Positions 1 through 64,000 of a stretch of DNA of 64,000 nt are shown here, piece after piece (position 1 is the stretch's first letter; each line of letters opens with the position of its first letter). The stretch spans positions 204,958 through 268,957 of the forward strand of contig JAUYKM010000009.1 in the NCBI GenBank assembly GCA_030699125.1, in the 5' to 3' direction. Origin of the DNA: Candidatus Daviesbacteria bacterium (GTDB lineage Bacteria > Patescibacteriota > Microgenomatia > Daviesbacterales > UBA10151). The notes below the pieces were generated by a model. That model was not told where the DNA came from. It made no database searches and saw only the letters and a list, made by a program, of their open reading frames with translations. The position numbers were made by a program, and so were the translations under genes.

Positions 1-829
1 CTCTTTCTTGTTTATTATTTCTATAAATCTTAATAATAAAATCAGTAACTCTCTTGTTTCTATTTTTCAGAATAATTCTTCCTTTCTCGAATTTAAAAAT
101 AAGTTGATGCTTAGAAGTCGTTGAAGAATTACAAGATAGTTGAGCTTGTCCGGTTATACCATGCTCAAATTTTAAAGTAAGATCTGCGCCTACATCACCT
201 CTGTTTAAACTTTTCTTAGAATAAAATATATCGCTATTAATTTTTATAATTTTTCCTGCAAAATATTCTAAGTAGTATAAGGAATGAGAAAAGTAAAAAG
301 ATAATGCTCCACCTCCCTCTCTTGCATTCGATTTCCAGGATGTAATTTTGTTTTTAATATCATAACTTAAAAATAACCATGTCAGTTCAATCTTTTTTAA
401 TGTTCCTAATTGACCATTATTGATTATTTTTTTGACTTCTTTCCACTCTTCAATTTCAGGAAAAATAAAATCTATAGCATGAATAATTTTCTTCTTTTCC
501 GCCAATTTATATAGCTGACGTGCTTGTAATAAGGTGGCTGCCAGAGGTTTCTCAGCAAAAATATGTAGACCTTTTTTAATTGCTTTTTTTGCTATGCGAT
601 ACTGTGCGTTTGGGGTGACTGCTATTGCTAATGCATCTAATTTTTCATTATTGAGCATTAATTGCCAATCTTTGTAAATTTTTTTATTTCCAACTTCAGA
701 CTGATACTTTTTTAATCTGCCTTTATCATTTGCACAAATTGCTATCACCTGGCATTTTTTTATTGAATTAAATGCAGGCAGTAAGCCATAGAGACCAAAC
801 CCAGAACCGATAATCCCAACCTTCACCAT
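1..829 (-). CDS. Gfo/Idh/MocA-family NAD(P)-dependent oxidoreductase (WbpB-like sugar dehydrogenase candidate); 3' end lies beyond the window
   Basis: Reverse-strand ORF with ATG at 829-827. The N-terminus MVKVGIIGSGFGLYGLLPAF is a Rossmann GxGxxG of the Gfo/Idh/MocA type. It is absent from the ORF track because it runs off the window edge. Confidence 0.7.
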   Translation of the reverse strand, partial: MVKVGIIGSGFGLYGLLPAFNSIKKCQVIAICANDKGRLKKYQSEVGNKKIYKDWQLMLNNEKLDALAIAVTPNAQYRIAKKAIKKGLHIFAEKPLAATLLQARQLYKLAEKKKIIHAIDFIFPEIEEWKEVKKIINNGQLGTLKKIELTWLFLSYDIKNKITSWKSNAREGGGALSFYFSHSLYYLEYFAGKIIKINSDIFYSKKSLNRGDVGADLTLKFEHGITGQAQLSCNSSTTSKHQLIFKFEKGRIILKNRNKRVTDFIIKIYRNNKQER

Positions 830-892
830 ATTTATTTTGCAGTATTATACTATACTTAAACATCAAAGGGGTTTATAATCACTAGCAGAAAA

Positions 893-913
893 CCCCGCTT
901 TTTTAAAGCGGGG
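893..913 (-). terminator. Rho-independent terminator-like hairpin downstream of the DegT operon (minus strand)
   Basis: CCCCGCTT-TTTTA-AAGCGGGG gives an 8-bp GC-rich stem. On the minus strand it is followed by TTTTCTG. It lies between the DegT stop (1046) and the next minus-strand start (829). Confidence 0.55.
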
Positions 914-937
914 ATGAATGCTTAAGTGATTACAGTC

Positions 938-1030
938 TTCCGCGGAATGATTGGTGGTATCTGAAGGTAGGGTTTTCTGCAGTTTCTTGTAAACTTTTAA
1001 AGAAAACCGCGGAATTTCAGTCCGCGGAAG
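938..1030. promoter_or_regulatory. Three copies of the palindromic CCGCGGAA / TTCCGCGGAA motif plus a 10-bp long-range inverted repeat
   Basis: TTCCGCGGAA at 938-947. CCGCGGAA at 1007-1014 and at 1022-1029; copies 2 and 3 can pair as a 7-bp stem. CAGAAAACCC (886-895) is complementary to GGGTTTTCTG (970-979). The GC-rich content contrasts with the AT-rich surroundings. Confidence 0.4.
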
Positions 1031-1045
1031 TTTATAAGTAAGGGA

Positions 1046-2173
1046 TTATTTAGTCAAATTTTTAAAGAATTTCTTGAACTTGCTGGCAATGAACTTAATA
1101 TCAGACTCTTTCAAACCCGGGTAGATAGGCAGTCTTAATATTGAATCGGCAACAGTGTTTGTTATTTTAAAATCACTTTTCTTATATCCCAACTTTCTTC
1201 CCATTTTTGAAGAATGAAGTGGAGTATAGTGGAATGCAGTTTCAATATCTTTTGATTTCATAAATTCAATTAGTTGGTCTCTTTTCCTGCTACTTACTAA
1301 TATTGCAAAGATATGCCAATTGGGATCACATTCTGATGGTAATTGCGGAAGGACAACTTCTTTAATACCTCCCAAAAATTCCAAATACAATTGTGCAATA
1401 TTTTTGCGGTCTTGAGTTATTTTGTTTATTTTTTTCAACTGGTTTCTTGCTATTGCACTTTGAAGGCCAGACAAATAATAACTGCTACCCCTTGATACCC
1501 ATTGATACTTTCTAATTTTTTTTTGGAGAAAATCATAACGATTGGTACCGACTTGTCGATAGATCTCTGCTTTTCTAAATATTTTTTTACTATTAGTGAT
1601 AAAAATACCCCCTTCGCCACTAGTGATGTTTTTGGTTGCATGTAAACTAAAGCAGCCAATATCTCCAATGGTACCTAAAAGTTTCCCTTTATATCGTGAT
1701 CCCCAGCCGTGAGAGGCATCTTCTATTATTTTTATTCCAGCTTTTTTGGCAATTTGCATTATTTGGTCCATTTGACAGCTCATTCCAGCATAGTGGACAG
1801 CAATGATTGCCTTGGTCTTTGGAGATAGTTGTTTTTTAATACTTTCAGGATCGATATTAAAATAAACTGGATCAATTTCGGCGAATTTTACTGTTGCACC
1901 TTGGTTTAGAATTGCCGTAGCATCAGAGGGAAAAGTAAAACTTGGAACTATTACTTCATCATCCTGTTTTAGGTTCAAGCTAGCAACAGCTAATTCCAAA
2001 GCCGCTGTCCCGGAAGGTACGGCAATTGCATATTCAACTCCAAAATAATCTTTTAGTTCTCTTAAGAAAGAATTTTCAACACTTCCACCACTGTAAATTA
2101 CTCCAGAATCAATAGTTTCAAGCAAGACTTTCTTATCGTCTTCTTCTAAAAAGGGTTTATGAAGCGGAATCAA
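1046..2173 (-). CDS. DegT/DnrJ/EryC1/StrS-family PLP-dependent sugar aminotransferase (WbpE/PglE-like)
   Basis: 375 aa. The motifs SGTAALELA, AVHYAGMSCQMD and SLHATKNITSGEGG (PLP lysine) are typical of DegT sugar aminotransferases. Confidence 0.85.
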   Translation of the reverse strand: MIPLHKPFLEEDDKKVLLETIDSGVIYSGGSVENSFLRELKDYFGVEYAIAVPSGTAALELAVASLNLKQDDEVIVPSFTFPSDATAILNQGATVKFAEIDPVYFNIDPESIKKQLSPKTKAIIAVHYAGMSCQMDQIMQIAKKAGIKIIEDASHGWGSRYKGKLLGTIGDIGCFSLHATKNITSGEGGIFITNSKKIFRKAEIYRQVGTNRYDFLQKKIRKYQWVSRGSSYYLSGLQSAIARNQLKKINKITQDRKNIAQLYLEFLGGIKEVVLPQLPSECDPNWHIFAILVSSRKRDQLIEFMKSKDIETAFHYTPLHSSKMGRKLGYKKSDFKITNTVADSILRLPIYPGLKESDIKFIASKFKKFFKNLTK

Positions 2174-2174
2174 T

Positions 2175-2720
2175 TTATCCTCCTTTTATCTTTCTGATTG
2201 ATCTGGCTGGTACTCCAGCCACCAGAGTTTTATCAGGAACATTTTTCGTCACAACGCTTCCAGCAGCGACAAAAGATTGGTGGCCTATGGTAACCCCGGG
2301 TAAAATAGTAACTGTTGCGGCAATCACACTCCCTCTTTTGAACAAAACAGGCTTTGTTGATTTTGGGAAATATTTTTGCAAAGGGTGGTCAAAGTAGCCA
2401 ACGTTAAGATGAGTTAAAACTGTCACTCTTTGAGCCAGAGTTACTTCATTTTCCAAAGTAACTGAGCCATATAAATCAATTAATGTCTCATCTCCGATAA
2501 AACAGTCACTTCCAATTACCAGACCTTGCGGTCCTTTGTGATGCCAATTAAAAAATTTAACATTCATAATAATTGAATTACTACCGATCTTGGCGCCCAG
2601 AAGAGTTAGAAAGACCTTTCGTAAGGGAGGTAATATTAATAAACCATAAATAAATTGTAAAATTGCATAGACAATAAATCTAATTGTTTTTTCTACACCG
2701 ATCTCTTCAGTTGCCTTCAT
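2175..2720 (-). CDS. Hexapeptide-repeat (left-handed beta-helix) sugar N-/O-acetyltransferase with N-terminal TM helix
   Basis: 181 aa. Repeated [LIV]-G-x-x-x-x hexapeptides (VIGSDCFIGDETLI, GSVIAATVTILPGVTIGHQSFVAAGSVVTKNV) match the WbpD/PglD/WbbJ-like fold. Confidence 0.75.
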   Translation of the reverse strand: MKATEEIGVEKTIRFIVYAILQFIYGLLILPPLRKVFLTLLGAKIGSNSIIMNVKFFNWHHKGPQGLVIGSDCFIGDETLIDLYGSVTLENEVTLAQRVTVLTHLNVGYFDHPLQKYFPKSTKPVLFKRGSVIAATVTILPGVTIGHQSFVAAGSVVTKNVPDKTLVAGVPARSIRKIKGG

Positions 2721-3427
2721 TCCTTAAAACTTTCTTTAAAAACTAACAATCTTTGTAATTGGCGCCAACTGTCACGCATAAACTTGACTGTTGATTTTTT
2801 CTCAGGGCGTCTTTGAAACAATATGGGGATTTCAACTATCTTTAAGTTCGCAAAAAAAGCTCGGGCTATGATTTCTGTATCCCAGAACCAACCATTGTCT
2901 TCTGTTTTTTTGACAATGGGAAGGATTTTTTTTCTATTAAAAAACTTATATCCGGCCTCAGTGTCCTTAAAAGGCAATAATAATAGTCTTCTCACGAGAA
3001 TGGGATATATTACACTGCCAAGGTACCGGTGAGGTCCAGTAATTTGGAATTTATATGACCTGGAGCCAATTGCAACATCAGCTCCTAAATCAATAGCTCT
3101 AATAAATGCTGGTAGATAATTTTCTGATACCTCAAGATCAATATCAACAAATCCAACTATATCCCCTTTAGCCTTGAGTATTCCCTCTTTAACCGTGCCG
3201 CCGCGGCCTATATTTTCAGTGTGGAATATCGAAAGGATGTTTTTGCTATGATGATGATTTTGTACATTACTTATTATTTTGCTACTGTTATCTTCACTTG
3301 CATCGTCAATAAATATTAACTCATATTCATATTTTGTGATATCCAAAATATTGATAATTCTTTTAGTACTTTCCTTAATTGAAAGTTCGTCATTGAAGCA
3401 TGCAAGAATTAAGCTAATCTTTTTCAT
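2717..3427 (-). CDS. GT2 glycosyltransferase, polyprenyl-phosphate sugar synthase type (GtrB/CsbB/ArnC/DPM1-like)
   Basis: 236 aa with ILACFNDE, FIDDASEDNS, DIDLE and a GRGGTVKEG-like motif. The short soluble GT2 architecture is typical of C55-P-sugar synthases. Confidence 0.7.
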   Translation of the reverse strand: MKKISLILACFNDELSIKESTKRIINILDITKYEYELIFIDDASEDNSSKIISNVQNHHHSKNILSIFHTENIGRGGTVKEGILKAKGDIVGFVDIDLEVSENYLPAFIRAIDLGADVAIGSRSYKFQITGPHRYLGSVIYPILVRRLLLLPFKDTEAGYKFFNRKKILPIVKKTEDNGWFWDTEIIARAFFANLKIVEIPILFQRRPEKKSTVKFMRDSWRQLQRLLVFKESFKE

Positions 3428-3435
3428 ATATCCTG

Positions 3436-4296
3436 TTATTTCTTTTGTGCGAGCAAGACTATTGGCGTTTGGGCATTGAATAAATTTGCAACATGAATTG
3501 CTGGTTTTAAAAGTTTTAAAGTTTTTAAAATTGTGATAATTTTTTTTGCCGATCCTACGGTACTTAACTCAGGAAGTTTTAATTTTGAGACTTTTTCAGT
3601 AAATACCTCTTTACCCCAATCTAATACCAGTAATGGTAGGGGTCGAGTTATATTTTTTAGATCTATTTGATTCACTAGTTGTAATTCATCTAAGAGTTTG
3701 GGGTTTTTGCCCCAAAGCTTAAGGTATAATCTACCCAGGGATTTTGATAAGTAGGGGATCCAAATTATTCCATAATGGCTCTCCCAGAAAGATCCATAAT
3801 TTGGAACTACAGAATATAAATAGCCACCACTTTTTAAAACACGCGTTGATTCCTGAATAACTCTCTTCACGTTTTGAACATGTTCAAGAGTAAAAAATGA
3901 GACAACAATATCAAATGATTCGTCTTTGTAGGGAAGTTTTTCTCCGTCTGCTTGTTTGATTAAATTGGGGTTAAATCCGGATCTTTTAAGTAGCTCTCGG
4001 CCTATTCTTAATGTAGTTTGATAGTAGGGTTGATTAGCCGGTTCTATACCCTTCGCTCTAATGCCATTTTCCAGACAGATTACAAGAAAGAGGCCATAAC
4101 CGCAGCCAACCTCTAAAAGTTTTTTATTTTTTAATTTACCCAATGCGACAGTCAAATCGTCAAAATGTTCACGAGCACGCTGCCATGATAGAAGTGCTTC
4201 TGCAGTTTCTTGGGCAGGCCTTCCGGTTACGTGAGCTAAAGTTTGATCTAAATGTTCAGTTAGCTCATTTTTTAAATCATTTATTTCAATTCTCAT
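3436..4296 (-). CDS. Class I SAM-dependent methyltransferase
   Basis: 286 aa. LEVGCGYGLF is a motif I (GxGxG), with an acidic residue after beta-2. Confidence 0.7.
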   Translation of the reverse strand: MRIEINDLKNELTEHLDQTLAHVTGRPAQETAEALLSWQRAREHFDDLTVALGKLKNKKLLEVGCGYGLFLVICLENGIRAKGIEPANQPYYQTTLRIGRELLKRSGFNPNLIKQADGEKLPYKDESFDIVVSFFTLEHVQNVKRVIQESTRVLKSGGYLYSVVPNYGSFWESHYGIIWIPYLSKSLGRLYLKLWGKNPKLLDELQLVNQIDLKNITRPLPLLVLDWGKEVFTEKVSKLKLPELSTVGSAKKIITILKTLKLLKPAIHVANLFNAQTPIVLLAQKK

Positions 4297-4326
4297 GGCT
4301 TAAAATTCCAATATGACTGATAATTA

Positions 4327-5637
4327 CTAAACTTTTGAATTTTTGACAATTTTGAAATCAGGTAGAGGAATAATGAAGTTAGATTTCAAGCCCCTTTTCT
4401 TTAATTGTTGCATGATTGGAAGTGCATAATGCCAGGCAAGTAGTACTACATAATCCGGTTGATCATCAAATAATCTTTGATTATTAACAACTGGCATATG
4501 TTTTCCAGGTAAGTACATGTTTAGTTTTAAGGATGTTGGCTGCTCAGCTAAGTAAGGAAGTAATTCAGTGTCCACGCCGTAATAATTTAGGAGAGTAGAA
4601 CATCTTCCAGGACAAGAATTTCCCACAATTTTTTTACCTTTTTTTCTTGATTTCATTAAGAAATCCATAAATTTCAGACGGGCATTTCTAACTCGATCTG
4701 CAAATAGCTTGAATGTTTCCAATTTTCCTAATCCAAATTCTTTTTCTAATTTTAATAATTTAGCCACTGATGGATTAATCTTTTTTCCCTTACCCTTTTT
4801 AACGTATATTCGAATATTGCCTCCGTATCTACTTCCTCTTTCTACCTCCACTATTGTAAAATCATATTGATTAAATAGAGTAATAAGAGCTTTTAGAGAA
4901 TACGTTCTTAAGTGCTCATGATAGATTGTATCGAATTGCCCGCCGGCTATTACATCAAGAAGGTAATGAGTTTCGGAGATAAAGATTCCATCGTCCTTTA
5001 ATAAATTGTATGCACCCATTATGAACTCTCCCAGTGTTTGCATATGGGCAAAAGTATTAGTAGTAATAATAAGAGATGCTTTCCCGTATTTTTCCTGAAT
5101 TTTTTTAGCTGTTTTTATTCCAAAAAAGGCTTGAAAAGTGTTTATACCACTTTTATTGGCAATTTTGGCAATATTCGTTGGTTCAACTCCTAATGTTTTT
5201 ATACCCTCTTCTTTAAAGCCTTGGAGTAAGGTACCATCATTTGAACCGACATCAACAATTAAGTCATTTGAATTTAATTTAAATTTTTTTATAATGGATT
5301 TACTTATTTGTTTTTGGTAATCAACTAGCTCTTTAGTGATACCGCTACGGTAAGGATAATCAGGATAATAGATCTCTTTCCCAGCTACACAGTAATCAAT
5401 TTGAACTCCCGTACAATCTTCACACCAAACCATTCTAAGAGGATAGGTTATCTCGGGTTTATCTAATTGCTCATCTGTTAGCATAGCCACACAGGGAGAT
5501 TGGTGACCTAAATCTAAGATCAAATGTAATTTTTTTGAATTACATATCTGGCAGGAAGATATATGGCCAGTTTTAACAAAATGATGCTTTGGATAAGTTA
5601 ATTTCATTTGTTTTTGAGTATAACATATCAAATCCAA
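4327..5637 (-). CDS. NDP-hexose C-methyltransferase-like (TylCIII/NovU family) with N-terminal zinc-ribbon domain
   Basis: 436 aa. An N-terminal CQICNSKK...LDLGHQSPC zinc-ribbon/Methyltransf_13-like region is followed by a SAM-binding motif (VDVGSNDGTLL) and a C-terminal C-methyltransferase-type domain. Confidence 0.6.
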   Translation of the reverse strand: MDLICYTQKQMKLTYPKHHFVKTGHISSCQICNSKKLHLILDLGHQSPCVAMLTDEQLDKPEITYPLRMVWCEDCTGVQIDYCVAGKEIYYPDYPYRSGITKELVDYQKQISKSIIKKFKLNSNDLIVDVGSNDGTLLQGFKEEGIKTLGVEPTNIAKIANKSGINTFQAFFGIKTAKKIQEKYGKASLIITTNTFAHMQTLGEFIMGAYNLLKDDGIFISETHYLLDVIAGGQFDTIYHEHLRTYSLKALITLFNQYDFTIVEVERGSRYGGNIRIYVKKGKGKKINPSVAKLLKLEKEFGLGKLETFKLFADRVRNARLKFMDFLMKSRKKGKKIVGNSCPGRCSTLLNYYGVDTELLPYLAEQPTSLKLNMYLPGKHMPVVNNQRLFDDQPDYVVLLAWHYALPIMQQLKKRGLKSNFIIPLPDFKIVKNSKV

Positions 5638-6659
5638 TATAAATCCTTATTGAGCTTACCCACTTTCATCAAATTTTGAAGATGGGTTAAACGAATAAAT
5701 TTACCATCATCGAAATCCTTTTTGGTAAAATTTTGATTAAGCTTTTTAATCAAATGATGAATTGATTTTTCCAGTGGCCATTTTTGAATTAATTTTGGTA
5801 AGATTTTTTTTATTTTAGAAAAGTCTACTCGATAACTTCTGCTATCTTTACCGTGTTCTCCGGTGTAGATAATTTTACAACTAGGCAAATATTTTTTAAC
5901 GTATTTTACTATATCCTTAATCCGGTAATTACTTTCATCGAATCCCACATTGAAAATCTCTCCATTAATTGCTTTAGAATCCAGAGTTATAAACTTAGAA
6001 ATAATTTCGGATAAATCCTGTATGTCAACAAGTGGTCTCCAAGGACTACCATCGCTTAGGATTCTAATCTCCTCAAATGCAATCGCGGAAGTGACAAGAT
6101 TATTAACAACTAAATCATTCCTAAATCTGGGAGAAAAGCCATAAACAGTTGCATTTCTCAGTAAACAAACACAAAAATTATCATCCCTTAATTTTTTCAG
6201 CTCTGTTTCTACTAAAACCTTTGATTTAGCATAGGCGGTTAAGGGATTAATTGGGGAGTTTTCATTGACCAGGTTCTCTTTAGCGATACCGTAAACCGAG
6301 CAAGAGGAAGAGAAAATAAATCTTTTTACACCCATTTTCTTTGCTTTTTTAGCAAGGGTAATAGTAGCTTTATAGTTTATATCTAAGGTAAGTTTTTCAT
6401 TTAAGGCACCCATAGGATCATTTGATAAGGCTGCCAGATGAATAATACAATCAATACCATTCAATTTCTTTATCTTATCCCGAATATCTGTTCTTTTGGA
6501 ATAATACTTATTTTTATATCTACCAATGGTAATATCCTTAAAATAATCAGTATCCCATCCAATAACTTCAAAGCCCTTTCTTAATAATTTGTTACATAAA
6601 ATAGTACCAATATAACCATTTGCACCTGTTACCAGAATTTTTTTTACCATATTTTCCAA
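5628..6659 (-). CDS. NAD-dependent epimerase/dehydratase (extended SDR), nucleotide-sugar modifying
   Basis: 343 aa. N-terminal VTGANGYIGTIL is a Rossmann motif, and YAKSK is the catalytic YxxxK. Confidence 0.75.
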   Translation of the reverse strand: MENMVKKILVTGANGYIGTILCNKLLRKGFEVIGWDTDYFKDITIGRYKNKYYSKRTDIRDKIKKLNGIDCIIHLAALSNDPMGALNEKLTLDINYKATITLAKKAKKMGVKRFIFSSSCSVYGIAKENLVNENSPINPLTAYAKSKVLVETELKKLRDDNFCVCLLRNATVYGFSPRFRNDLVVNNLVTSAIAFEEIRILSDGSPWRPLVDIQDLSEIISKFITLDSKAINGEIFNVGFDESNYRIKDIVKYVKKYLPSCKIIYTGEHGKDSRSYRVDFSKIKKILPKLIQKWPLEKSIHHLIKKLNQNFTKKDFDDGKFIRLTHLQNLMKVGKLNKDLYWI

Positions 6660-7420
6660 GGAATCTTATCGGAATTCCAGATTTTATTTAGATCTTCGAG
6701 TTCCTTATAAGTATCAACAGCAAACCAAAAATCATCATGTTTAAAGATTGAAATCTGTTCCTTCTCTGCTAAATTTGAAATTACTTGAAGTTCAGAAGAG
6801 CCATCCTCTAAATAATCAAAAAATCTTTGATCAAAAATCATAAAACCTCCATTGACCCAATCCGATAATACAGGTTTTTCTACTATAGCCTTCAGTAGCA
6901 TATTATTGGTTATATCTAGTAAACCATATTTAGATCTTGGGTGAACAGAAACAATGGTGCCGATAGTTTTTTGTTTCTTATGAAATTTAACCTCCTCTTT
7001 AATATTAATATTGGCTACTCCGTCTCCATATGTAACCATAAAATATTTATCATTTTTAGGAATATATTTTTTGCAACGAAGGATTCTTTCTCCCGGCAAA
7101 GTTTCCAGTCCTGTATCAACGAAAGTAATCTGGAAGTCATCATTATCTTTTTGATTTTCCAAACGGAATTTAGTTTTATGGTTCTTTGTATAAAGAGTAA
7201 AGTCGCTCATAAATGCTTTTTGGTTTAAGAAATAATCTTTAATGTAATCTGCTTTATATCCAAGAGCTAATATAAAATCGTTAAATCCAAAATGAGCATA
7301 TATTTTCATGATGTGCCAAACTAATGGTTTATTCCCGACAAGAACCATCGGTTTCGGTTTAAATTCCGTTTCTTCTTTAAGTCTTGTTCCGGCACCACCG
7401 CATAGTATTATTACTTTCAT
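6644..7420 (-). CDS. rfbF: Glucose-1-phosphate cytidylyltransferase (RfbF/DdhA-like)
   Basis: 258 aa. MKVIILCGGAGTRLKEETEFKPKPMVLVGNKPLVWHIMKIYAHFGF matches the RfbF N-terminus almost motif for motif (GGxGTRL, KPKPMV, WHIMK). Confidence 0.9.
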   Translation of the reverse strand: MKVIILCGGAGTRLKEETEFKPKPMVLVGNKPLVWHIMKIYAHFGFNDFILALGYKADYIKDYFLNQKAFMSDFTLYTKNHKTKFRLENQKDNDDFQITFVDTGLETLPGERILRCKKYIPKNDKYFMVTYGDGVANINIKEEVKFHKKQKTIGTIVSVHPRSKYGLLDITNNMLLKAIVEKPVLSDWVNGGFMIFDQRFFDYLEDGSSELQVISNLAEKEQISIFKHDDFWFAVDTYKELEDLNKIWNSDKIPWKIW

Positions 7421-7471
7421 CTTTTTCTGATTCTAATTAGGTAATCTGTAATAGTCAAACCCTGAAAAGAG

Positions 7472-8308
7472 TTAGCCTGGCTGTATTTCCCAAAAACTAT
7501 TGTAAATTGATTGTTTAGAAAGGAATATAAAATTTGATAAAAGATAATTTGGGAGCCTTTTATCGATACCATCCTCAACAAGTAGAACAACCCTTTTCCC
7601 TAATCGTAAAATTTTACTTGCTCCTTGTAATACTTCTGTTTCATGGCCTTCAACATCTAATTTAATGAATATCTCATCAAACTTTGAAAAATACCTTGAG
7701 AAACTATTTAATTTCTCTGCCTTAAGTTTGATTTTTTTGGATCCTGATTTAAAAGTAGTAAACATTTTCATCTGGTCGTTAATATAAAAATCTACAAAGC
7801 CATTTTTATTACTTAATACAGATTGAAATATTCTCACACTTGATAGTTTGTTGATTTGAATATTTCTTTTCAGGAGAGAAAAATTTTCCGGAAAAGGCTC
7901 AAATGCCATAAGTTCCAAATGATCATTACTTTTCCATTTCCTTCCAATGCTGACAGAGTATTTACCAAAACCTGCACCAATATCTACAAACATTACCTTT
8001 TTACGTTTCTTTAGTCTATTGCCTATGAGATTATTCAAATAAACTATATCTGTCCTTTCAAAGGATGGTGAAGCAATGGTTAAATCCGGCCAGATCTTCC
8101 TAATAAAAAAATCACCACACCTTGTTTTTAACAGAATTTTTTCGTTTTGATAGATTAATTTCAGGGAAGGAAAAATGTGTGCGGCAAAATACCCAATTTC
8201 ATTAAATAAAATAGTCAGGCGATAATTATAACATTCTAAGGGGGCGATAAGTTTGTAGAACAACAGATAAACAAAAAAAGTAAGTTTCTGTACGATATTA
8301 AATTTCAT
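7472..8308 (-). CDS. FkbM-family SAM-dependent methyltransferase
   Basis: 278 aa with VDIGAGFGKYS ... FEPFPENFSLLKRN ... LDVEGHE, the characteristic FkbM-domain signature. Confidence 0.7.
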   Translation of the reverse strand: MKFNIVQKLTFFVYLLFYKLIAPLECYNYRLTILFNEIGYFAAHIFPSLKLIYQNEKILLKTRCGDFFIRKIWPDLTIASPSFERTDIVYLNNLIGNRLKKRKKVMFVDIGAGFGKYSVSIGRKWKSNDHLELMAFEPFPENFSLLKRNIQINKLSSVRIFQSVLSNKNGFVDFYINDQMKMFTTFKSGSKKIKLKAEKLNSFSRYFSKFDEIFIKLDVEGHETEVLQGASKILRLGKRVVLLVEDGIDKRLPNYLLSNFIFLSKQSIYNSFWEIQPG

Positions 8309-8324
8309 TTAAAAATATTCATAA

Positions 8325-11045
8325 TTGCTGGATATTGGGAATTATAATATACTTTTTGAAATGTTTATATCTATACCTAAGAGAGATCTATTGCTTTTAC
8401 TCGTTATACCCCTTACCTTAGTTCTAATCTGGTTCAGAAATGGATTAATTATAGGAGGTGGAGAGGAGAGTTTACCGTTTTATAATCTTAAACATACCTT
8501 TGAAATTTCTACTTCAATCTGGGTCGAATACGCCACAGGACTTCCTATAATTGGCTGGCTTCCAAAAGCACCACTTATTTACACCGCATCATTGTTAGCA
8601 AGTATAGGTATCCCTCCTTTTATTCTACAAATGATGACATTTTATGTTTTGATGGTAGTAGGCCTTTTTAGTTTGTATTATCTTATACTGTGCTTCTTAC
8701 AAGATCGGGAAGATAAATTTACCATCGCTTTAATTACAGCTATATATTACTTATTGAATCCATTTACTTTTAGTCAAGTTTGGGGACGTGGTATATCTGC
8801 ACAATACTTTTCCTTTACTCTCTTACCGCTAACTCTTTTGATCTATATGAAGGCGCTTGAAAATAGAAAATATTGGTTTGGGATATTAATTGCTTTAATA
8901 TCTGCCATTTTTGCTGCTGCTTATCAATTTTTAACGTTTATAATAGTTCAATGGGCTGTATTATTCGCATATTCCCTGTATATACTTATCTCATCTAGGG
9001 ACAAACTAAAGCAGCTCGTGTTTATTGTCCCCTTCATGTTACTAAGTTTTACTCTCTGGGTTATTATTAATTCTTGGTGGTTAATTCCCCTTGGTTATTC
9101 AGCTACAAACGTATACTCATCAGGGATTTCCGGGGAAGCAGAAAATCTCGGGACTTTGATAGGTGTAAGCAGAAACTATACCCCGGATATTATTATTCGT
9201 CTTCTGCAAAGAACCTATTTTTACGATGCTTCTGCCTTTAGTCCAATTTATCTATCAATACCGTTTCAGCTTATTAGCTGGATCCCGGTAATATTTATAA
9301 TCCTTGCCCTTTACAAAATTTTAAAAGCAAAACTGAGGCAGTTTCGTTTTCTTGTCATTTTGCTTTTCTTAGGATTAATTATTTCATTGGGAGCAAACCC
9401 GCCTTTCGGAAGTCTATTTATAGAAGTATTTAAAAAATCTTCCATACTCCAAGCTTTCAGAAATCCTTTTGAAAAATTTGGTTTGGTTTATGCCTTAGGT
9501 TACAGTGCTATTTTTGCCTATGGGCTTACTTCATTTTTTAATAACAAGTTTAAGAGCTTAGGTATACTCTTTATATTGGGGTTAACTTGTGGCATTTTTG
9601 CCTGGCCAATGTGGACCGGCAGGGTAGTAGCTGCACCGGATAAAAAAATTGGTGTACTGGTCCCCTCCGCCTATCAGGAGTTGAATAATTGGTTAAATGA
9701 TAAAGGAGATTTTAGATTAATTATGACTCCTCTTTGGGGTGGAGATGGAGCTTTTTATCTTTGGGATGGCCATAGATATCAGGGTTCAGACCCAATGATA
9801 TTTATTGTAAATATGGGCACTATTTCAAACAGCATTAAATTGCCCTACTACTATGATTTTATAAGAGGGATCCATAAGTATAAGGAAAGAATTAATGTAG
9901 CACCTTCGCTCAGTCTACTTAGAGCAAAGTATTTGGTAGATAGAAAGGATGCCACTTTAATCAGTGAAGCAGAGAAACAACATCAAAAATATTTAACAAA
10001 GGTGATATATCCCCCAACTGAATCTATATATAATGTATGTAATGATCTTTACGATAATGCCGGGGCCGATAAAATAGCTTGGATTGTTTGTCAGGTTCCC
10101 CCAGCATATAGTAATTGGCAGGAGATCAAATATCTTCATATCAAAGTTAGAGCGAACGAGAGCGCCCTTTTAGATGTTGCAGTGCAGGACAAAAAGGGAA
10201 TTAGGATTCGCTGGGACGGCAGGATGGATAAAGAATATTCAACCATAGGGGACAGCTGGACTACGCTTATCTTACCAATTAATTACCCGACAGAATACAA
10301 TTACGCAATTGATTTTTCTGCAATTAATTCTTTGGAGATTAAGGCTCACCCTATCGGGAACCCTCTTGATACAGTTTGGGAGGTGAATTTAGGAGAGGTT
10401 AGGTTAGATACAGGTAGAGAAGAGAAAACTGATGCCTTTGACCTAGTGAAAAGTTTTGGGGCACTAGATGTATATGAACCAAATTATTTTGTAGATCCTG
10501 GTGAAGTTAATATGTTATCAAATATAAACTTTGTAGAAGATTTTATCGAATTATTTAATTTAGTCAATGAAGATAGAGAAGTTTTGAATCAAGAAGGCTT
10601 TTTAGTTTATAGTCAGAATCCAGAAAAGAATTCTGATCAACTAGTCATAAAACCAACTCTTAAAATTAAAAATTATAGCAAGATCTCAAATACTCGTTAT
10701 TGGATTCAGACTAAAGGGGAAGGAGAGGGATTAGTTTTATTAAGTAAGACTTTTGACCCGCAATGGAAAATCTTAAAGGGTGTTACTCCTGAAAAACTCT
10801 CAAGCAATTTTTTCAATAATCTCAATCTTTTAAAAGATGTATCACTGAGTGAAGATAATCATTATATAGTTAACGGTTATGCAAATTTATGGAAAATCGA
10901 TGCTGGAGAATCTGATTATGCTATAGTATACAAACCGAGGATCATAGCTGAGATAGGTTTTACGATTTCTAAATTTTCCGCCATTTTTATCTTAGGGATC
11001 GTGGCTATGTTGACGTTTAAAAATTATGTTCAAAGAAAATTCTAA
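8325..11045 (+). CDS. Giant polytopic membrane protein, YfhO/AftD-like GT-C glycosyltransferase architecture (paralog 1 of 4)
   Basis: 906 aa. About 11-13 N-terminal TM helices with an acidic GGG[DE] motif just after TM1, then a ~450-aa extracytoplasmic domain, then one C-terminal TM. It is a paralog of the 21633, 25458 and 29392 genes. The start may instead be 8361 (MFISIPK). Confidence 0.55.
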   Translation: MLDIGNYNILFEMFISIPKRDLLLLLVIPLTLVLIWFRNGLIIGGGEESLPFYNLKHTFEISTSIWVEYATGLPIIGWLPKAPLIYTASLLASIGIPPFILQMMTFYVLMVVGLFSLYYLILCFLQDREDKFTIALITAIYYLLNPFTFSQVWGRGISAQYFSFTLLPLTLLIYMKALENRKYWFGILIALISAIFAAAYQFLTFIIVQWAVLFAYSLYILISSRDKLKQLVFIVPFMLLSFTLWVIINSWWLIPLGYSATNVYSSGISGEAENLGTLIGVSRNYTPDIIIRLLQRTYFYDASAFSPIYLSIPFQLISWIPVIFIILALYKILKAKLRQFRFLVILLFLGLIISLGANPPFGSLFIEVFKKSSILQAFRNPFEKFGLVYALGYSAIFAYGLTSFFNNKFKSLGILFILGLTCGIFAWPMWTGRVVAAPDKKIGVLVPSAYQELNNWLNDKGDFRLIMTPLWGGDGAFYLWDGHRYQGSDPMIFIVNMGTISNSIKLPYYYDFIRGIHKYKERINVAPSLSLLRAKYLVDRKDATLISEAEKQHQKYLTKVIYPPTESIYNVCNDLYDNAGADKIAWIVCQVPPAYSNWQEIKYLHIKVRANESALLDVAVQDKKGIRIRWDGRMDKEYSTIGDSWTTLILPINYPTEYNYAIDFSAINSLEIKAHPIGNPLDTVWEVNLGEVRLDTGREEKTDAFDLVKSFGALDVYEPNYFVDPGEVNMLSNINFVEDFIELFNLVNEDREVLNQEGFLVYSQNPEKNSDQLVIKPTLKIKNYSKISNTRYWIQTKGEGEGLVLLSKTFDPQWKILKGVTPEKLSSNFFNNLNLLKDVSLSEDNHYIVNGYANLWKIDAGESDYAIVYKPRIIAEIGFTISKFSAIFILGIVAMLTFKNYVQRKF

Positions 11046-12693
11046 TTTAGCAATCGCACAAATTTCATCCTATCCTGGTGAAATCTCCGATAACGTCAAG
11101 AAAATTATTAATTCAATAATCAAAGCAAAAAGCATAGGTGCAAAATTGATTATTTTTCCTGAACTGGCTATTCCAGGTTATATGTCGCTTGATTTAATGC
11201 TCTATCCAAAGTATATAGAAGAGAATTTGAAGGCCTTGGATAAAATAAAGCTGTTGACAAAAGATGTAATGGCAATTATAGGATTTATTGATCAGGATAG
11301 AAATAAAATTGGTCCAGATGGTACGGCGATCAGATATAATTCAGCGGCTATTATTTATGATCAGAAAATTGTTGCTATCCAGGATAAAACTCTACTGCCT
11401 AATTACGATGTTTTCTTTGAAAAAAGATATTTTGCTGAAGGAAGGGATAGAAAAATCATCAATTTTCAGGATCTAAAATTAGGTATAGAAATATGTGAGG
11501 ATCTTTGGGATGAAAACTACTCGGTGAAGGTTTCTCAGGATTTAATAAAAAAAGGTGCAGATATTTTAATTAACATTTCAAGTTCGCCCTTCTATCTGGG
11601 TAAAAGGAACGATAGAGAGAATTTGATAAAAAGAATTAGCCTCAAATTTAAAGTCCCGTTTGTCTACGTCAATTGTGTGGGAGTCCAAGATGGTTATGAT
11701 GGCGAGTTAGTTTTTGACGGTCAAAGCATGGTTTTTAATAATAAAGGTGAATTAATTCGTTTGGGTAAAGAATTTGAAGACGATATATTTTATATAAATC
11801 CTGCTGATCTTTGGAATGGAAAGAGATTAACTCCGCCAAGATATAATCAAATTCACGATCTTTATAAAGCGCTTGTTTTAGCAATTACCAGTTATTTTAG
11901 AAGAACAAAGTTTAGAAAAGCTTATATTGGTTTGAGCGGAGGGATAGATTCTGCAGTTGTTGCCTCTTTAGCTGTGAAAGCATTGGGGAGTAAAAACGTT
12001 ACAGGTATTTTAATGCCTTCCCAATTTACAGATAAGGAGAGTATAAATGATGCGAAAAAGTTAGCAAAAAATTTGACAATTGAATATAAAATAATATTTA
12101 TAAATGGTTTATTTAAAAACTTCCAAAAGTCATTAAAAAATTCATTTAAGGAAAAAGGGGTTGATACAACAGAAGAAAATCTCCAGGCAAGAATTAGAGG
12201 AATGATTTTAATGGCCCATGCTAACAAATTTAAAGGTTTGGTAATAAGTACAGCGAACAAAACAGAAACGGCCTTAGGATATACAACGCTATATGGTGAT
12301 ATGTGTGGAGCAATCGCACCCTTGGCTGATGTAAGTAAGCTGCTTGTTTATGAACTTGCAAATTTTATAAATCAAGAACAAGAAATAGGAATAATTCCTC
12401 AAAACATCATTAAGAGAATCCCCACAGCAGAACTTAGGGTTAATCAAACAGATGAGCAGTCTCTCGGTGCACCCTACAGTATTATTTCACCTTTAGTTGA
12501 TGAAATTATTGAAGGAGGGAAAGGATCCAAAGAATTAGAAAAGAAATATTCCAAAAAGGTGGTTGAACATATTACAAATTTAATAAATCAAAATGAATAT
12601 AAAAGAAGACAAGCGGCTCCCGCAGTCAAAGTAACCAAAAAGGCCTTTGGTATTGGACGAAGGATTCCCATTGTCCACCAATTTAAAATTTGA
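11026..12693 (+). CDS. nadE: Glutamine-dependent NAD+ synthetase (CN-hydrolase domain + NAD synthase domain)
   Basis: 555 aa. An N-terminal nitrilase-like domain (FPELAIPGY, catalytic Cys region) is followed by the LSGGIDS PP-loop of NadE. Confidence 0.85.
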   Translation: MFKENSNLAIAQISSYPGEISDNVKKIINSIIKAKSIGAKLIIFPELAIPGYMSLDLMLYPKYIEENLKALDKIKLLTKDVMAIIGFIDQDRNKIGPDGTAIRYNSAAIIYDQKIVAIQDKTLLPNYDVFFEKRYFAEGRDRKIINFQDLKLGIEICEDLWDENYSVKVSQDLIKKGADILINISSSPFYLGKRNDRENLIKRISLKFKVPFVYVNCVGVQDGYDGELVFDGQSMVFNNKGELIRLGKEFEDDIFYINPADLWNGKRLTPPRYNQIHDLYKALVLAITSYFRRTKFRKAYIGLSGGIDSAVVASLAVKALGSKNVTGILMPSQFTDKESINDAKKLAKNLTIEYKIIFINGLFKNFQKSLKNSFKEKGVDTTEENLQARIRGMILMAHANKFKGLVISTANKTETALGYTTLYGDMCGAIAPLADVSKLLVYELANFINQEQEIGIIPQNIIKRIPTAELRVNQTDEQSLGAPYSIISPLVDEIIEGGKGSKELEKKYSKKVVEHITNLINQNEYKRRQAAPAVKVTKKAFGIGRRIPIVHQFKI

Positions 12694-14018
12694 TAACATT
12701 TGCTCCTATGAAAGTTTCTGTTTTAGGACTGGGAAAACTTGGATTACCGCTTTTAGCAACCTGTGCTTCAAAGGGATTCCTTAGTTATGGATACGATATT
12801 AATAAAGAAATTCTCAGCAAACTGGGCAAAAGTATAACTGATTCAAAAGAAACTTCACTAGCAACGCTTATAAAAAAATTTAAAAAAAAGATCATTACTT
12901 CAGAGAGTATTACGGATGCGGTTTTAAATTCTGATATAACATTTGTCGTTACGCCCACACCATCTAAAAAGAATGGCTCTTTTTCTAATAAATATATTTT
13001 TGATGTGGTAAAAGGGATAGCTCATGGACTCAAAGTAAAGAGTAAGTATCATTTGGTGGTGATTGTTAGTACTATTATGCCCAATTCTACTAATCAAGCA
13101 AGAAAAATTTTAGAAAAAAACTCCGGAAAGATGTGTGGCAAAGATTTTGGTTTATGTTACAACCCAGAATTTATAGCCTTGGGTAGTGTAGTCGAGAATC
13201 TACTGAATCCAGATTTTGTGTTAATTGGGCAATCAGATACGAAGTCAGGCGATATTTTAGAACAATTTTATCTTAAATTTTGTAATAATCGCCCCAAAAT
13301 TATGAGAATGAATTTTGTTAATGCGGAACTGACTAAGATCTCTCTCAATACTTATGTCACAACCAAAATCTCTTATGCTAATATGTTAACTGAAATCTGT
13401 GAGAAATTACCTGAAGGTGATGTAGATGTGATCACAAATGCTTTAGGACTAGATTCCAGAATTGGGACCAAATATTTAAAAGGAGGACCATCTTTTGGGG
13501 GTCCTTGTTTTCCCAGAGATAATTTAGCCTTTATTTATTTAGCAAGGAAATTAAAATCAAATTTCCAACTTCCATTAGCAACTCATAAAACTAATCTACA
13601 ACAAACAGATAGATTAGTTAAGATTATAATGCAGTATTCTGCTAACAGTAAGATAGGCATCCTTGGTCTATCTTATAAACCTTTCACAGATGTAATTGAA
13701 GAGTCTTTTGGGCTTATTTTAGCCAAAAAATTATTGCAACAAAAGAAAATAGTAAACGTTCATGATCCTGTGGCTTTAGAAAATGTAGAAAAGGTCTTTA
13801 AGGATCAGGTGAAATATTTTAACAATATTAAAGAATGTATTGAAGAATCAGAAGTAGTTGTTATCTCATGTAATTGGCCTCAATATAAAGCTGTCGATAA
13901 GTTTTTTAAAAGCAAAGCTAAAAAAATATTAATTGACCCTTGGCGGATGATTAACCCCAAATCACTTTCTTCCAGTGTAATTTATGTACCGGTTGGTCAA
14001 AATATTAATTATCAATGA
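12690..14018 (+). CDS. UDP-glucose/GDP-mannose dehydrogenase-family nucleotide-sugar dehydrogenase (WbpA/Ugd/WecC-like)
   Basis: 442 aa. MKVSVLGLGKLGLP is the N-terminal Rossmann motif. GGPSFGGPCFPRD is the catalytic-Cys motif. The real start is probably at M7 (12708). Confidence 0.8.
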   Translation: MITFAPMKVSVLGLGKLGLPLLATCASKGFLSYGYDINKEILSKLGKSITDSKETSLATLIKKFKKKIITSESITDAVLNSDITFVVTPTPSKKNGSFSNKYIFDVVKGIAHGLKVKSKYHLVVIVSTIMPNSTNQARKILEKNSGKMCGKDFGLCYNPEFIALGSVVENLLNPDFVLIGQSDTKSGDILEQFYLKFCNNRPKIMRMNFVNAELTKISLNTYVTTKISYANMLTEICEKLPEGDVDVITNALGLDSRIGTKYLKGGPSFGGPCFPRDNLAFIYLARKLKSNFQLPLATHKTNLQQTDRLVKIIMQYSANSKIGILGLSYKPFTDVIEESFGLILAKKLLQQKKIVNVHDPVALENVEKVFKDQVKYFNNIKECIEESEVVVISCNWPQYKAVDKFFKSKAKKILIDPWRMINPKSLSSSVIYVPVGQNINYQ

Positions 14019-15238
14019 TAAGTCTTAGAATATACATAATAGCATTGGCTGCTCATGGCCAAGGTATTTCAGGTTCTGATCGGATTTTTATTGAGTTTGC
14101 AAAAGTTTGGTCAAGAAGAAATTCTGTGACAATTTATGTTTGGGAGGAAGGGTTCAAGATGTGCCAAAGGCAACATCTTGAGATATCAAATATAAGCAAA
14201 GCTTCCCTTTTGCAAAAACAAAACGTCAAATATCAAATATCAAATATGGGAATATGGAGGAAGTTTGGTTTTGTTATAAATTATCTGGCACGGATTATAG
14301 AAGGAATAAGATTGGGTTTTTCCATTAGATTAGAAAATTCACCGTCAATTATTGTTTACTCTGCTTCTGAGTTTTGGATGGATTCTATACCTGCCTTAAT
14401 TCTCAAATTGAGATACTCAAAAATAAAATGGGTGGCGGCTTGGTTTCAGACAGCACCAAAACCTTGGGTGGGGTTTACGGAAGGTGAAAGAAGCAATACT
14501 TATAAGTTGAGTGCTTTTCTTTATTGGTTAGCTCAACTACCTATAAAACCTGTTATTTCTCATTTTGCCGACTTTATTCTAGTGAATAATGAACAGGAAA
14601 GAAAACAGTTCCCCATTCTTAATAAAAAAAACAGAGTAATTGTTGTTTTAGGAGCTGTAGATTTAACACAGATAAATCAATGGAAAAAGAAATTTAAAAA
14701 TTTACCTAAAATTTATGATGCGGTTTTTCAAGGAAGATTTCATCCACAGAAAGGAGTTGTGGAACTTATTGATATCTGGAAACTAGTAGTTAATAAAAAA
14801 AATGATGCTAAATTGGCTCTTATAGGTGAAGGTCCTTTAATGGAGGATGTGAAACAAAAGATAAACCAGTTGATGTTGCAAAAAAATATCAAACTCTTTG
14901 GTTATGTCTTTGATGGCCCCAAGAAATATAAAATATTTGCCCAATCTAAATTGGTAGTCCATCCTGCTTTTTATGATTCTGGAGGCATGGCAGCAGCAGA
15001 AGCTATGGCATTTGGTATTCCCGCTATTGGATTTAATTTACCTGCATATAAATCATATTATCCAAAAGGGATGTATAAAGTTCCAGTCAATAATTTAATG
15101 GTATTTGCTGATACAATTTTAAATCTCTTAGACAATAAAAAATTATACTTAGAATTGGGAGATGAGTCTAAGCAGATGATTTCTAAAAATTGGTCATGGG
15201 ATAAAAGAGCAAATGAGGTATTAGCTAGATTGTCATAG
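14015..15238 (+). CDS. GT4 (GT-B fold) glycosyltransferase
   Basis: 407 aa. The C-terminal GGMAAAEAMAFGIPAIGFN is an EX7E-type motif. Confidence 0.75.
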   Translation: MISLRIYIIALAAHGQGISGSDRIFIEFAKVWSRRNSVTIYVWEEGFKMCQRQHLEISNISKASLLQKQNVKYQISNMGIWRKFGFVINYLARIIEGIRLGFSIRLENSPSIIVYSASEFWMDSIPALILKLRYSKIKWVAAWFQTAPKPWVGFTEGERSNTYKLSAFLYWLAQLPIKPVISHFADFILVNNEQERKQFPILNKKNRVIVVLGAVDLTQINQWKKKFKNLPKIYDAVFQGRFHPQKGVVELIDIWKLVVNKKNDAKLALIGEGPLMEDVKQKINQLMLQKNIKLFGYVFDGPKKYKIFAQSKLVVHPAFYDSGGMAAAEAMAFGIPAIGFNLPAYKSYYPKGMYKVPVNNLMVFADTILNLLDNKKLYLELGDESKQMISKNWSWDKRANEVLARLS

Positions 15239-15267
15239 ATAATAAGAGATGTCATAATGAATATAAT

Positions 15268-15483
15268 ATGTTGATTTTGATAAGTTTATTATCCATTTTG
15301 TTAATTTTTCCAAATGAAGTAAATGCTTATCTTGATCCCGGATCAGGCAGTTTATTTCTGCAAATGATTTTAGGATTTATATTGGGTGCTTTAATTTCTG
15401 TAAAAGTATTTTGGAAACAGGCCGTAAACTTTATAAAAAATCTTACTCGCAAGAAGGATAAAACTTCAAGTAATGAGCAGTAA
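15268..15483 (+). CDS. Small hydrophobic protein (2 predicted TM)
   Basis: 71-aa ORF with two hydrophobic helices; it overlaps the next gene's start. There is no homology evidence. Confidence 0.3.
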   Translation: MLILISLLSILLIFPNEVNAYLDPGSGSLFLQMILGFILGALISVKVFWKQAVNFIKNLTRKKDKTSSNEQ

Positions 15484-16846
15484 TTTTTCAAATGGTTCTT
15501 TTAGAGATCCCAGCGGACGTGTGTTTTTAGAAAATGGGAAAATTTACAGGACAATAGATTATTCATATAAAGATAATTATGATCAATTAATTAAGTCCGG
15601 TTTGTATGCCAAACTTACCAGTCTAGGTTTGTTGATACCTCACAGGGAAGTAAAAACACCAAATAATACTGTCTATAGAACAATTAGACCTGAGCATATT
15701 CCTTTTGTGTCCTATCCTTATGAGTGGTGTTTTAGTCAGTTTAAAGATGCCGCCTTGACTACTCTTAGAATTCAGAAAATTGCTTTGGAAAATAACATGA
15801 GTCTTAAGGATGCCAGCTCTTTCAATATCCAGTTTTTTAGGGGTAAGCCCATTTTAATTGATACTCTCTCATTTGAAAAATATCAGATAGGTTTGCCGTG
15901 GATAGCATATAGGCAATTTTGTATGCATTTTTTAGCACCTTTGCTTTTAATGAGTCAAAAGAATTTAGAATTCAATAAAATCCTTTCTATTTATATAGAC
16001 GGAGTACCTCTTAATTTGACCAGTACACTATTGCCCAAAAAAACATATCTTAATTTTTCTGCCCTAACTCATATTCATCTCCATTCCCGAATGGAAAAGC
16101 ATTTTGGTGGAAGAAAAGTTGCCTCGGGTGGGAAATCCCTCAGCAAAAAAACTCTCATAGCTCTAGTGGAAAATTTGGAAAAAACCATTCAAAACATTAA
16201 ACTTAAAAATGAAATTAGCCACTGGAGCAAGTACTATCAGGATAATAGCTATTCCTCAAAAGCCTTTTCCCATAAGAAGAAAATAGTTGATGATCTATTA
16301 AAGTCTCTAAATATAAAAACAGCCCTGGATATAGGTTCTAATACGGGATTTTTCAGCAGGCTTTATGCTAAGCGGGGGATAAATACTATCTCCATAGATA
16401 ATGATCATCTCTCAGTAGAAAAAAATTATCTAACTTGCAAAAAAGAAAATATAGATAAATGCTTACCTCTTTGTGTAGATATTACAAACCCTTCCCCTTC
16501 AATTGGCTGGAATAATGAAGAAAGATTATCGTTTATTGATCGAGGTCCTTTTGATCTTATTTTAGCGTTGGCATTGATACATCATCTGGCTATTGGCTAT
16601 AATATCCCATTGGAAAATATTGCTAAAATGTTTAGTAAATTAGGTAGAAATATTATAGTTGAGTTTGTAGCTAAAGCTGATCTCATGGTACAGAGATTGC
16701 TGGCAAACAGAAAAGACATCTTTCCAAATTATACCAGGGAGAATTTTGAGATAGAATTTAGCAAATTTTTTCAAATAAAAAAAGTAATAAATATATCTGG
16801 TTCAATAAGATCTATGTATCTTTTTAAAAATAGAATTGATATATGA
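15473..16846 (+). CDS. Two-domain protein: uncharacterised N-terminal domain fused to a class I SAM methyltransferase
   Basis: 457 aa. The C-terminal half carries LDIGSNTGFFS (motif I) and an acidic post-beta2 residue. The N-terminal ~270 aa (SFRDPSGRVF...) is unassigned. Confidence 0.55.
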   Translation: MSSNFSNGSFRDPSGRVFLENGKIYRTIDYSYKDNYDQLIKSGLYAKLTSLGLLIPHREVKTPNNTVYRTIRPEHIPFVSYPYEWCFSQFKDAALTTLRIQKIALENNMSLKDASSFNIQFFRGKPILIDTLSFEKYQIGLPWIAYRQFCMHFLAPLLLMSQKNLEFNKILSIYIDGVPLNLTSTLLPKKTYLNFSALTHIHLHSRMEKHFGGRKVASGGKSLSKKTLIALVENLEKTIQNIKLKNEISHWSKYYQDNSYSSKAFSHKKKIVDDLLKSLNIKTALDIGSNTGFFSRLYAKRGINTISIDNDHLSVEKNYLTCKKENIDKCLPLCVDITNPSPSIGWNNEERLSFIDRGPFDLILALALIHHLAIGYNIPLENIAKMFSKLGRNIIVEFVAKADLMVQRLLANRKDIFPNYTRENFEIEFSKFFQIKKVINISGSIRSMYLFKNRIDI

Positions 16847-18417
16847 AAAATTTTATAACTAAGCCGATTCACCCTTTCTTATTTGCACTTTTTCCTACCT
16901 TTGCATTTGTTGCTCATAATTTTGATGAGTTAATTGCTGAATATTTAACATATCCCACTGTCTTTCTCACCCTTTTCGTATTTATTTTATGGCTTTTGGT
17001 GTCCTTTTTCATAAGCAATAGACAAAAATCAGCCTTAGTAGTTTCGGCGGTAGCGTTCCTTACCAGTTATCTGATTGACTTTAAAGTTTTTCTTTATGAT
17101 TTTAGAGCCAATCAATTTTTTATTACCAATCAAAAGAAAATTTTATTTTTGGCAATTTTTTTAGTTTTTACAATCTTTGTAATTAGAAAGATTACAGTAA
17201 ACTTTAGAAAAATAACCATACTTCTAAATATTTTTTCCCTCTCCTTTCTGATGATCCCCACCACCCAGATTATTTATAAGCAAGCCTTAAGAGCGCTTAA
17301 TCCGGTTAAGTCTTCAAACATAATTGTTTATAACGGGGATGAAAGTGTGCAGGGGGAACTTCCAGATATCTACTACATTATAGTTGACAGATATGCCAGC
17401 AGGCGAATTCTTGATGAGCTCTATAACTTTGATAACTCAGAATTTATAAATTTTTTGAAAAATAGGGGGTTTTTTGTGGCAAAGACTGCTGCCAATTATC
17501 CTTTCACTGTTTCCTCACTTGCCTCATCTTTAAATATGATTTATCTGGATAATGTTGTTGAACAGGTTGATAGGGGATCTGATAGCAAGAGGCCTTTAAT
17601 AGATATGATACAAGATAGTGAAGTTGCCAGATATCTTAAAAACAAAGGCTATAAGTATTTAAACTTTGGTTTCTCCTGGGAGCATAATGCCAAAAATAAG
17701 AATGCTGATTATAACTATGCTTATGAACCAAAAGAACTTCACTATTTGGAAAAGTTACTAGACGAATTAGATAACAACTCCACCAATTTTTTGGGCAGTT
17801 TTTTAACTCAAACCCTGAAAGATCAGACCTTGGGACAATTAACTGGGGGTGGAAATTACTGGAATTTCATTATCGATCAGATTCTGGAAGTTTCCAGGAC
17901 CACCAAAATAGAGGGCCCCAAGTTTGTTTTTTACCATTCTTTTCTGGCGCATGATCCGTATATATTCGATAGAGATGGAAATCCTCAGGCAACAGATCAA
18001 TTTAATATGAAGGAAGGAGCAAAAAAACTTTATGTAGAGCAATTAATTTTTGCCAATAAGGTCTTGATGAATCTAATAGATACTTTGCTAAAAGATTCAG
18101 AAAAACCTCCGATTATTATTTTACAAGCAGATGAAGGACCTTACCCAAAAAGATTTAGACAGCAATTAGATAAATTTAATTGGAGGACTGCCACCGTAGA
18201 AGAATTAAAAGAAAAAATGAGAATTATAAGTGCTTATTATTTTCCCGGTGGGAAAACTGATCTTCTTTATCAAACGATCTCTCCTGTTAACAGCTTTAGA
18301 GTGATTCTAAATACCTATTTTGGTGAGAATTTACCACTTTTACCTGACAAAAATTATGCCCAAGTCTATTCTGAATTTCCTTATGATGTATTTGAAGTCA
18401 CTAATATTGTTAAATAG
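16843..18417 (+). CDS. Membrane-anchored alkaline-phosphatase-superfamily enzyme (LtaS/sulfatase/phosphoglycerol- or phosphoethanolamine-transferase-like)
   Basis: 524 aa. About 5 N-terminal TM helices precede an extracytoplasmic domain. PDIYYIIVDRYAS (metal-binding D) and HSFLAHDPY resemble sulfatase/LtaS core motifs. Confidence 0.55.
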   Translation: MKNFITKPIHPFLFALFPTFAFVAHNFDELIAEYLTYPTVFLTLFVFILWLLVSFFISNRQKSALVVSAVAFLTSYLIDFKVFLYDFRANQFFITNQKKILFLAIFLVFTIFVIRKITVNFRKITILLNIFSLSFLMIPTTQIIYKQALRALNPVKSSNIIVYNGDESVQGELPDIYYIIVDRYASRRILDELYNFDNSEFINFLKNRGFFVAKTAANYPFTVSSLASSLNMIYLDNVVEQVDRGSDSKRPLIDMIQDSEVARYLKNKGYKYLNFGFSWEHNAKNKNADYNYAYEPKELHYLEKLLDELDNNSTNFLGSFLTQTLKDQTLGQLTGGGNYWNFIIDQILEVSRTTKIEGPKFVFYHSFLAHDPYIFDRDGNPQATDQFNMKEGAKKLYVEQLIFANKVLMNLIDTLLKDSEKPPIIILQADEGPYPKRFRQQLDKFNWRTATVEELKEKMRIISAYYFPGGKTDLLYQTISPVNSFRVILNTYFGENLPLLPDKNYAQVYSEFPYDVFEVTNIVK

Positions 18418-18423
18418 TAAAGC

Positions 18424-19347
18424 TTGATAAAAATGAATAAAAAATTACCGGGAGTATCAGTTGTCATTCCCAGTTTTAACGATAAAAAAAAAGTTTTTAG
18501 ATTACTTAATTCTTTAGAAAAATCAACTTATTCTAATCTAGAAACTATTGTAGTAGTAAATGGCCCAAAAGATACCTTAGATGAGGGAGAGAAGAAATAT
18601 CTTTGGGTTAAATGGATTGATGCCGGTGGAGATAATATTGGACAAACTGGCTGTTATAATTTAGGCTTTGCCTATACAAAAAAAGAAAATCATATTCTCT
18701 ATTGTGACTCTGATGTAGTTTTAGATAAAGACATGATATCTAATTTGGTTAAAGCGACGCAGTCTAATAAAAAGATTGGGATAGTAACTCCAATGATTTT
18801 GTATCTGTCTGATAAGAACTTTGTTAATCAAGCGGGAGCAGAAGTTAATTTAATTACAGGCCAGGTCAAAGTAGGATGGGGGTCCAAAGAGAAATTTTTA
18901 GAAGGTCATGAGGTTCAGAATTCTGGCACATTAATGCTTTTTAAACGGGATGTTGTCAATAAAATTGGAGGAGTAGATAATTGGTTTCTGTGTTATTTTG
19001 ATCCCGATTATTGTTTAAGAGCAAAAAGAGAGGGTTTTATTACTTGGTATGAGCCTTCGGCTAAATGTTTCCATGATCAGTCTAAAGATCCCAATATATG
19101 GAGACCGCGAGTATTAAGCAGGGCGTATCTTTTGGGAAGAAATAGGGTTTTATTTATGAGGAGGCATGGCAATATGTTGACATTTATCTTATTCCTACCT
19201 CTTATTTTAGGATACTATTTTATCGAAACTTTGAGATATAATAATTTCCATAAATTTCTTGAGCTTCTCTGGGGTACTTTGGTAGGATTTTTTTACCCTC
19301 TAAAATCTGCTAATTTTATTCCTCTGCCAAGGGTTAAAAAAGTATAG
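18424..19347 (+). CDS. GT2 glycosyltransferase with C-terminal TM segment
   Basis: 307 aa with VSVVIPSFNDKKK, CDSDVVLDKD (DxD) and a C-terminal hydrophobic helix. It is paralogous to the N-terminal half of the 20042 gene. Confidence 0.75.
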   Translation: MIKMNKKLPGVSVVIPSFNDKKKVFRLLNSLEKSTYSNLETIVVVNGPKDTLDEGEKKYLWVKWIDAGGDNIGQTGCYNLGFAYTKKENHILYCDSDVVLDKDMISNLVKATQSNKKIGIVTPMILYLSDKNFVNQAGAEVNLITGQVKVGWGSKEKFLEGHEVQNSGTLMLFKRDVVNKIGGVDNWFLCYFDPDYCLRAKREGFITWYEPSAKCFHDQSKDPNIWRPRVLSRAYLLGRNRVLFMRRHGNMLTFILFLPLILGYYFIETLRYNNFHKFLELLWGTLVGFFYPLKSANFIPLPRVKKV

Positions 19348-19388
19348 TTTTCCTAAAGAAATCATGTAATAATACAAACTTAAAGTGT

Positions 19389-20045
19389 ATGAAGTTTATC
19401 GATAAACTTAAAACCCTTACTCCATTTTCATATATGTGGTTTCTCAAAAGAAATATTGGAGAAGCCAAGACTATACTAGATTTAGGATGCGAAGATGGCA
19501 GGTTGCTTGAACTTTTATCCTTTGGGGAGAAGTGGCAAGTGACAGGTGTAGATATATATAAAGAGAATGTGGAAAAAGCATCTAGAAGAAATATTTTTGT
19601 TAAAGTGATTAAGGGAGATGTAGTAGAAGTTTCAAAAAAATTTGTAAAATTGAGAAAAAAATTCGATGTGGTTTTTTGTTCGCAAGTGATAGAACATATT
19701 GAGAGAAAAAAGGGAGAACAGTTATTTGATCTTGTTGATAAATTAGCAAGAAAAAGAATCGTGATTGGAACACCGAAAGGATTTATGAATCAACCGCATG
19801 TTTTTTTGGGAAATAATCCTCATATGCACCATAAATCTGGGTGGACTATAGAAGATTTTAAGAATCATGGGTATAAAGTTTATGGGATAGGTTTTTGGCC
19901 TATCTGGAAGGAAGAAGGATTAGCAAGAATAGATAATAAACTACTTTTCCTTACAATGACAATCTTAGGTTATATTTTTTCTCCAATAGTTTACTATTTC
20001 CCTACACTCGGAGCGGGAATTTTGGGTATTAAACAAAAGGTATGA
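19389..20045 (+). CDS. Class I SAM-dependent methyltransferase
   Basis: 218 aa. ILDLGCEDGRLLE is motif I. It is paralogous to the C-terminal half of the 20042 gene. Confidence 0.7.
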   Translation: MKFIDKLKTLTPFSYMWFLKRNIGEAKTILDLGCEDGRLLELLSFGEKWQVTGVDIYKENVEKASRRNIFVKVIKGDVVEVSKKFVKLRKKFDVVFCSQVIEHIERKKGEQLFDLVDKLARKRIVIGTPKGFMNQPHVFLGNNPHMHHKSGWTIEDFKNHGYKVYGIGFWPIWKEEGLARIDNKLLFLTMTILGYIFSPIVYYFPTLGAGILGIKQKV

Positions 20046-21646
20046 AAAAAGCTTTGGTATCAGTAGTTATAGTAACAAAGGATAGAAAAAATGATTTAAT
20101 TGAGTGTACTAATTCCTATATTAAATCAACATATAAGCCAATAGAAATTATAGTTATAGATAATGCCTCAAAGCCTTCTTTATTAACATGGCTACCAAAA
20201 AAATATCCAAAAGTTAAACTTATTACTTCTGATAAAAATCTAGGTGCAGCATCTGGGAGAAACTTAGGATTTGATCATTCGAAAGGTGAGTATATTCTTT
20301 TTACAGATGATGACGCTGTTTGTGATAAAGATATGATTACTCAATTAGTGAAAGTTTTCGAAGATAAAAATGAAGCAGGAATTGTTCAACCGTTAGTCTA
20401 CGATAAGCATCGAAAGAATATGCTGCAAGGTGCAGGTCATGATATTGATCTTACAACAGGAAGGATTAGAGCATCAGGTGTGAAAGAAGTTGATAGGGGA
20501 CAGTATGATGGTTTAAGGGAAGTGCCGATGTGTGGTTGTGTGTGGATGGTAAAAAGGGAGGTCTTTGAAAAGATTGGCAGCTATGATCCGGATTATTTTA
20601 TTCCATATGAAGATTGCGATTTTTCTGTAAGGGCAAGGAATGCAGGATTTAAGCTCTATTGTATATCTTTGGGTAAGACTTGGCATCGAGGCCCTAAGAA
20701 TACATTTGTTCATCCCTGGATAGAATGGCTTGGTATTACTTCCCCCGAAAGAGCATACAGAATTGCCAGAAATAAAATGATATTCATGAGAAAAAATTCA
20801 CCATTTCCTAACAATCTTATTTTTTTCTTTTTGTTTCTTCCAATATATACTTTAGCTCATAGTTTAATTATTCTATTGACGGGAAAGTTCGATATCTTTT
20901 TAAAGTATTGGTTAGGAGTTATATCCGGAGTTTGGTATGCTATAACTTTCCCTGTCAGAGATATTGTTAGATCTAACTATAGGAAGATTGATAAATTATC
21001 ACGTCCTATAAAAATGTTCCTAATTGCAACAACAGATCCTGTTAATTGGGTAATTGATACAAAAAGTGAATCTATTCTGGATTTGGGTTGTGGACCTGGT
21101 AAATTAATGGAATTTATAAAATTCAAAATGAAGGTAAGAAAAGCAGTCGGTGTTGATCTCTTTGCTCCTTATATTGAAGAGGGAAAATTAAGAAAAACTC
21201 ATGATCAATTTATATTGGAAGACGTAAGAAAAGTGAAATTTAATAATAAATCTTTTGATATTGTACTTGCCTCTCATGTACTTGAGCATTTAGGTAAAAA
21301 TGATGCTTGGAAACTTTTGAGTAATATGGAAAAGTGGGCAAAAAGACAAGTTATTGTGGCAACGCCAATTGGTGAACATTACCATCCTCCTGAGGATGGT
21401 AATCCACTACAGCTTCATCATAGCGCTTTCCAGCCTGAAGATTTTGAAAAAAGAGGTTATAAAATACTAAAATATGGCTGGAAATGGTTACTTGGAGATA
21501 AGGGATTAGTTCATAAAATAGATAATGATTTGATCAGAAAAATCATCTATACATTTAATATTTTGATTACCCCCATACTTTATTTATTTCAAGAAAGCTG
21601 TGACTATATTTTTGTAGCTATTAAAAGGGTAGATGAAAAGTTATAA
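20042..21646 (+). CDS. Bifunctional GT2 glycosyltransferase / SAM methyltransferase fusion
   Basis: 534 aa. The N-terminal half (VSVVIVTKDRKND ... FTDDDAVCDKD) is GT2. The C-terminal half (ILDLGCGPGKLME ... VLASHVLEHL) is a methyltransferase. Both halves are paralogous to the two upstream stand-alone genes. Confidence 0.75.
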   Translation: MKKALVSVVIVTKDRKNDLIECTNSYIKSTYKPIEIIVIDNASKPSLLTWLPKKYPKVKLITSDKNLGAASGRNLGFDHSKGEYILFTDDDAVCDKDMITQLVKVFEDKNEAGIVQPLVYDKHRKNMLQGAGHDIDLTTGRIRASGVKEVDRGQYDGLREVPMCGCVWMVKREVFEKIGSYDPDYFIPYEDCDFSVRARNAGFKLYCISLGKTWHRGPKNTFVHPWIEWLGITSPERAYRIARNKMIFMRKNSPFPNNLIFFFLFLPIYTLAHSLIILLTGKFDIFLKYWLGVISGVWYAITFPVRDIVRSNYRKIDKLSRPIKMFLIATTDPVNWVIDTKSESILDLGCGPGKLMEFIKFKMKVRKAVGVDLFAPYIEEGKLRKTHDQFILEDVRKVKFNNKSFDIVLASHVLEHLGKNDAWKLLSNMEKWAKRQVIVATPIGEHYHPPEDGNPLQLHHSAFQPEDFEKRGYKILKYGWKWLLGDKGLVHKIDNDLIRKIIYTFNILITPILYLFQESCDYIFVAIKRVDEKL

Positions 21647-24600
21647 GAGTCTTTTACCGATTGCTATATTTGTCCTACTTTCAACAATTCTGATATTTTC
21701 TTGGTTTAGGTATGGATATTTATATGGTGGAGGAGATGTAGGTATACCTTCATATAATCCGGCAAGGGTTCTAGAATTTGCCAAAAATATCTGGTGGGAG
21801 GCGTCTGCTCCTGGGGCACCTGTTGCACAGGGGTTAACTTCCGTACCAATGCAGTTTTTTCAAACTACTCTTGCAAAAATTGGCTTACCGTATTTTTTAA
21901 TTCAAGCAGTGTTATTTTGGATCATCCTTTTTTCAATGGGGATGGGTATGTATTGGGTGGGACTGACAGTTTTTGGGTCGAAAAATTTAATTCTTGCTAC
22001 TCTCTCTGGCCTTTTTTACATGCTAAATCCATATACAATGATTCAAGTTTGGCACCGCTCTATCTACAATACATTTTTTCTAGCAGCTGCATTTCCATTT
22101 CTTTATATATTCTGGAGTTATTGGATAAAAAGGGGAAAATATTATCTTCTATTGCTATTTCTCCTGGTCAATATTTTGAGCGTTTATATGTTTGGTACCT
22201 TAGGATTTATTTTTGCCATACTTTTTTTACTGTTGTTTGAAAGCTTGATAGAAATTTTTTTGCCTTGGAAAGGAAAAGCTCATTTAAAGACTATCATATT
22301 CAGATCTATTTTGGGGATAATCTCCTTTTTCATTATTCATATTTGGTGGCTTTGGCCAGTTTTTAATATTACTCCTCTAACTGTTTCCCAACAGCATACC
22401 ATTGGTGAAAACTTAGCAGTTTTAAGAGGAATCAGCAGTCAAACTATAATTCCCTATAGCCTAATAGGTATAAATCCTTTCTATCTTTATGAGGTTGCTG
22501 ACTGGGGGGAAATTTTTGACTTTTCATTTTTCCGCTTCAGTCCTTATCTAATTTTAATTTTTTTGATCCCAGGAATATGGAAATCCTTAATAACTCAGGG
22601 TTTAACTAAGTGGGCGTTACTATTTTTTACAGGGATGTTGTTGCTTAAAGGGGCAGCCGCTCCTTTTGGAAATTTATTTTATTTAGCTTTCAGTAACCTA
22701 TTTATTTTAGGTACTATAAGAAATCCTTTTGAGAAGTTGGGAATCTTTTTACCCTTTTCGGCGGCAATACTTTTTGCGCTGGGGGTGGATTGGATAATAA
22801 AAAGAATTAAATTGAAATTTATTGTTTTCCCTGTGATTTTTATAACCTTCTTTATAATATTTGGAATAAATTTATGGCCGATGTGGTTGGGAAAATTGTT
22901 TGACAGTAGGGAACAATCAAGTTTTGTGGTAGTTCCCAACGATTACAACCAGGTTGATGATTTTATAAAAAGAGAAGGAAAAGATGGAAAAATTTTACTA
23001 CTTCCCTTAAATTCCGGTGAATCAGCCAAATATAATTGGTTAAAAGGATACCATGGTTTGGCTCTGGGCCAGCATTTATTTACCTCCCTGCCCTCAATTT
23101 CGCACGGTTTTAATGTAGCTTATGTTGATAATGCTATTGATGCCTTATCTAAATCCTTCAACCCGGATAGTCAGACTGACAAGAAAAAGATTCTCGCTTT
23201 CCTGCAAGCATTTAATATTAGATATATTATTCTACAAAATAATTTAGACTGGCGAGTTAGTAAAACATTGGAACCGAAAAAAATAGAACAACTGCTGTCG
23301 AGTTTAGATTTCTTAGTTCTAAAGGGACAATTTGGTGAATTAGAGATTTTTGAAGTAAAGGAAGATTTCTTTTCTCCAAGAATTATTTTATCTTCCAATA
23401 TTCAGTATTTAAATTTACCATCAGCAAATATTTGGCCATATCTTTTGAAAGAAAAAGACGGTAATTTTATTACTCCTATTAATAAAGACAATGAGGATGT
23501 TAATCCTTTTCAGGTGGGAGAAGTAATACTGGTACCGCAGAATTTTTATATCTATGATTTAACGATACCTCCAATAGAAAGAGCCGTTGGGGAGTTACCT
23601 GCAGCCAGCAGAATTTTACCCAATAACCCATTGTATTTTTTAATTAGTTTAAAAGAGTTAGTGCAGCTTCTACCTTTAGTCTATCAAGATAAGTTTATTT
23701 CACAAATTAACTTTTCCGGAAAAAGACTGATTGAGGCTTATAAGTTACAGGAAAAAGAAAAGTCTTCCATAGTTTCTACAATTAATTCATATAATAATTT
23801 AATTGCTGATATTTTTGAAGGAGATTTCCTAAAGAAAGAATTGAATCTTTCAATAAATCGGGAAAGTTTACTGAATGATGTTTTCAATAAGCACATCAGC
23901 ATTTTAAATTATTTAGAATCTCAGACTGAGGGTCAGGATCAAGAGGCAGTGAAAGAAGCATTTGTTAAGTTGAATAGTTATCTAATTAGCCATGATTTGG
24001 TACCAAAATATTTAACTGATTTTAAACCCTCTTTATATCAAATATCAAACCTTTATATTCCGCAAGACGGTGGATATAACCTTTTTTTAACTAGAGAAAA
24101 CACAGAGTCTATTTATCAGAATCAGTTGAAAGAGTTTCATTTCCTAATAAATGGACAAACGTACAATCTTACGGGAGAGACTCAAGATCAGTTTATAGAT
24201 TTTGGCCAACTTAATTTTAAGAAGGGGCAGTATGAAATTGGATATGAAGTAATTGATTCAGTGAATCTAGTCGGTGACTTGGAAAAAATTAAAACCGAAG
24301 GACAAGTAAGTTATCTCAATGGTGAGTGGGAATCTACATCAGGAGAACACGAACCCTCATATATAGAAATTCCTATAAATCCGGTTAGTCCTCATACAAA
24401 TTATCAAATTCAATTTGATTCTTGGATTAAACTGGGAGATAAATTTAAGATACAGCTAATTCAAGAGACGGATATATTTGATAAAAAAATAAATGACCAT
24501 AAAAGAGATTTCGAAAAGGTAGTATTTAGAAATATTTACAATAATTATTGGAATGAAAATATTTTTATTTTCACACTTGATGAAAAAAGTTCTAAAGCCA

Positions 24601-25133
24601 GTATTCGGATAATTTTGGAACCTTGGGATGATTGCCGAATAATCTTAGTCAATAAAAAGTTATGTGATAAAAAAGATTTTCGCTTCCCCTTTGAACATAA
24701 AAGCTCTATATCATTAAGAGATATAAAGCTGGTCAGAAAACTTAACAATAGATTATTTATCAAATCTACCAATAATGAGCTAGAAACCGGAAGTATTGAC
24801 TCCAATCAAGTAATAAATCTTATGAGTATAAGTCCGACCCTATTTAATGGGAAAATTAAAATAACAAAACCGACATTTTTGATCTTTAAGGAAAGTTATC
24901 ATCCAGACTGGAAATTATCAATTAAAGATGGAAACTTTAATAATAATCACCTGCAGAGATTTTTGGCAAATGGTTACTCTAATGCCTGGTATATAGATCA
25001 GGAGGGTACATATGAGTTTAGTTTAGAATTTACTCCTCAAAAACAGGTTTTGATAGGAATTTTAATAAGCGTTGGTTATTTTATAATAATAATTATCTTA
25101 ACTTTTTGGCAGATTAGAAGGAGAGTTAAATGA
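21633..25133 (+). CDS. Giant polytopic membrane protein, YfhO/AftD-like GT-C architecture (paralog 2)
   Basis: 1166 aa. N-terminus SWFRYGYLYGGGDVGIPSYNP...IWWEASAPGAP. A ~430-aa multi-TM domain is followed by a ~700-aa soluble region. The C-terminal module YHPDWKLSIKDG...NGYSNAWYIDQEGTYEFSLEFTPQ precedes a final TM. Confidence 0.55.
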   Translation: MKSYKSLLPIAIFVLLSTILIFSWFRYGYLYGGGDVGIPSYNPARVLEFAKNIWWEASAPGAPVAQGLTSVPMQFFQTTLAKIGLPYFLIQAVLFWIILFSMGMGMYWVGLTVFGSKNLILATLSGLFYMLNPYTMIQVWHRSIYNTFFLAAAFPFLYIFWSYWIKRGKYYLLLLFLLVNILSVYMFGTLGFIFAILFLLLFESLIEIFLPWKGKAHLKTIIFRSILGIISFFIIHIWWLWPVFNITPLTVSQQHTIGENLAVLRGISSQTIIPYSLIGINPFYLYEVADWGEIFDFSFFRFSPYLILIFLIPGIWKSLITQGLTKWALLFFTGMLLLKGAAAPFGNLFYLAFSNLFILGTIRNPFEKLGIFLPFSAAILFALGVDWIIKRIKLKFIVFPVIFITFFIIFGINLWPMWLGKLFDSREQSSFVVVPNDYNQVDDFIKREGKDGKILLLPLNSGESAKYNWLKGYHGLALGQHLFTSLPSISHGFNVAYVDNAIDALSKSFNPDSQTDKKKILAFLQAFNIRYIILQNNLDWRVSKTLEPKKIEQLLSSLDFLVLKGQFGELEIFEVKEDFFSPRIILSSNIQYLNLPSANIWPYLLKEKDGNFITPINKDNEDVNPFQVGEVILVPQNFYIYDLTIPPIERAVGELPAASRILPNNPLYFLISLKELVQLLPLVYQDKFISQINFSGKRLIEAYKLQEKEKSSIVSTINSYNNLIADIFEGDFLKKELNLSINRESLLNDVFNKHISILNYLESQTEGQDQEAVKEAFVKLNSYLISHDLVPKYLTDFKPSLYQISNLYIPQDGGYNLFLTRENTESIYQNQLKEFHFLINGQTYNLTGETQDQFIDFGQLNFKKGQYEIGYEVIDSVNLVGDLEKIKTEGQVSYLNGEWESTSGEHEPSYIEIPINPVSPHTNYQIQFDSWIKLGDKFKIQLIQETDIFDKKINDHKRDFEKVVFRNIYNNYWNENIFIFTLDEKSSKASIRIILEPWDDCRIILVNKKLCDKKDFRFPFEHKSSISLRDIKLVRKLNNRLFIKSTNNELETGSIDSNQVINLMSISPTLFNGKIKITKPTFLIFKESYHPDWKLSIKDGNFNNNHLQRFLANGYSNAWYIDQEGTYEFSLEFTPQKQVLIGILISVGYFIIIIILTFWQIRRRVK

Positions 25134-25468
25134 AAAAAGGCAAAATCATAAAATTTATTTCGGCGTTTTTTATAATTTTCCCTCTGATATTTTTTGCAAA
25201 TACTACCTCGTTAGCTAATAGTGAAGTTATACTTTTGCAGAATTTAATTTTTTCTGTTTCTTTAGCAAGTCTATTAATTTGGCCGTATCTTAAAAAGTAT
25301 TACCTTATATTGTGCTTAATCCTAATTATTGTAATGGTTTTTTTATCAACTTTTAAATTACTTGAAGCTGCAGATTATGCTGGTAGTACCGCTTTTGGAA
25401 TAATGTTCTTTGTTTTATTAATTTATCTACCTGTATTAGTTAGAAGGGGACATATTAATGAACTATAA
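25130..25468 (+). CDS. Small 4-TM membrane protein, candidate lipid-linked-sugar flippase subunit (GtrA/ArnE-like by architecture only)
   Basis: 112 aa with four hydrophobic helices. Its start overlaps the stop of the preceding giant gene. It is a paralog of the 28909 gene (shared C-terminal YLP.L.R.G). Confidence 0.4.
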   Translation: MKKGKIIKFISAFFIIFPLIFFANTTSLANSEVILLQNLIFSVSLASLLIWPYLKKYYLILCLILIIVMVFLSTFKLLEAADYAGSTAFGIMFFVLLIYLPVLVRRGHINEL

Positions 25469-28400
25469 TCGTTTTAAATCGCCCTTAATTTTTTTTCTTT
25501 TATTTTCCGCCACTTTAATTTTTATCTGGTTTAAACAGGGATTAATCTATGGAGGTGGAGATGTTGGTTTGCAAACTTATAATCCACAGAGAACTTTGGA
25601 AAATGCGCAATATATCTGGTGGGAGGCGGTTGCCCCCGGAAACCCTATTCCCCAAGGGTTAACAGCTGTTCCATTTCACTTTATTTTTTCCAAACTGCAA
25701 CTGATAGGTTTTGGTCCGGTTCTTCTGCAAGCCACGTTATTCTTTTTGATTTTATTTTTTATGGGTTACGGGATGTATAGATTACTTTTATCTATTTTTA
25801 ATGTAAACAAATTTTACGCCATTTTGGGCGGTTTATTCTACATGATTAATCCATATATGATGGTGCAGGTATGGCATAGATTTGTTCACTCGACTTTTTT
25901 TTTGGCAGCTGCACTGCCATTTTTGGTAATTTTTTGGACAAACTGGATTAAAAAAGGTAATTCTTTTTCTCTTTTGCTCTTTTTATTTACCAATCTGATA
26001 GCTGTTTATTTATATGGAACTTTAGCTTATTTATTAACCGTCTGGATATTGCTTTTTCTGATAACTCTTGGAGAAATTATTATTCCCTTTACCAATCTCA
26101 AACATTCAAGTAGGTTGTTAGTTAAATTCTTAATAGGCTTCATTTTGTGGCTGTTAACTAATAGTTGGTGGTTGGTACCTACTTTTAGTGTTGGGCCAGC
26201 AACATTCGCTCAACAACATACAGGTGAAGAAAGTCTTGTAACTTTAATTAACATCAGTAAACAAACGATTATTCCTTACTCATTGCAGCTTGTTAACCCA
26301 TTCTATCTATTTCTCCAGGCAGAATTGGGACAAGTTTATGCAAATGGCCTTATGAGAATAATTCCTTGGCTTTCAGTCATTTTTATATTGATTGGCTTGA
26401 TAAGTGGGTTAAAACAGAAGAAAATTGTGCTTTATTCATTGATATTTTTAATTGTACTACTTTTTGCAAAAGGAGCTGCTTCACCATTTACTTATCCATA
26501 CATCTTTGGCTTTGAACACTTGTTTAGTCTTGGAATTTTAAGAAATCCCTTTGAAAAAATAGGTATCCTTTTGCCATTTGTTGGTAGTATTCTTTTGATA
26601 GCAGGAATAGGATCATTAAGGACATTTTTTTCAAGATTTAACAGAGTCTATTATATTAATTCAGCAATTATACTTTCCTTTGTTGCTTTAATTATTTTTC
26701 ATTGGCCAATGTTTATTAGTCAACCATTTGGTAAACCGAATAATCCGGGTTATGTACAAGTCCCCCAAAGTTATAAAGACACAGATAATTGGATTAAAAA
26801 TGAGGTTAATATAAATTATAAAAGTAACATAGGTAAGATACTGCATCTCCCTCTACCCCTTGGAGAAAGCGTTTCGTATAAATGGAGGTGGGGATATAAC
26901 GGACTTGAATCTTCGGACTTACTATTTAGTTCACTACCCTCAATCTCGCATGGATTTAATATCAGTCGATTAGATGATTCTTTAACTGCATTATCTTTGT
27001 CATTTCTTAATTTCGGTATTAGCAATCAGAATTATATTTTGCGTCTTTTGCAAAATTTTAATGTTAGATTTATCGTTCTGCATAAAGATATTAACTGGCT
27101 TGGAGGAGATTTATATGACCCCACTCTTATTGAAGAAAAACTTAATCAATTAAATTTTCTAAAAAAATCTGCATCATTTGAAGACTTGTTAGTTTATAAA
27201 GTTTCAGATGATAATTTTAAACCAAAGATAAATTTAACGGTTAATTATCAGCTAATATATCCATCAAATAATGGTACGTTTTGGCCTTGGAGTCTAACTA
27301 ATGATAATCTTATGATTACTCCTTCTTTGGATGATCAGATAAACAACGATACGATTGATTTGGCAAATCAAGTGATAGTTTTTCCCGAGTCTTCATTTAA
27401 CTATCCACACTCTGTTTTCATTAATAATTTAGTTGACCAAATTGCTAGTAGTGAAGCATTAGCTCAATCATTAATTTCTGAGATAAGGAAGGTAAAGCCT
27501 ATTTTATTGCAAAACGGTGAGATAAATGCTGAACACATAAATGACAAGTTGATTTCAGCAACTGAAAAGATGATAGTAATGTTGAAAGCTAAAAGAGAAA
27601 ATTCTGAAATTACTAATAGTCAACTAGATGATTATAAGATGGACATGGAAACTATTTTCTCTCAAGACTTAAGAAATTCTAGGTTATTACTTTACATAAA
27701 TGAAAGAGATATGAGTCTCTTTTTACAAGTTCATTTTCATTCATTGCCCAAATTAAAAGAGGGATTAAATCCTAATATTCAAATACAGGTAGATGGAATA
27801 TCCCAGTATCTAAATAACCAATTAATCAGATATAACCTTATCCCGCAGTACTCACTCAAATTAGATACAAAAGAAGGTATAGATAGTCAAAAAGTTTTTA
27901 AATTTAAGATACCCAAAAAGTATCAATATGAAATTTTGATGATAGATATAAAAGGTAGCACCCTCTACCCGACCTTCCTACAAAAGATAAATTTAAGTAT
28001 CAATGGTCAGGTTAAGGAATTAACTGGTCAATTAAAAGAGAATGTTATGTCTTTTGGGTATTATGAATTTGATTCTGGTGATGTGGAGATAGGATACAAT
28101 ATTATTTCTTCATCAAATCTGGCTCAGTCATTTGATAATTTAATTAAGATTGGGAATGTAACTATAGCAGATGGTGTGATAAAGGTAGAATCAATTGGAG
28201 GAATTGGGTATATCGAAAGTTCAATTCCTGGCGCTAGGGGGGGAGATGTCTACCGAGTCAGTTTTGAAGTTATGTCACAAAATGCTAATGGTTTTAATTT
28301 TCAATTGGCTCAAGATATAGACAATATCAATGAAGCAGGTAAGAAAGTACCACAACTGAATGAGTTTATTAATCTAACACCAAACAATTGGCAGCACTTA

Positions 28401-28919
28401 AGGTTTACACTAAACCCGTTAAAGTTAACTACTCAAGAAGCATCAATAAGGTTGATAGTTTCTTCTAACCCACAATCATTAACACAATCGGCTATTTCGA
28501 TAAGAAACTTAAAAATAGAAAAGATATTAAATAATGATATAGTGCTGAAAGCTGTTTTAAATGAACAAAACAGTGAAGATGATGGGGGGCAAATATTGGA
28601 TATATCACAGAAGAGTCCAGTACTTTATCATGGAAAAGTAAAAATTATCAAACCTTCTTTTTTTATTTTTAGTGAGACATTTCATCCGGGATGGAAACTG
28701 ACCTTAAGCGATGGCCACAAGAATTTTTCACCAAAAGAGCACTTGATGGCCAATCTTTATGGTAATGCTTATTTTATAGATCAAATTGGCGAATATGATT
28801 TTATCTTAGAATTTGAGCCACAAAGATTGGTAAATAGGGGGGCTCTAATTGCATTTACAACGTATGTTGGTTTAATTATGTTTATAATTTGGAGGAGATT
28901 TAGAAAACATGAGAGTTAA
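25458..28919 (+). CDS. Giant polytopic membrane protein, YfhO/AftD-like GT-C architecture (paralog 3)
   Basis: 1153 aa. N-terminus IWFKQGLIYGGGDVGLQTYNP...IWWEAVAPGNP. The C-terminal FHPGWKLTLSDG...NLYGNAYFIDQIGEYDFILEFEPQ module precedes a final TM. It is collinear with paralog 2. Confidence 0.55.
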   Translation: MNYNRFKSPLIFFLLFSATLIFIWFKQGLIYGGGDVGLQTYNPQRTLENAQYIWWEAVAPGNPIPQGLTAVPFHFIFSKLQLIGFGPVLLQATLFFLILFFMGYGMYRLLLSIFNVNKFYAILGGLFYMINPYMMVQVWHRFVHSTFFLAAALPFLVIFWTNWIKKGNSFSLLLFLFTNLIAVYLYGTLAYLLTVWILLFLITLGEIIIPFTNLKHSSRLLVKFLIGFILWLLTNSWWLVPTFSVGPATFAQQHTGEESLVTLINISKQTIIPYSLQLVNPFYLFLQAELGQVYANGLMRIIPWLSVIFILIGLISGLKQKKIVLYSLIFLIVLLFAKGAASPFTYPYIFGFEHLFSLGILRNPFEKIGILLPFVGSILLIAGIGSLRTFFSRFNRVYYINSAIILSFVALIIFHWPMFISQPFGKPNNPGYVQVPQSYKDTDNWIKNEVNINYKSNIGKILHLPLPLGESVSYKWRWGYNGLESSDLLFSSLPSISHGFNISRLDDSLTALSLSFLNFGISNQNYILRLLQNFNVRFIVLHKDINWLGGDLYDPTLIEEKLNQLNFLKKSASFEDLLVYKVSDDNFKPKINLTVNYQLIYPSNNGTFWPWSLTNDNLMITPSLDDQINNDTIDLANQVIVFPESSFNYPHSVFINNLVDQIASSEALAQSLISEIRKVKPILLQNGEINAEHINDKLISATEKMIVMLKAKRENSEITNSQLDDYKMDMETIFSQDLRNSRLLLYINERDMSLFLQVHFHSLPKLKEGLNPNIQIQVDGISQYLNNQLIRYNLIPQYSLKLDTKEGIDSQKVFKFKIPKKYQYEILMIDIKGSTLYPTFLQKINLSINGQVKELTGQLKENVMSFGYYEFDSGDVEIGYNIISSSNLAQSFDNLIKIGNVTIADGVIKVESIGGIGYIESSIPGARGGDVYRVSFEVMSQNANGFNFQLAQDIDNINEAGKKVPQLNEFINLTPNNWQHLRFTLNPLKLTTQEASIRLIVSSNPQSLTQSAISIRNLKIEKILNNDIVLKAVLNEQNSEDDGGQILDISQKSPVLYHGKVKIIKPSFFIFSETFHPGWKLTLSDGHKNFSPKEHLMANLYGNAYFIDQIGEYDFILEFEPQRLVNRGALIAFTTYVGLIMFIIWRRFRKHES

Positions 28920-29244
28920 TAAATTGATTTTGAGCATAATTATTTTTATTATTTCATTACCAATTTTTATCTGGTTGGAATCCGGATTTGCCATTAAATC
29001 TGCTACTGATTTTGTAAAACCATTAATATTCTCAGCCTCTTTGGTAATCTCATCAGTAAGATTTTATAAACATTATCTTTTGATTATATCCTTGACTCTG
29101 CTATTTTTGATGGTTATTTTTTATCTTTTTTGGCAAATTCCTACTGCAGATTGGCTGGGTAGTGTTGGCATAGGGATGTTTACTATCTATATTATTGGAT
29201 ATTTACCAGAATTGATAAGAAAAGGGTATGTGGAAAAATTATGA
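28909..29244 (+). CDS. Small 4-TM membrane protein, paralog of the 25130 gene
   Basis: 111 aa with four hydrophobic helices. Its start overlaps the stop of giant paralog 3. Confidence 0.4.
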   Translation: MRVNKLILSIIIFIISLPIFIWLESGFAIKSATDFVKPLIFSASLVISSVRFYKHYLLIISLTLLFLMVIFYLFWQIPTADWLGSVGIGMFTIYIIGYLPELIRKGYVEKL

Positions 29245-29405
29245 TTATAACCTTTATACTTTTTCAAATAGGATTAATAATGGTATTTTTGGTAATTACT
29301 GGTAATCATCCGGGTTTCGCTCAATATCTGGTTAAAATTACCTTCTTTATACTAGTTATCGCTATTATTTTTTATAATTCGAAATTATTCAATGCAAAAA
29401 AATAA
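29241..29405 (+). CDS. Possible 54-aa two-TM micro-protein (not in ORF track)
   Basis: ATG at 29241 overlaps the upstream stop (ATGA), and the stop at 29403-29405 overlaps the start of the next gene. It is entirely hydrophobic. Support is weak. Confidence 0.25.
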   Translation: MIITFILFQIGLIMVFLVITGNHPGFAQYLVKITFFILVIAIIFYNSKLFNAKK

Positions 29406-32061
29406 TTTTTTTTTGATTCTCATAGTTTCTTTTTTAATTTTTTCATTTTGGATGTTTTGGCTACCTGGCTTAAGAGTGGCTACAGATTACCATCAAGCAG
29501 ATCAAAAAGTTATATTGAATATTTCGTTTCCTTGGGTTTGGAGAGAAGTTGGTGTGGCCGATGGTTTGGGAGAATATACAGGTAGCTCTTTATGGTTTCA
29601 ACCATTCCTTTCCCTTTCAGGCCTTTTAACATTAATTTCTATTCCATTTTGGTTACAAACTAAATTATGGGTTTTCTTGATACTGATATTGGGGTTCGTC
29701 TCCCTGAATAAACTTTTAAAATATCTAAGGATTAATTTTTTTGCAAGATATGTTGGGATATTTTTTTATCTTTCTAATTCTTTTTTTCTACTGCTTATTG
29801 ATGGAGGACAATTATCTTTAGCCTTAACTTATGGAGTTTTTCCACTAAACATTTATTTTTTTCTAAAAAACATTGATCAATCAAATTTTAAGAATAAATT
29901 ATATTTATCTGTTTCAATCTTGGTAGTTTCAATTTTAGATATCAGATTTGTTTATCTTTTAATTATTATTTTCTTAATACAATTTTTGATACTTCTATTT
30001 ACAGGCAATTGTCTTAAACTTTTAAAAGAATCTTTTTTTTATGCTTTATTAACATTAATTATTCTTTTGGGTTTTCATTCTTATTGGCTATTGCCAACTG
30101 CATTAAAACCTCCTCAATTACCACAAACATACGGAAGAGCTTCTCAAGTTGATTTTTTAAGTTTTTCTACTCTGGGTCATTCATTATTTCTTGAACAGCC
30201 GCACTGGTATAAAAATGTCTTTGGTCAAATTGAAAATATCAGAGGTGAGTTTGTATTGATACCCATGTTAGTTTTTTTGGCTCCAATCCTAAGGAGAAGG
30301 GACAAAGCAGTTGGTTTTTGGCTGATTGTTGCTATATTGGGAATTTTTTTAAGTAAAGGTTCACAGGAACCATTGGGAAAAGTCTATTCCTGGTTATTTA
30401 GCAATATTCCCGGCTTTTCATTTTTTAGGGATCCGGTTAAATTCTATTTTTTAACTAGCTTGTCGTACAGTATATTACTGGGTATTACGGTTCAAGAGAT
30501 AAATAACTTGAAATTAAAAAAAAATCTTATAGATAGATCTTTAAAATTCCTTCCTTTCTTAATACTCATATATCTTGTCTGGTTGATAAGGCCAGTGTAT
30601 CTCGGTCAGATGACAGGACTTTTTTCCTATCCGATATATGAGAAAGAATTTAGCAATTTAACGGAAAACATAAATGAGGATCAAAACTTCTCCAGAACTT
30701 TTTGGATTCCTACAAAATCACCTCTAGGTATAAGTTCTTTGCTGCATCCATCCGTTGAAGCATCAAGGTTGGTACAAAAAAGACCATTTGCTATTGGTAC
30801 AATTGGCAGTTATGAGACTTTAAACTTTTTGAGGGAAGCTACCTTTATGGGAGAAATTTTTGATGTATCAGGGATAGGCTATATAGTTTATCCTTATCTT
30901 GATCCCAAAAGAGATGATATGCATCCGGACAGTATAAGATATTTTTACACATTTTCTAACCAATTATCAGATTTATCATGGTTAACTAAAGTTGATAAGT
31001 CTCCAATTCCTCTTTGGCAAGCAAAAAAACACCAAGATAGATTTTTTATAACTCCCAATATTTGGTGGGTAATTGGATCAGATGATATTTATAATGAGTC
31101 TACTAAAAGTGCCCAGCTTCAATTATCTAAAAATGCACTGGTTTTCGTTGAAGAAAAAGCCGGCCTGGGCCAGAGAATAGATGAAAATCCGTCAGCAAAA
31201 ATAGTTTTAAACAAGAAGACTCTTGTAGATCTGGCAGCCAGTTTCATAGATGATTCAGAGTTTATTTTTCCAGCAAAGAATTTAGACTTTGACCCAAATG
31301 AGTCAGGATGGTGGAAGAGGGAGGTAGCGGACCTGATTAGGTGGAGGGATTTTTTACAAACAAAGTATGGAATTGATAATTTAGATTTTGATTTAGGTGG
31401 AGGTTGGGCGGTAGGAGAAGGAAGTTTAAAGTTTAAAGTTAAAAGTGAAAAATTTAGTGAAAATAGGATGCTTTTAGCTAGGGTATTGGAGAGTACCAGA
31501 AGTGGGCAGTTAAGATTTTATCAAAATGGTCAATTAATTGGTGAAATAAATACAAAAAAAGAGGGGAATAATATCCGATGGTTTGAGGTGGGGGAGTTGT
31601 CCAGGGATCGTGGTGAATTAAATATTGAGTCATCAGGGGATATTAATGTAGTTAACGCGCTGGCCATTATTGAGAAAAACTTATGGCAAGACGATCAAGA
31701 TAAGGCTAAGCAGTTACAAAAACAAAATCGCATCATGAACTACGATAAGAATAATGTTCAGGATACTAAGACAGAAGTTACCTATCAAAAAATTAACCCT
31801 ACCAAATATAAAGTTACTGTGAGTGGATTAAAAGGCGAAGCTTTTTTAGTATTTTCTCAAAATTATGATGGACTGTGGAAACTGAATGATCAGTTCTCCC
31901 TTCCTATTTATAGCCTACTAAACGGATTTAAGGTAGAAAAGGATGGAGAATATATTGTAAAATTTGAGCCGCAAAAGTGGGTTTATCCGGGATTGATAGT
32001 TTCTTTTATCACGTCGGTATTTTTAATAGTTACATGGGTATTACTACGAAAAAAAGGCTAA
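29392..32061 (+). CDS. Giant polytopic membrane protein, YfhO-like GT-C architecture (paralog 4)
   Basis: 889 aa. An N-terminal multi-TM domain is followed by a C-terminal soluble domain ending DGLWKL...NGFKVEKDGEYIVKFEPQKW and a final TM. Confidence 0.5.
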   Translation: MQKNNFFLILIVSFLIFSFWMFWLPGLRVATDYHQADQKVILNISFPWVWREVGVADGLGEYTGSSLWFQPFLSLSGLLTLISIPFWLQTKLWVFLILILGFVSLNKLLKYLRINFFARYVGIFFYLSNSFFLLLIDGGQLSLALTYGVFPLNIYFFLKNIDQSNFKNKLYLSVSILVVSILDIRFVYLLIIIFLIQFLILLFTGNCLKLLKESFFYALLTLIILLGFHSYWLLPTALKPPQLPQTYGRASQVDFLSFSTLGHSLFLEQPHWYKNVFGQIENIRGEFVLIPMLVFLAPILRRRDKAVGFWLIVAILGIFLSKGSQEPLGKVYSWLFSNIPGFSFFRDPVKFYFLTSLSYSILLGITVQEINNLKLKKNLIDRSLKFLPFLILIYLVWLIRPVYLGQMTGLFSYPIYEKEFSNLTENINEDQNFSRTFWIPTKSPLGISSLLHPSVEASRLVQKRPFAIGTIGSYETLNFLREATFMGEIFDVSGIGYIVYPYLDPKRDDMHPDSIRYFYTFSNQLSDLSWLTKVDKSPIPLWQAKKHQDRFFITPNIWWVIGSDDIYNESTKSAQLQLSKNALVFVEEKAGLGQRIDENPSAKIVLNKKTLVDLAASFIDDSEFIFPAKNLDFDPNESGWWKREVADLIRWRDFLQTKYGIDNLDFDLGGGWAVGEGSLKFKVKSEKFSENRMLLARVLESTRSGQLRFYQNGQLIGEINTKKEGNNIRWFEVGELSRDRGELNIESSGDINVVNALAIIEKNLWQDDQDKAKQLQKQNRIMNYDKNNVQDTKTEVTYQKINPTKYKVTVSGLKGEAFLVFSQNYDGLWKLNDQFSLPIYSLLNGFKVEKDGEYIVKFEPQKWVYPGLIVSFITSVFLIVTWVLLRKKG

Positions 32062-32079
32062 AAAGCATATAATAGCTAT

Positions 32080-33339
32080 ATGCTAAAATCCATACTTTCA
32101 ACTGCCACTTTCCGACAATCCCAAATAACTATTCTTGGAACACTGATAAATGGTGGGCTGGGAGCAGTTTTTTATATACTGCTGGCACGATATTTGGGTC
32201 CCGCGGACTTTGGACTTATTACAATTGCTCTAACTACAATGGTACTATTTTCAGATATTGCAGATATTGGAACCAACACCGGTCTAATCCGCTTTGTCTC
32301 TTCAAATTTAGGGCAAAACAGAGATAAAGCATATCGGTTTTTAAAATTAAGCCTAGAGATAAAACTGTTTGCCTGGGCAATATCTTTTTTAATTATTTTT
32401 TTTCTGGCGCCATTTTTGGCAACTCAACTTTTTCACAAAGCAGAGCTGATTTTGCCCTTAAGACTCACCGCTTTTGGAGTAGGAGGAGCACTTCTTTTTA
32501 CATTTGTTACATCTGCTTTACAAGCATATCAAAAATACTTCCTTTGGAGTATCATAAATATTTTTACCAACTCATTGAGATTAATTCTACTTATTATTTT
32601 AGGTTATTATCTTTTGCTTAATGTTGAAAGCAGTCTAATTGTTTATATTATTTTACCCTTTTTTGGTTTTTTTATCTCACTTTTTATCCTTCCTGCAAGA
32701 AAAATTCTTATAAGTAAAAATGAATTTAGTTTATCCGGAGAACTTTTTAAATATAATATTCCTGTTGCAATATTCACCGTGATTGCTGCCTTTTCGGCAA
32801 GACTGGATACTTATTTAAATGCGATTTTACTTTCCGCCAGAGACGTGGGAATTTATGGAGCAGCGAATAATCTGGTACAAATAATGCCACAACTGATTTC
32901 TGCATTGGGATTGGTTGCCGCACCTAAATTTGCCTCCTTTCAAAACAATACGCAGATGTTAACTTATTTTAAAAAATTCCAATTATTTGTCTTAGGGCTT
33001 TGTCTTTTGGGAATTTTAACTATCCCTCTTTCAACATATCTTATTCCCATACTTTTTGGCGGACAATATCAGGAGGCAGCTTTGCCATTTATATTTCTAT
33101 TTTTGGCAATGCTTATTTTCCTATTTTCTATTCCAGTACATCATAGCGTTATTTTTTATTTTGGCAGACCGGATGTTTTTATCTGGGTTTCAATAGGACA
33201 TCTATTAATAATTGGAGGAGTAGGATATTTTATGATCCAAAATTTTGGTGTCTTGGGCGCATCAATAACTGTACTAGTTGGGACGATCTTTAATTTTCTA
33301 TATCCTTTAATCTGGTTATTAATTAAACTTAAGAAATGA
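32080..33339 (+). CDS. Wzx-like oligosaccharide flippase / polysaccharide biosynthesis protein (MOP superfamily)
   Basis: 419 aa with ~12 TM helices. The N-terminal LGTLINGGLGAVFYILLARYLGPADFGL is typical of PST-family flippases. Confidence 0.65.
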   Translation: MLKSILSTATFRQSQITILGTLINGGLGAVFYILLARYLGPADFGLITIALTTMVLFSDIADIGTNTGLIRFVSSNLGQNRDKAYRFLKLSLEIKLFAWAISFLIIFFLAPFLATQLFHKAELILPLRLTAFGVGGALLFTFVTSALQAYQKYFLWSIINIFTNSLRLILLIILGYYLLLNVESSLIVYIILPFFGFFISLFILPARKILISKNEFSLSGELFKYNIPVAIFTVIAAFSARLDTYLNAILLSARDVGIYGAANNLVQIMPQLISALGLVAAPKFASFQNNTQMLTYFKKFQLFVLGLCLLGILTIPLSTYLIPILFGGQYQEAALPFIFLFLAMLIFLFSIPVHHSVIFYFGRPDVFIWVSIGHLLIIGGVGYFMIQNFGVLGASITVLVGTIFNFLYPLIWLLIKLKK

Positions 33340-34130
33340 AAATTTGGGTAAATACTATTGTTAATAATGAGGAAAACTTTATCTGGTTTGCAGTGATGTC
33401 TGTAGTGGATTATGTTGATAAAATTTTAATTTGGGATACTGGTTCAACTGATAGAACAGTTGAAATTATCAAGGAATTAATAAAGGTTAAGGGTAATAAG
33501 ATTTCATTTAAAGAAGTTGGCGAGGTGGATAAATATAAATTTTCCAAAATGAGACAAGAAATGCTGGAAGAAACTCAAAGTGACTGGATTTTGATTTTGG
33601 ATGGGGATGAAATTTGGTGGGAGGATTCTATAAAAAAATTAATTGATTTTATTAATAAAAATGGGAAGAATTATGAATCAGCAGTTACACCTTTCATAAA
33701 TGCCATAGGGGACATTTATCATTATCAAAGTGAAGAAGCGGGGAAGTATGAATTAATTGGCAAAAAGGGCCATTTAACAATTAGAGCCATGAGAAAAGAT
33801 ATTCCAGGGCTGCATGTTGGAGGTAGTTATGGAATCGAGGGATATTTGGACAAAGAGAATAATCCCATACAAAAAAGGGACCCTAGAAAAATAGCATTTA
33901 TTGATGCACCGTTTCTTCATTTAACCCACCTAAAGAGGAGTAGTATTGATATCCATCATAAATTCAAATATGAATTAGGACTTAAGTTTCCAAAGAATTT
34001 CCGTTATCCCCAAGTTCTTAAAAAGGATAGACCAGACATTGTTTTATCTCCCTTTAGCAAAAGAAATGTACTGTATGAAGTAATAGGTTTATTAAAATTT
34101 CCCTATTTGAGTTTAAAGAGAAATATTTAA
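33336..34130 (+). CDS. GT2 glycosyltransferase (DxGSxD type)
   Basis: 264 aa with ILIWDTGSTDRT and a DGDE acidic motif. It is a paralog of the 39259 gene. Confidence 0.65.
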   Translation: MKIWVNTIVNNEENFIWFAVMSVVDYVDKILIWDTGSTDRTVEIIKELIKVKGNKISFKEVGEVDKYKFSKMRQEMLEETQSDWILILDGDEIWWEDSIKKLIDFINKNGKNYESAVTPFINAIGDIYHYQSEEAGKYELIGKKGHLTIRAMRKDIPGLHVGGSYGIEGYLDKENNPIQKRDPRKIAFIDAPFLHLTHLKRSSIDIHHKFKYELGLKFPKNFRYPQVLKKDRPDIVLSPFSKRNVLYEVIGLLKFPYLSLKRNI

Positions 34131-34133
34131 AAG

Positions 34134-34790
34134 ATGAATAAAATAAAGAATTTTTATGATCAATTTTGGTCAGAAGATAAAGGGGAATTTGGAAGATATA
34201 TCAGGAATTCTTATCTGCCGCAATTTTTTAAAAAAGGGGAACTGGTTTTGGATGTGGGATGCGGAGATGGGGTGATTGCCGATTATTTACAAAGAAATGT
34301 CAATGTTAAGGTTATAGGTATTGATATTTCAGAAGAAGCCATCAAAAAGGCAAGAAACTTAGGGATTGAGGCGAAAGTTTTAAACAGCGAGGATAAATTT
34401 CCCTTTAAGGACAATACTTTTGACGCTGTTTTCTGGGGAGACAATATTGAACATCTTTTTAACCCTACCTCTTGCGCAAAAGAGATAAAAAGAGTCTTAA
34501 AAAAAGATGGCAGATTGATTTTATCTTGTCCTAATATGGGCTACTGGAGGTACAAAATTAAGTATTTAATTTCAGGGAGTTTAGCAGATACTGAATGGAC
34601 AGGACTCAAACCCTGGGAATGGTCGCATATCCGTTTTTTTAATCTTAAGATTTTGAAGGATTTTTTATTTTCTTGTGATTTTGAAAAAATTACAAAAGTG
34701 CTTGGTGTCAGTGAACGAAGACTGGATAAACCTTTTCTTGCAATTAACCCATCCTTTTTTGGAATGATTCTTATTTTGGAGGTAGTATGA
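34134..34790 (+). CDS. Class I SAM-dependent methyltransferase
   Basis: 218 aa. LDVGCGDGVIADYL is motif I. Confidence 0.7.
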   Translation: MNKIKNFYDQFWSEDKGEFGRYIRNSYLPQFFKKGELVLDVGCGDGVIADYLQRNVNVKVIGIDISEEAIKKARNLGIEAKVLNSEDKFPFKDNTFDAVFWGDNIEHLFNPTSCAKEIKRVLKKDGRLILSCPNMGYWRYKIKYLISGSLADTEWTGLKPWEWSHIRFFNLKILKDFLFSCDFEKITKVLGVSERRLDKPFLAINPSFFGMILILEVV

Positions 34791-35470
34791 GCGCCGGTAC
34801 ACAAACGTTAGAAAGTATGAGTCAGGCGGTTTGGTATAACAGATGGACTCTGGATAAATTTAAGAAATATTTGAAAGGTGATATTCTGGAGGTGGGTTGC
34901 GGTATCGGAAATTTTACAGATAGTCTTAATGAATATGGTGAGATATATGCTATTGATATAGACAATAGTTATATTAATAAGGTTAAGGAACTGGTTTATG
35001 GTAGAGCTGGATTTGGAGATATAGAGACTGGCGAATATTTTTTTAAGGATAAAAAGTTCGATACTATTGTTTGTCTTAATGTATTAGAACATATTCAAAA
35101 GGATGAGGTGGCGGTTAAGAATTTATATAAACTTTTGAAGGATGAGGGTCACTTAATTTTACTTGTTCCGGTGCATCCATTTATGTTTGGGAAAATTGAT
35201 GAATCCATTGGTCATTTCAGAAGATATACCAAAGAGAAAATAATTCAAGAGATAAATGATGCTGGATTTAAAATAATTTTATCGAGGAAATTAAACTTTT
35301 TAGGTGCCATTGGCTGGTGGTTAGCTCAGAAAGTTTTTAAAGAAAAAACCATCAAAGAAAGTAATATTCAAATATTTAATATTCTTGCCCCACTGGTTTT
35401 ACCGCTGGAAGATATCATAGAACCTCCGCTTGGTACATCAATTCTGGTAATTGCTCAAAAAAAATTATGA
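34787..35470 (+). CDS. Class I SAM-dependent methyltransferase
   Basis: 227 aa. LEVGCGIGNFTDSL is motif I. Confidence 0.7.
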   Translation: MSAGTQTLESMSQAVWYNRWTLDKFKKYLKGDILEVGCGIGNFTDSLNEYGEIYAIDIDNSYINKVKELVYGRAGFGDIETGEYFFKDKKFDTIVCLNVLEHIQKDEVAVKNLYKLLKDEGHLILLVPVHPFMFGKIDESIGHFRRYTKEKIIQEINDAGFKIILSRKLNFLGAIGWWLAQKVFKEKTIKESNIQIFNILAPLVLPLEDIIEPPLGTSILVIAQKKL

Positions 35471-36198
35471 TCCTCACCATCATCATCCCAGTCTTTAATG
35501 AGGAAAAAACAATCGAAAGACTTTTAAAAAAGGTTGTGGAGGTTAATTTGCCTAAGGGTATCAAAAAAGAAATTATTGTTATTGATGATGGATCAACCGA
35601 TAAAACTCAAAAAGTTTTATCGGAAATTCGAAATTCCCGCTTCGCGAGGCGAGCGAAATTCGAAATTCGAGTTTTAGGACATGATAAGAATAAAGGAAAG
35701 GGTACAGCAATAAGAACTGGATTAAAGTATGCCGAAGGAGATTACATAATCATTCAGGATGCGGATCTAGAGTATGATCCAAATGATTACAATACTCTTC
35801 TAGAACTAGTCATCTCTAAGAAAGCTCAAGTGGTTTATGGAACAAGACTGATAAATTATCCTTTTAAGATTTTGGGCAAAAACAAAACTGTGATGCCTAT
35901 TCATCTATTGGCCAATAAATTCTTAACAACTTTCACAAATTTATTATATGGAAGTAAACTAACTGATATGGAAACTTGTTATAAACTTATTAAAAGCGAC
36001 ATTTTTAAAAAAATTACATTAAAAGCTAATCGGTTTGATTTTGAACCGGAAGTGACAGCAAAAATATTAAAACTAAAGATTCCAATAGTTGAGGTCTCGA
36101 TTAGTGTTAAGCCAAGGACATACAAAGAAGGTAAAAAAATTGGATGGCTGGATGGATTAGTAGCGATCTGGATTCTATTAAAGCATAAATTTAGTTAA
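35467..36198 (+). CDS. GT2 polyprenyl-phosphate sugar synthase (DPM1/Ppm1/GtrB-like) carrying an in-frame GC-rich mini-insertion
   Basis: 243 aa with IIIPVFNEEKTI, IVIDDGSTDKT, NKGKGTA and IIIQDADLEYDP, the hallmarks of the dolichyl/undecaprenyl-phosphate glycosyltransferase family. Confidence 0.75.
   Translation: MILTIIIPVFNEEKTIERLLKKVVEVNLPKGIKKEIIVIDDGSTDKTQKVLSEIRNSRFARRAKFEIRVLGHDKNKGKGTAIRTGLKYAEGDYIIIQDADLEYDPNDYNTLLELVISKKAQVVYGTRLINYPFKILGKNKTVMPIHLLANKFLTTFTNLLYGSKLTDMETCYKLIKSDIFKKITLKANRFDFEPEVTAKILKLKIPIVEVSISVKPRTYKEGKKIGWLDGLVAIWILLKHKFS
35623..35668. repeat. GC-rich 18-nt core flanked on each side by two GAAATTC heptamers; in-frame insertion within the GT2 gene
   Basis: The sequence reads GAAATTC GAAATTC CCGCTTCGCGAGGCGAGC GAAATTC GAAATTC and encodes ...EIRNSRFARRAKFEIR... 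Removing 33 nt (core plus one heptamer pair) restores a family-typical ...EIRNSVLGHDKNKGKG. Confidence 0.5.
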
Positions 36199-36201
36199 AA
36201 A

Positions 36202-37140
36202 ATGAAAATATTATTCTTAAGTAGATATCAAAATAAAAATAAAAGGGGAGCAGAAAGTTTTGTCACAGAACTATCTAAAAAATTAGCTAAAAATCATCAG
36301 GTTTCTATTTTTTCAGAATCTGATTCAGATTCGTTGTCAAAAATTTTACAAGGAAAGTATGATATGGTAATTCCCATCAATGGTAGGTTGCAGGCATTAA
36401 AAGCATCAGTGGGAAGACTAATGGGAGGATATAAACTTTTGATATCAGGTCATAGCGGCATTGGTCGGGATGATATCTGGAATATTGCAGTGGTTAGGCC
36501 TAATGTCTTTGTGGCCCTGACGGAGTTTCAAAAAGAATGGGCCAAAAAATTTAGCTGGGGAACTAAACTAACAAAAATTACTGATGGGGTAGATATAAAA
36601 AAATTTACGCCGGTGGGGGAAAAAATCGAACTTAATCTTGAACACCCAATTATTTTATCGGTGGGAGCACTGGAATGGTACAAATATCATAAACGGGTTA
36701 TTGAAGCCGTTTCCAAAATAGCGGATGTATCGTTATTGGTGGTGGGGGAGGGGAGTATGAAAAAAGAACTATCTGAATTAGGAGATAAACTTTTGGGAAA
36801 AAGATTTAGAATTAAAAATTTTGACTATCAGGATATGCCAATGGTTTATAGAAGTTGTGATTTATTTACCCTACCTTCTTGGGAGAGAGAAGCTTTTGGA
36901 ATTGTTTATCTTGAGGCCATGGCCTCAGGCTTGGGGGTGGTAGCTTCGGATGATTCACCAAGACATGAAATTGTAGGGGATAGTGGAATATTTGTGGATG
37001 TGACCAATCTTCAAAAATATGCAACAGCAATTGAAGAAGCTCTCAAAATTGACTGGAAATCCAAAGCAAAAAAGCAAGCAGAAAAATTTTCCTGGGATAA
37101 AATTGCCGATCAATATAATCAAATTTTAAAATATTTATGA
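36202..37140 (+). CDS. GT4 (GT-B fold) glycosyltransferase
   Basis: 312 aa with the C-terminal EAFGIVYLEAMASGLGVVASD motif. Confidence 0.75.
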   Translation: MKILFLSRYQNKNKRGAESFVTELSKKLAKNHQVSIFSESDSDSLSKILQGKYDMVIPINGRLQALKASVGRLMGGYKLLISGHSGIGRDDIWNIAVVRPNVFVALTEFQKEWAKKFSWGTKLTKITDGVDIKKFTPVGEKIELNLEHPIILSVGALEWYKYHKRVIEAVSKIADVSLLVVGEGSMKKELSELGDKLLGKRFRIKNFDYQDMPMVYRSCDLFTLPSWEREAFGIVYLEAMASGLGVVASDDSPRHEIVGDSGIFVDVTNLQKYATAIEEALKIDWKSKAKKQAEKFSWDKIADQYNQILKYL

Positions 37141-38504
37141 AAGAATCCTTAGGTGTCTACCTAACACACACCTGGTGTGTACAATTATTTATTGGTGGAT
37201 GTTTATTTGTCTCATCAATATTTTTAATTGGTCAAAATTTGGACAAGCCTTTTTGGGGAGAGCATGACTGGAATGGAGTCCGCTACGGCAATATTGCCAG
37301 AAATTACCTAAGGTATGGATTTTTGGAAACAAAATTTGGCCAGGTGGAAAACAGTGGATATTATACTCACTACCCTCCCCTTCTGCCGATATTAATCTCC
37401 ATAAGTTATAAATTATTTGGGATTTTTGAGTGGTCAACCAGACTGATACCGCTTTTGGCTACCTCAGGTATTGTGGTCATGTTATATTTAATTGGTTCTT
37501 TAGTTTGGAATATTAAAACGGGGATATTGGCATCACTTCTGGCTTTAGCAACACCAACAGCTTTGTACTTTGGAAAAAATCCAGTACATGAACCAGTGGT
37601 GTTATTTTTTATTCTTCTATCTTTTTATGGATATTTTAAAAAATATCCCCCCCTTTTTTTAGTAGGGCTAGTATTAGCAGAGATAACAGCATGGGCAGGA
37701 TATTTCATCTTACCTGCTATAACTATTGCATTGGTTTTAGGAAAGGATTGGTCTAGTGTAAAAAGACTCTTACCATATTGGATTTTATCTATAACATTAT
37801 TCTCTTTCCACTTTGTTCATGTGGCAATTCTGACAGGATCAATTTATGGAGGAGATTTGATTAACTCACTACTCCAACGAAGTGGGGTTTTATCCACAGC
37901 GCAGCCGCAGGAATTTACTTTTTTAGGTTATCTAGATAGATTGAGGATCTGGTTTAGTATCCAGTTTAGCCTAACGCTCACTCTACTTACTCTAGTCTGG
38001 TTATATCTTAATCGGACCGGGGTAAGAACTAAATATTGGCCAATTACTACTTTGGGGCTAGTAGGTCTAATCTATTTGATGGTCTTCTCTAATTCAGTCT
38101 TTATCCATAATTATTTAACCTTTTACTTTTTACCCTTTTTATCACTGGCAGGATCTGCAATGATTCTTCATTTAAGGAAATTTAAAATTTTTAAAAAAAT
38201 AAGTTTAATTTTGCCTGTTTTATTTCTAATTATAGTTTTCCTTGAAAGAAATGGTTATCTTAAGGCGCTCAATGAAAGTAATAGAGACAAATTAGCGGTG
38301 GAAATTGGACAGTCAATTAAGGAACAAACCACAGATGATGATGTTATTTTAATCTCTCCTTTGAAATATTCATATTCTGCAGATAATTTTTTAGAATTTT
38401 ATTCAGATAGAAAACTTATTTATTCGGATGATGTGACTGCCGATTATGACGTTTTAGTTTTAGTAGATCATGAAAGAGGGAAATTTGAGATAATTAGAGA
38501 ATGA
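37137..38504 (+). CDS. GT-C glycosyltransferase, PMT/ArnT-like (GT39/GT83-like) polytopic membrane protein
   Basis: 455 aa with ~10-11 TM helices. The first extracytoplasmic loop carries an acidic motif (FWGEHDWNGVRYGNIARNY). Confidence 0.55.
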   Translation: MKESLGVYLTHTWCVQLFIGGCLFVSSIFLIGQNLDKPFWGEHDWNGVRYGNIARNYLRYGFLETKFGQVENSGYYTHYPPLLPILISISYKLFGIFEWSTRLIPLLATSGIVVMLYLIGSLVWNIKTGILASLLALATPTALYFGKNPVHEPVVLFFILLSFYGYFKKYPPLFLVGLVLAEITAWAGYFILPAITIALVLGKDWSSVKRLLPYWILSITLFSFHFVHVAILTGSIYGGDLINSLLQRSGVLSTAQPQEFTFLGYLDRLRIWFSIQFSLTLTLLTLVWLYLNRTGVRTKYWPITTLGLVGLIYLMVFSNSVFIHNYLTFYFLPFLSLAGSAMILHLRKFKIFKKISLILPVLFLIIVFLERNGYLKALNESNRDKLAVEIGQSIKEQTTDDDVILISPLKYSYSADNFLEFYSDRKLIYSDDVTADYDVLVLVDHERGKFEIIRE

Positions 38505-39262
38505 AACTTGATGTAGGTTCTTTTTATGACGATACGGAAAGATTGAAATACAATCCGGAAGGTTCCTTTAAGAAAAGAGGCTTTCTAAAAAGACTGGTAG
38601 CTTTTGATGACAGATTTGTAACTGTTAAAAAGGAATTAGAAGAATTAATCGGACAAAAATCAACTATTTTGGTAAAGATTTTAGATATTGGGGTAGGTGA
38701 TGGTATATATGAAGCAATTTTGGATGAAAGAATAAGAAAAAAATGTGAAATTTATGGAATTGACATAAGTGAAGGACAACTTAAGAGGGCTAAAAGATTC
38801 TTAAAAGAAGTCAAAGAGGTGGACCTAAATACTGAAAAGATCCCCTATCCCGAAAACTCATTTGATATTGTTATTGCTTCGGAAATTTTGGAACATGTGT
38901 TTTACCCTGAAAAAATTTTGCAGGAAGCAGAACGGGTTCTAAAAAAGGAAGGATATATGTTAATTACTATTCCCAACAGTGCTTGTCTGCAACTTAGAAT
39001 GGCGATTCTCTTAACCGGTCATTCTACCCTATTAAATTATCCGACAAATAGGGAGCATATCAGATTTTTTACCTCTAATGATATTAAAAAGATGATTAGC
39101 TCAAAATTAGAAGTAATTAAAGTGCTAGGCTTAAGTTCTTTTTTGTTGGATAAATGGAATTTCTTTATCAGGATTCCCATACCAAGAATAATACAAATTA
39201 CTGGCAATAGATTTCTTCCCAGTTTGGCTTTAGGTAATATGATAATAATAAAGAAAAAATGA
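38501..39262 (+). CDS. Class I SAM-dependent methyltransferase
   Basis: 253 aa. ILDIGVGDGIYEA is motif I. Confidence 0.7.
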   Translation: MKLDVGSFYDDTERLKYNPEGSFKKRGFLKRLVAFDDRFVTVKKELEELIGQKSTILVKILDIGVGDGIYEAILDERIRKKCEIYGIDISEGQLKRAKRFLKEVKEVDLNTEKIPYPENSFDIVIASEILEHVFYPEKILQEAERVLKKEGYMLITIPNSACLQLRMAILLTGHSTLLNYPTNREHIRFFTSNDIKKMISSKLEVIKVLGLSSFLLDKWNFFIRIPIPRIIQITGNRFLPSLALGNMIIIKKK

Positions 39263-39996
39263 TTACAGCAACTATTATTACACTAAATGAGGAAGAACAA
39301 ATTGGTAACGCTTTAAAAAGCCTGCAAAGGATAGCAGATGAGATAATCATAGCTGATTCCGGGAGCGTCGATAAGACTGTTGAGATTGCCAAAAAATTTG
39401 GAGCTAAAGTATTTTTTAGGAAATTTGACAATTTTGCCAGTCAAAAAAATTGGGCTGCCTCAAAAGCAAAAGGAAACTGGATTTTATCACTTGATGCTGA
39501 TGAAGAGGTTCCAGAAGAGTTGGCAGAGGAAATCAGGAATGCCGTCAAAACAAAACAATATGAAGGTTTTCTAATTGGCAGGAGAAATTTTATCTTGGGA
39601 AAGGAAATAAAATATTCCCGATGGAGCCCGGATAACCATATCTGGTTATGGAAAAAGGATAAGGGAAAATGGGTGGGAGATGTCCATGAGGAAGTATTAA
39701 TAGAGGGTAGAGTCGGACAGCTTAAAAATAAAAAAATTCACCATTCTCACAAGAGCGTTGGTGAATTTATCAAATCAAATGACCGATACTCTTCTTTAGA
39801 AGCTCAATCTTTACATTCCGAAGGAGTGAAGTTTTCCTTCTGGAAAATGATTTGGTTTGCAAAATTCGAATTCTTGTTAAGGTTTATTTACAAGTTGGGT
39901 TTTTTGGATGGATTAAGAGGTTTTATTCTATGTTATCTGATGGCAATCTATAAGCTGACAGTCTGGATTAAATTATGGGAACTTCAGAAAAAATGA
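39259..39996 (+). CDS. GT2 glycosyltransferase (DxGSxD type), paralog of the 33336 gene
   Basis: 245 aa with IIIADSGSVDKT and LSLDADEE. Confidence 0.65.
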   Translation: MITATIITLNEEEQIGNALKSLQRIADEIIIADSGSVDKTVEIAKKFGAKVFFRKFDNFASQKNWAASKAKGNWILSLDADEEVPEELAEEIRNAVKTKQYEGFLIGRRNFILGKEIKYSRWSPDNHIWLWKKDKGKWVGDVHEEVLIEGRVGQLKNKKIHHSHKSVGEFIKSNDRYSSLEAQSLHSEGVKFSFWKMIWFAKFEFLLRFIYKLGFLDGLRGFILCYLMAIYKLTVWIKLWELQKK

Positions 39997-41420
39997 TTTG
40001 GCTGATTCTATTTTTGGCAGCCTTATTAAGGTTAATTTCATTGGATCAAAGTTTGTGGTTGGATGAGGCAATTAATGTTTTGGCTGCCAAAAACTATTCC
40101 CTTCTGGGGATAGTAACAGAATATGCTAAAGGGGATTTTCATCCACCCGGATACTTCATAGTTTTGTGGGTTTGGACAAAAATATTTGGTTATACAGAGA
40201 TTGCTGTTAGATTGCCTTCTATAATTTTTGGAATTTTAACAATCTGGATCACCTTTTTGATTGGGCAGAAAATACACTCCAAGAGTTTAGGATTCATAGC
40301 AGCCCTTTTTTTGGCAGTTAACCCGCTACATATTTATTATTCTCAGGAGGCCAGGATGTATTCTTTAGCTGCTTTGGTAGTTAGCATAAATATGCTATTT
40401 TTTTTAAATCTAGTTAAGGGGGAAAAGAGTAATGGGAGGAATTTGGGTTTTTATATATTAAGCAATCTGTTAGTTTTGGTCTCGGATTATGTTTCCTACT
40501 TAATTTTTCCTGCTCAGTTAGCCTTTTTTTTAATTGGCCACCGAACTCGGTTTTTAAAAAAATGGTTAATTGTTTTACTTTTAAGTTTAGGTATTTTTTC
40601 CATTTGGCTGCCGATATTTATGAATCAATTACAGGCTGGACTGGCAGTGTCTTCCAGTATCCCGGCATGGAAAGAGGTGGTGGGGTCTTTTGGTCTAAAA
40701 CCTTTGATTTTAACTTATGTTAAATTTATTATTGGCAGAATTGATCATCCTGATCCATTAATTTATGGTTCATTATTTTTAATCCCCGGACTACTGTTCC
40801 TTTTTTTGATGTGGAGAGGAATAAGATTTGCCTCTGATTTTAACAAAAAATTATTGTCTGTATGGCTGATCATACCAATAGTATCGGCATTACTGATTTC
40901 GCTGACAGTTCCAATTTACAGTTATTTCAGATTACTCTTTATATTGCCATCTTTCATGATGCTAATTTCTTTAGGTGTTTTATCATTTAAGCCAAAATTC
41001 AGAAATTTCCTGATTATTCCGACAATTTTAGTAGAAGTTATTGCTGCAACTATTTATCTGTTTAACTCTCAATTTCAAAGAGAAGACTGGAAGGGTCTGG
41101 TTAGTTTTTTAGGAGCAAAAGGAGACAGTCATGTTTTATTGGAAAGTACAGGTTTATTTGCGCCATTTGAATATTATTCGGAGAATAGAATTGAAGCTGA
41201 TGGGGCTTTGAAAGAATTTCCAGCTGAAATTATTTCGAATGTCTCAAATCTTGAGTTTTTAGATGGGAAGAAAGATGTCTATTTGGTTGATTATTTAGTG
41301 GAGATAAGTGATCCTAAGAGGTTGGTCAGTCAGAAACTTATGGAATTAGGATACCAGAAGTTAGATATTAAAAATTTTAGTGGAGTGGGATTTGTTTATC
41401 ATTATTTCAAAAATGAATAA
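39975..41420 (+). CDS. GT-C glycosyltransferase, PMT/ArnT-like (dolichyl-phosphate-mannose-protein mannosyltransferase family)
   Basis: 481 aa and polytopic. The loop-1 motif SLWLDEAINVLAAKNY is a DE motif typical of GT39/GT83. Confidence 0.6.
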   Translation: MGTSEKMIWLILFLAALLRLISLDQSLWLDEAINVLAAKNYSLLGIVTEYAKGDFHPPGYFIVLWVWTKIFGYTEIAVRLPSIIFGILTIWITFLIGQKIHSKSLGFIAALFLAVNPLHIYYSQEARMYSLAALVVSINMLFFLNLVKGEKSNGRNLGFYILSNLLVLVSDYVSYLIFPAQLAFFLIGHRTRFLKKWLIVLLLSLGIFSIWLPIFMNQLQAGLAVSSSIPAWKEVVGSFGLKPLILTYVKFIIGRIDHPDPLIYGSLFLIPGLLFLFLMWRGIRFASDFNKKLLSVWLIIPIVSALLISLTVPIYSYFRLLFILPSFMMLISLGVLSFKPKFRNFLIIPTILVEVIAATIYLFNSQFQREDWKGLVSFLGAKGDSHVLLESTGLFAPFEYYSENRIEADGALKEFPAEIISNVSNLEFLDGKKDVYLVDYLVEISDPKRLVSQKLMELGYQKLDIKNFSGVGFVYHYFKNE

Positions 41421-42759
41421 GTTAACATTAATAATCTTGGGAATTATTCTAGTATTACATGTTTTTATTTTAACGAAGTTGATTTTTTTTCCATATCCTG
41501 AACAATTTATCTATCCCTACCTTGTTAATAGTGGCTTAAAGCCTTACAGCCAGATTTTAGATCAACATTTTCCCGGGCTAATGCTTTTGCCCATTAATTT
41601 TAATAATTTAGGAATGACAACTCCTGATATTGCCAGGATTTGGCTGATCTCTGTTGTGTTATTAACTCAATTATTGTTGTTTTTTGTATCGGGAAAAATT
41701 TTACAGGATGATAAAAAAGCCCTACTTGTTAATATTTTATATTTAATCTGGCAGCCTTTTTTTGAAGGGTGGGTACTTTGGGTTGATTCTTTTTTACCGC
41801 TAATGCTTTTGCCTGCAGCATATTTTTTGCATAAACAAAAGTATGGTTTATTAGGTTTACTGTTAGGTCTGGTTATTATTTTTAAACAGGTCATGATTCC
41901 TCTTGGTGCAATAATTGCTCTTTATATTTTTTGGGAAAATAAGAAATTAACAAATGTTAAAAATTATTTATTAGGATTGAGTGTTCCGCTATCTTTAATG
42001 GTTATCTATTTAATTAGTATAGAGGTTTTTAAGGACTTTTTATTTTGGACAATTACTTTTAATCTAACAACCTATGCTCAATTAGGACGTGGAGCAGGAC
42101 CTACACTAGCTCATCTTTTCAGAGCAGTGTTAGTCTTTGGTACGCCATTTATTATTTTGTTAAAGATTAAAGAAAGAACCTCTCAGATATTATTGATTTT
42201 CCTCATTGGCAGTTTAATGGGACTTTTCACCAGGTTTGATTTTGTGCACTTTCAGCCAGCTTTACCCTTTGCACTTATTGGTACAGTGATGGGATTTTCA
42301 GTCATTTTCAAAAACTTGGGTGGTAAAGTGTTAATTTTATTATACATTTTAGTATTAGTATGGTGGCTAAATATTTTTTATCAGGGACATATTTCAAATC
42401 AGGTTTTATTCTTTGATAAGAATACTTATGAAGTAGCAGAAAAAATTATGCAGTATACTGATCCCGGAGATAAAATTTTTATTTTAGGAAGTCCGCTGCA
42501 TCTTTATCAGATGACTCAAACTCTACCGGCAGGAGATATATTTGTTTTTCAATTCCCTTGGTTTTTACAAGTGACCCAAAGTCAGATACTAGATGGAATT
42601 AAAGAAGATCAGCCTGAAATTACGGTAGTAGATAGATCAGTGGAAATAGAGGATAAGAGATTGACAGATTTTGCCAGTGAGATTAATAAGTATTTGCAGG
42701 AGAACTATATTAAAATAGATATGGTGGGGACAGCAGAAATATTAAAAAGAAAAATATGA
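41380..42759 (+). CDS. Polytopic membrane protein of unknown function (possible GT-C-like)
   Basis: 459-aa ORF. The likely true start is MNKLTLIIL near 41413. It has about 11 hydrophobic helices and a C-terminal soluble ~90 aa. Confidence 0.4.
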   Translation: MEWDLFIIISKMNKLTLIILGIILVLHVFILTKLIFFPYPEQFIYPYLVNSGLKPYSQILDQHFPGLMLLPINFNNLGMTTPDIARIWLISVVLLTQLLLFFVSGKILQDDKKALLVNILYLIWQPFFEGWVLWVDSFLPLMLLPAAYFLHKQKYGLLGLLLGLVIIFKQVMIPLGAIIALYIFWENKKLTNVKNYLLGLSVPLSLMVIYLISIEVFKDFLFWTITFNLTTYAQLGRGAGPTLAHLFRAVLVFGTPFIILLKIKERTSQILLIFLIGSLMGLFTRFDFVHFQPALPFALIGTVMGFSVIFKNLGGKVLILLYILVLVWWLNIFYQGHISNQVLFFDKNTYEVAEKIMQYTDPGDKIFILGSPLHLYQMTQTLPAGDIFVFQFPWFLQVTQSQILDGIKEDQPEITVVDRSVEIEDKRLTDFASEINKYLQENYIKIDMVGTAEILKRKI

Positions 42760-43784
42760 AAAATATCAGAGTGGGAATGGACATATCTCAAGTAGCTCAC
42801 AGGGGAGGGGTGGCAATTTATACTCAGAATCTCTCTCAAGAACTTTCCAAAAATAAAGGTTTGGAGATGGCGTATTTTTATTCATCTTTAAGAAAATCTT
42901 ATCATGGTCATTTAAAAAATATTAAGAAATACAGGCTTCCGCCTACTTTTTTTGAAATGCTTTTTAACAGATGGAGAAACGTATCTATTGAGCGATTTTT
43001 AGGACCCTTAGATATTTTTCACTCATCAGATTGGACTCAGCCGCCATCTAAGGCCAAAAAAGTGACAACATATCATGATTTGGTGCCTATAAAATATCCC
43101 CAGTGGTCACATCCTAAAATTGTATCTGTTCACAAAAGAAGACTCTATCTAATAGAGCAAGAGATAGATCATGTAATTTGTGTCTCAGAATCTGCCAAGA
43201 ATGATTTGATGGAGGTTTCATCTATCCCTGAGAAAAAAATTACGGTAATTTATGAGGCGCCAACCTCCGAATTTAAAATCCAGCCAAAAGATAAAATTGA
43301 AGCGTTTAAAAAGAAATATAATTTGCCCGAAAAATTTGTCTTGGCAATTGGGGGAGTGGGAGAAAGAAGAAATTTGGCGAGAATTAAAGAAGCTTGCAAA
43401 GATTATCATCTGGTAATTTCCGGATATGATATTCCCCATCTGGAGGATTTAGGGGAGTTGGAGCTACTTTACAACTGTGCTCAGGCATTAGTGTATTGTT
43501 CGCTATATGAGGGTTTTGGGTTGCCAATTTTAGATGGATTTGCCTGTGGTTTGCCGGTTGTAACCTCAAACGTCTCTGCCATGCCGGAGATTGGTGGAGA
43601 GGCTGCCACTTATGCAGACCCATATAATATAGAAGATATGACAATAAAATTAAGATCGGTTTTGGAAGATGAGGATATGAGGAATATTATGATAAAAAAA
43701 GGATTGGAGAGAGTTAAACAATTTTCCTGGAAAAAATGTGCAAAAGAAACAGCAGAAGTTTATAAAAAATTAATGAAGTCATGA
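42756..43784 (+). CDS. GT4 (GT-B fold) glycosyltransferase
   Basis: 342 aa with the LYEGFGLPILDGFACGLPVVTSN motif. Confidence 0.75.
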   Translation: MKNIRVGMDISQVAHRGGVAIYTQNLSQELSKNKGLEMAYFYSSLRKSYHGHLKNIKKYRLPPTFFEMLFNRWRNVSIERFLGPLDIFHSSDWTQPPSKAKKVTTYHDLVPIKYPQWSHPKIVSVHKRRLYLIEQEIDHVICVSESAKNDLMEVSSIPEKKITVIYEAPTSEFKIQPKDKIEAFKKKYNLPEKFVLAIGGVGERRNLARIKEACKDYHLVISGYDIPHLEDLGELELLYNCAQALVYCSLYEGFGLPILDGFACGLPVVTSNVSAMPEIGGEAATYADPYNIEDMTIKLRSVLEDEDMRNIMIKKGLERVKQFSWKKCAKETAEVYKKLMKS

Positions 43785-44908
43785 AGATAGCCATAGACGG
43801 TTATGAAGCTAATGTTTTACAAAGGTTGGGCTCATCACAGGTGGCTTTTGAATTAATCAAAAACCTCGAAAAAATTGATAGAAAGAATGATTACACTATT
43901 CTTTTACCGTCTGCTCCGATGGAGGATTTTCCCAAAGAACGTCAGGGATGGAAATATAAAATTCTAAAACCCAAGATGCTTTGGACCAGGATAGCTTTAC
44001 CCTTGTTTCTATATACATCCAGACAAAAGGTTGATTTGATCTTTTCCCCAACACACTATATTCCCAGATTTTCTTCAGTAAAAAGAGTAGTAACAATATT
44101 TGATTTATCTTTTTTACATTTTCCCGAAAGTTTTCTTAAAAAAGATCTTTGGCAGCTTAAAAATTGGACCAAGTTTTCCGCCCAGGAGGCTGATCATATC
44201 ATCACCATCTCCAATTTTTCCAAAAAGGATATTATCAAACAATATGGAGTAAGCTCTGAAAAAATAACAATAGCATATCCCGGTTTTAATAAAGATATTT
44301 TTAAACCAATAAAAGATAAAGAAAAAAAAGAAAAGATAATTAAAGAATATGGATTAGGAGATTCCTTCCTTATATATATAGGGACAATACAGCCTAGGAA
44401 AAATCTGGTTAGACTTATGGAGGCAATTGCTAGAATTGAGAATTTACAGCTAGTGATTGTGGGAAAAACCAGAGATAAGGGTAAGTCCGGCTGGATGTTT
44501 GATAAAATTTTACAAACTCCTAAAAATTTAGGTATTGAGGAAAGGGTAAAATTTACAGGATTTGTTAAAAGTGAAGACTTGCCCTATCTTATTTCAGGAG
44601 CGAAGGCTTTTATTTTACCTTCTCTTTGGGAGGGATTTGGCATTCCGGTACTAGAAGCTATGGCTTGTGGTGTGCCAACTCTTATATCTAATAACTCATC
44701 GCTTCCCGAAATAACAGGTAAAGGAGGAATAAAATTTGATCCATATTCAGTTGATCAGATTGAGCAGGCAATCAGAACTATTATCAGCGATAAAAAGTTG
44801 TGGCAAAAATATTCTAAAGAGGCTTTGATCCAGTCAAAAAAATATTCCTGGAAAAAAATGGCCAGAGAAGTTAAGAGGGTATTTGAGATAGTTGGAGAAA
44901 TAGCCTAA
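43781..44908 (+). CDS. GT4 (GT-B fold) glycosyltransferase
   Basis: 375 aa with the LWEGFGIPVLEAMACGVPTLISN motif. Confidence 0.75.
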   Translation: MKIAIDGYEANVLQRLGSSQVAFELIKNLEKIDRKNDYTILLPSAPMEDFPKERQGWKYKILKPKMLWTRIALPLFLYTSRQKVDLIFSPTHYIPRFSSVKRVVTIFDLSFLHFPESFLKKDLWQLKNWTKFSAQEADHIITISNFSKKDIIKQYGVSSEKITIAYPGFNKDIFKPIKDKEKKEKIIKEYGLGDSFLIYIGTIQPRKNLVRLMEAIARIENLQLVIVGKTRDKGKSGWMFDKILQTPKNLGIEERVKFTGFVKSEDLPYLISGAKAFILPSLWEGFGIPVLEAMACGVPTLISNNSSLPEITGKGGIKFDPYSVDQIEQAIRTIISDKKLWQKYSKEALIQSKKYSWKKMAREVKRVFEIVGEIA

Positions 44909-44931
44909 AGATAGGTATAATAGATCTATCT

Positions 44932-45534
44932 ATGGCTATATTTCATAATCGGATGGGTCAAGAACTATCTGGGAGGCAAGCATCATCCAAGATTGCCAAC
45001 CGTCTCTATAATTATCTGGCTGATTTTGCCCTTTTTTGTATACAAGTGCTTTCGTATATTCCCTCTCACCATATTCGGAGATTTCTATACAGATTGGCTG
45101 GTGCAAAGATTGGTCAAGGCAGCACGATACATATGGGCTGTAGTTTTTTTTCTTTAAAAAAAGTGAGTATTGGAGAAGATAGCCTGATAGGACGAGGTAC
45201 TTTTTTGGATGGCAGAGCCCCCCTAAAGATTGGTGACCATGTAGATATTGCCTCAGAGGTGATGATTTATAATAGTGAGCATAATATTAATTCCGATGAC
45301 TTTCATGCCACACTTGCCCCAGTTGAAATAGAAGACTATGTATTTATTGGTCCCAGAGCCATCATTTTACCTAATGTAAGGATTGACAAAGGAGCTGTAG
45401 TGGCAGCAGGAGCTGTTGTGACAAAAGATGTTAATGAGTTCGTCATAGTAGGTGGAGTACCGGCAGAGGTGATTGGTGAGAGGAAACTGAAAGATCCAAA
45501 GTACAGATTAGGAAGGGCACGATTGTTTCAGTAG
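44932..45534 (+). CDS. Hexapeptide-repeat acetyltransferase (WcaF/CapG-like polysaccharide O-acetyltransferase)
   Basis: 200 aa with the tandem hexapeptides IGEDSLIGRGTFLDGRAPLKIGDHVDIASEVMIY and IGPRAIILPNVRIDKGAVVAAGAVV. Confidence 0.7.
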   Translation: MAIFHNRMGQELSGRQASSKIANRLYNYLADFALFCIQVLSYIPSHHIRRFLYRLAGAKIGQGSTIHMGCSFFSLKKVSIGEDSLIGRGTFLDGRAPLKIGDHVDIASEVMIYNSEHNINSDDFHATLAPVEIEDYVFIGPRAIILPNVRIDKGAVVAAGAVVTKDVNEFVIVGGVPAEVIGERKLKDPKYRLGRARLFQ

Positions 45535-45539
45535 CCAAT

Positions 45540-45606
45540 TGTCATCCTGAGGGCGAAGCCCGAAGGATCTCTCAACCCATTCGGGTCTGAGTCCCTCAGG
45601 GTCGAA
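45540..45606. repeat. GC-rich structured intergenic element (TGTCAT + imperfect long hairpin)
   Basis: TGTCAT-CCTGAGGGCGAAGCCCGAAGG-ATC ... CCCATTCGGGTCTGAGTCCCTCAGGG. Pairing is CCTGAGGG/CCCTCAGG and CCCGAA/TTCGGG. It lies directly after the stop at 45534 and is unlike the AT-rich flanks. Confidence 0.5.
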
Positions 45607-45613
45607 GACTTGT

Positions 45614-46225
45614 TTGAGACTTGCATTCGCAAGAGATTCTTCGCTAATCGCTCAGAATGACAAAAAAGATATGAAATATTCTTTTATCATTTTTTCTCTA
45701 CTACTTCTAATTTATATGCTCTGGCCCGGGCCCACGAAAATTTCCGATTCCCCCCCTCTTCCAAATTCTGATAAATCCACTCTGGAAGGTGATACTATCC
45801 AAATACCAAACGTCTCAGCATATTTTTCCAACAATTTTAGGGATTTTGCTACCAGCTTTTATCGAAATCATTACCAGAACTCATCTCATTTTCCTTTCCC
45901 ACCACTCACGCTGAATCATCCTCCGGAATATTCCTGGATTGCCATAAAAAGGCACACGGATACCACCTATTTGGAAGAATTTGCTTACCCTCTTAGGGAT
46001 TCCTTGTATGTGAACGGTTTGGAGCCATTTTATGAAGACGGTTCACCTAAATTTTGGGGTGCCACTATGTTTGAGATTGGTCCTGCAAATTTCTTTACTA
46101 AGGTAACATTAAGATTTTATCCGTCAAATATTCTAGTCAGAATTATCGTTTGGTTAGGTGTAGTGGTGTCTATCTGGTTACTTTTTAAATTAGGCAAGCA
46201 AATTGTTTTGCAAAAATATGAGTAG
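45614..46225 (+). CDS. Hypothetical membrane-anchored protein
   Basis: 203-aa ORF. The probable start is at 45671 (MKYSFIIFSLLLLIYMLWPGP), which gives one N-terminal TM and a C-terminal TM. There is no recognisable family. Confidence 0.4.
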   Translation: MRLAFARDSSLIAQNDKKDMKYSFIIFSLLLLIYMLWPGPTKISDSPPLPNSDKSTLEGDTIQIPNVSAYFSNNFRDFATSFYRNHYQNSSHFPFPPLTLNHPPEYSWIAIKRHTDTTYLEEFAYPLRDSLYVNGLEPFYEDGSPKFWGATMFEIGPANFFTKVTLRFYPSNILVRIIVWLGVVVSIWLLFKLGKQIVLQKYE

Positions 46226-47654
46226 ACTCTTATCCATTTATAGTAAATCATTATTTATTCTAGCTGCATTTTTATTTGCTTTTATTCCTCTTTATCCCAA
46301 GTTCCCTTTTTTAAATATTGCAGGAACTTTTGTAGCAGTAAGATTGGAAGATATTCTGATTGCTTTTTTGGCCGTATCTTGGGCAATTTATATTGTTATC
46401 TCTAATAAATTGAGAGATCTCCTCAAAGATAGACTAGCTCAAGTTTTGTTGCTTTTTTTCTTTATTGGGGCTGTCTCTTTAATTTCAGGCATATTTTTAA
46501 CTCATAGCGTCTCAGGGAGTATTGGTTTACTACATCTTTTAAGAAGGGTTGAATATATGATTCTTTTGCCAATTGTGGCCACCCTTATTCAAACTAAGAA
46601 ACAATTTATAATGATTCTAATAACATTGGGGGCTGTTTTGCTAGCAGTGAACTTATATGCTTTAGGCCAGCAATTCTTAGATTGGCCGGTTATCTCTACC
46701 ACCAATTCTGAATTCTCCAAGGGATTGATTTTAAGACTGACTCCTGGAGCGAGGGTCAACTCCACTTTTGCAGGACATTATGATTTGGCGGCATTTTTGG
46801 CAATGGCATTATGTCTACTTAGTGCACTTTTCTTTGCTGTTAATAAAAGGATAAAAATAGTGGTAATTTTATTGTTTGGGAGCTCCCTTTTAGTACTGGT
46901 TATGAGTGCTGCCAGAGTTTCATTTATGGCGGCATTCTTTGGAATAATTGCTGCTCTAATCTTTTCTAAGAAAAAGAAGTATTTAATTTTCATATTCATT
47001 GCATCTTTATTGATCTTACTTTATCCCTCTCAATTAAGGGATAGATTTATTTCAACTATCACTATAAATATTTTAAATTTGGGCCAAAGATATGAAGGAC
47101 AAACGCAAGACCAGCACATCAGAAGCAAACTTAATATACCCACATTGGCAATTAAAACTTCCTCCCGGTCAGCAGAATCTTCAACTTTTGCTTCGCCCTC
47201 GGGTTCCACAGCCACAGATATTACTCCGGGTGAACCGCTAGATACCACACAGCTCGGGGTTTATAGATCTTTTCAAATTAGGCTAAATATTGAATGGCCC
47301 AGAGCCGTAAGAGCGTTTATTAAAAATCCGCTTTTGGGAACTGGCTACTCCTCAATTGATATAGCAACGGATAATGATATTTTAAGATCGTTAGGGGAGG
47401 TGGGATTGTTAGGAACTTTTGCCTTAGGACTAGTATTTATAGAGGTTGGTAAAAGGATCCACTGCTGTTTTAGAGATGAATCCAAATTAATTAAATATTT
47501 TTCTGCAGGCGTGTTAGCTATCATGATTGCCTTTTTGATAAATAGTTTATTCATAGATGTATTGGAAGCTTCAAAAGTAGCCACTCTTTTCTGGATGATA
47601 TTAGGTTTAAACTTGGCAGTATTGTCATTCCCGCGTATGCGGGAATCCAATTAA
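46203..47654 (+). CDS. Wzy_C-type O-antigen ligase/polymerase-like polytopic membrane protein
   Basis: 483 aa with ~12 TM helices. RAVRAFIKNPLLGTGYSS resembles the conserved O-antigen-ligase loop motif. It carries an S/T-rich, GC-rich insert at ~47150-47260. The last 7 codons are contributed by a GC hairpin. Confidence 0.55.
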   Translation: MFCKNMSRLLSIYSKSLFILAAFLFAFIPLYPKFPFLNIAGTFVAVRLEDILIAFLAVSWAIYIVISNKLRDLLKDRLAQVLLLFFFIGAVSLISGIFLTHSVSGSIGLLHLLRRVEYMILLPIVATLIQTKKQFIMILITLGAVLLAVNLYALGQQFLDWPVISTTNSEFSKGLILRLTPGARVNSTFAGHYDLAAFLAMALCLLSALFFAVNKRIKIVVILLFGSSLLVLVMSAARVSFMAAFFGIIAALIFSKKKKYLIFIFIASLLILLYPSQLRDRFISTITINILNLGQRYEGQTQDQHIRSKLNIPTLAIKTSSRSAESSTFASPSGSTATDITPGEPLDTTQLGVYRSFQIRLNIEWPRAVRAFIKNPLLGTGYSSIDIATDNDILRSLGEVGLLGTFALGLVFIEVGKRIHCCFRDESKLIKYFSAGVLAIMIAFLINSLFIDVLEASKVATLFWMILGLNLAVLSFPRMRESN

Positions 47655-47695
47655 TAATATTTGTTAAATGGATCCCTGCCTTCGCAGGGATGACA
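47623..47695. repeat. Inverted pair of GC-rich hairpin units (TGTCAT-TCCCGC-GTAT-GCGGGA-ATCCA ... TGGAT-CCCTGC-CTTC-GCAGGG-ATGACA)
   Basis: Two units lie in opposite orientation, separated by a 19-nt AT spacer. The outer TGTCAT/ATGACA and ATCCA/TGGAT arms are complementary, and each unit carries its own 6-bp GC stem. The pair overlaps the stop of the 46203 gene and the annotated 5' end of the 47668 gene. Confidence 0.55.
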
Positions 47696-49173
47696 CAATA
47701 ATTGAGATGAATATTTTTAAGATTTTAAGAAATGAATATTTTTGGCTAGGTTTAATCTTACTGGCGGCTTTTTTGGTGAGACTATATAGAATCGATGCAC
47801 CAATTGCAGATTGGCATTCCTGGAGACAGGCTGATACGGCAGCGGTCAGTAGAAATTTTATAAAGGAAGGATTTAATCCCCTCATTCCAAAATATGATGA
47901 TATGTCAGGAGTGGCGGAAAAACCCCTGGTTAATAGCCAGGGATTTAGATTTGTGGAATTTCCCGTCTATAATATCTTTGTTTATCCAATGTATCTTCTC
48001 TTTGGAGTAAATGATGCTCTCAGCAGATTAGTTTCAGTATTTTTTTCTTTAGGCAGTGTAATATTTGTTTATCTTATTTCTAAAAAATATTTAGGTATTT
48101 TAACAGCGCTTTTAACAGCTTTTATCTATGCTCTCCTGCCTTTTAATGTGTTTTTCCAAAGAACTACTTTGCCTGAACCAACCTTTTTATTTTTTGCTCT
48201 GGGGATGCTTTATTTTATGGATCGCTGGATTTGGGATAATAAAATAAATTCAGCCTCCTGGGGATTTATTTTTACAACAATTGCCTTTTTGATAAAACCC
48301 TGGGCCATCTTTTTTTATTTGCCGCTTTTGTACTCAGTTTTTACAAAGAGAGACAAACAATTCTTTTTTAAAAAATTTATCCCTTTAACAATTTTTGCAA
48401 TTACCCCATTTGTTCTATGGAGAATGTGGATTTTGCAGCAGCCTCAGGGAATACCTGCTTCTAATTGGTTGCTTAATGGGGATGGGATAAGATTTAGACC
48501 GGCTTTTTTCTGGTGGATCGTATCAGAAAGAATGGGCCGGGAGATTTTAGGGGCTTCAGGTTTTGCACTTTTTATAATAGGAATCTTGGTTAGGCCCCTG
48601 AAAAGTTACTTTTTGCATGTTTGGCTATTATCCATGGTTTTATACTTTGTGGTTTTTGCCACAGGTAATGTCAGACACAATTATTACCAAATAATATTTG
48701 TACCGATTGCCGCAATTTTTATCTCTTATGGTTTTTCCTATTTATTTAATAGGTCGAAAGATCTATTGCCAAGAGTTTGGACGATCCCTTTAGCACTTTT
48801 ATTACTTTCATCAACGTTTTATTTTACCTATAAGATTGATAAAGAATTCTATAAAATAAATAATCCGGCAATTGTGGAGGCAGGAGAAATAGCTGATAAA
48901 ATCTTGCCCAAAGATGCAATTGTCTTGGCTCCTTATAATGGAGATACTGCCTTTTTATACCAGATAAATCGACGAGGTTTTCCAGTTGCTATACTACCTG
49001 CTTCGGAGATGGTATCAGATTATGGTGTGACTCATTATGTTTCTACCACATATGATGAAAAAACTAATTGGGTAAAAAGGCATTTCCAGATTATTTTAGA
49101 GACTCCGCAATTCATGATTGCTGATCTAACTAATCTGACTTCTCCATTAGATACGCTAGACCCTGAACCGTAA
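47668..49173 (+). CDS. GT-C glycosyltransferase, PMT/ArnT-like polytopic membrane protein
   Basis: 501-aa ORF. The likely true start is MNIFKIL at 47707. The first-loop motif is WHSWRQADTAAVSRNF, with ~11 TM helices. Confidence 0.55.
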   Translation: MDPCLRRDDTIIEMNIFKILRNEYFWLGLILLAAFLVRLYRIDAPIADWHSWRQADTAAVSRNFIKEGFNPLIPKYDDMSGVAEKPLVNSQGFRFVEFPVYNIFVYPMYLLFGVNDALSRLVSVFFSLGSVIFVYLISKKYLGILTALLTAFIYALLPFNVFFQRTTLPEPTFLFFALGMLYFMDRWIWDNKINSASWGFIFTTIAFLIKPWAIFFYLPLLYSVFTKRDKQFFFKKFIPLTIFAITPFVLWRMWILQQPQGIPASNWLLNGDGIRFRPAFFWWIVSERMGREILGASGFALFIIGILVRPLKSYFLHVWLLSMVLYFVVFATGNVRHNYYQIIFVPIAAIFISYGFSYLFNRSKDLLPRVWTIPLALLLLSSTFYFTYKIDKEFYKINNPAIVEAGEIADKILPKDAIVLAPYNGDTAFLYQINRRGFPVAILPASEMVSDYGVTHYVSTTYDEKTNWVKRHFQIILETPQFMIADLTNLTSPLDTLDPEP

Positions 49174-49191
49174 AGGAAGGATGAAAGAAAA

Positions 49192-50382
49192 TTGAAGATT
49201 TTAATGTTGACACCATACTTGCCTTACCCGCTTTTAACAGGCGGTCAGACTAGATCCTTTAACTTAATCAAAAGATTATCTTCTTTGGGTCATAGAATAA
49301 GTCTTTTCTGCTTAATAAAAAATGATCACGATAAAAAATATATTGGGGAATTAGAAAAATATTGTGAGGAGGTAAAAGTTTTTAAAAGATCAGAAAAACC
49401 CTGGACAGTTAGTAATATTCTAAGAACCGGATTCTCTTTTTTCCCCTTTTTGGTGATTAGAAATTGGGCCAAAGGTGAAAAAGAAGCTATTAAAGAAAAG
49501 ATTCAACAGGAAAAATTTGATCTAATTCATGCAGAAACTTTTTACGTCATGCCCCATATTCCCAAAACAGATATCCCGATATTATTGGTTGAACAAACCA
49601 TAGAGCACCTTGTTTATAAACATTTTGCAGATGAGTTTAAGATCCCTCTTATTAAACAACTACTTTATATAGATGTTTTTAAAATGAAGCATTGGGAACT
49701 CAAATACTGGCAGCAAGCTAAAAAGGTGGTAGCTATGTCTGATGAAGATTTGAAAGCCATGACAGATGAGGTTAAATCCCTGGATGTAGATACTGTACCT
49801 AATGGAGTAGATATTGAATACTTTGGGGAAAAGGTTACTCGGAGGTCTGAGACTCCAGTCGTCTTATATTTAGGCAATTTTACCTGGTTACAAAATAGAG
49901 AGGCAGTTGATATTTTGGTTAAAAAAATCTGGCCCAAGATTAAGGAAAAATTAGCAGATGCTAAATTATGGATTATTGGAAAAGGCGCCAAGGATTTTTT
50001 CGCCAAATTAGAAACAGATAGTGTCAGAGTTGATGAAGTATCAGATGTAAGAGTAGCCTATCAGCAGGCCTCTATACTGGTTGCTCCCATCTTTGGCGGA
50101 GGAGGCACCAGATATAAAAATTTTGAAGCTTTTGCCTCTGGACTGCCAGTAGTGACAACTTCAATTGGCATCAGAGGTACCGATGCTAAGGATGAAGAAG
50201 AGGTGATTATAAGAGATAGCTCCCAAGAAATTGCTGATGCTGCAATAGACTTATTGACTAACCCAGCTCTTTATAAAAAACTGGCCATTAATGCCAAAAA
50301 TATGGTTAGAGAAAAATATAACTGGGATCCGATTGCTAGAAAGTTGTCTGATATTTATGAGAAATTAGGTGAAGTATCATGA
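49192..50382 (+). CDS. GT4 (GT-B fold) glycosyltransferase
   Basis: 396 aa. N-terminal MKILMLTPYLPYPLLTGGQTRSFNL is a GT4 N-terminal domain. FEAFASGLPVVTT is the C-terminal motif. Confidence 0.75.
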   Translation: MKILMLTPYLPYPLLTGGQTRSFNLIKRLSSLGHRISLFCLIKNDHDKKYIGELEKYCEEVKVFKRSEKPWTVSNILRTGFSFFPFLVIRNWAKGEKEAIKEKIQQEKFDLIHAETFYVMPHIPKTDIPILLVEQTIEHLVYKHFADEFKIPLIKQLLYIDVFKMKHWELKYWQQAKKVVAMSDEDLKAMTDEVKSLDVDTVPNGVDIEYFGEKVTRRSETPVVLYLGNFTWLQNREAVDILVKKIWPKIKEKLADAKLWIIGKGAKDFFAKLETDSVRVDEVSDVRVAYQQASILVAPIFGGGGTRYKNFEAFASGLPVVTTSIGIRGTDAKDEEEVIIRDSSQEIADAAIDLLTNPALYKKLAINAKNMVREKYNWDPIARKLSDIYEKLGEVS

Positions 50383-51497
50383 AAATTGTGATAGATGGAA
50401 GAATGTATGCTGAATCAGGGGTAGGGAGATACATCAGAAATTTAATAACTCAATTGCAAATAATTGATAAAAAAAATGAATATTTTATTCTACTTTTGCA
50501 AAAAGACTACCCTTTCTTAAAAGAATCGGAAAATTTTCGAAAAGTTGTGGCAGAATTTAGATGGTATGGTGTCGGTGAACAAATTAAATTGCCAAAAGTT
50601 TTTAATTCCTTAAAGGCGGATCTGGTGCATTTTCCCCACTTTAATGTCCCACTTCTTTATCGAGGTAAATTTGTTGTCACCATACATGATTTAATCCATC
50701 AACATTTTCAAATGAGAAGAGCCACTACTCTTGATCCCCTAACTTATAAAATAAAACAACTTGCCTATATAAAAGTCTTTAAAAATGCAGTGACTAAATC
50801 CTTAAAAATATTGGTCCCATCAAATTATGTTAAAGAGTTGTTAATTGATGAATGGAGTTTGGGTGCTGATAAAATTGTGGTTACGCCTGAAGCAGTTGAT
50901 GACAATATATTCTCGATCGAGAAGATAATGAATAAAGAGAAAATCGAAAGAGTAATGCGGAAATTTAAAATAAATACCCCCTATATTTTTTATGTGGGTA
51001 ATGCTCATCCTCATAAAAATATAGAAGGGCTAATCAGGGCATTTTTAGAATTGAGAAAAAAATATCCAGATTTATATTTGGTACTTTCTGGTTATGATCA
51101 TTATTTTTGGCAAAGAATAAGGGAAGAATTCCAATATCCAGGTATAATCTATACCGGACATATTAGTGATGAGGAGCTGGTGGCTTTATACAAAGAAGCA
51201 GAATGTTTTGTAATGCCATCCTTTGAGGAAGGTTTTGGTATACCACTTCTGGAGGCCATGGCTTGCGGTTGTCCAGTTGTCTCATCAAATGCCGCTAGTC
51301 TGCTGGAGGTTGGCTTAGATGCCGCCATTTATTTTGATCCACGAAATTCCCAGGAGATGATAGAAAAAATCTTGCAAGTTCTAGAAGATGCAAATTTGAA
51401 AGAGAAATTAGTCAAAAAAGGAAAGGAAAGAATAAAAGTTTTCAGTTGGGAAAAATTAGCCAAGCAAACATTGGAGGTTTATTCCTCATGCGTGTAG
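50379..51497 (+). CDS. GT4 (GT-B fold) glycosyltransferase
   Basis: 372 aa with FEEGFGIPLLEAMACGCPVVSSN. Confidence 0.75.
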   Translation: MKIVIDGRMYAESGVGRYIRNLITQLQIIDKKNEYFILLLQKDYPFLKESENFRKVVAEFRWYGVGEQIKLPKVFNSLKADLVHFPHFNVPLLYRGKFVVTIHDLIHQHFQMRRATTLDPLTYKIKQLAYIKVFKNAVTKSLKILVPSNYVKELLIDEWSLGADKIVVTPEAVDDNIFSIEKIMNKEKIERVMRKFKINTPYIFYVGNAHPHKNIEGLIRAFLELRKKYPDLYLVLSGYDHYFWQRIREEFQYPGIIYTGHISDEELVALYKEAECFVMPSFEEGFGIPLLEAMACGCPVVSSNAASLLEVGLDAAIYFDPRNSQEMIEKILQVLEDANLKEKLVKKGKERIKVFSWEKLAKQTLEVYSSCV

Positions 51498-52567
51498 CCA
51501 TAGTTCATGATGACCTGGTGCAATGGGGCGGGGCTGAGAGAGTTTTGGAAGGAATTTGTGAGATTTATCCCGACGCACCAATATTTAGCTCTGTTTTTGA
51601 CAAAGATAATAAAGATTTAAAAAAAAGATTTGGCAACAAAAAAGTTTACACCTCTTTCCTGCAAAGAATTCCCGGATGGAAAAGTTTATATAAAGCGATG
51701 CTGCCGCTTTATCCGATTGCCTTTGAGCAATTTGATTTCTCTGAATATGATTTGGTGATATCTCATACCACCCGCTTTGCCAAATCAATTATTACTAAAC
51801 CTAAAACAGTTCATATTTGTTATTGTCATACACCCCCCAGATTTTTATGGAATTTTTCCGGGCAGTCTTATCCAATGCTGGAGTTTTTTTTCAAAAAGCT
51901 TAAGCCTTACGATAAAATTTCAGCTCAAAGAGTAGATTATTTTATTGCCGGATCAGAAAATGCCAAAAGGAGAATAAAGAAAGTTTATGGTAACGATTCA
52001 AAAGTGGTTTATCCTTTTGTGGATCTGAAAAGATTTGAAAATATAGAAACTTTTGATGGAGGATATTATCTGGTAATTTCCAGACTTAATAAATATAAAA
52101 GGATAGATTTGGCATTGGAAGCATGTATTAAGTTGGAATTACCACTTAAGATTATAGGGATAGGGCCGGAGTCGGAAGGGTTAAGGGTTAAGGGTAAAGG
52201 GGAAAGGGTGGAGTTTTTGAGAGAATTGGATGATGAGATGCTGGTACAAATTATGGCTGGATGCAGGGCATTAATTATTCCCGGCATTGAAGATTTTGGT
52301 ATGACATCTTTGGAGGTTCAAGCTCTAGGCAAACCCGTTATAGCATATAAAGAGGGCGGAGTTTTAGAGACAGTTCAGGAAGGGAAAACCGGTTTCTTTT
52401 TTGATTATCCTACAGTGGATAGTTTGATTAAAACTCTAGATTTTTTTAATGATTTACATCGTTGGAATAATGCAAAGATTTGCCAAGAGAATGCAAAGCG
52501 CTTTAGCAAGGACCTCTTTTTTACGAATTTTAAGCAAACAGTTGAGCATTTGTTGTACACTAATTAG
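51488..52567 (+). CDS. GT4 (GT-B fold) glycosyltransferase
   Basis: The track ORF starts at 51446. A start at 51488 (MRVAIVHDDLVQWGGAERV), overlapping the upstream stop, is more plausible. The C-terminal motif is DFGMTSLEVQALGKPVIAYKEGG. Confidence 0.7.
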   Translation: MRVAIVHDDLVQWGGAERVLEGICEIYPDAPIFSSVFDKDNKDLKKRFGNKKVYTSFLQRIPGWKSLYKAMLPLYPIAFEQFDFSEYDLVISHTTRFAKSIITKPKTVHICYCHTPPRFLWNFSGQSYPMLEFFFKKLKPYDKISAQRVDYFIAGSENAKRRIKKVYGNDSKVVYPFVDLKRFENIETFDGGYYLVISRLNKYKRIDLALEACIKLELPLKIIGIGPESEGLRVKGKGERVEFLRELDDEMLVQIMAGCRALIIPGIEDFGMTSLEVQALGKPVIAYKEGGVLETVQEGKTGFFFDYPTVDSLIKTLDFFNDLHRWNNAKICQENAKRFSKDLFFTNFKQTVEHLLYTN

Positions 52568-52573
52568 TTACAT

Positions 52574-53207
52574 GTATGATTTTCTAAAAAGGATTATGGA
52601 TATGGTGGGCTCACTTGTGGGATCAATCCTTCTACTGCCGATTTTTTTATTGGTGGCTCTGGCAATTAAATTGGATTCCCAAGGACCAATCTTTGCAGAA
52701 ACCCCCATGCGAGTAGGGCGTGATGGAGAACTTTTTAAGATGTATAAATTTAGATCTATGATTGCCAATGCTCATGGTCTTCTCACGACCGATCCTCGCT
52801 TTAAAAAGCTGTATGATGAGTATAAAAAAAGTAGTTATAAATTAACCAAAGATCCACGCATCACTAGGGTGGGTAAGTTTATCCGTAAGTACTCATTGGA
52901 TGAACTACCGCAACTGATTAATGTATTAAGAGGTGAGATGAGTCTGGTAGGTCCCCGGGCATACTATCCGGATGAGTTAGAAGAGCAACAGAAGAATTAT
53001 CCTGAGACGAAAGAATATGTCAATATTATATTATCCGGTAAACCTGGTATCACCGGAATTTGGCAAGTTTCAGGCAGATCCGGGATTAATTTTGATGAAC
53101 GAGTCAAGATGGATGCTTCATATGTACAGAAACGGTCGATTATTTACGATTTTTGGCTAATTCTCAAAACAATTCCGGCAGTTATTTCCGGAAAAGGAGC
53201 AGTTTAA
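52574..53207 (+). CDS. Initiating sugar-phosphate transferase (bacterial sugar transferase / WbaP-PssY-type small PGT)
   Basis: [36 protein letters not shown] is the Bac_transf signature. The start was chosen at [13 protein letters not shown] (52574) rather than the track's 52449. Confidence 0.85.
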
Positions 53208-53208
53208 T

Positions 53209-55099
53209 GGCTTTGGTTAATTTAACAAAAAAACTAGATAAGATGAACCGCTCATATTCAATGAGAAAACAGAATACGCATAAAGGTCTTAAAAGGCTTA
53301 TTGTTATTTTGGTGCTGTTGGCTGTATCAATCCTTATTCCATCCCTTTTTGCTTATATGGGTTTTAAGGAGACTCTTGTTCACACTAGGGCCTTAACAAA
53401 ATCTTACGAAAATCAACAATTTGATGTAATGAAAAAGGAGATTCAAGAAACTAAAAGCTCTTTGGAAAAGGTTAATATTCCGCTAAACTTCTTATTTTGG
53501 CTAAGAATTGTCCCAATTGTTGGCGGATATTATGCGGATGCCAAAGGTTTTATTAATGCCGGAGTTGAGGATTTAATTGCACTGGAGGTACTCTTTGATG
53601 AGTTGGAAAGCAAGAAAGATGTATTAGGCTTTAATGGTGTTCCAAAGCAGGGGCCGGAAAGGGTAAGCCAGGTAATTCTCATACTCAAAGAATCGCTTCC
53701 CTTTTTTGATAAAATTGAGGCTAATTTAGCTAAAGCAGCAGATTCAGTAAAAGATATTAATACTAATAAATACCCCCAACACTTTGGCAGTTTCAAACTT
53801 AGGCAAATGATGAGTACAGCCAAGAACTTTATTTTAGGAGCATCTTTGGCAGTTTCTGAAAATAGAGACGCCTTAAGTGTAGCTCCCCTGGCGTTGGGAG
53901 AGCCAACTGCCAGAAATTATTTATTGCTTTTCCAAAACGATAAGGAGATCCGTCCCACTGGAGGTTTTATAACTGCTTTCGCCACTCTTAAAATTGACAG
54001 GGGTCAAGTACAAACCACCACCTCCGATGATATTTACAGATTGGATGAAAGACTTCTGGCAACTTGCGAGTCAAAGATCTGCCCTTTAACGCCACCGGAT
54101 CCAATTGTGAAATATTTACCTGAGGTATCAGGTGTAGCTAGGTCCGCTTGGAGCATGAGGGATTCCAATATCTCACCGGATGTGCCCACATCTGCCAAAG
54201 AATTTAGGAGAATGTATGAACTTTTGGGAGCAGGTTTTGCCTTTGATGGAATAATCTATATTGATACACAGGTAGTGGAGGAAATAATTGAGGTGACAGG
54301 GCCAATTGATGTTTTTGGTACCAAATATTCAGCTGAGGTTGATGAACGCTGTAATTGTCCCAACGTGATTTATGAGTTGGAATCATATGCTGAGATTGCT
54401 GCCAAAGGCGAGCAGGATAGGAAAGCAATCTTGGGAGTTTTAATGCAGCAGATTTTAGCCAAAGTTTTAGGAGCAGATATTGCCTCTCTCCCTCAATTCA
54501 TAGAAACAGTGGCTCGGTTGGCCAATCATAAACACATCATGTTTTATATGCATGATGATACAACTCAAAAGTCCCTTTCTAGACTGAACTGGACTGGTGA
54601 AATCAAAAACTATGATGGAGATTATCTACATATCAATGATGCCAATTTTGCCGGAGGGAAGTCTAATCTTTATGTAACACAGGAGGTGACTCAGGAAATA
54701 AAGATTAAGGATTCTAAAGTGATGAAAAAGATTACTGTTGAATATAAAAATGATCAGCCATTTAATACCTGGCTGAATGGAATAAACAGGGATTATGTCA
54801 GATTTTATGTGCCAAAAGGCTCAAAGCTGATATCTTCCAAAGGGTCTGAGGTGAGCGTGACTACTATTGAGGATGATCTGGAAAAAACTGTTTTTGAGGC
54901 CTTTATTCAAGTCAGGCCCCAAAATTCCAGGAAATTGGAAATAGAGTATGAAGTAGCTTACAATCCTAAGGATGAATATAAAATGTTAGTGCAAAAACAA
55001 CCAGGAGCTAAAGATTTTGAGTATAAAATTAAAATAAATGGTTCCCAAAAAGCTGATTTTAAACTAGACCAAGATAAAGAATTTAAATTTGGCATCTAG
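53209..55099 (+). CDS. Large membrane-anchored extracytoplasmic protein of unknown function (DUF4012-like placement next to the PGT)
   Basis: About 630 aa from MALVNLTKK. It has one N-terminal TM (LIVILVLLAVSILIPSLFAY) followed by a large soluble domain. No catalytic motif was recognised. Confidence 0.4.
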
Positions 55100-55118
55100 T
55101 TTATGCTAAACTTCCTTA

Positions 55119-55805
55119 ATGAGAGGGTTTAGGGTTGAAGGGATTATTTTAAAGAGGAGAAATTTTGGGGAGGCGGATCGGATTTTAACTGTTTTTACAC
55201 TCCAGAGAGGTAAGATTTCTGTTTTAGCAAAAGGAGTCAGAAGAATTACCTCCAGACGGGCCGGCAGCGTGGAACTTCTCAATAGAAGCATCCTATATTT
55301 ACATGTGGGGAAGGGGATGCCAATTTTAACTGAGGCTCAAAGTTTGGATACTTATTCTAAGCTGAAAAATGACCTGACACTTTCAACGTATTCTTTCCAT
55401 ATTATAGAGTTGGTTGATAAGTTAACCGCAGAGAACCAAGAAAACAGGATTTTATATGAGCATTTAGTGGAAGTTTTTAAAAGACTGGAAAGAAATCCCA
55501 GACAAATTTTAATTAGAGCATTTGAAGCAAAAATACTTGCCAATTTAGGCTTTATTTCTTTTAAAAACCCGCCACAGTCAAACGTGGCTGGGACGTTTGA
55601 CGTCCCGCAGGTGTCAATACAAATACACCCCAAGGGTGTACATATAAAATTATTAGAAGAGTTGGAGATTCTATCTTGGGACGAAATAGAAAAAATGAAA
55701 ATAAATCAGAAAGAGGCTATAGAACTTGAGCGTGTATTACGCTATCATGTAGAGAGAGTATTAGAAAGTTCACTCAAGAGTAGAACATTTCTGAGGAAAC
55801 TTTAA
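55119..55805 (+). CDS. recO: DNA repair protein RecO
   Basis: MRGFRVEGIILKRRNFGEADRILTVFTLQRGKISVLAKGVRR is the canonical RecO N-terminal OB-fold. Synteny with the downstream glycyl-tRNA synthetase is conserved. No Cys4 zinc finger is present. Confidence 0.85.
   Translation: MRGFRVEGIILKRRNFGEADRILTVFTLQRGKISVLAKGVRRITSRRAGSVELLNRSILYLHVGKGMPILTEAQSLDTYSKLKNDLTLSTYSFHIIELVDKLTAENQENRILYEHLVEVFKRLERNPRQILIRAFEAKILANLGFISFKNPPQSNVAGTFDVPQVSIQIHPKGVHIKLLEELEILSWDEIEKMKINQKEAIELERVLRYHVERVLESSLKSRTFLRKL
55568..55612. repeat. GC-rich nested hairpins embedded in frame in recO
   Basis: GTCAAACGT (55577-55585) pairs with ACGTTTGAC (55593-55601). A nested GGGACG/CGTCCC stem lies inside. It encodes NPPQSNVAGTFDVPQVS. 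Confidence 0.45.
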
Positions 55806-55807
55806 CC

Positions 55808-57115
55808 ATGAATGATTTAATGGATAAGGTTGTAGCTTTATGTAAACGTCGGGGATTTATCTATCCTGGCTCTGAGATTTATGGAGGTTTGGCTGGGACT
55901 TGGGATTATGGTCCAGCCGGTACCGAACTTAAGAGAAATCTTAAGGAATTATGGTGGAAAGAGATGGTGCAATTAAGAGAGGATATTGTGGGGCTAGATG
56001 CCGCCATTATGATGAATCCTAAAGCCTGGGAGGCCTCGGGTCATGTGGAAGCTTTCTCTGATCCTCTTGTAGAGTGTAAAATCTGCCATCAGAGATTTAG
56101 AGCAGATAAAGAGGTGGAGATCAAAGAACATGAAACAACACACAAAGAAGAGAAAGTAGAATGGACTTCTCCAGAGCAATTCAATTTATTGGTCAAAGCA
56201 TATTTGGGTGTTTTGGAAGGAAAACAATCTGAAATTTATCTAAGGGGAGAAATAACTAATGGGGTACATGTTAATTTTAAAAATGTCCTAGATTCCACCA
56301 GAGTTAAAATACCCTTTGGCATTGCCCAAATTGGCAAGGCTTTTAGAAATGAAATAACCCCCGGCAATTTTACCTTTAGATCGCGTGAGTTTGAACAAAT
56401 GGAAGTGCAATTTTATGTTAAAAATGATGAAAAAAAGGCAGAAAAGTGGTTTGATTATTGGAAACAAAATAGGATGGATTGGTATTTATCTCTGGGGATG
56501 AAAAAGGAGAATTTAAGATTCAGAGATCATGCTCCAGGCGAACGTGCCCATTATGCTAAAGCTGCTACAGATATAGAATATCAAGCTCCCTGGGGTTGGT
56601 CTGAGTTTATGGGTATTCACCAAAGAGGTGATTGGGATTTATCCAGGCATCGACAATACAGTGGACAGGATATGAAATATAGAGATCCCCAAACAGGTGA
56701 AGAATATATCCCATGGGATATTGAAACATCAGCCGGGGTGGATCGATCTGCTTTATTTATATTGATTGATGCTTATACAGAAGAAAATGGTAGAGTGTAT
56801 CTTAAACTTCACCCTAAATTAAGCCCCTTCAAAGCAGCAGTATTTCCTCTACTTGCCAACAAGGATAAACTTGTTGAAAAAGCTAAGAAAATTTATGATG
56901 ATTTGAAAAAAGATTTTATGGTAGCTTGGGATGACCGGGGTAATATTGGTAAAAGATATGCCGCACAAGACGAGATTGGCACTCCCTTTTGCATTACAGT
57001 GGATTTTGATTCGCTAAATGATGAAATGGTGACAATAAGAGATAGAGATAGCGCTAAACAGGAGAGGGTTAGAGTGGTTGACTTGAGAGCGTATTTAGAT
57101 GGTAAGATAAAATAA
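55808..57115 (+). CDS. glyQS: Glycine--tRNA ligase, alpha2 (GlyQS) type
   Basis: The N-terminus MDKVVALCKRRGFIYPGSEIYGGLAGTWDYGPAGTELKRNL is the diagnostic class II GlyRS sequence. The C-terminal anticodon-binding domain is present. Confidence 0.9.
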   Translation: MNDLMDKVVALCKRRGFIYPGSEIYGGLAGTWDYGPAGTELKRNLKELWWKEMVQLREDIVGLDAAIMMNPKAWEASGHVEAFSDPLVECKICHQRFRADKEVEIKEHETTHKEEKVEWTSPEQFNLLVKAYLGVLEGKQSEIYLRGEITNGVHVNFKNVLDSTRVKIPFGIAQIGKAFRNEITPGNFTFRSREFEQMEVQFYVKNDEKKAEKWFDYWKQNRMDWYLSLGMKKENLRFRDHAPGERAHYAKAATDIEYQAPWGWSEFMGIHQRGDWDLSRHRQYSGQDMKYRDPQTGEEYIPWDIETSAGVDRSALFILIDAYTEENGRVYLKLHPKLSPFKAAVFPLLANKDKLVEKAKKIYDDLKKDFMVAWDDRGNIGKRYAAQDEIGTPFCITVDFDSLNDEMVTIRDRDSAKQERVRVVDLRAYLDGKIK

Positions 57116-58006
57116 GTGGAAAAATTAAGATTTTGGTTTAGTACACATAAAGTAACTGCTATTTTGGGAATTTTAATCATTTTAGCCTTAGGTGGAGGAA
57201 TATTCGCCTTCCAGAAAATTTCCACAAAACCCAGCGGTCTGGCTCAGGAAGTAGATTTAATCTTTGATGCAGAAGGTCCGTACGCCCTGACTATTCCCAG
57301 AAATGACGGCAATGCCATGATTTTAAATTTGAAAAGGACTTCTTCTTATGATGAGATTTCTTATGAACTGGCTTATACTTCAGAGGCAGAAAAGGTGGCA
57401 GAAAGAGGGGGTAAAGTCTTGGAAGAAGGGGAAGAGGGAGGAGTAATTGAACGGGGAGTGGTAGGAACAATTAATACCACAGATAGAAAGGGTGAATATG
57501 AGCAGGAAATCTTATTTGGGACTTGTTCCAAAAATGTCTGTAAATATGATCAGGGAGTGGAAAATGGTACTTTGACTCTACGTATTAAGAAGGGAAATAA
57601 CGTTTATAAAATGGTGACTCAATGGCATCTGCAAAGGCCGGATATTGCCTTGGGTAAGCTTTCCTCAGGTGATGAGCATTTTAAATATGAGATAGATACA
57701 GATAGGGAAACGCTCTCAGGAGTGGGTTATTCAATAGTAAATGATCTAACCGGGGTACCGAAACTGCCTTCTGAAAAAGAGGTTTTAGGAAAAGTTTATG
57801 CTCTAAATGTACCGATTGCCAAAGATTTGCCAACCGGCCAGGTGACATATGAGCTGGCCCAAGATTCGCCGGAAGGAGCTAAAATCTATGTATTTTATGA
57901 ATCAACAAATGAATGGCAGGAGTTGGATACCAAAGTGGAAGGTAGTAAACTATCAGCCGCAGCCAACGGTAGCGGCATATTTGCAGTATTAGTCCCCCAA
58001 AAGTAA
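57116..58006 (+). CDS. Hypothetical membrane-anchored protein (GTG start)
   Basis: 296 aa with one N-terminal TM (VTAILGILIILALGGGIFAF) and a soluble domain with no recognised motif. Confidence 0.4.
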   Translation: MEKLRFWFSTHKVTAILGILIILALGGGIFAFQKISTKPSGLAQEVDLIFDAEGPYALTIPRNDGNAMILNLKRTSSYDEISYELAYTSEAEKVAERGGKVLEEGEEGGVIERGVVGTINTTDRKGEYEQEILFGTCSKNVCKYDQGVENGTLTLRIKKGNNVYKMVTQWHLQRPDIALGKLSSGDEHFKYEIDTDRETLSGVGYSIVNDLTGVPKLPSEKEVLGKVYALNVPIAKDLPTGQVTYELAQDSPEGAKIYVFYESTNEWQELDTKVEGSKLSAAANGSGIFAVLVPQK

Positions 58007-58056
58007 TATTTTGCCCCTTGACCCTTCGACCCATTCGATTAGTACTCAGGGTCTGC

Positions 58057-58120
58057 GTCCCGCCAAAGGCGGGACTTGACAATTGGCATGAAAATGGCGG
58101 AAAATAGTAATAGATGGTGA
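58057..58120 (+). promoter_or_regulatory. GC hairpin + TTGACA -35-like hexamer + two ATGGnGn boxes upstream of mraZ (candidate dcw promoter / MraZ operator)
   Basis: GTCCCGCC-AAA-GGCGGGAC hairpin at 58057-58075. TTGACA at 58076-58081. ATGGCGG at 58093-58099 and ATGGTGA at 58113-58119, 20 bp apart. Confidence 0.3.
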
Positions 58121-58135
58121 TTCTGCCCAAAATAT

Positions 58136-58546
58136 ATGTTTTTGGGCAGCTATAAAACTTATTTCAGTGGCAAGAATAGATTAATATTACCGAAGAGGTT
58201 CAGGAAAGAATTAGGGAATGAAGATAAGTTTTATATACTTTTGGGGGAAAATGGGGAAATTTGGGGATTTGATACGGGAAATTGGTTTAAGCTGACAGAA
58301 AATGTTTTAGAATTCCCACTTTCCACAGAAGAAGGTAGAGTTAAAAGGTTAAGACTCTTTCCTAAAGCTGAAGAATGTTCGCTAGATTCTCAGGGAAGAT
58401 TTATCTTACCCCAGGAGTTTATGGAGAGGTTAAATTTTAGAAAAGAGGTATTGATAATTGGCGGCGGTGATCATTTTGAGGTCTGGGATTTAAATCTTTG
58501 GAAAAAGCAGCAAGAGAAATTGGAAAATGGGCATGGAAGGTCATAA
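58136..58546 (+). CDS. mraZ: Transcriptional regulator MraZ
   Basis: MFLGSYKTYFSGKNRLILPKRFRKELG... shows duplicated MraZ/SpoVT-AbrB-like halves. It sits at the head of the dcw cluster. Confidence 0.85.
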   Translation: MFLGSYKTYFSGKNRLILPKRFRKELGNEDKFYILLGENGEIWGFDTGNWFKLTENVLEFPLSTEEGRVKRLRLFPKAEECSLDSQGRFILPQEFMERLNFRKEVLIIGGGDHFEVWDLNLWKKQQEKLENGHGRS

Positions 58547-59471
58547 GACCCTGAGTGGGTCGAAGGGGTATCATAGAAGCGTTCTTTTAAAAGAAGTTTT
58601 GGGTGCACTTAATATCCGAGATGCCTGGTATCTAGATTGTACTTTAGGCGACGGAGGGCACACGATAGAAATTATAAAGCGGGGAGGGAAAGTTGTCGGA
58701 ATAGACGTAGACCCGCAGGCCCTTGGGCGAGTGCGAAAGAGGTTTGGAATAGAAGAAATAGATAGAAATAAGTGGAAACTAATTGTAGGGAATTTTAGGG
58801 ATTTGAAAAAATTAATACTAAAGCAGACGGATCTCAAAGATCAAAAATTTGCTGGTGCCAAGTCATACTTGGCTGGGGCAATTTTTGATCTGGGGGTTTC
58901 CAGTTTGCAGCTTGAAACCCCGAGTCGGGGTTTTTCTTTCTCTAAGATAGGACCTTTGGATATGAGAATGGACCCTACTTTAGAGGTAAGGGCTTTGGAT
59001 TTAATTAACGCTGGCGGAAGAAAGCAGTTATATGAATTATTTAAAAATTTGGGTGAAGAAAAATATTCTAAACGTCTGGCTGATCATATGGTCAGCGCCC
59101 GTCAGGTAGGGGTAAAAATTGAGACCACCAAGGACCTGGCGGATTTGGTGGAACAAGTAGTTAGAAAACATGGGAGGTTGCACCCTGCCACAAAAATTTT
59201 TCAGGCGCTAAGGATAGCTGTAAATGATGAGTTGAATGCATTAAAGGAAGGATTGGATCAGGTGATAAGTTTAATTGATAAAAATGGTCACATTATAGTA
59301 ATTAGTTTTCATTCACTGGAAGATAGGATTGTCAAAGAGACTTTTAGAGCTTGGTCAGCTCAAGGCTGGGGTCAAATTTTAACCAAAAAGCCGATTGTAC
59401 CCACTTTGGAGGAAATAAATATAAATCCTCGAGCCAGATCAGCCAAGATGAGGGTATTTGAAAGGAGTTAA
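58527..59471 (+). CDS. rsmH: 16S rRNA (cytosine1402-N4)-methyltransferase RsmH (MraW)
   Basis: HRSVLLKEVLGAL, DCTLGDGGHT and DLGVSSLQL are canonical RsmH motifs. It follows mraZ. Confidence 0.9.
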   Translation: MGMEGHKTLSGSKGYHRSVLLKEVLGALNIRDAWYLDCTLGDGGHTIEIIKRGGKVVGIDVDPQALGRVRKRFGIEEIDRNKWKLIVGNFRDLKKLILKQTDLKDQKFAGAKSYLAGAIFDLGVSSLQLETPSRGFSFSKIGPLDMRMDPTLEVRALDLINAGGRKQLYELFKNLGEEKYSKRLADHMVSARQVGVKIETTKDLADLVEQVVRKHGRLHPATKIFQALRIAVNDELNALKEGLDQVISLIDKNGHIIVISFHSLEDRIVKETFRAWSAQGWGQILTKKPIVPTLEEININPRARSAKMRVFERS

Positions 59472-59474
59472 GTA

Positions 59475-59771
59475 ATGACAATAATACGAAGTTTTGAAAC
59501 AGAAATAGAACCCAAAAAATTTTCCAAAAAATATATTATTCTCACATTAGCTGCCATTTTCGCTTTAGTGATCGTGGAAATTTGGGTAAATAACACTCTT
59601 CTTATCTACGGAGAAAAATTTGATAATTTATCAAATATTGAGAAAAACTTGAAATTGGAAAACCAAATTCTGGAAAATCAGATTGCCAGGGAAACCTCGC
59701 TGGAAAAATTATCCTCAAAATCAGCTGAGCTTGGTTTTACCCAGGCCCAAGATGTAAAATATATTCCTTGA
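59475..59771 (+). CDS. ftsL: Cell division protein FtsL-like (single TM + coiled coil)
   Basis: 98 aa with one TM (ILTLAAIFALVIVEIWV) and a heptad-rich tail. It lies between rsmH and ftsI. Confidence 0.6.
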   Translation: MTIIRSFETEIEPKKFSKKYIILTLAAIFALVIVEIWVNNTLLIYGEKFDNLSNIEKNLKLENQILENQIARETSLEKLSSKSAELGFTQAQDVKYIP

Positions 59772-61468
59772 TGCGTATTTATTGGATTAGGTTACTTTTT
59801 GTAGTTTTCCTTATTGCTATTATTGCCCGCTTGTTTTACTGGCAGATTGTTAAAGCAGAGGAGCTACAGGCACAAGCTGAGGAACAACATTTTACTGATA
59901 CTCGTGTGACTGCCCAAAGAGGGAACATATATTATCTTGATAATCATATTCTGGCTTCCTCAATTCCCTCATTTAACCTTTATGCTTTGCCAAAATTGTT
60001 AACTGATGATGAAAAAAGAGAAACAGCTTACAGAATGGCAAAAGTATTATCTGATGAAGAGAGTGATACAGAAGAAGAGGCCAAAAATATCTGGGATAAG
60101 CTTTTACAAGATCTATATTGGGTACAGCTTAAAAAAAATATTGATTTAGAGACTAAGAAAAAACTGGAGGAGCTCCAAATAGAGGCAATTGGATTTAACT
60201 CCACCAGTATAAGGTTTTACCCTGAAGGTTCATCCAGTGCTCATCTTTTAGGTTTCGTCGGTTCTGACGCAAAGGGAGGAGAGGTGGGTTATTTTGGAGT
60301 TGAGGGATACTATGATGGTGAGCTTAAGGGAATGGAGGGTATTTTAAGACATGAAAGAGATGCTCTTGGTTTACCAATTCTAACTGGAGACTTTTTATCT
60401 ACAGGAGCAAGAGACGGTAAGGATTTAGTACTTAATATTGATCGCTCTGTTCAGTTTATTGTGGAACAGTCTCTAAAAAAGGGGCTTGTCCGATACGGTG
60501 CAAAGACAGCCAGTGCTATTGTTATGGATCCCGAAACCGGTGTAATTCTGGCCCTGTCCTCCTATCCTAATTATGATCCTGCCAAATACACTCAATTTCC
60601 GCCGGATTATTATAAAAATCCGGTGGTGGCAGATCATTATGAGCCTGGATCAACTTTTAAGGTTTTGGTGTTGGCAGCGGCCATTAACGAGGAGGTGGTA
60701 ACACCTGAGACTAAATGTGATATTTGTCAGGGCCCCATATCTTTGGGGGGATTTCTGATAAGAACATGGAACAATAAATACCTTGATAACCCTACTATGA
60801 CCGATGTGATTATTCATTCAGACAATACGGGAATGGTATATGTTGGCAGGAAATTGGGTTTGGATAAATTTTATCAATACTTAAAGGATTTTGGCTTTGG
60901 TAGTTCTACCAATATTGATTTACAGGATGAAGCTTTTGTAGATCTTAGGCCCAAGAGTGAATGGAGGGAAATTGATCTGGCTACTTCCTCATTTGGACAG
61001 GGAATTGCAGTTACCCCTATCCAGATGATTACAGCTATTTCCGCAATTGCCAATGGGGGGTATTTAATGGAACCACAAATAGTGAAAACTATAAAAGATA
61101 ATAATCAAGTTGTGGAAATCAAGCCAAAAATTGTCAGGCAAATTTTAAAGGAATCAACAGCCAAAATTATCACTGAAATGATGGTAAGAGCAGTTGATGA
61201 AGGGGAGTCTAAATGGGCAAAGCCCAAGGGATTTAAAATTGCCGGAAAAACAGGTACTGCCCAAATTCCTATAGCTGGACACTATGATCCTGAAAAAACC
61301 ATTGCCTCTTTTGTGGGGTTTGCACCAGCTAATGATCCCACATTTGTGATGCTAGTGCGCTATGATCAGCCATCCTCCTCCATTTATGGTTCGGAAACTG
61401 CCGCTCCCACTTTTTTTGAAATTGCCAAAGAACTTTTTACCTACTTTAAAATAGCACCCTCCGAGTGA
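59768..61468 (+). CDS. ftsI: Peptidoglycan D,D-transpeptidase FtsI / class B penicillin-binding protein
   Basis: 566 aa with an N-terminal TM and the motifs STFK (SxxK), HSDN (SxN) and KTGT (KTG). Confidence 0.9.
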   Translation: MMRIYWIRLLFVVFLIAIIARLFYWQIVKAEELQAQAEEQHFTDTRVTAQRGNIYYLDNHILASSIPSFNLYALPKLLTDDEKRETAYRMAKVLSDEESDTEEEAKNIWDKLLQDLYWVQLKKNIDLETKKKLEELQIEAIGFNSTSIRFYPEGSSSAHLLGFVGSDAKGGEVGYFGVEGYYDGELKGMEGILRHERDALGLPILTGDFLSTGARDGKDLVLNIDRSVQFIVEQSLKKGLVRYGAKTASAIVMDPETGVILALSSYPNYDPAKYTQFPPDYYKNPVVADHYEPGSTFKVLVLAAAINEEVVTPETKCDICQGPISLGGFLIRTWNNKYLDNPTMTDVIIHSDNTGMVYVGRKLGLDKFYQYLKDFGFGSSTNIDLQDEAFVDLRPKSEWREIDLATSSFGQGIAVTPIQMITAISAIANGGYLMEPQIVKTIKDNNQVVEIKPKIVRQILKESTAKIITEMMVRAVDEGESKWAKPKGFKIAGKTGTAQIPIAGHYDPEKTIASFVGFAPANDPTFVMLVRYDQPSSSIYGSETAAPTFFEIAKELFTYFKIAPSE

Positions 61469-61480
61469 TACCATTTATTT

Positions 61481-62221
61481 ATGGAACTTAAGGGTAAAGT
61501 ATTTATTTTAACCGGAGCAAAAAGAGTTGGTCAGGATGTGGCTAAAGCTTTGGGTGAGAGAGGTGCCAATTTGGCAATTTCCTATAATTCTTCGATAGAA
61601 GATGCTCAAGAATTAAAGAAGGAATGTGAATCTGTTGGTTCCCGCGCCGAAATTTTTAAAGCAGATCTTTCTAAAAGTGAAGATATCGGTCGTCTTGTGG
61701 ATGAGACTTTGAAAAAGTTTGGCGCAGTTGATGGACTTATTCATATGGCTGCCAATTATCCCAAAACTCCTATTGGTGGGATTACATTGGAGGATTTTGA
61801 TAAAACAATGCATATAATTGCTGCTTCTACTTTACTTTTGGGGCAAAAAATAGGCAAAGAAATGCAAGAAAACGAAGGAGATGTTAAAGGAAAAATAATT
61901 TTTTTCTCTGATTGGTCAGTTTTAAGATCCCCTTATCCGAATTATATTGTTTACAATGGGGCCAAATCAGCGGTGGAATCTTTTACCAAAAGTTTAGCAA
62001 GGCAATTTGCTCCATCCATTACTGTTAATGCTATAGCTCCTGGGCCAATCCTTAGGCCCCCTGATTTATCAGATGATGACAATGAGGAAGTGATGAAAAA
62101 AACTCCTCTTCAAAAATGGGGAGGGGGAGACGAGATTGAAAAAGCTGTTTTGTACTTGCTGGATGCAGACTTTGTAACAGGAGTAGTTTTACCTGTTGAT
62201 GGTGGCAGATCAATTGCTTAA
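61481..62221 (+). CDS. Short-chain dehydrogenase/reductase (classical SDR)
   Basis: 246 aa. LTGAKRVGQDVAKAL is a TGxxxxxG-like motif, YNGAK is the YxxxK, and PG follows. Confidence 0.7.
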   Translation: MELKGKVFILTGAKRVGQDVAKALGERGANLAISYNSSIEDAQELKKECESVGSRAEIFKADLSKSEDIGRLVDETLKKFGAVDGLIHMAANYPKTPIGGITLEDFDKTMHIIAASTLLLGQKIGKEMQENEGDVKGKIIFFSDWSVLRSPYPNYIVYNGAKSAVESFTKSLARQFAPSITVNAIAPGPILRPPDLSDDDNEEVMKKTPLQKWGGGDEIEKAVLYLLDADFVTGVVLPVDGGRSIA

Positions 62222-62722
62222 AGAGATCCTCTTTATTTTTCTTTCAAGATACTTTTGTGCTTGTACATTATTAATTGCGTCAAAGGTAAACATGGTTCCT
62301 AAAGCTGCAGCAAGTGGAGGATAAAGTAGTCCTAAACTTAATAAGACTGAATCAATAGCTGCCCACTTTTTACTGAAAACCCCTCTCTCTGTAGGATAAA
62401 GAGAATAAAGTCGGTTACCCTCATAGGTATTATGTTTTATACCAGCTTCATTAGCTCTTATGGCAGTTCTTGATCCGTGAACAGTACTTATTCTATCTGC
62501 CAAACGGCCAATAATAAAAACAGACGCTCCTAAAACATACCCGGGTAAAAAATTTTCAGTAGGAGTTCCAAAAATTTGATCCCTATATAATAATACCTGA
62601 GTAGTAAGTCCTTCTAAGAATAATGGGATTTGAGGAAAATTTCCTTCGATGTAGCTGTAATTAGTTATAAATTTATCAAAAGAACTTTTGTTCTCTATTT
62701 CCATAGTTGTTGAGTATAACAT
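62210..62722 (-). CDS. Hypothetical protein
   Basis: 170-aa reverse-strand ORF with a hydrophobic segment and no recognised motif. It is convergent with the SDR gene. Confidence 0.35.
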   Translation of the reverse strand: MLYSTTMEIENKSSFDKFITNYSYIEGNFPQIPLFLEGLTTQVLLYRDQIFGTPTENFLPGYVLGASVFIIGRLADRISTVHGSRTAIRANEAGIKHNTYEGNRLYSLYPTERGVFSKKWAAIDSVLLSLGLLYPPLAAALGTMFTFDAINNVQAQKYLERKIKRISLSN

Positions 62723-62757
62723 TTGGATAATCCAGTTTTCTACTTCTTTGTAATCGA

Positions 62758-62808
62758 CAAACTACCTACGGCCGTGATAATCTTGAAATATGTATAAAAA
62801 GAAGAGTT
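62758..62808. repeat. Direct repeat copy 1 (about 50 bp, contains the ACGGCCGT palindrome and the start of the PaaX-like gene)
   Basis: AAACTACCTACGGCCGTGATAATCTTGAAATATGTATAAAAAGAAGAGTT is ~80% identical to copy 2 at 63296-63346. Confidence 0.6.
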
Positions 62809-63290
62809 TATCTAACCTCATTTTGTTAGCTTTGGAAAAATCAGTAGATGGTTACGTAAGATTAGAAAATTTTTTATATAACCCTGGATATTATGCTTAT
62901 CATAATGGATGGGATTACCCATTAAAAAAGTCCTCATTTGGACTAGCTCTTAAAAGATTGAGGGAGAATGGTTTGATAGACTTTGTTGGAGATAACGAAT
63001 TAATTATTAGACTTACTGATAAGGGAAGGGGGAAAACGCTAATGCTGAGCTTACTAGAAAATAATGATAAATGGGATGGTAAATGGAGGATAATTATCTT
63101 TGATGTTCCAGAAAAAAGAAGAATTGCAAGGGATTTATTAAGACAAAAATTAAAAGGGTGGGGATTTACTCCATGGCAGCAAAGTGTTTGGGTTACAAAA
63201 AAGAATTGCACAAAACAATTGAGGGATTTTATTAAGAATATTGGAATAAAGGATTGGGTAAAGGTTATTGAATCAGACAATGTTGATTAA
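62790..63290 (+). CDS. PaaX-like C-terminal-domain protein (putative small transcriptional regulator)
   Basis: 166 aa. WDGKWRIIIFDVPEKRRIARDLLRQKLKGWGFTPWQQSVWV matches the PaaX-family C-terminal signature (W-DG-W, [VI]-x-[YF]-D-[IV]-P-E, SVWV). Confidence 0.5.
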   Translation: MYKKKSLSNLILLALEKSVDGYVRLENFLYNPGYYAYHNGWDYPLKKSSFGLALKRLRENGLIDFVGDNELIIRLTDKGRGKTLMLSLLENNDKWDGKWRIIIFDVPEKRRIARDLLRQKLKGWGFTPWQQSVWVTKKNCTKQLRDFIKNIGIKDWVKVIESDNVD

Positions 63291-63295
63291 TGCTT

Positions 63296-63346
63296 CAAAC
63301 TATATACGGCCGTTAATAGTTTGAAATTTGTATTATAAGGAGAGTT
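63296..63346. repeat. Direct repeat copy 2 (upstream of murE)
   Basis: AAACTATATACGGCCGTTAATAGTTTGAAATTTGTATTATAAGGAGAGTT. Its ATG-equivalent is TTG, followed by a degenerate (L)YYKES versus MYKKKS. Confidence 0.6.
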
Positions 63347-63379
63347 CTGATGATATAATTAACGGCGGCAAGTTACTAA

Positions 63380-64000
63380 ATGAATTACTTGAAACAATTA
63401 TTGCGGGGATTTTTTCCTCAAAATTTTATCAATAAATTTTACCATCTTCCCATGGCCTTTTTGGCCAATTTATTTTATGGGTTTCCCACCAGAAAACTGA
63501 TTGTAATTGGGGTGACTGGTACTGACGGAAAAACCACCACCACCAATATGATTTATAGGATTCTAAAAGCCGCAGGCAAAAAAGTATCCATGGTATCAAC
63601 AGTTAATGCATATGTGGGGGGTAAAATTTATGATACTGGTTTTCATGTTACTTCTCCTGATCCATTCATGGTACAAAAATTTGCCGGAGCAGCAGTTAAT
63701 CACGGTGATAAATATCTTATTTTGGAAGTGACCTCTCACAGCTTGGATCAAGTAAGATTTTGGGGAGTAAAATTTAAAATCGGAGTGATTACCAATATTA
63801 CTCATGAACATCTAGATTATCATGAAACTTTTGAAAATTACAAAAATACAAAATTATCTTTACTAAAAAACGGCAGTTTTGCAATTATTAATGATAATTT
63901 AAAAAAAGATGTAGCAGGAAAAACTAAAGCTGATATTATTACCTTTGGTCTCTCTTCCGGGGACTTTAATCAAAAGGAGATTAACCTTAAGCTAAAGATT
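63380..64000 (+). CDS. murE: UDP-N-acetylmuramoyl-tripeptide synthetase MurE (N-terminal part; continues beyond the window)
   Basis: VIGVTGTDGKTTTTNMIY is the Mur ligase P-loop. ITNITHEHLDYH is a Mur ligase motif. It sits in the dcw cluster after ftsI. Confidence 0.8.
   Translation, partial: MNYLKQLLRGFFPQNFINKFYHLPMAFLANLFYGFPTRKLIVIGVTGTDGKTTTTNMIYRILKAAGKKVSMVSTVNAYVGGKIYDTGFHVTSPDPFMVQKFAGAAVNHGDKYLILEVTSHSLDQVRFWGVKFKIGVITNITHEHLDYHETFENYKNTKLSLLKNGSFAIINDNLKKDVAGKTKADIITFGLSSGDFNQKEINLKLKI

Follow-up and report, generated by a model that had tools for sequence, protein, structure and literature searches.

A tiny-genome Daviesbacteria (CPR) bacterium carries a GT2 glycosyltransferase (35467–36198) amid at least four membrane glycosyltransferases, which raises the question of what such a set of enzymes would glycosylate. 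The window analysed here is the whole 64,000-nucleotide stretch of DNA, and features lie on the + strand unless stated otherwise. A sequence-only reading had grouped the GT2, as a DPM1-like enzyme, with three GT-C candidates (37137–38504, 39975–41420 and 47668–49173); all four coordinate pairs are exact + strand ORFs. The explanation favoured here, and held to be fairly likely, is that a TM-less GT2 loads polyprenyl phosphate and that PMT_2-type GT-Cs outside the membrane build or decorate an envelope glycopolymer.

The GT2 and the membrane glycosyltransferases

The GT2 at 35467–36198 is a soluble or peripheral protein of 243 aa with no predicted TM helix. It matches PF00535 (E 5e-34) and contains the motifs DDGSTD (41–46), QDADLEYDP (with D98 and D100), DMETCYK (167–173) and PRTYKEGKKIG (216–226). 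The best solved relatives are GtrB (5EKP), DPMS (5MLZ) and ArnC, in agreement with its description as DPM1-like, and its list of solved structures is topped by polyprenyl-P glycosyltransferases only, whereas the operon-mate GT2s 33336 and 39259, which served as a control, match GmaR/SunS. Positions 1–231 of the family profile align with DPMS residues 23–248, spanning the whole catalytic domain and including the C-terminal R..GESK / R..G.(S/K)K segment. The best NCBIfam models, AglJ and PpgS, match over the full length and PgfS is also among the matches; the protein falls far under every NCBIfam equivalog cut-off. GtrB, ArnC and CsbB have C-terminal TM helices, which are lacking from this GT2. 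DPM1 and Ppm1 are likewise without TM helices. The same is true of GacI (PMC8035078). Identity is 60–67 % across Microgenomates and 43–52 % across many phyla. By these comparisons it is probably a DPM1/Ppm1/GacI-type enzyme that synthesises a polyprenyl-phosphate hexose, and a polyprenyl (lipid) phosphate would be its acceptor.

The three GT-C candidates belong to the GT-C(A) fold and the PMT_2 superfamily, and in each the first outside loop contains an acidic residue that is conserved (D30-E31 in 39975, H43-D44 in 37137 and D48 in 47668), as had been proposed; these residues hold on alignment with orthologs. The WWDxG motif of oligosaccharyltransferases is absent. The proposed GT39/GT83 assignment stood at the level of the superfamily only, with no GT-C qualifying for the GT39/Pmt or ArnT families. 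The 481-aa protein at 39975–41420, named a 'GT family 39' protein by NCBI, matches PMT_2 (E 9.5e-14) and is the core GT-C conserved in the Microgenomates block. It has approximately 11 TM helices, an internal N-terminus and an external C-terminal alpha/beta domain of 118 aa. Its D30-E31 pair is invariant in 25 homologs and is placed outside the membrane on the basis of positive-inside counts on the model, in which K/R make up 14 of 42 inside-loop residues vs 8 of 116 outside-loop residues. The 455-aa protein at 37137–38504 is a divergent PMT_2-type GT-C(A) whose own match (E 3e-4) is below the gathering score. In a homolog alignment H43-D44-W45-N46 after TM1 is invariant, and PF13231 was found in most of its 156 homologs and PF02366 in a few. 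The AF2 model (pLDDT 91) has ArnT (5F15) as its top Foldseek match (E 1.2e-7, TM 0.63), and hhalign links the protein to the 47668 family with a probability of 99.8 %. It represents an accessory module, missing from the related loci L001 and L007 and found in L088 and L090.

A 459-aa polytopic protein at 41380–42759, with invariant first-loop residues E41, D61 and H63, always comes after the 39975 ortholog and is probably a fourth GT-C, with a true start probably a few codons downstream of the called start. The window protein itself has no Pfam match; PF13231 is present in the L007 ortholog (identity 49 %) and weak in the L088 ortholog. Comparison by hhalign gave a probability of 70 % (E 4e-5) with the 47668 family and no match with the 39975 family.

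The PMT_2-type GT-C at 47668–49173 (501 aa; PF13231, E 1.7e-12) carries the conserved motif DWHSWRQADT after TM1, in which D48, R53 and Q54 are conserved, and is matched by 3152 cluster representatives at E<=1e-3. Upstream lies a Wzy_C-like polytopic protein of 483 aa (46203–47654; PF04932, E 3e-7, 30.7 bits, just under the 31.7 cut-off), a putative glycan polymerase, ligase or O-oligosaccharyltransferase-type enzyme. The two occur elsewhere as a single fused protein, with the whole of 46203–47654 matching the N-terminal half of P0375 (E 2e-48) and that of P0380 (E 6e-54); P0362 is also a fusion of a Wzy_C-like part and PMT_2. Judged from sequence, 47668 is functionally tied to this upstream partner. 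P0370 is a fusion of GT2 and PMT_2, and among other organisms another relative is joined to a WbbL-like GT2. Fold searches returned high-confidence GT-C(A) folds for the GT-C candidates, with STT3/PglB ranked about level with ArnT, Pmt4 and ALG12 because the match covers the shared GT-C(A) core only; such searches do not separate glycan, protein and lipid acceptors.

Gene cluster and conserved order

The GT2 is surrounded by a large, operon-like cell-surface polysaccharide cluster of approximately 47 kb, which includes a Wzx flippase, a Wzy_C-like protein, a priming phosphoglycosyl transferase (Bac_transf), nine GT4s, methyltransferases, an acetyltransferase and seven or eight GT-Cs, three of them AftD-like paralogs, plus two DPMS-like GT2s. 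The upstream half (8325–32061) holds the three giant AftD-like GT-Cs (starts at 8325, 21633 and 25458), whose AftD Pfam matches score below the gathering score and two of which are followed by paralogous TM proteins of ~111 aa. It also holds an 889-aa polytopic protein (start at 29392), a UDP-sugar dehydrogenase, a GT4, GT2s and methyltransferases, with NadE interspersed. Next is a Wzx/MOP-family flippase (32080–33339; PF01943, E 5e-23), found in the same place in L001, L007, L088 and L090. This protein may flip the repeat unit, the polyprenyl-P-sugar or both; GacK, also Wzx-type, is the proposed flippase of a polyprenyl-P-sugar (PMC8035078).

The conserved block continues with a 264-aa GmaR/SunS-like GT2 and two SAM methyltransferases (33336–35470), presumably acting in cytoplasmic steps and sugar methylation. 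In the synteny comparison a GT4 (36202–37140; PF00534, E 1e-28) is always the immediate downstream neighbour of the Dpm1-like GT2. An accessory SAM methyltransferase (38501–39262) precedes a 245-aa GT2 with a C-terminal hydrophobic segment (39259–39996), for which GmaR (E 1.7e-19) and SunS are the best PDB matches. This GT2 (identity 50 % to L088:8451-9176) is invariably immediately upstream of the 39975-type GT-C. Two GT4s and a hexapeptide acetyltransferase (42756–45534) follow in the same order in L007, L088 and L090, and the cluster ends (49192–55099) with three GT4s, the Bac_transf enzyme (52449–53207) and a DUF4012 membrane protein. Genes for a modified amino-deoxy sugar form a divergent operon (1046–8308, − strand), which encodes an NTP transferase, a dehydratase/epimerase, a C-methyltransferase, a DegT aminotransferase, an acyltransferase and methyltransferases. 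Within it is a second DPMS/ArnC-like GT2 (2717–3427, − strand), which shows full-length alignments with DPMS (E 1.5e-13) and with ArnC and has ArnC PRK10714 as its best NCBIfam model. This GT2, the probable fourth GT-C at 41380–42759 and the three AftD-like GT-Cs had been missed by the sequence-only reading.

Gene order is kept across Microgenomates (L001–L007, L088 and L090) with 52–68 % identity in the core block, a degree of conservation in sequence and order that a surface-antigen locus would not usually reach. For 80 loci from other phyla, a PMT_2-like ORF was found within 300 bp of the GT2 ortholog in 21 and within 5 kb in 28, and YfhO lies beside the ortholog in six further loci. Nine of ten tested neighbours matched PF13231, eight above the gathering score. 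PMT_2-like ORFs have a density of 10.3 per 100 kb within 2 kb of these orthologs and 1.1–3.0 per 100 kb farther out, and are four to nine times denser at <2 kb than at 2–10 kb. Since the order recurs in Microgenomates and PMT_2-like ORFs are concentrated near GT2 orthologs, the co-location of GT2 and GT-Cs is not due to chance. In two loci (L012 and L073), arrays of 6–7 PMT_2 paralogs adjoin the GT2 ortholog. The Dpm1-like GT2 is not within the block of the Woesebacteria locus L088, and the invariable GT2 neighbour of 39975 is 39259, not 35467.

Proposed routes to a surface glycan

In the favoured explanation, the TM-less GT2 would use a nucleotide sugar to load polyprenyl phosphate with a single sugar at the cytoplasmic membrane face, as modelled on DPM1, Ppm1, GacI and GtrB. 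The product may be flipped by the Wzx/MOP protein 32080–33339 or by another protein, since a GtrA-type flippase is not detectable in the window. Outside the membrane, the PMT_2-type GT-C(A)s 39975, 41380, 37137 and 47668 would take the polyprenyl-P-sugar as donor, which the AftD-like enzymes may also use. The likely acceptor would be a glycopolymer whose repeat unit is primed by the Bac_transf enzyme, assembled by GT4s and GT2s, given methyl and acetyl groups, moved out through Wzx, and polymerised or ligated by 46203, the Wzy_C-like protein; 37137 and methyltransferase 38501 would form a variable decoration module within the conserved core. Loading followed by transfer outside the membrane is a familiar route of extracytoplasmic sugar addition. 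Extracytoplasmic transfer from a lipid-linked monosaccharide, as first suggested, is implied by a probable polyprenyl-P-sugar synthase adjoining GT-C enzymes, and it is supported by the sequences, the folds, the topology and a gene neighbourhood that is conserved.

Nothing specific to the protein O-mannosylation-type (Ppm1+Pmt) system first proposed was seen. Protein O-glycosylation, in which the GT2 would supply mannose or another hexose on polyprenyl-P and at least one PMT_2 enzyme would modify Ser/Thr of secreted or S-layer/pilin proteins, is considered unlikely. Parallels are Ppm1+Pmt in Actinobacteria and PgfS/PgfM in Streptococcus mutans. It is favoured by the shared GT-C(A) clan of PMT and PMT_2, the PF02366 matches of a few 37137 homologs, the NCBI name of 39975, the PgfS match of the GT2, and D30-E31, which matches the hallmark DE motif (PMC8698208). 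However, no window protein matches PF02366 (PMT) or PF16192 (PMT_4TMC), and the GT-C family profiles find no Pmt or ArnT sequence in PDB. There are at least four paralogs rather than one, lying inside a Wzx/Wzy-type glycan cluster and sharing its synteny, with fusions to a Wzy_C-like protein and a Leloir GT2, and many Gram-positive PMT_2 enzymes decorate teichoic acids or wall polysaccharides (PMC8035078).

An equally doubtful alternative is that the GT-Cs are chain-building polymerases and not decorators, a conserved envelope polymer being made mostly outside from polyprenyl-P-sugars on a short cytoplasmic primer, with PMT_2-type and AftD-like GT-Cs acting as in mycobacterial LM/LAM and arabinogalactan assembly. 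The number of GT-Cs and DPMS-like GT2s in one cluster, the conservation of the core and the PMT_2 arrays in L012 and L073 are consistent with this, but the nine GT4s, Wzx flippase and Wzy_C-like protein already supply what a classical repeat-unit pathway needs, the GT-C sequences show no readable processivity feature and UbiA/DprE-type pentofuranose donor genes were not seen in the window. Least probable, at well below either of these, is that 35467 is an ordinary Leloir GT2 adding one sugar to a polyprenyl-PP-linked repeat unit, with GT-C donors coming from another enzyme such as 39259 or the ArnC-like 2717–3427, or GT-Cs acting on PP-linked oligosaccharides: the wide margin by which all curated polyprenyl-P glycosyltransferase models are missed, the lack of a TM helix, the strict adjacency of 39259 to 39975 and the absence from the L088 block fit this, but the full-length resemblance to DPMS, the PDB list unlike those of 33336 and 39259, the strong tendency across phyla to adjoin PMT_2 and YfhO genes and the equally TM-less DPM1, Ppm1 and GacI argue against it.

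Comparison with known systems

[quoted passage not shown] In both, genes within a polysaccharide cluster encode, by prediction in Daviesbacteria, a GT-A that loads polyprenyl-P (GacI), a Wzx-type flippase (GacK) and a PMT-2-type GT-C (GacL) acting outside the membrane to add the sugar to a wall polysaccharide (PMC8035078). Unlike Gac, the Daviesbacteria locus has no detected GacJ/DUF2304 or GtrA homolog in the window, would apparently use one GT2 for at least four GT-Cs in a CPR bacterium, and has too low an identity to characterised members of such systems for profile matches.

Several GT-Cs are also fed by Ppm1 in Actinobacteria, where the clients are Pmt, PimE, MptA/B and the AftD/Emb family using DPA; shared features are a soluble DPM1-like polyprenyl-P-hexose synthase without TM helices, many GT-Cs that serve a single envelope-glycan pathway, among them AftD-like giants whose outside domains are large, and cytoplasmic steps by GT4 enzymes (PMC5882110, PMC5982138). 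In contrast, the window shows no PF02366/PF16192 Pmt, Ppm2/Lnt partner or UbiA/DprE arabinose-donor genes, its AftD matches are sub-threshold, and its Wzx/Wzy_C/Bac_transf framework is absent from the mycobacterial pathways.

The ArnC/ArnT (GT83) system for lipid A aminoarabinose shares a GT2 polyprenyl-P-sugar synthase and a PMT_2-type GT-C with a loop-1 Asp, and the top Foldseek match of 37137 and the combination of DegT aminotransferase and ArnC-like GT2 in the left-hand operon are further likenesses. CPR bacteria are regarded as monoderm and without lipid A, which is therefore not expected in such a cell; as there is also no ArnT NCBIfam match and ArnA, ArnD and ArnE/F genes are absent from the window, the locus does not belong to this system. 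In the three-component pentofuranose side-chain systems (GT136; Kelly et al. 2024; PMC11127046) the donor synthase is a UbiA-like phosphoribosyltransferase rather than a GT2 and the GT-C family differs, but they resemble the Daviesbacteria locus in post-polymerisation extracytoplasmic glycosylation, as proposed for this locus, in a GT-C(A) with a C-terminal extracytoplasmic domain and in a MOP-superfamily flippase encoded in the locus.

Gene content and conservation of the glycan cluster

The G+C content of the window was about 33 %, and its plus-strand ORFs from 8325 to 55099 formed one long co-directional run, often with overlaps. This cluster held a Wzx flippase (32080–33339), a Wzy_C-like protein (46203–47654) and a Bac_transf priming enzyme (52449), along with nine GT4s, further GT2s, at least eight methyltransferases, one acetyltransferase, a UDP-sugar dehydrogenase and a DUF4012 protein. 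The DUF4012 protein (53153–55099, plus strand, 648 aa, one N-terminal TM helix) was the last in the cluster, directly after the priming transferase, and no LCP-family ligase was seen within the window. Housekeeping genes followed downstream (RecO, a class II aminoacyl-tRNA synthetase, MraZ, RsmH/MraW and a PBP). Also outside the cluster, a 166 aa protein with a PaaX central (Cas2-like) domain (62790–63290) adjoined a short-chain dehydrogenase. No tRNA or Rfam family was found in the window, and a promoter and terminator scan performed no better on it than on shuffled sequence.

The GT-C enzymes of the cluster exceeded the three flagged in the sequence-only reading. Three paralogous plus-strand proteins of 900–1170 aa (8325–11045, 21633–25133 and 25458–28919) gave weak, sub-threshold matches to the GT-C enzyme AftD and carried a GGGD/GGGEE motif after TM1. 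Two of the three were directly followed by genes for paralogous proteins of ~111 aa with three to four TM helices (25130–25468 and 28909–29244), for which no Pfam family was found. The same pairing occurred in two other Microgenomates contigs (L001 and L090), which suggests that the small protein is an accessory subunit. The upstream half of the cluster also encoded an 889 aa polytopic protein (29392, plus strand). A glutamine-dependent NAD synthetase, NadE (11026–12693), lay within the cluster and overlapped the 3′ end of the AftD-like gene 8325–11045.

Divergent from the AftD-like gene 8325, a minus-strand operon (1046–8308) encoded an NTP transferase, an NDP-sugar dehydratase/epimerase, a sugar C-methyltransferase, two further methyltransferases, a DegT aminotransferase and a hexapeptide acyltransferase, and ended with a second GT2 (2717–3427, minus strand) that aligned over its full length with both DPMS and ArnC. 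Its gene content points to a methylated N-acyl amino-deoxy sugar as the predicted product, and the whole looks like an Arn-style route in which an N-acylated amino-deoxy sugar would be loaded on polyprenyl phosphate.

A common gene order was found in independent Microgenomates contigs (L001–L007 and L090), with protein identities of 52–68 %. It ran from an AftD-like gene through the small TM protein, Wzx, a GT2, one or more methyltransferases, the Dpm1-like GT2 and a GT4, continued with a 37137-like GT-C, a methyltransferase, a GT2, a GT-C and a GT-C-like gene, and ended with two GT4s, an acetyltransferase, a ~180 aa protein and Wzy_C. The 37137-like GT-C and the methyltransferase (38501) were an optional insertion, and one contig, from Woesebacteria, had no Dpm1-like GT2 within the block. 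A GmaR/SunS-like GT2 (39259–39996) always stood immediately upstream of the 39975-type GT-C; it had a C-terminal hydrophobic segment, and its best solved relatives, GmaR (E=1.7e-19) and SunS, are protein/peptide glycosyltransferases.

The Dpm1-like GT2 and the GT-C enzymes

All coordinate pairs of the sequence-only reading corresponded to ORFs. The first, 35467–36198, encoded a 243 aa GT2 (PF00535, E=5e-34) with the DxD motif of the GT-A fold (D98-A-D100, invariant in 21 homologs). The closest solved structures were GtrB (5EKP), Pyrococcus DPMS (5MLZ) and ArnC, all polyprenyl-phosphate glycosyltransferases. Positions 1–231 of a profile of 21 family members aligned with residues 23–248 of DPMS 5MLZ (E=5e-21), and the similarity extended across the entire catalytic domain as far as the C-terminal segment, where PRTYKEGKK of the family lined up with R..GESK of DPMS. 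We take this R..G.SK segment to be the C-terminal acceptor-side segment of DPMS. With these best solved relatives and the full-length DPMS alignment, the earlier description of this GT2 as DPM1-like held. An ordinary Leloir GT2 is a less probable alternative. AglJ ranked first among the NCBIfam matches and PpgS likewise aligned over its full length, but every score fell far short of its curated equivalog cut-off (AglJ, 99 against 325 bits; ArnC, 55 against 529; PpgS, 47 against 370), and the Dol-P-hexose transferase model was not reached either. Two control GT2s of the same operon (33336 and 39259) matched GmaR/SunS and not the polyprenyl-phosphate glycosyltransferases.

No TM segment was predicted in 35467, and thus no C-terminal anchor of the GtrB/ArnC/CsbB subtype. 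This fits the TM-less DPM1/Ppm1/GacI subtype, whose members depend on a partner in the membrane; none was identified for 35467. Nor did a Pfam search (E≤1) of the small or unassigned membrane ORFs reveal a dedicated flippase of the GtrA, GacJ/DUF2304 or any other family.

With a gathering cut-off of 26.1 bits for PF13231 (PMT_2), 39975–41420 (52.3 bits) and 47668–49173 (48.3 bits) scored above the threshold, and 37137–38504 fell below it (only 21.4 bits, E=3e-4). PF13231 was present in most of the 156 homologs of 37137, and these homologs together with its fold qualify it for PMT_2; its family was also related over the full length to that of 47668 (hhalign, 99.8 %). Sequence and profile searches of PDB sequences with the three GT-C families gave no match at E≤1, so fold searches were needed. 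The AlphaFold models of 39975 (pLDDT 86) and 37137 (pLDDT 91) both had GT-C(A) folds, and ArnT (5F15) was the top Foldseek match of the 37137 model.

Loop 1 contained an invariant D30-E31 pair in the 39975 family, an invariant H43-D44 in the 37137 family, and conserved D48, R53 and Q54, with D56 also present, in the 47668 family; 37137 and 47668 therefore have one conserved acid each and not a DE pair. The acidic first-loop residues noticed in single sequences were thus retained on alignment with orthologs in all three families. The topology of 39975 was derived from AF2 helices and K/R counts, the hydropathy TM predictor being unreliable for helix counts. Lysine and arginine made up 14 of 42 residues in the inside loops and eight of 116 in the outside loops, an excess from which an outward-facing position is predicted for the DE motif and for the C-terminal domain of 118 residues, in agreement with the placement proposed earlier.

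A further polytopic protein, 41380–42759, was always next after 39975, and its first loop held the invariant residues E41, D61 and H63. It is a probable fourth member, with a PMT_2 status that comes only through its PMT_2-positive orthologs and through hhalign, where the tie to the 47668 family was weak (E=4e-5) and no link to the 39975 family was found.

The listed starts of four genes probably overshoot. The GTG start of 41380 lay 41 nt inside the preceding gene, with MNKLTL 12 codons in; in 47668 the N-terminus MDPCLRRDDTIIE stood ahead of a better start at MNIFKIL; and the Bac_transf (52449) and DUF4012 (53153) ORFs overlapped the gene upstream by 119 and 55 nt, respectively.

Association of GT2 and GT-C genes across phyla

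Orthologs of the Dpm1-like GT2 were found in many phyla, with identities of 43–52 %. A PMT_2-type HMM was built and iterated on 80 loci containing such orthologs. In 21 of these loci a PMT_2-like ORF lay no more than 300 bp from the GT2, and with the limit set at 5 kb the number was 28; PF13231 was confirmed in nine of ten neighbours tested (eight above the gathering score), and six further loci had a YfhO GT-C. Up to 2 kb from the GT2, PMT_2-like ORFs had a density of 10.3 per 100 kb, compared with 1.1–3.0 per 100 kb at greater distances. This adjacency is strong guilt-by-association evidence, at the level of gene neighbourhoods, that the GT2 would supply the GT-C enzymes. One neighbour cluster, from high-GC Acidimicrobiia loci, was discarded as spurious antisense ORFs.

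In one Gammaproteobacteria MAG (L012:10933-20647) and one Patescibacteria MAG (L073:10725-20573), the GT2 ortholog was directly followed by a tandem array of six or seven PMT_2 paralogs. Beside the orthologs of Bacteroidota loci there was a polytopic family (L044:1448-2833, with members in L032, L043, L046, L069 and L087) that had no Pfam match and carried the acidic motif ESDAKGY after TM1, possibly a GT-C family that has yet to be classified.

Gene fusions were also detected. Two representatives of the 47668 family, P0375 (1035 aa) and P0380 (1045 aa), had an extra N-terminal half that corresponded to the full length of 46203–47654 (E=2e-48 and 6e-54, respectively). Counterparts of the window's neighbouring Wzy_C-like and PMT_2 genes occur as single fused proteins of 800–1045 aa in other, metagenomic organisms (P0375, P0380 and P0362), and in another representative, P0370, a WbbL-like GT2 was fused to the PMT_2 domain. 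These fusions tie at least the 47668 GT-C to glycan polymer assembly.

Interpretation and comparison with known systems

We favour, as reasonably likely on the combined analyses, a model in which 35467 would make a polyprenyl-phosphate sugar that would be flipped across the membrane and used by the PMT_2-type GT-Cs for decorating or lengthening a glycopolymer of the envelope, itself presumably made by the Wzx/Wzy-type genes. Together, 35467, 39975, 41380 and 46203 with 47668 are a conserved set that probably makes or decorates the main envelope glycan.

A less likely rival is that the bulk of the polymer is built by the GT-Cs themselves, as in mycobacteria. On a more novel reading, which we hold to be rather unlikely, Microgenomates would have a vertically conserved ~50 kb envelope-glycan line, largely extracytoplasmic, with two DPM1-like synthases feeding seven or eight GT-Cs. 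These GT-Cs would include the AftD-like giants and the Wzy_C/PMT_2 pair fused elsewhere, and a major methylated wall polymer would for the most part be assembled outside the membrane in the manner of mycobacteria. If true, this line would take up several percent of a ~1 Mb genome and be a Microgenomates hallmark, and the polymer could be the main structure on the surface of these ultra-small episymbionts.

It is also possible that the GT-Cs act on a protein acceptor, since their fold and motif are common to all GT-C(A) enzymes (PMC8698208). The strict form of this idea, the Ppm1+Pmt protein O-mannosylation first proposed for these genes, was not supported, because PF02366 and PF16192 were absent, several paralogs were present and the context was one of polysaccharide genes. 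PF02366 (PMT) had no match at E≤0.01 in 37137, 39975, 41380 or 47668, and the C-terminal PF16192 (PMT_4TMC) module had none in these proteins, whose C-termini were modelled as soluble alpha/beta domains of 70–140 residues. The GT39-type DE motif predicted in extracytoplasmic loop 1 of 39975 does not single out Pmt, because GT-C(A) enzymes in general have it (PMC8698208).

The ArnC+ArnT alternative failed as a GT83 assignment: no ArnT equivalog appeared among the NCBIfam matches, no arn genes (ArnA, ArnD or ArnE/F) were seen in the window besides the DegT-like and ArnC-like ones, and the likeness to ArnT was at the level of fold only. Profile searches thus bore out the PMT_2 part of the original proposal (39975 and 47668, with 37137 below the cut-off), and were negative for PMT and ArnT. 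An assignment to the oligosaccharyltransferases (STT3/PglB/AglB) was not supported, as the WWDxG motif occurred in no GT-C of the window and the STT3/PglB fold matches reached TM scores of only 0.5–0.6, owing to the common GT-C core.

CPR/Patescibacteria are uncultivated bacteria with minimal genomes that live attached to other cells, which makes surface chemistry central to their biology. Adjacency of GT2 and PMT_2 genes across phyla would offer a usable genomic marker of extracytoplasmic glycosylation in many uncultured lineages. The mechanism is of a well-known kind, familiar to specialists in bacterial glycobiology, and the value here is that of an annotation and a lead, not of a new principle. 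Literature searches returned no paper describing GT-C systems of this type in CPR/Microgenomates.

The polyprenyl-phosphate-sugar model is favoured because the parts list resembles those of two known arrangements. Rismondo et al. (PMC8035078) reviewed multi-component transmembrane glycosylation systems with a similar set of parts, the closest being GacI, GacJ, GacK (Wzx-type) and GacL (PMT-2). A candidate synthase, GT-Cs, polymer genes and a Wzx-type flippase occur in the window, and no dedicated GtrA-type flippase was found. The parts list also matches the arrangement in Actinobacteria, where Ppm1 serves several GT-Cs (PMC5882110, PMC5982138).

Follow-up and report, generated by a model that had tools for sequence, protein, structure and literature searches.

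The gene considered here encodes a GT2 glycosyltransferase and lies in a 64-kb stretch of Daviesbacteria (CPR) DNA, hereafter the window, whose G+C content is 34.3%. The protein matches Glycos_transf_2 in Pfam (PF00535, E 5e-34). It has a GT-A fold with the DDGS...D and DAD motifs and is similar to GtrB and DPMS, its nearest solved structures (5EKP, E 1.6e-14, and 5MLZ, E 3.6e-14, respectively), although at 243 residues it is shorter than GtrB, whose C-terminal membrane part is missing from it. A GT2 protein of 100% identity is present in NCBI from a 'Candidatus Daviesbacteria' MAG (360-kb contig), and after this entry homologs reach at most 68% identity. By Pfam, the genes around it encode a GT2, two methyltransferases, a GT4 and a Wzy_C-like protein, and we therefore regard the neighborhood as an envelope-glycosylation cluster. 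No tRNA genes were found in the 64-kb window, and a tRNA-derived origin of the element described below was rejected on that basis.

Between the codons for the DDGSTD and NKGKG motifs, positions 35623-35668 read as two GAAATTC heptamers, a GC-rich core (CCGCTTCGCGAGGCGAGC) and two further GAAATTC heptamers, just as the sequence-only reading had described them (Table 1). A direct-repeat search returned the flanking 14-nt copies as a pair, 100% identical at a spacing of 32, and TRF reported a row at the second pair of heptamers (35654-35670). The core has 14 G or C among its 18 nucleotides (78%), encodes RFARRA and has G or C at five of its six third codon positions; the predicted peptide across it is ...EIRNSRFARRAKFEIR..., and the serine codon that precedes it has changed from TCG to TCC. 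The matching GAA ATT CGA codons on its two sides are a trivial consequence of the repeat array. Immediately upstream of the array stands a perfect AT-rich hairpin that encodes T-D-K-T-x-x-V-L-S.

Table 1. Features of the glycosyltransferase locus and of the window around it, numbered from the first letter of the window.
Feature	Position	Strand	Sequence or description	Basis
GT2 host gene	35467..36198	+	243 aa; similar to GtrB / DPM synthase catalytic domain	ORF
Perfect 11-bp AT-rich hairpin	35597..35623	+	CCGATAAAACT / AGTTTTATCGG, loop CAAAA; directly upstream of array	inverted repeat search and fold
Heptamers 1-2	35623..35636	+	GAAATTCGAAATTC (GAAATTC x2; AAATTCG in ortholog register)	sequence and orthologous arrays
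GC-rich imperfect palindrome (core)	35637..35654	+	CCGCTTCGCGAGGCGAGC, 18 nt, insert	unique in window; gap in GtrB alignment
Heptamers 3-4	35655..35668	+	GAAATTCGAAATTC (GAAATTC x2)	in phase with heptamers 1-2
Degenerate last heptamer	35669..35675	+	GAGTTTT, equal to AAATTTT of orthologs; strand beta3 (IRVLG) starts here	codon alignments; secondary structure
Other period-7 arrays	14226, 31422, 52176
Palindromic element, 125 nt	45539-45663		ends TTGTCATCCTGAG / CTCAGAATGACAA
Inverted doublet, NTS-like	47623-47695		first arm TGTCATTCCCGCGTATGCGGGAATCC

This arrangement is rare. The GT2 site is the one place in the 64 kb where an AT-rich direct repeat of at least 14 nt surrounds a GC-rich spacer; in the orthologous loci the arrangement is confined to the same GT2 site, and 196 kb of low-GC control loci held nothing comparable. 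The core itself occurs once in the 64 kb when up to three mismatches are allowed (0 expected). The suggestion that it shares its character with other GC islets of the window found little support, since the 8-mer ATTCCCGC, also present in a hairpin at 47627, is the sole common feature and extends into no longer alignment. None of the 12 GC islets of the window has the architecture of the GT2 block.

We aligned the segment from DDGSTD to NxGKG in 120 homologs and read the DNA of 14 orthologs. Segment length ranges from 27 to 46 residues with a mode of 32; it is 34 in 15 of the 120 and 40 in our protein. The sequence-only reading had taken the insertion to be 33 nt long and to add 11 residues (RFARRAKFEIR), and had proposed an alignment to confirm it. 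Comparison with the orthologs and with GtrB gives instead 18 nt and six residues (RFARRA). The HMMER alignment of GtrB (5EKP) opens a six-residue gap exactly opposite RFARRA, and removal of 18 nt yields LSEIRNSKFEIRVLGH, the common 34-residue form (15/120 homologs), whereas removal of 33 nt yields a 29-residue form found in 1/120. This gap and the length forms among the homologs bear out that a conserved GT2 gene received the core by insertion, and the frame is preserved, the 18 nt containing no stop codon. In an AlphaFold model of the protein (pLDDT 89.8), alpha2 spans residues 47-55 and beta3 residues 67-71; residues 58-62, modelled at lower pLDDT, make an additional short turn in between, so that the insertion site would be the surface connection between alpha2 and beta3. 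Three further searches contributed less: a DNA pattern search of metagenome contigs, anchored on the upstream hairpin, returned one true ortholog (L090) and one chance match; a profile search of genome contigs with the family alignment gave, among the matches listed, relatives at 43-52% identity, uninformative for the insert site; and a protein search with a 72-residue fragment gave three candidates, also uninformative.

The DNA of orthologs without a core shows what the site looks like when it is empty. In the sub-type of the family that carries ...DKTxxVLS, a tandem array of heptamers follows a conserved TTA TCG. The array reads AAATGTC AAATGTC AAAAGTC AAATGTC AAATTTT in L085, GAATTTA AAATTAA AAATTTA GAATTTA AAATTTT in L086 and GAATCCC AAATCCC AAATCCC AAATTCC AAATTTT in L087, and L090 has a similar one; TRF assigns these core-free arrays a period of 7 and 4.4-4.7 copies. 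The unit is AAAT followed by three variable bases, giving (AAATNNN)4-5. Heptamers are uniform within a gene and different between genes, a pattern typical of slippage and concerted evolution. Read against these arrays, the (GAAATTC)2...(GAAATTC)2 of the window with its terminal GAGTTTT is the ortholog array split mid-way. The heptamer phase is unbroken across every insertion (GAAATTC^GAAATTC in the window, A^AATGTC in L082, AGTT^CAA in L105), and the core lengths of 18, 24, 24, 21, 30, 18, 21 and 18 nt are all multiples of 3. Since the unit number is no lower in core-free orthologs, the phase is continuous and the lengths are multiples of 3, we conclude that the flanks are the array itself and not a target-site duplication. 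Type-A orthologs likewise conserve the 11-bp upstream hairpin in their DNA, with one compensatory pair in L085, and the closing serine codon of the hairpin is TCG in 11/11 type-A sequences read; TCG makes up 5.8% of the serine codons of the window.

Inserts occupy the same position in eight other orthologs read at the DNA level (L081, L082, L083, L084, L088, L091, L092 and L105). Seven of the eight are GC-rich, the exception being the weaker insert of L088 (44% G+C), and at the protein level inserts of this kind appear in about 15 of the 120 homologs. L081 and L082 carry TCCCTCGACYTYGCTCGGGACAAG, here called family A; L083 carries ACCTGTCTGCCGTCAGGCAAG, family B; and the cores are CCCGGCCTTGCTCCGCGAAGCTGGGCGGGC in L084, CTGCCTTCGGCAG... 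in L091, CCTCCTTCGGAGG... in L092 and CTCGCTTTGCGAAGCGGA in L105. The motifs of the three families are CCGCTTCGCRARGCGAG for that of the window core, TCYYTCGACYTYGCTCRRGAC for A and CCTGWCNNNNGWCAGG for B. Taken together, at least five different mini-palindromes occupy one codon-level site, in both orientations and in different frames. The neighbor-joining tree of the 120 homologs is too star-like for gains and losses to be counted.

The high G+C content of the cores is a property of their nucleotides. Their third codon positions are G or C in 45 of 72 cases (62.5%), compared with 27% in the remainder of these genes (p = 5e-10), and GC-richness therefore does not stem from amino-acid composition. 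No ortholog carries the same extra residues in AT-rich codons. Two pairs of genes show how individual elements behave. L082 and L104 share about 90% DNA identity except over a mosaic stretch of about 200 nt. In this stretch, remodelled in L104, nothing but the family-A core that both genes carry is conserved (24/28, with one compensatory C-G to T-A change), and the reading frame of the core differs between the two genes, the peptides being SLDLARDK and ILRLRSGRE. The window core, in turn, agrees with the L105 core at 15/17 positions once the latter is reverse-complemented. The two mismatches are confined to the loop (CTC vs TTT) and are the same pair that separates L082 from L081 in family A; 4/5000 shuffles reached this score against any other site. 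No similarity is found in the flanks around the matching window and L105 cores, so the element is about 17-18 nt long.

Further evidence comes from copies outside the gene. The family-B core of L083 has two further copies about 9 kb downstream on the same contig, each identical at 21/22 positions (0 expected by chance), and a family-A copy (20/24) adjoins them, two of its four differences forming a compensatory pair. The gene call at these distal copies is overlong at its 5' end; its window homolog covers residues 36-213 only, and the family-A and family-B copies are therefore intergenic. At least two families thus occur outside the gene. An exact family-A 22-mer is also present in viral contigs of 34-64% G+C, but only a few-fold above a rough chance estimate of about 1.7. 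A single viral match to the window core, in a 67% GC contig, looks like chance and was set aside. The differences in frame and orientation and the intergenic copies show that the cores exist as units of DNA, as opposed to protein loops.

Structure contributes less to this picture. The window core can fold, within its 18 nt, into a stem of 6-7 bp with a bulge and has the same stems as the L105 core, but its stability does not exceed that of shuffles (z = -0.73). The intergenic family-B hairpin does stand out against shuffles (z = -4.05); most cores, the window's included, fold no better than shuffles, and we have therefore not rested the comparison with REPs on structure. No core matched an Rfam family at gathering score.

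On balance, we think that the window core is probably a copy of a tiny GC-rich palindrome of the REP kind that was inserted, without duplication, in the middle of a heptamer microsatellite. A mini-element of this type would have entered the center of an existing (AAATNNN)4-5 array and left no target duplication behind. The core would then be translated as RFARRA and tolerated, the loop taking up the extra residues, and persistence would be limited to copies that are in frame and stop-free. The site may be hit or replaced repeatedly if the AT-rich heptamers and the perfect 11-bp hairpin slip, stall and expose single-stranded DNA. Entry could have occurred through a hairpin or a single-stranded intermediate, as with RAYT/IS200 or Ssn, or else REP copies could have undergone ectopic gene conversion; no duplication results from either route.

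The presence of several families at one codon-level position is not predicted by random transposition. Overwriting of an old insertion by gene conversion, or allelic recombination such as that in the L082/L104 mosaic, may be part of the pattern. Possible contributors to repeated occupancy include targeting of single-stranded DNA or stalling at the array, ectopic conversion between palindromes, and allelic recombination over about 200 nt. Against a REP-like reading stands the absence of a second copy of the window core: the further copies that the sequence-only reading had proposed to look for were not found when up to four mismatches were allowed, either in the 64 kb or in a further 87 kb or so of Daviesbacteria sequence. 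Neither a GTAG nor a CGTC tag is present in the core, and a crude motif screen of the window ORFs gave no convincing match to a RAYT or Ssn-type (GIY-YIG) gene. Because there is no tag and no second copy in the 64 kb, the hairpin is no better than shuffles and the crude screen revealed neither a RAYT nor an Ssn gene, we assign the core to no named REP family; by analogy, it appears to work like an intragenic REP and to be of the same broad kind.

Small palindromic repeats (REPs) are mostly intergenic, and some lie in genes, in frame; in-frame intragenic examples include Rickettsia RPE-4 and RPE-6 and 'REP-decorated' repair proteins (PMC3733652). REPs form super-families tagged by GTAG or CGTC (Di Nocera et al., 2013, PMC3733652). 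REPs and RPEs are small GC-rich imperfect palindromes, and those that enter functional genes in frame, notably in AT-rich Rickettsia, are translated as part of 'decorated' proteins. The elements described here resemble them in these respects. They also resemble them in that, as expected of a REP, the core was inserted without target-site duplication, and in that stems are kept by compensatory and G-T changes. CGTC is found at one end of the family-A copy of L104, with TGTC in the other family-A copies. There are differences as well. REPs measure 20-40 nt, whereas the present elements, with 17-24 nt, lie at the lower limit of that range or under it; the window core, without a GTAG or CGTC tag, is not present in many copies as REPs are, having no second one in the 64 kb, whereas families A and B do have extra intergenic copies (on the L083 contig). 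Several families in both orientations, at one site of orthologous genes and within a heptamer microsatellite, also set the present case apart, as does the host, a CPR bacterium. A few bacteria, Rickettsia among them, are already known to have in-frame REP/RPE inserts, and we found no report of such inserts from CPR/Patescibacteria in the literature searched.

CGTC-type REPs match the NTS/dRS3 hairpins of Neisseria, which are recognised and cut by GIY-YIG single-strand nucleases (Ssn) (PMC11893778). The window offers two points of likeness to this system. The sequence TGTCATTCCCGCGTATGCGGGAATCC at 47623-47650 is close to the NTS consensus, CGTCATTCCCGCGMAVGCGGGAATCYRG, and the left junction of the GT2 insert is ATTCCCGC, the 8-mer that also occurs in the arm of the 47627 hairpin; past this 8-mer, however, the GT2 core is not alignable with NTS. 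The sequence at 47623-47650 is the first arm of an inverted doublet (Table 1), for which Rfam gave weak sub-threshold matches only (FtrB, WsnRNA46). The window also contains a 125-nt palindromic element about 2 kb before the doublet.

Short GC-rich palindromic inserts are also known from very AT-rich organellar genomes, as the GC clusters of yeast mitochondria and the 'byp' elements of Magnusiomyces, which sometimes lie in coding sequence and have AT-rich repeats at their borders. Byps are skipped by translational bypass, so that an in-frame length is not needed, and bypass elements, which the ribosome leaps over from a take-off codon to a matching landing codon, often carry stop codons. By analogy, the GT2 cores would resemble these elements as short GC-rich palindromes within AT-rich coding DNA, bordered by AT-rich repeats. 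They differ in that every insert here is in frame and stop-free, which fits ordinary translation. For this reason we rejected translational bypass, with the proviso that the homologs were found through intact proteins and are biased accordingly. Programmed -1 frameshifting was rejected as well, the inserts all being in frame and the heptamers lying outside the register of a slippery site.

One alternative is that the cores evolved in place as a cis-acting RNA or DNA stem-loop, selected in the polycistronic glycosylation mRNA for processing, stability or pausing. Such a role would account for the same position in many orthologs, for the constancy of stems beside changing loops in both family A and the window/L105 pair, for compensatory changes (TCCC/GGGA, TCCT/AGGA, TCTC/GAGA), for UUCG-like loops in L091 and L092, and for the conserved perfect hairpin close by on the upstream side, in which the closing TCG codon is unusually constant. 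Yet cores are present in a minority of orthologs, they comprise at least five unrelated sequences in both orientations, and identical elements turn up in unrelated viral contigs and at one locus between genes. With a window core that folds no better than shuffles and matches nothing in Rfam, we judge this alternative unlikely.

A second alternative starts from the array. Simple sequence repeats, such as the tetra- and heptanucleotide repeats in surface genes of Haemophilus influenzae, form contingency loci. The heptamer tract could likewise switch a surface-glycan enzyme by phase variation, each 7-nt unit shifting the frame, and the GC-rich core would be an interruption that locks the ON frame. 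There are several points of likeness: the window array has a period of 7, with four units and a degenerate fifth, and like a contingency repeat it lies within a glycosyltransferase coding sequence with a unit length not divisible by 3. Arrays are homogenised per gene and differ across genes (AAATGTC, AAATCCC, AATTTAA, GAAATTC), as ongoing slippage would leave them; the 27- and 34-residue forms, in distant orthologs, differ by exactly three heptamers; and other envelope-glycosylation genes of the window hold three additional period-7 arrays, with 0 in shuffles. However, 4-5 copies, here interrupted as 2+2, are a low number for switching to be efficient, members of the 90% clusters showed neither out-of-frame nor copy-number variants, and the origin of the cores is left unexplained. 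The host is moreover an environmental CPR bacterium and not a host-adapted pathogen. When frameshifted (OFF) alleles were sought in the 90% clusters, one split gene appeared, with its break not at the array. On this evidence a phase-variation switch seems quite unlikely.

The sequence-only reading had itself favored a tiny insertion with a heptamer target-site-like duplication; as a model, this amounts to a miniature transposable element that on entry created a target-site duplication of 7 or 14 nt. Perfect 14-nt direct repeats do abut the window core, and AT-rich direct repeats of 8-15 nt border every other core. The duplication nevertheless does not survive comparison with the orthologs, since the full, unbroken array of 4-5 heptamers is already there in the four core-free genes (L085, L086, L087 and L090), so that the direct repeat a transposon or MITE should have created is not missing from the empty site. 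Phase continuity points the same way: the L105 core splits a single heptamer and duplicates nothing. Adding 7 or 14 nt to a core would moreover give lengths such as 32 or 38 nt and disrupt the frame, whereas core lengths alone are multiples of 3, and 17-24 nt is too short for conventional terminal inverted repeats. MITEs share with the core a small, palindromic and non-autonomous nature, but they are 70-300 bp long, have terminal inverted repeats of 15-30 bp and generate target-site duplications, none of which applies to the core. We consider this model very unlikely, and the case carries a warning for annotation, in that microsatellite direct repeats around an insert can pass for a target-site duplication. 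An ancestral protein loop, or selection for Arg/Ala-rich residues with GC-richness as a by-product, draws on a weak peptide pattern, [FL]-[AG]-[RG]-x, in several inserts and is scarcely credible, being already contradicted by single DNA elements that yield unrelated peptides in different frames, by the opposite orientations of the window and L105 cores, by the third-position G+C excess and by the lack of these residues in most orthologs and in solved GtrB.

Beyond the insertion of a REP-like palindrome into a microsatellite, which is the reading that we prefer, a more ambitious possibility can be formulated. In the envelope-glycosylation genes of Daviesbacteria, the array and its adjacent hairpin might serve as a dedicated landing pad, at which tiny single-strand hairpin elements are captured, inverted and exchanged time and again, with heptamer slippage then restoring the frame. 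We regard this as improbable. If it were true, the alpha2-loop segment of a GT-A enzyme would be continually rebuilt by DNA repeat dynamics, which would constitute an undescribed way to diversify or switch a surface-glycan enzyme in CPR bacteria. The locus is in any case a natural trap in which to see how the smallest palindromic repeats move and replace one another. It bears on whether the smallest palindromes target slippage-prone single-stranded DNA, and on whether protein loops, possibly even a whole helix, may be written by repeat dynamics as opposed to point mutation.

In the GT2 gene of the window, a perfect AT-rich hairpin (table below) lies directly upstream of the heptamer array, and the corresponding codons are present in ten other loci with GT2 orthologs (L081-L088, L090 and L092). 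The serine codon closing this hairpin is TCG in 11/11 of the type-A sequences read, the orthologs that share the DKTxxVLS stretch; TCG makes up only 5.8% of the serine codons in the window. One compensatory pair is found in L085 (GATAACAC / GTGTTATC), and one pair is broken in each of L084 and L092. The codon and pairing patterns suggest nucleotide-level selection on the hairpin.

Coordinates of the hairpins, palindromic elements and heptanucleotide arrays
Feature	Location	Details
TCAAATA x3.1 tandem array	window 14226-14247	inside GT4-like gene
AAGTTTA x3.6 tandem array	window 31422-31446	inside gene of 889-aa membrane protein
AT-rich hairpin, perfect, 11 bp	window 35597-35623	encoded by T-D-K-T..V-L-S
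GC-rich palindromic element, 125 nt	window 45539-45663	ends TTGTCATCCTGAG ... CTCAGAATGACAA
GC-rich hairpins, inverted doublet	window 47623-47695	35-nt arms, 77% complementary
AAGGGTT x3.7 tandem array (AAGGGTA x4.9 by TRF)	window 52176-52201	inside another GT4-like gene
GC-rich hairpins of families A, B and B	L083 19422-19530	spacers TTTTCAAT

Heptanucleotide arrays also occur in other coding regions. Three period-7 arrays with at least three copies were observed in the window, versus none in shuffles, and no such arrays with at least three copies were found there at periods 8-12. Similar arrays are present in two of the ortholog loci, at L083 6572-6605 (TTCAAAG x4.9, perfect) and L090 7296-7332. 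Within the GT2 family itself, the entire alpha2 helix region of L105 (873-1019) is a heptamer array (AGTTCAA AGTTCAA AGTT...CAA AATTCAA AGTTATT). Orthologs of the 'SSKFKVQNSKLF' type (type-B homologs, alignment A1) have this array across the alpha2 region, as read directly from the DNA of L105 alone and deduced from peptides in the others, so that a microsatellite seems to encode part of their GT-A fold.

A segment that includes alpha2 distinguishes two otherwise similar genes. Outside a segment of ~200 nt, the GT2 genes at L082 1283-2023 and L104 237-953 are roughly 90% identical as DNA; within it, from DDGS to IIQDAD, they are almost unalignable, one carrying KTFLVLS and a heptamer array and the other SSILRLRSGRE. 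The pattern looks like cassette-like mosaicism of a segment comprising alpha2, beta3, the loop between them and the NxGKG motif.

GC-rich palindromes were found outside the GT2 gene as well. The 125-nt element is intergenic, upstream of a gene with its start near 45671, and folds as DNA with z = -3.4. It shares a TGTCATYC start with the hairpin doublet, which lies where a Wzy_C-like gene meets the gene that follows. In its first arm, TGTCATTCCCGCGTATGCGGGAATCC, the doublet is very similar to the NTS/dRS3 repeat of Neisseria, CGTCATTCCCGCGMAVGCGGGAATCYRG, which is targeted by the Ssn family of GIY-YIG single-strand nucleases (PMC11893778). Rfam returned weak, sub-threshold matches to FtrB and WsnRNA46 for the doublet, and a sister hairpin, ATTCCCGCGGAGGCGGGAAT, lies just 3' of the GT2 gene in L090 (3157-3176).

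In L083, the intergenic region equivalent to the site of the 125-nt element holds hairpins of the palindrome families A, B and B in its place. These make up the first 35 codons of a called 213-aa gene, whose start was placed too early. The B elements are arranged here as a perfect tandem repeat with a 28-nt unit (x2.5), and a run of T comes after each of their hairpins, a terminator-like arrangement in appearance. The exact family-A 22-mer TCCCTCGACTTTGCTCGGGACA, identical to the GT2 core of L081, was also found in four IMG/VR viral contigs (L095, L096, L097 and L100; 51-54% G+C), and variants with other loops in four more (L094, L098, L099 and L101; 34% to 64% G+C). These matches hint at a distribution of the family-A palindrome far beyond Daviesbacteria.

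Follow-up and report, generated by a model that had tools for sequence, protein, structure and literature searches.

The window analysed here, by which we mean the whole 64-kb stretch of DNA, contains a GC-rich hairpin in the spacer behind an acetyltransferase gene. An initial annotation had taken this hairpin for an element of about 67 nt at 45540-45606. This raises the question of what the element really comprises, how it came to lie between two genes and to which kind of repeat it belongs.

Extent and organization of the two elements

The hexapeptide-repeat acetyltransferase gene (44932-45534, plus strand; Pfam Hexapep, E 1.3e-16) forms the upstream flank of the element, termed element 1, which occupies the spacer between the stop codon of this gene (45534) and the ATG of the downstream gene (45671). 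The sequence from 45540 onwards (TGTCATCCTGAGGGCGAAGCCCGAAGGATCTC…) confirmed the reported TGTCAT start. The imperfect hairpin described for 45540-45606 is also present and consists of the pairing CCTGAGGG/CCCTCAGG and an inner CCCGAA/TTCGGG. As single-stranded DNA this segment folds with -14.5 kcal/mol (z -2.7), a value equalled by 1 of 200 shuffles. The remark that its GC content is far above that of the flanks was borne out as well, with 58% within 45540-45606 versus 34% window-wide.

The length of about 67 nt had to be corrected. Because a second, inverted unit ends at 45662, the true element 1 extends from 45540 to 45662, and the left half alone had been noticed. Element 1 is a composite doublet of 123 nt with TGTCAT at its left end and ATGACA at its right end. 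When the minus-strand unit ending at 45662 was aligned with the plus-strand unit starting at 45540, a score of 35 was obtained, and none of 500 shuffles scored as high. For the fold of the whole element, comparison with shuffles gave z -4.8 (RNA) and z -3.6 (DNA).

The left-hand unit, unit A (45540-45571, plus strand), reads TGTC / ATCCT GA GGGC GAA GCCC GA AGGAT / CTC and forms a long bulged hairpin, which we call A-type (DNA fold -6.3 kcal/mol, z -2.4). A near-identical copy with one compensated pair (ATTCT/AGAAT) was found at position 14535 of the related locus L260, and another flanks an ssn-like gene in locus L410. The right-hand unit, unit A' (45633-45662, minus strand), has the minus-strand sequence TGTCATTCTGAGCGATTAGCGAAGAATCTC, which can be divided into TGTC / ATTCT GAGCGATTAGCGA AGAAT / CTC. 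It is likewise A-type with a decayed inner stem; its fold is weak and no better than chance (-2.8 kcal/mol, z -0.27). Unit A' resembles units around the ssn-like gene of locus L390.

Between the two units lies a spacer of 61 nt (45572-45632), which contains a partial mirror copy of the unit A core at 45580-45601 (TTCGGG…CCCTCAGG). A small stem-loop, CTTGC ATTC GCAAG, is located at 45620-45633. The 67-nt hairpin of the initial annotation exists because unit A pairs with this partial mirror copy of its own core. The same small stem-loop also adjoins the right-hand unit of the doublet in L260 (14535-14654). An exact-protein look-up returned an identical 1.5-kb Logan contig, which is broken off inside element 1.

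A recurrence of the TGTCAT tag, GC-rich stem and ATCC had been reported for 47623-47695, and we found there a second doublet, element 2, of 73 nt. It is situated at the 3' end of a gene for a Wzy_C (O-antigen-ligase-like) membrane protein (46203-47654, plus strand) and 12 nt upstream of the ATG of a PMT_2 gene (47707). Its fold is stronger than that of shuffles both as RNA (z -6.1) and as DNA (z -6.4). Unit B (47623-47649, plus strand) reads TGTC / ATTCCCGC GTAT GCGGGAAT / CCA, where the stem has 8 bp, the loop 4 nt and the tail is CCA. It folds as DNA with -9.0 kcal/mol (z -4.5). Unit B' (47669-47695, minus strand), reading TGTC / ATCCCTGC GAAG GCAGGGAT / CCA, also has an 8-bp stem and a 4-nt loop (-8.5 kcal/mol as DNA, z -3.9). 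The two units differ in two stem pairs, and each change is compensated. The spacer of 19 nt (47650-47668) is AT-rich (5% GC) and has complementary ends. It contains the TAA (47652-47654) that is the present stop codon of the Wzy-like gene, and the last 10 codons of this gene (SFPRMRESN plus stop) are provided by element 2.

Related units within the window

Every one of the four units has the form TGTC, then AT-stem-loop-stem-AT, then C(C/T)(A/C), and in both elements the tags point outward. The units have TGTC, AT…AT and the following C in common, yet their four stems are all different. When TGTCATYC was searched on both strands of the window, four relevant sites were found, which form two facing pairs, 45540(+)/45662(-) and 47623(+)/47695(-). 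Two further matches at 18462 and 41612 were dropped as they have no hairpin.

With a strict detector, which required GTCAT[CT] followed by a hairpin with AT/AT closure and a C, three units were found in the window, whereas 0.023 are expected from 300 dinucleotide shuffles. A count this far above the shuffle expectation rules out chance GC-rich hairpins as an explanation. In addition, a covariance model was built from 32 units, including B and B' and leaving out A and A', and run over the window without filters. It returned only B, B', A' and A as units; for the two outside its training set it gave 15.7 bits (E 0.29, unit A) and 16.7 bits (E 0.18, unit A'). The collected units had been preselected for folding, so that a covariation test on them would be circular; the evidence for pairing consists of the comparison of B with B' within element 2 and of the counts in real versus shuffled sequence.

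Four more hairpins, at 893-913, 35637-35654, 55568-55612 and 58057-58075, had been listed as relatives. Neither the GTCAT tag nor the ATC tail is present in any of them. At E<=10 the covariance model did not report the sites at 893, 35637 and 55568, and at 58058 it matched the stem core only (E 2.3). Four of the six listed sites were accordingly rejected as members and are unrelated hairpins by this model. The hairpin at 893-913 is followed on the minus strand by TTTT, is situated after a gene for a DegT-type aminotransferase and looks like a terminator. The one at 35637 folds no better than shuffles (z -0.75) and is located in a variable loop of a GT2 gene; those at 55568 and 58057 are located inside RecO and between a hypothetical gene and mraZ, respectively. 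The idea that some copies are inserted in frame into open reading frames stands in part: element 2 supplies the last codons and the stop codon of the upstream reading frame, while the intragenic sites cited for it are not demonstrable members of the family.

No terminator-like site was found on element 1 or element 2, and an intrinsic terminator was rejected for both on this ground. A scan of the window gave no Rfam family at gathering score.

Insertion at two gene junctions

The elements are situated in a conserved surface-glycan operon of Microgenomates (Patescibacteria). We fetched syntenic loci with the acetyltransferase protein as anchor; its best matches belong to metagenome-assembled genomes of Microgenomates/Patescibacteria, with Ca. 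Daviesbacteria at 75% identity. An order of six genes is kept in five relatives (L242, L250, L259, L262, and L263), whose proteins are 61-75% identical to those of the window. Comparison of orthologous loci for presence or absence of the elements had been proposed in the initial annotation, and these relatives indeed have empty sites at both positions.

At the junction between the acetyltransferase gene and the next gene, stop and start codons overlap as ATGA or are 1 nt apart in four of the five relatives (L242, L250, L259, and L263); the fifth, L262, carries an AT-rich insert of another kind. Of the 136 nt at this junction in the window, 123 belong to element 1. At the junction between the Wzy-like gene and the PMT_2 gene, stop and start codons overlap or nearly abut in all five relatives. 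The Wzy-like protein is homologous to its counterparts in the relatives up to residue 473 (about nt 47621). Deletion of 72 nt of element 2 in silico restores …GCA GTA TTC AAT AAT TGA G ATG, so that the Wzy-like C-terminus has its normal length and a single nucleotide separates TGA and the following ATG.

Because stop and start codons overlap or abut in the relatives at both junctions, elements 1 and 2 are lineage-specific insertions, each a discrete unit (123 nt and 72-73 nt, respectively). No target-site duplication was found at element 1 or element 2, the flanks being CCAAT|…|AAAAAG and AGTAT|…|CAATAA, and none at the doublets inspected in relatives. The two insertions probably broke two translational couplings, and element 2 rewrote one C-terminus, that of the Wzy-like protein.

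Relationship to the CGTC-tagged repeats

A superfamily of CGTC-tagged REP sequences has been described that includes dRS3 of Neisseria and RPE-4 and RPE-6 of Rickettsia (Di Nocera, De Gregorio, and Rocco 2013, BMC Genomics 14:522, PMC3733652). In these repeats the tag is often TGTC, the stem of 8-9 bp starts with AT, the loop has 4-5 nt and the tail is approximately CCA. Most occur as inverted dimers with spacers of 20-100 bp, which may have complementary ends or a small terminal stem-loop (PMC3733652). The initial annotation had placed the hairpin in a family of miniature palindromes and likened it to REP and Rickettsia palindromic elements. This proved apt, as the units fit this CGTC/TGTC-tagged superfamily.

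Compared with the CGTC-1 description, all four units start with the accepted tag variant TGTC. Units B and B' lie inside the ranges for stem and loop, with an 8-bp stem that begins with an A-T and then a T-A pair, and a 4-nt loop. Units A and A', in contrast, lie outside these ranges: their outer stem has 5 bp and is separated from a short inner stem by a 2x2 internal loop. The tail is CCA in B and B' and CTC in A and A'; related loci have CCA or CTA. Both elements are inverted heterodimers with outward tags, and their spacers (19 and 61 nt, against about 20-100 bp) have complementary ends or a small stem-loop. As in CGTC-1, a transposase is not associated and intragenic in-frame copies exist (L284). 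Besides the A-type units, the host differs: CGTC repeats have been reported in five phyla, and Patescibacteria is not one of these (PMC3733652). Units B and B' fit CGTC-1 point for point.

In Neisseria, dRS3 was extended to the 28-nt NTS with the consensus CGTCATTCCCGCGMAVGCGGGAATCYRG (Nat Commun 2025;16:2388, PMC11893778). The NTS is bound by SsnA, a 94-aa GIY-YIG protein, as single-stranded DNA only and not as duplex or RNA, and is cut a few nucleotides upstream. The C directly 3' of the palindrome is critical for SsnA binding and the three nucleotides 5' of the palindrome for cleavage. Homologues of ssnA occur across phyla and are flanked by 'Ssn-related motifs' (SRM; PMC11893778). By our own count unit B agrees with the NTS consensus at 24 of 28 positions; its palindrome ATTCCCGC…GCGGGAAT is identical, with GTC before and C after it. 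The bases critical for SsnA, namely GTC and the following C, are kept in all four units of the window, as is the AT…AT closure. The location of the repeats in a surface-glycan cluster is reminiscent of the clustering of NTS near surface and virulence genes. Differences to the NTS are the leading T instead of C, the longer and bulged hairpin of A and A', the presence of two doublets per 64 kb and not of dense arrays, the low-GC Patescibacteria host and the absence of an ssn gene from the window.

The published SRM search motif, HGTCWYN(0-2)YYVSBRHN(0-5)WNVSBRGN(0-2)RNCYNB, strictly applied, matches none of the four units. Unit B fails at the last base of the tail only, and A, A', and B' fail in the stem.

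A blastn search with element 2 against plasmid/replicon records found the unit of about 26 nt in Neisseria gonorrhoeae at 40 or more places per record and also in Legionella, Azospirillum, sphingomonads, Cupriavidus, Photobacterium, and Francisella. In a permissive Rfam scan unit B aligned to the hairpin of the Francisella small RNA FtrB (RF02748). FtrB contains GUCAUUCCCGCGUAGGCGGGAAUCUC, essentially unit B, and the probe sequence of the FtrB paper confirms the motif. Homology to FtrB was rejected, since the alignment reached 31.5 bits where the gathering score is 66, and the hairpin alone matches, the remainder of the 115-nt RNA being unrelated.

From these comparisons both elements are gene-less inverted doublets of the CGTC/TGTC-tagged REP, known as dRS3/NTS in Neisseria and generally as SRM. 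Repeats of this ordinary, mobile-looking kind have been described before in Neisseria, Rickettsia and many further bacteria. Patescibacteria is not named as a host phylum of this repeat in the main text of PMC3733652 or of PMC11893778.

Ssn-like genes flanked by the units

Ssn-like reading frames were sought by phmmer/jackhmmer, and none was found within the 64-kb window. In a syntenic locus of Ca. Gottesmanbacteria (L321), a 94-aa GIY-YIG reading frame (Pfam E 2.9e-15) is located between the orthologous GT4 and acetyltransferase genes, a junction of 40 nt or less in most relatives. A plus-strand unit, AGTCATCCCGACCGAAGTGGAGGGATCTA, and a minus-strand unit, TGTCATCCCGAGCGTAGTCGAGGGATCTT, flank this reading frame, and their tags point outward. 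L321 had been fetched by homology to the acetyltransferase and not by repeats and is the sole unbiased case, the other loci with flanked ssn genes having mostly been selected for containing units.

In N. gonorrhoeae the L321 protein has a single tblastn site, which corresponds to a 94-aa reading frame embedded in NTS arrays (47% identity, E 6e-28). The gonococcal reading frame has Y6, Y17, and E64, and these are the SsnA residues mutated in PMC11893778. Judging from size, context and these residues, we take it to be the SsnA orthologue.

The A-type unit was found with such genes as well. In L410 an Ssn-like gene (47% identical to the gonococcal reading frame) is preceded by TGTCATTCTGAGGGCGAAGCCCGAAGAATCTT, which differs from unit A of the window by one compensated pair; an A-type unit on the minus strand follows the gene. 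A-type units likewise flank the Ssn-like gene of L390, where TGTCATTCTGAGCGAAGCGAAGAATCTG is the one that resembles A'. B-type units are situated around the Ssn-like genes of L223, L163, and L124. Ssn-like genes outside the window are thus flanked by units of both types, whose tags point outward just as they do in the doublets.

Occurrence in Microgenomates and in environmental collections

In 80 Microgenomates loci, comprising 1.37 Mb, the detector found 21 units versus 0-1 in shuffled sequence. The stems vary among these units (TTCCCGCG, TTCCGCAC, CCCCGTG, CTTCGGGC, and TTCCCATG), and in five out of five adjacent pairs the tags point outward. The glycan operon has been hit at different junctions: L287 has doublets upstream of the acetyltransferase gene, L299 has a single unit there, and L321 has the ssn cassette. 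In L284 a doublet is inserted in frame inside the GT4 glycosyltransferase gene; it adds …CHSESASERTRNLMQNKSVEKDPSTQPSASLGMT…, and the reading frame is still open. Broad patterns for both unit types gave at least 120 matches each in viral contigs, and a metagenome scan also gave at least 120. Both unit types are very common in these viral-contig and metagenome collections. Exact unit A and the pattern of tail plus small stem-loop were not found in the viral contigs.

Origin of the doublets and alternative explanations

We considered several explanations for the presence of the two doublets. The one we favour, with a probability of roughly 0.7, is that they are Ssn-type doublets recognised by an Ssn-family nuclease and non-autonomous kin of the unit-ssn-unit cassette. 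A unit would form its hairpin when its DNA is single-stranded, leaving GTC unpaired 5' of the stem and C unpaired 3' of it. An Ssn-family GIY-YIG nuclease would bind these hairpins in single-stranded DNA only and nick a few bases 5' of the tag. By analogy with REPINs, which derive from RAYT cassettes, the gene-less doublets may have arisen from the unit-ssn-unit cassette as non-autonomous forms. Their role at this locus is probably that of tolerated passengers and not of regulators. If they have any consequence, it would be cleavage of the operon DNA by Ssn in its single-stranded state, for example when DNA is taken up, replicated or repaired.

A more far-reaching version of this explanation holds that Ssn moves the doublets in trans as non-autonomous transposable elements, that unit-ssn-unit is a new type of single-stranded DNA insertion sequence whose activity is recorded in the operon, and that the A-type unit represents a distinct specificity class of Ssn outside the published motif. 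Four forms of the repeat occur in the glycan operon, namely gene-less doublets (window, L287, and L284), a single unit (L299), an in-frame doublet (L284), and the ssn cassette (L321). We regard this version as tentative and think it rather doubtful as a whole.

Unlikely, in our opinion, is a role at the RNA level, in which hairpins transcribed with the operon would stabilise or process the mRNA, uncouple the translation of neighbouring genes or yield a small RNA, as known from E. coli REPs and FtrB. The elements are located between co-directional genes and would be cotranscribed, they have the strong RNA folds given above, the same hairpin as in unit B is part of FtrB as an expressed Francisella RNA, and many REPs have been argued to act as RNA elements (PMC3733652). 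However, each doublet has one unit per orientation, so that both tags never occur on a single RNA strand, and neither element carries a terminator-like site. Recognition of DNA by SsnA, a protein without RNA binding (PMC11893778), accounts for the conserved unpaired GTC and C. Moreover, relatives without the elements have tightly overlapped genes, and according to the FtrB paper a deletion of ftrB had no growth, stress or virulence phenotype. An effect at the RNA level is compatible with the nuclease-recognised doublets as a side effect, rather than as the reason for the existence of the family.

It is very improbable that the elements are classical MITEs, that is, deletion derivatives of an insertion sequence with a DDE transposase that move by cut-and-paste and have TGTCAT…ATGACA as terminal inverted repeats. 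Inverted-repeat ends, the small size (73-123 nt), the low AT content, the position at intergenic junctions and the empty sites in relatives would all suit such an origin. A target-site duplication, on the other hand, was found neither at the two elements nor at the inspected doublets of relatives. Furthermore, the arms are independent hairpins with compensated stem differences and not simple copies of each other, and the sole gene found between such arms encodes a 94-aa GIY-YIG nuclease and not a transposase.

Slightly less credible still is the possibility that the units are chiefly sites at which another mobile element lands, such as an IS110/Piv-type recombinase or a filamentous phage entering the palindrome, as for dRS3. 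While dRS3 is cited as a target of phage recombinases (PMC11893778) and the unit core is the same palindrome, all four units are free of integrated DNA, and Pfam searches of selected reading frames revealed no recombinase gene near the elements. Such a use would in any case be secondary and leave the origin of the repeat unexplained.

The last explanation involves another group of repeats. GTAG REP, BIME and REPIN sequences are tagged palindromes that form inverted doublets, and their RAYT gene (HUH Y1) is flanked by its own repeats. Mobilisation of the present units as GTAG-type REP/REPIN by a RAYT transposase (Y1 HUH) is the least probable of all, for, although the general architecture is the same (an unpaired tag on a palindrome, inverted doublets, an enzyme gene between its own repeats, a target that is not duplicated), the tag is TGTC and not GTAG, the flanked genes found here encode GIY-YIG and not HUH Y1 enzymes, no RAYT gene was noticed, and CGTC repeats are never associated with RAYT genes (PMC3733652).

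Implications

If an Ssn-family nuclease recognises the doublets, as the sequences suggest, the candidate phyla radiation would share with Neisseria the repeat/nuclease pair that was characterised there. The genomes of this group are small and tightly packed, and insertions are thus easily seen against relatives. Filled and empty junctions indicate that the doublets arrive as discrete units without target duplication, and the whole unit-ssn-unit cassette in a relative does likewise. This evidence for doublets and cassette inserting as units is a modest new point. It bears on how the CGTC/SRM repeats spread, as no transposase is known for them; the survey of CGTC repeats found none linked to them either (PMC3733652). 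A second modest point concerns the long bulged A-type unit, which flanks Ssn-like genes, is very common and was missed by the published SRM motif; it appears to be cognate to Ssn-like genes while lying outside that motif. For annotators, the peptide tails SFPRMRES, CHSE… and …LGMT in these genomes are derived from the repeat.

Insertions at and near the acetyltransferase gene

In the Ca. Gottesmanbacteria locus L321 a whole unit-ssn-unit cassette (9573-9960) occupies the junction between the GT4 glycosyltransferase and acetyltransferase genes, a junction that measures at most 40 nt in most relatives. The cassette encodes a GIY-YIG protein of 94 aa with 47% identity to the gonococcal single-strand DNA nuclease SsnA. 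Further partial copies (GGGATGACA…) follow the ssn cassette in this locus. At L410, where A-type units flank an ssn-like gene, the cassette is adjoined at about 9640-9800 and about 10280-10320 by runs of truncated units (TGTCATTCTGAGGGCG[A/T]AGCCTTTA, 3-4 repeats) and by repeated …GCTCAGGATGACA ends. Stuttered or abortive copying may have produced these runs and ends. Two separate Microgenomates MAGs (L260, 19598-19861; L274, 18697-18966) carry small GIY-YIG ORFs that belong to another subfamily; each has a tRNA-Pro(TGG) directly downstream, and neither is flanked by TGTCAT units.

The orthologous GT4 glycosyltransferase gene of L284 contains a TGTCAT…ATGACA doublet (9395-9500), that is, two inverted units with their tags outward. 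The doublet lies in frame and contributes about 35 extra codons (…CHSESASERTRNLMQNKSVEKDPSTQPSASLGMT…), the ORF being still open. In this respect it resembles the Rickettsia palindromic elements, which are likewise inserted in frame.

At the junction of the acetyltransferase and the next gene, where the window carries element 1 (45540-45662), locus L262 shows a different insert, which is AT-rich, about 120 nt long (approximately 10600-10725) and has TTTCTAAT/ATTAGAAAT inverted repeats. L262, together with many other loci such as L243, L248-L250 and L259, is titled 'uncultured Gammaproteobacteria', yet these loci are syntenic, low in GC and otherwise Microgenomates-like, and the label is probably a mislabelling of these MAGs. 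The sole exact public match to the window acetyltransferase (44932-45534) is a Logan contig of 1.5 kb (L001, SRR13727534). Its end (…GAAGGAT, L001 1440-1474) falls within unit A, the left hairpin of element 1 (45540-45571), as would happen if the assembler had broken the contig at a repeat.

Relation to the FtrB family

The Francisella sRNA family FtrB (Rfam RF02748), whose match region in the window is 47595-47662, has an NTS/SRM-type hairpin embedded in it (GUCAUUCCCGCGUAGGCGGGAAUCUC). Outside Francisella's own phylum, a weak match to this family is thus likely to represent this type of repeat and not the sRNA.

Other features of the window

Four very large ORFs of 889-1166 aa (8325-11045, 21633-25133, 25458-28919 and 29392-32061) gave no Pfam match at E<=1e-5; all are situated in a long stretch of glycosyltransferase and surface-glycan genes.

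Within a GT2 glycosyltransferase gene, a GC-rich patch (CCCGCTTCGCGAGGCGAGCG; 35625-35672) is located between direct GAAATTCGAAATTC repeats, and the protein is 5-10 residues longer there than in relatives. The patch is devoid of the GTCAT tag and does not fold better than shuffled sequences. Two neighbouring GC-rich hairpins (55562-55615) lie within RecO, just past the end of the Pfam RecO_C match (residue 145). The window RecO sequence has no cysteines in the region in which RecO proteins usually bear a zinc finger. Downstream of a DegT/DnrJ-type aminotransferase gene (1046-2173, minus strand), the minus-strand sequence CCCCGCTTT-AAA-AAAGCGGGG followed by TTTT (885-925) looks like an intrinsic terminator. 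The 5' side of this hairpin (TCATCCCCGC) loosely resembles half a unit.

Follow-up and report, generated by a model that had tools for sequence, protein, structure and literature searches.

A 74-nt doublet of inverted hairpins between a Wzy-like and a PMT_2 gene of Daviesbacteria: a probable gene-less counterpart of Ssn cassettes

In a stretch of 64,000 nucleotides of Daviesbacteria DNA (the window, from whose first letter all positions are counted), a small GC island inside a 33% GC genome lies within a run of co-directional genes, at the boundary between a Wzy-like gene and a gene for a PMT_2-family glycosyltransferase. This raises the question of what the island is, how it reached this boundary, and whether it has anything to do with the two genes that it touches. 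The original prediction, made from the letters alone, had described it as two inverted GC hairpins and offered two readings, a MITE-like insertion or a bidirectional terminator or attenuator. Our analysis leads us to conclude that it is very probably a 74-nt copy of a dispersed repeat, namely a convergent doublet of Ssn-related motif (SRM) hairpins of the dRS3/NTS type, and the gene-less counterpart of the cassettes in which such hairpins enclose a gene for an Ssn-type GIY-YIG nuclease. The features on which the argument turns are these:

46218-47654, plus strand: Wzy_C / O-antigen-ligase-like gene, starting at ATG 46218 or TTG 46203, with its last nine codons and stop taken from the element
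47624-47697, no strand: whole doublet, 74 nt, a block filled here and missing in the closest relative (alignment with L002)
47623-47650, plus strand: unit 1 (type A), TGTCATTCCCGCGTATGCGGGAATCCAA, stem 47627-47634/47639-47646, loop GTAT, a forward NTS/SRM-like hairpin
47650-47668, no strand: AT-rich spacer of 19 nt between units 1 and 2, ATTAATAATATTTGTTAAA
47668-47695, minus strand: unit 2 (type B), TGTCATCCCTGCGAAGGCAGGGATCCAT on the minus strand, stem 47672-47679/47684-47691, of the same architecture as unit 1 and forward
47698-47709, plus strand: remnant of the old last Wzy codons and of the ATGA stop/start overlap, TAATTGAGATGA here and AAATTGAGATGA in L002, now 3' of the insert by alignment
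47707-49173, plus strand: PMT_2-family glycosyltransferase gene (Pfam PMT_2), true start ATG 47707

The Wzy-like protein scores 30.7 bits against Pfam Wzy_C, just under the gathering cut-off of 31.7 (E 3e-7).

Two inverted GC hairpins within 47623-47695, 19 AT-rich nucleotides apart, had been predicted, and this description was borne out. On the plus strand, unit 1 reads TGTCAT-TCCCGC-GTAT-GCGGGA-ATCCA (47623-47649) and unit 2 reads TGGAT-CCCTGC-CTTC-GCAGGG-ATGACA (47669-47695). A repeat search returned two perfect 8-bp stems, each with a 4-nt loop, as well as 35-nt arms at 47623-47657 and 47661-47695 that are 77% complementary; the inner part of the spacer (47651-47667) continues this extended inverted repeat with ATCCAATTAATAA and TTGTTAAATGGAT. 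Both units have the same 5' and 3' flanks, TGTC-AT...AT-CC, around their perfect stems, and the stem of unit 2 departs from that of unit 1 at two positions per arm, with the changes compensated so that pairing is preserved. In a pattern search with 100 shuffles, each unit was found once in the window against an expectation of 0.00. A loose scan for further units gave nine candidates compared to 9.1 in shuffles; with such scans at chance level, only the two perfect units are real, and the copy number of this hairpin class in the 64-kb window is one doublet.

That the composite is an insertion is seen most directly in a relative, L002, whose Wzy-like protein is 97% identical and whose DNA is without exactly 47624-47697, the pairwise alignment showing a single 74-nt gap. 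The MITE-like inverted-repeat insertion of the original prediction thus fits the presence or absence of the composite as one exact block. In L002 the stop of the Wzy-like gene overlaps the ATG of the next gene as ATGA, and a clean ATGA overlap is also found in L477, which of the tail-less relatives is nearest to two other lineages with a filled site. The insert splits this overlap. Its insertion point lies three codons before the Wzy-like stop, and, compared to L002, the element completes a Leu codon with its third base and adds nine codons and a TAA stop, which is located in the spacer (47652-47654, ORF list); the last three codons, KLR, are thereby replaced by SFPRMRESN. Unit 1 had been proposed to supply the last seven codons of the Wzy-like protein; the tail indeed comes from the insert, but it comprises nine codons plus the stop. 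Comparison with orthologous C-termini, which had been suggested as a check, marks the tail as extra: among 120 listed orthologues most are tail-less and end in ...LKFK, the closest, P0001, ends in ...LAALKLR, and a tail similar to SFPRMRESN occurs only in P0044, P0045 and P0056.

On the other side of the boundary, the insert makes a false upstream ATG. The annotated PMT_2 start at 47668 falls inside unit 2, while in L477 as in L002 the ATG homologous to 47707 is the start of the gene, so that the extension MDPCLRRDD (47668-47706) is spurious, as had been suspected. Judged from these alignments, the C-terminal tail of the Wzy-like protein and the 5' extension of the PMT_2 gene are by-products of the insert, and any consequence for the two flanking proteins is most likely incidental. 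The three oddities of the locus, that is, the GC island, the odd C-terminal tail and the false 5' extension, are by-products of a repeat, not the biology of the glycan genes, and repeat-derived peptides such as SFPRxRES..., MDSRxRGND... and MDPCLRRDD... can be used to flag similar mis-annotations.

The hairpins themselves belong to a known type, which the original account, though correct about their existence, had missed: they have the identity of dRS3/NTS/SRM hairpins, which are recognised by Ssn GIY-YIG ssDNA nucleases. NTS is the 28-nt ssDNA target of the GIY-YIG nuclease SsnA; cleavage depends critically on its GTC, and binding on the C that follows the palindrome (Chenal et al., Nat Commun 2025, PMC11893778). 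Motifs of this kind are substrates of their cognate Ssn nuclease only when single-stranded and only in the forward orientation, and the cut falls a few nucleotides 5' of them. Unit 1 (47627-47646) is an exact instance of the Neisseria dRS3 consensus, ATTCCC-N8-GGGAAT, for which 0.01 matches are expected by chance, and agrees with the NTS consensus in 24 of its 28 bases. The mismatches fall only in the loop or at the far ends of the flanks, and both GTC ahead of the stem and C behind it are kept. Unit 2 does not match dRS3. The architecture of an SRM, a hairpin of 20-50 nt with an orientation-giving GTC-W-Y 5' flank and a C after the palindrome, is present in both units. The published degenerate search string, HGTCWYN(0-2)YYVSBRHN(0-5)WNVSBRGN(0-2)RNCYNB, is not matched exactly, unit 1 being off by one substitution (the last base) and unit 2 by two; the hairpins on either side of an Ssn-like gene of Daviesbacteria in L357 fall equally short of it, by one and two. 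Two control sequences written to fit the NTS consensus match with 0 substitutions, indicating that the expression works. For SsnA of N. meningitidis, an altered palindrome abolishes activity even when the hairpin is retained (PMC11893778), and given this specificity unit 2 would need a different or more tolerant enzyme.

The hairpin is a member of a dispersed, multi-copy family. Matching stretches came from more than 110 GTDB genome loci and more than 120 metagenome loci among the matches listed; 12 loci among the listed genome matches are from Daviesbacteria, and a single genome can hold several copies (L141, L179 and L222 stem from one Daviesbacteria assembly). Where neighbouring units in the listed matches are less than 70 nt apart, 167 pairs are convergent, compared to 19, 10 and 14 in the other three orientations. 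Convergent pairs either lie within this distance or flank an Ssn-like gene of ~95 aa. The combination seen in the window, a ATTCCCGC hairpin paired with a ATCCCTGC hairpin, is found again both in genomes of Daviesbacteria and in metagenome contigs whose GC content is 34-68%; in the listed metagenome loci, 45 of the 57 doublets that hold a ATCCCTGC unit have ATTCCCGC as its partner. Like the copy in the window, the Daviesbacteria doublets are intergenic, 59-79 nt long and built from two different hairpins each. Other doublets lie beside divergent gene starts, at contig ends and in phage contigs.

The connection to Ssn is provided by the wider convergent pairs. At a spacing of 150-500 nt, 12 of 18 such pairs enclose an Ssn-like GIY-YIG gene (~95 aa), and in these twelve cassettes the hairpins are 305-430 nt apart. 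Within 2.7 Mb of hairpin-flanking DNA there are 16 Ssn-like genes, and none in the 1.03 Mb that flank the other hairpin class of the window (45538-45661), which we therefore discarded as a candidate for an Ssn-linked element. (A hammerhead-like reading of the CUGA...GAA strings in the element at 45538-45661 was also rejected, since core and stem order are unfit and there is no Rfam match.) The Daviesbacteria Ssn-like proteins P0133 and P0154 carry Pfam PF01541; the gene for P0154 is flanked by convergent GTCAT hairpins (L357, 2867-2890 on the plus and 3248-3270 on the minus strand), and L356 contains four small GIY-YIG genes inside 20 kb. Their assignment to Ssn is based on PF01541 together with family-level similarity. 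Against NCBIfam and PDB sequences, the Daviesbacteria Ssn-like proteins gave sub-threshold matches only, to a group I intron endonuclease model and to the UPF0213 structure 1zg2; these matches separate Ssn from no other GIY-YIG family. A GIY-YIG gene from Roizmanbacteria (L230) is of another type, has no flanking hairpins and was left out. As no Ssn-like gene was found in the 64-kb window, either with a regular expression, by tblastn with five and then 122 Ssn-like proteins, or with a family HMM in six frames, a cognate nuclease in the source organism is assumed, by analogy with other Daviesbacteria.

The pairing of the hairpin is under selection. In a set of partner units picked without any hairpin criterion, stem positions paired in 90% of cells compared to 82% in shuffles, and compensatory cells numbered 31 compared to 4.2, a value that 0 of 500 shuffles reached; at one stem pair all four Watson-Crick combinations are present, while G-U pairs are rare. 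The RNA fold of the plus strand is one long composite stem (-37.2 kcal/mol, z = -5.1), as is that of the minus strand (-34.1 kcal/mol, z = -4.9). Single-stranded DNA is predicted to form a cloverleaf (-20.8 kcal/mol, z = -6.0) composed of the two local hairpins, a spacer hairpin and a TGTCAT/ATGACA closing stem. Both of the folds originally envisaged, two local hairpins or one composite stem, are thus possible, the former in ssDNA and the latter in RNA.

These folds could be taken to argue for the other reading of the original prediction, in which the doublet acts as an intrinsic transcription terminator or attenuator that may work in both directions, or else stabilises mRNA, and was selected here to set the ratio of Wzy-like to PMT_2 expression. 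The RNA structures are very stable on both strands (z of about -5), the element sits exactly at a gene boundary, and enterobacterial mRNA is known to be stabilised by hairpins of the REP/BIME type downstream of it; a copy that lies in an operon is always transcribed, which makes a side effect on RNA plausible. However, neither hairpin is followed by a T-run on either strand, a terminator scan of 45300-48000 on both strands called nothing at the element (47620-47700), and the Rfam scan of the whole 64-kb window at gathering thresholds gave no match. The near absence of G-U pairs from the stem is a better fit to a hairpin that forms on both DNA strands than to an RNA helix. Furthermore, in the closest relative and in most orthologues stop and start overlap by 4 nt and there is no structure at all, indicating that no local regulatory need is conserved, and copies of the same doublet are also found on phage contigs, at contig ends and ahead of divergent genes. 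We therefore regard a terminator or attenuator as very unlikely. Still less credible, to the point of being extremely unlikely, is a REPIN, in which two REP sequences would be moved by a RAYT, a Y1 transposase of the IS200/IS605 type, with no association with Ssn. The doublet does resemble one in its inverted short palindromes, short spacer, long-hairpin fold and many dispersed, mostly intergenic copies, and a parallel with REP/RAYT elements has been pointed out by Chenal et al. (PMC11893778). Yet the conserved 5' flank is GTCAT, where REPs have a tetranucleotide of GTAG type, unit 1 fits dRS3 exactly and NTS at 24/28 positions, the genes enclosed by pairs at 150-500 nt code for GIY-YIG proteins of ~95 aa (12/18), with no RAYT-sized ORF seen among them, and Ssn-like genes are enriched beside these hairpins.

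This leaves as our best reading a non-autonomous, MITE-like derivative of the Ssn cassette. The doublet would stand to the cassette 'hairpin, ssn gene, inverted hairpin' as a MITE stands to an insertion sequence: its convergent hairpin ends are those of Ssn cassettes, its 74 nt hold no ORF, and empty sites exist in L002 and L477. Each unit can be viewed as GTCAT, an 8-bp GC stem and ATCC. Reasoning from the work of Chenal et al. (PMC11893778), a single-stranded region would expose one forward hairpin per strand, unit 1 on the plus and unit 2 on the minus strand; a cognate Ssn nuclease, with its gene at another locus of the genome, would bind both and nick a few bases 5' of GTCAT, which corresponds to the two outer edges of the doublet. 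Such nicking may drive spread or excision, or may only restrict incoming ssDNA as in Neisseria. According to a suggestion of Chenal et al., NTS-ssn-NTS modules are mobile elements or have been so in the past (PMC11893778). In our view, the element is real, probably mobile, and of an already described kind.

How the element came to occupy this site is a separate matter. Copies at the same site are found in L003, L004 and L005, and the site is filled in three separate Wzy lineages, represented by the window, by P0044 with P0056, and by P0045, the nearest relatives of which are empty. All complete filled copies have type A on the left and type B on the right; L005 breaks off before the right unit. 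Both L001 and L005 terminate inside the element, which is what one expects if a repeat interrupts the assembly; an exact search with the 478-aa product matched only a 2-kb Logan contig that ends inside it. No convincing target-site duplication was seen at the junctions, where the boundary is uncertain by 1-3 nt owing to the divergence of the flanks. Ssn proteins are not known to carry out transposition, and homologous recombination could also yield the pattern of presence and absence. It is therefore conceivable that a doublet of Ssn type did not transpose here, but that a filled allele was spread by homologous recombination of the flanking genes, or is ancient and was repeatedly and precisely lost. 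The three filled lineages with empty nearest relatives and their shared left/right asymmetry are in line with this scenario. So is the local divergence: the 30 nt left of the element differ from L002 at 11 positions, compared to 5% mismatch over the 354 nt upstream, and from L004 and L005 at only six, and the element differs from L004 and L005 by 16%, compared to 28-29% for the adjacent gene. In addition, the whole locus is a recombination mosaic, with 90.8% overall identity between window and L002, and in Neisseria regions that recombine and vary are marked by NTS repeats (PMC11893778). On the other hand, 30-nt windows with at least ten mismatches are not rare in the alignment (~6%), a donor lineage was not identified, and the scenario accounts for the spread of the filled allele but not for its first origin. 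We consider this route unlikely; it concerns only the way to the site and leaves the identity of the element as an Ssn-type doublet untouched.

More speculatively, Ssn cassettes and gene-less doublets might together constitute a mobile family that is driven by the GIY-YIG nuclease, similar to insertion sequences with their MITEs. Nicks at the outer edges would then result in seamless insertion and excision without target duplication and with a preference of site, as the last codons of the Wzy-like gene with their three independent fillings may illustrate, while the pairing of ATTCCCGC with ATCCCTGC would mark left and right ends as in IS200/IS605. We offer this extension tentatively. The analysis also yields clean filled/empty pairs, which are what an examination of the mobility suggested by Chenal et al. 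(PMC11893778) requires, and the Ssn/NTS system, experimentally characterised only in Neisseria and a few other bacteria, is now placed in Patescibacteria.

Among the systems to which the doublet can be compared, REP, BIME and REPIN elements have in common with it the inverted palindrome doublets, the possible long hairpin and the presumed ssDNA substrate, as well as the tie between a non-autonomous repeat and a single-copy nuclease gene that is flanked by the same repeats. They differ in motif, GTAG-type instead of the GTCAT found here, and in enzyme, the REP/RAYT system using an HUH Y1 protein instead of a GIY-YIG nuclease. Rickettsia palindromic elements (RPEs) and other MITEs found in coding sequences, such as Correia elements, are likewise short and palindromic, can join a reading frame without destroying the protein, and exist as filled and empty alleles. 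However, RPEs are 100-150 bp long, usually lie in frame within genes and are dissimilar in sequence, and Correia elements are associated with a TA duplication, whereas no target-site duplication was detected at the doublet. In layout it recalls the Neisseria intergenic mosaic elements (NIMEs), short sequences bracketed by inverted dRS3 copies, although these are specific to Neisseria and have repeat sequences of 50-150 bp between their dRS3 copies, compared to a spacer of 19 nt in the doublet, whose second arm is no dRS3. From the NTS/SRM elements of Chenal et al. (PMC11893778) the doublet is set apart by its host, since Patescibacteria (CPR) are a group absent from that paper, and by its form as a tight, gene-less doublet of two different hairpins; neither such a doublet nor the A/B pairing rule is described there. 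What it shares with them is GTCAT as 5' flank, the palindrome ATTCCCGC/GCGGGAAT, a C behind the stem and a unit length of ~28 nt; its wider family also has their dispersal in many copies and their inverted copies around small, single-domain GIY-YIG genes.

The two inverted GC hairpins between the Wzy-like gene and the PMT_2 gene are best explained as a non-autonomous doublet of the Ssn type (dRS3/NTS/SRM, names of the hairpin repeats targeted by the small GIY-YIG single-strand DNA nuclease Ssn), inserted into a CPR genome at the boundary of two genes. The element comprises:

47623-47649, forward strand: unit 1 (type A), TGTCAT-TCCCGC-GTAT-GCGGGA-ATCCA
47650-47668: AT-rich spacer of 19 nt
47669-47695: unit 2 (type B, in reverse orientation, shown as forward-strand letters), TGGAT-CCCTGC-CTTC-GCAGGG-ATGACA

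This arrangement, as originally described, was borne out by the sequence and by a repeat search of the window, which returned two 8-bp stems, both perfect and with loops of 4 nt, along with a pair of 35-nt arms of 77% complementarity. A pattern search located a single copy of each unit in the window, compared to 0.00 expected copies in shuffles, ruling out a chance origin; the doublet is real. As the GC content of the window is only ~33-39%, it forms a sharp GC island. Both of the proposed folds, two local hairpins or one composite stem, were obtained: RNA parameters yield a single composite stem on either strand (-37.2 and -34.1 kcal/mol, z ~ -5), and the best fold under DNA parameters is a cloverleaf (-20.8 kcal/mol, z = -6) closed by a TGTCAT/ATGACA stem, in which the two local hairpins are accompanied by a third in the spacer.

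The upstream reading frame (46218-47654) weakly matches Wzy_C/O-antigen ligase and the downstream one encodes a PMT_2 glycosyltransferase; both belong to a co-directional run of glycosyltransferase genes, in a locus assigned by its homologues to Candidatus Daviesbacteria (Patescibacteria/CPR). Comparison of C-termini confirmed that the Wzy-like tail is unusual: among the 120 closest orthologues, most have ...LGLNLAVLKFK or a similar ending, and the closest, P0001 (97% identical), ends in ...LAALKLR, versus ...LAVLSFPRMRESN in the window. L002, the contig encoding P0001, can be aligned across the whole locus and lacks exactly 74 nt, 47624-47697. There, the stop of the Wzy gene and the start of PMT_2 overlap (…AAATTGAGATGAATATT), and this string is retained in the window immediately 3' of the insert. 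From the gap and the surviving string, the effects on both genes can be deduced. The element gives the Wzy-like gene the last base of a Leu codon, nine further codons and its TAA stop, so that the tail is indeed element-derived, although longer than the seven codons first ascribed to unit 1. It pushed out the original last three Wzy codons and parted two genes that earlier overlapped. The false ATG at 47668 also comes from the element; the overlap in L002 places the true PMT_2 start at 47707, in line with the suspicion that the annotated 5' extension is spurious.

Three separate lineages are filled at the same site, three codons ahead of the Wzy stop; they are represented by the window, by proteins P0044 and P0056, and by protein P0045. 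Loci L003 and L004 have a left unit of type A and a right unit of type B, the stems being partly decayed, and the sequence of L005 stops before the right unit; in the nearest relatives, L002 and L477, the site is cleanly empty. This distribution could reflect a preference for the site, precise excision on several occasions, or homologous recombination that spread the filled allele. Consistent with recombination, the window is closer to L004 and L005 than to L002 in the 30 nt to the left of the element (47594-47623), with only 6 differences as opposed to 11, the 11 being almost all synonymous. In the 354 nt before that, its divergence is 5% relative to L002 and 28-29% relative to L004 and L005, from which the element is 16% different. 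However, mosaicism extends to the locus as a whole, where divergent patches of this kind are not uncommon. Two short-read contigs from other samples, L001 (ending at 2018) and L005 (ending at 2014), end inside unit 1 or the spacer. Contigs typically stop in this way where a multi-copy repeat breaks the assembly.

The hairpins appear conserved as structures in an alignment of partner units (A3) that were chosen by position and GTCAT motif only, with no hairpin criterion. Here, 90% of stem cells are paired, compared to 82% in shuffles, with compensatory double changes in 31 cells against 4.2 (values reached by 0 of 500 shuffles), and pairing drops to 17-50% in slid registers. A single stem position occurs as C-G, U-A, A-U and G-C. 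G-U pairs are rare, which would be anticipated for a hairpin that has to form on each of the two DNA strands.

Among the matches listed, a general hairpin pattern gave more than 120 stretches in IMG/VR, a longer one more than 110 in GTDB species genomes (among them Flavobacteriaceae, many CPR groups, Nitrospirae, Planctomycetes, Legionellaceae, Rickettsia and Gammaproteobacteria, with at least 12 Daviesbacteria loci), and the unit-2 variant more than 120 stretches in metagenomes, with GC contents of 34-68%. Where neighbouring units are separated by less than 70 nt, they are mostly convergent (167 versus 19, 10 and 14 in the other orientations, among the matches listed). The Daviesbacteria doublets are intergenic, 59-79 nt long, and each made of two unlike hairpins; among the matches listed, the partner of the ATCCCTGC hairpin is ATTCCCGC in 45 of the 57 doublets containing it, and itself in 2. 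The window doublet belongs to this A/B type, which is specific and found widely. Other stems also form homotypic doublets, such as ATTCCTGC pairs, chiefly in Flavobacteriaceae, making heterotypy a trait of the A/B subtype and not of the whole family. In the right unit of L003 (~1690-1725) and in the hairpins flanking the nuclease gene of P0133 (L356, 9900-10000 and 10290-10345), a second small hairpin is nested in the loop; hairpin loops may themselves be insertion points.

Other readings fared less well. The suggestion of a bidirectional terminator or attenuator found no support, as there is no T-run, a terminator scan called no site, relatives lack the structure, and doublets occur in varied contexts. 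For a REPIN/RAYT element, both the flank motif and the cargo are wrong, and Rfam gave no match to a structured RNA family. The window also holds a pair of a different class:

45538-45661: second inverted hairpin pair, TGTCATCCTGAGGGCGAAGCCCGAAGGATCTC ... GAGATTCTTCGCTAATCGCTCAGAATGACA, with a structured spacer of ~60 nt

This pair lies between a hexapeptide transferase gene and the next gene, where it produces the spurious MRLAFARDSSLIAQND start of the reading frame at 45614; L002 also has this pair, with a single substitution, and L477 lacks it. Its class is widespread in IMG/VR, and no Ssn-like gene was found in 1.03 Mb of its flanks. In locus L428 (8545-8980), an 87-nt unit, such a doublet followed by an A-run, is repeated five times head-to-tail in a BIME-like tandem array. 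Just upstream of the hexapeptide transferase gene, at the position of a GT4 glycosyltransferase gene in the window (43781-44908), L002 carries a bAvd and a reverse-transcriptase gene (1346-2712), which looks like a diversity-generating retroelement.

Convergent NTS-type pairs have a second spacing class of 150-500 nt (n=18); in 12 of these pairs, all spaced by 305-430 nt, an Ssn-like GIY-YIG gene of ~95 aa lies between the units. Searching 2.7 Mb of DNA around GTCAT hairpins with a family HMM gave 16 such genes, and a protein search from one flanked gene retrieved P0133 and P0154, NCBI-named GIY-YIG nucleases of Candidatus Daviesbacteria (Pfam PF01541). P0154 (contig L357) is flanked by one forward and one reverse GTCAT hairpin, P0133 by hairpins carrying nested loop inserts. 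The P0133 contig, L356 (Daviesbacteria GCA_030648645.1), has four small GIY-YIG genes in 20 kb, among the housekeeping genes rplS, rnhB, dnaE, gatCAB and obg:

6118-6366: small GIY-YIG gene
8408-8695: small GIY-YIG gene
10001-10279: small GIY-YIG gene
20207-20279: small GIY-YIG gene

One of the four genes is preceded by hairpins of another class, GTCATTGCGAGC...GCAATCTC. This suggests several nuclease and cognate-hairpin pairs in one small genome. In the IMG/VR loci L031 (11720-12039) and L037 (358-682), convergent NTS-like hairpins surround small non-GIY-YIG genes beside a large 495-aa gene, the same order of hairpin, gene and hairpin with other cargo. No Ssn-like gene was found within the 64-kb window. 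The doublet has ends oriented as in Ssn cassettes but is gene-less, and thus relates to the cassette as a MITE to its parent element. Together with the exact absence of the 74-nt block from L002, this upholds the proposed MITE-like inverted-repeat insertion.

A literature search with the unit sequence led to the 28-nt Neisseria Transformation Sequence (NTS), CGTCATTCCCGCGMAVGCGGGAATCYRG, which includes the dRS3 repeat ATTCCC-N8-GGGAAT (Chenal et al. 2025, PMC11893778). The 94-aa GIY-YIG protein SsnA binds it as single-stranded DNA only, on the forward strand only, and cleaves a few nucleotides 5' of the motif; cleavage depends critically on the GTC and binding on the C that follows the palindrome, and ssn homologues across bacteria are flanked by related motifs, the SRMs (PMC11893778). 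Unit 1 is an exact dRS3 and matches NTS at 24 of 28 positions, with mismatches confined to the two terminal bases and two bases of the loop; unit 2 has this GTC...C frame as well, and its stem carries two changes, both compensated. From the published degenerate SRM string (PMC11893778), unit 1 is one substitution away and unit 2 two, and so are the hairpins around a genuine Daviesbacteria Ssn-like gene. While this kind of hairpin has been described since 2025, novel aspects are the CPR as host group, the tight A/B form of the doublet, and the clean filled and empty alleles, which bear on whether such elements are mobile.
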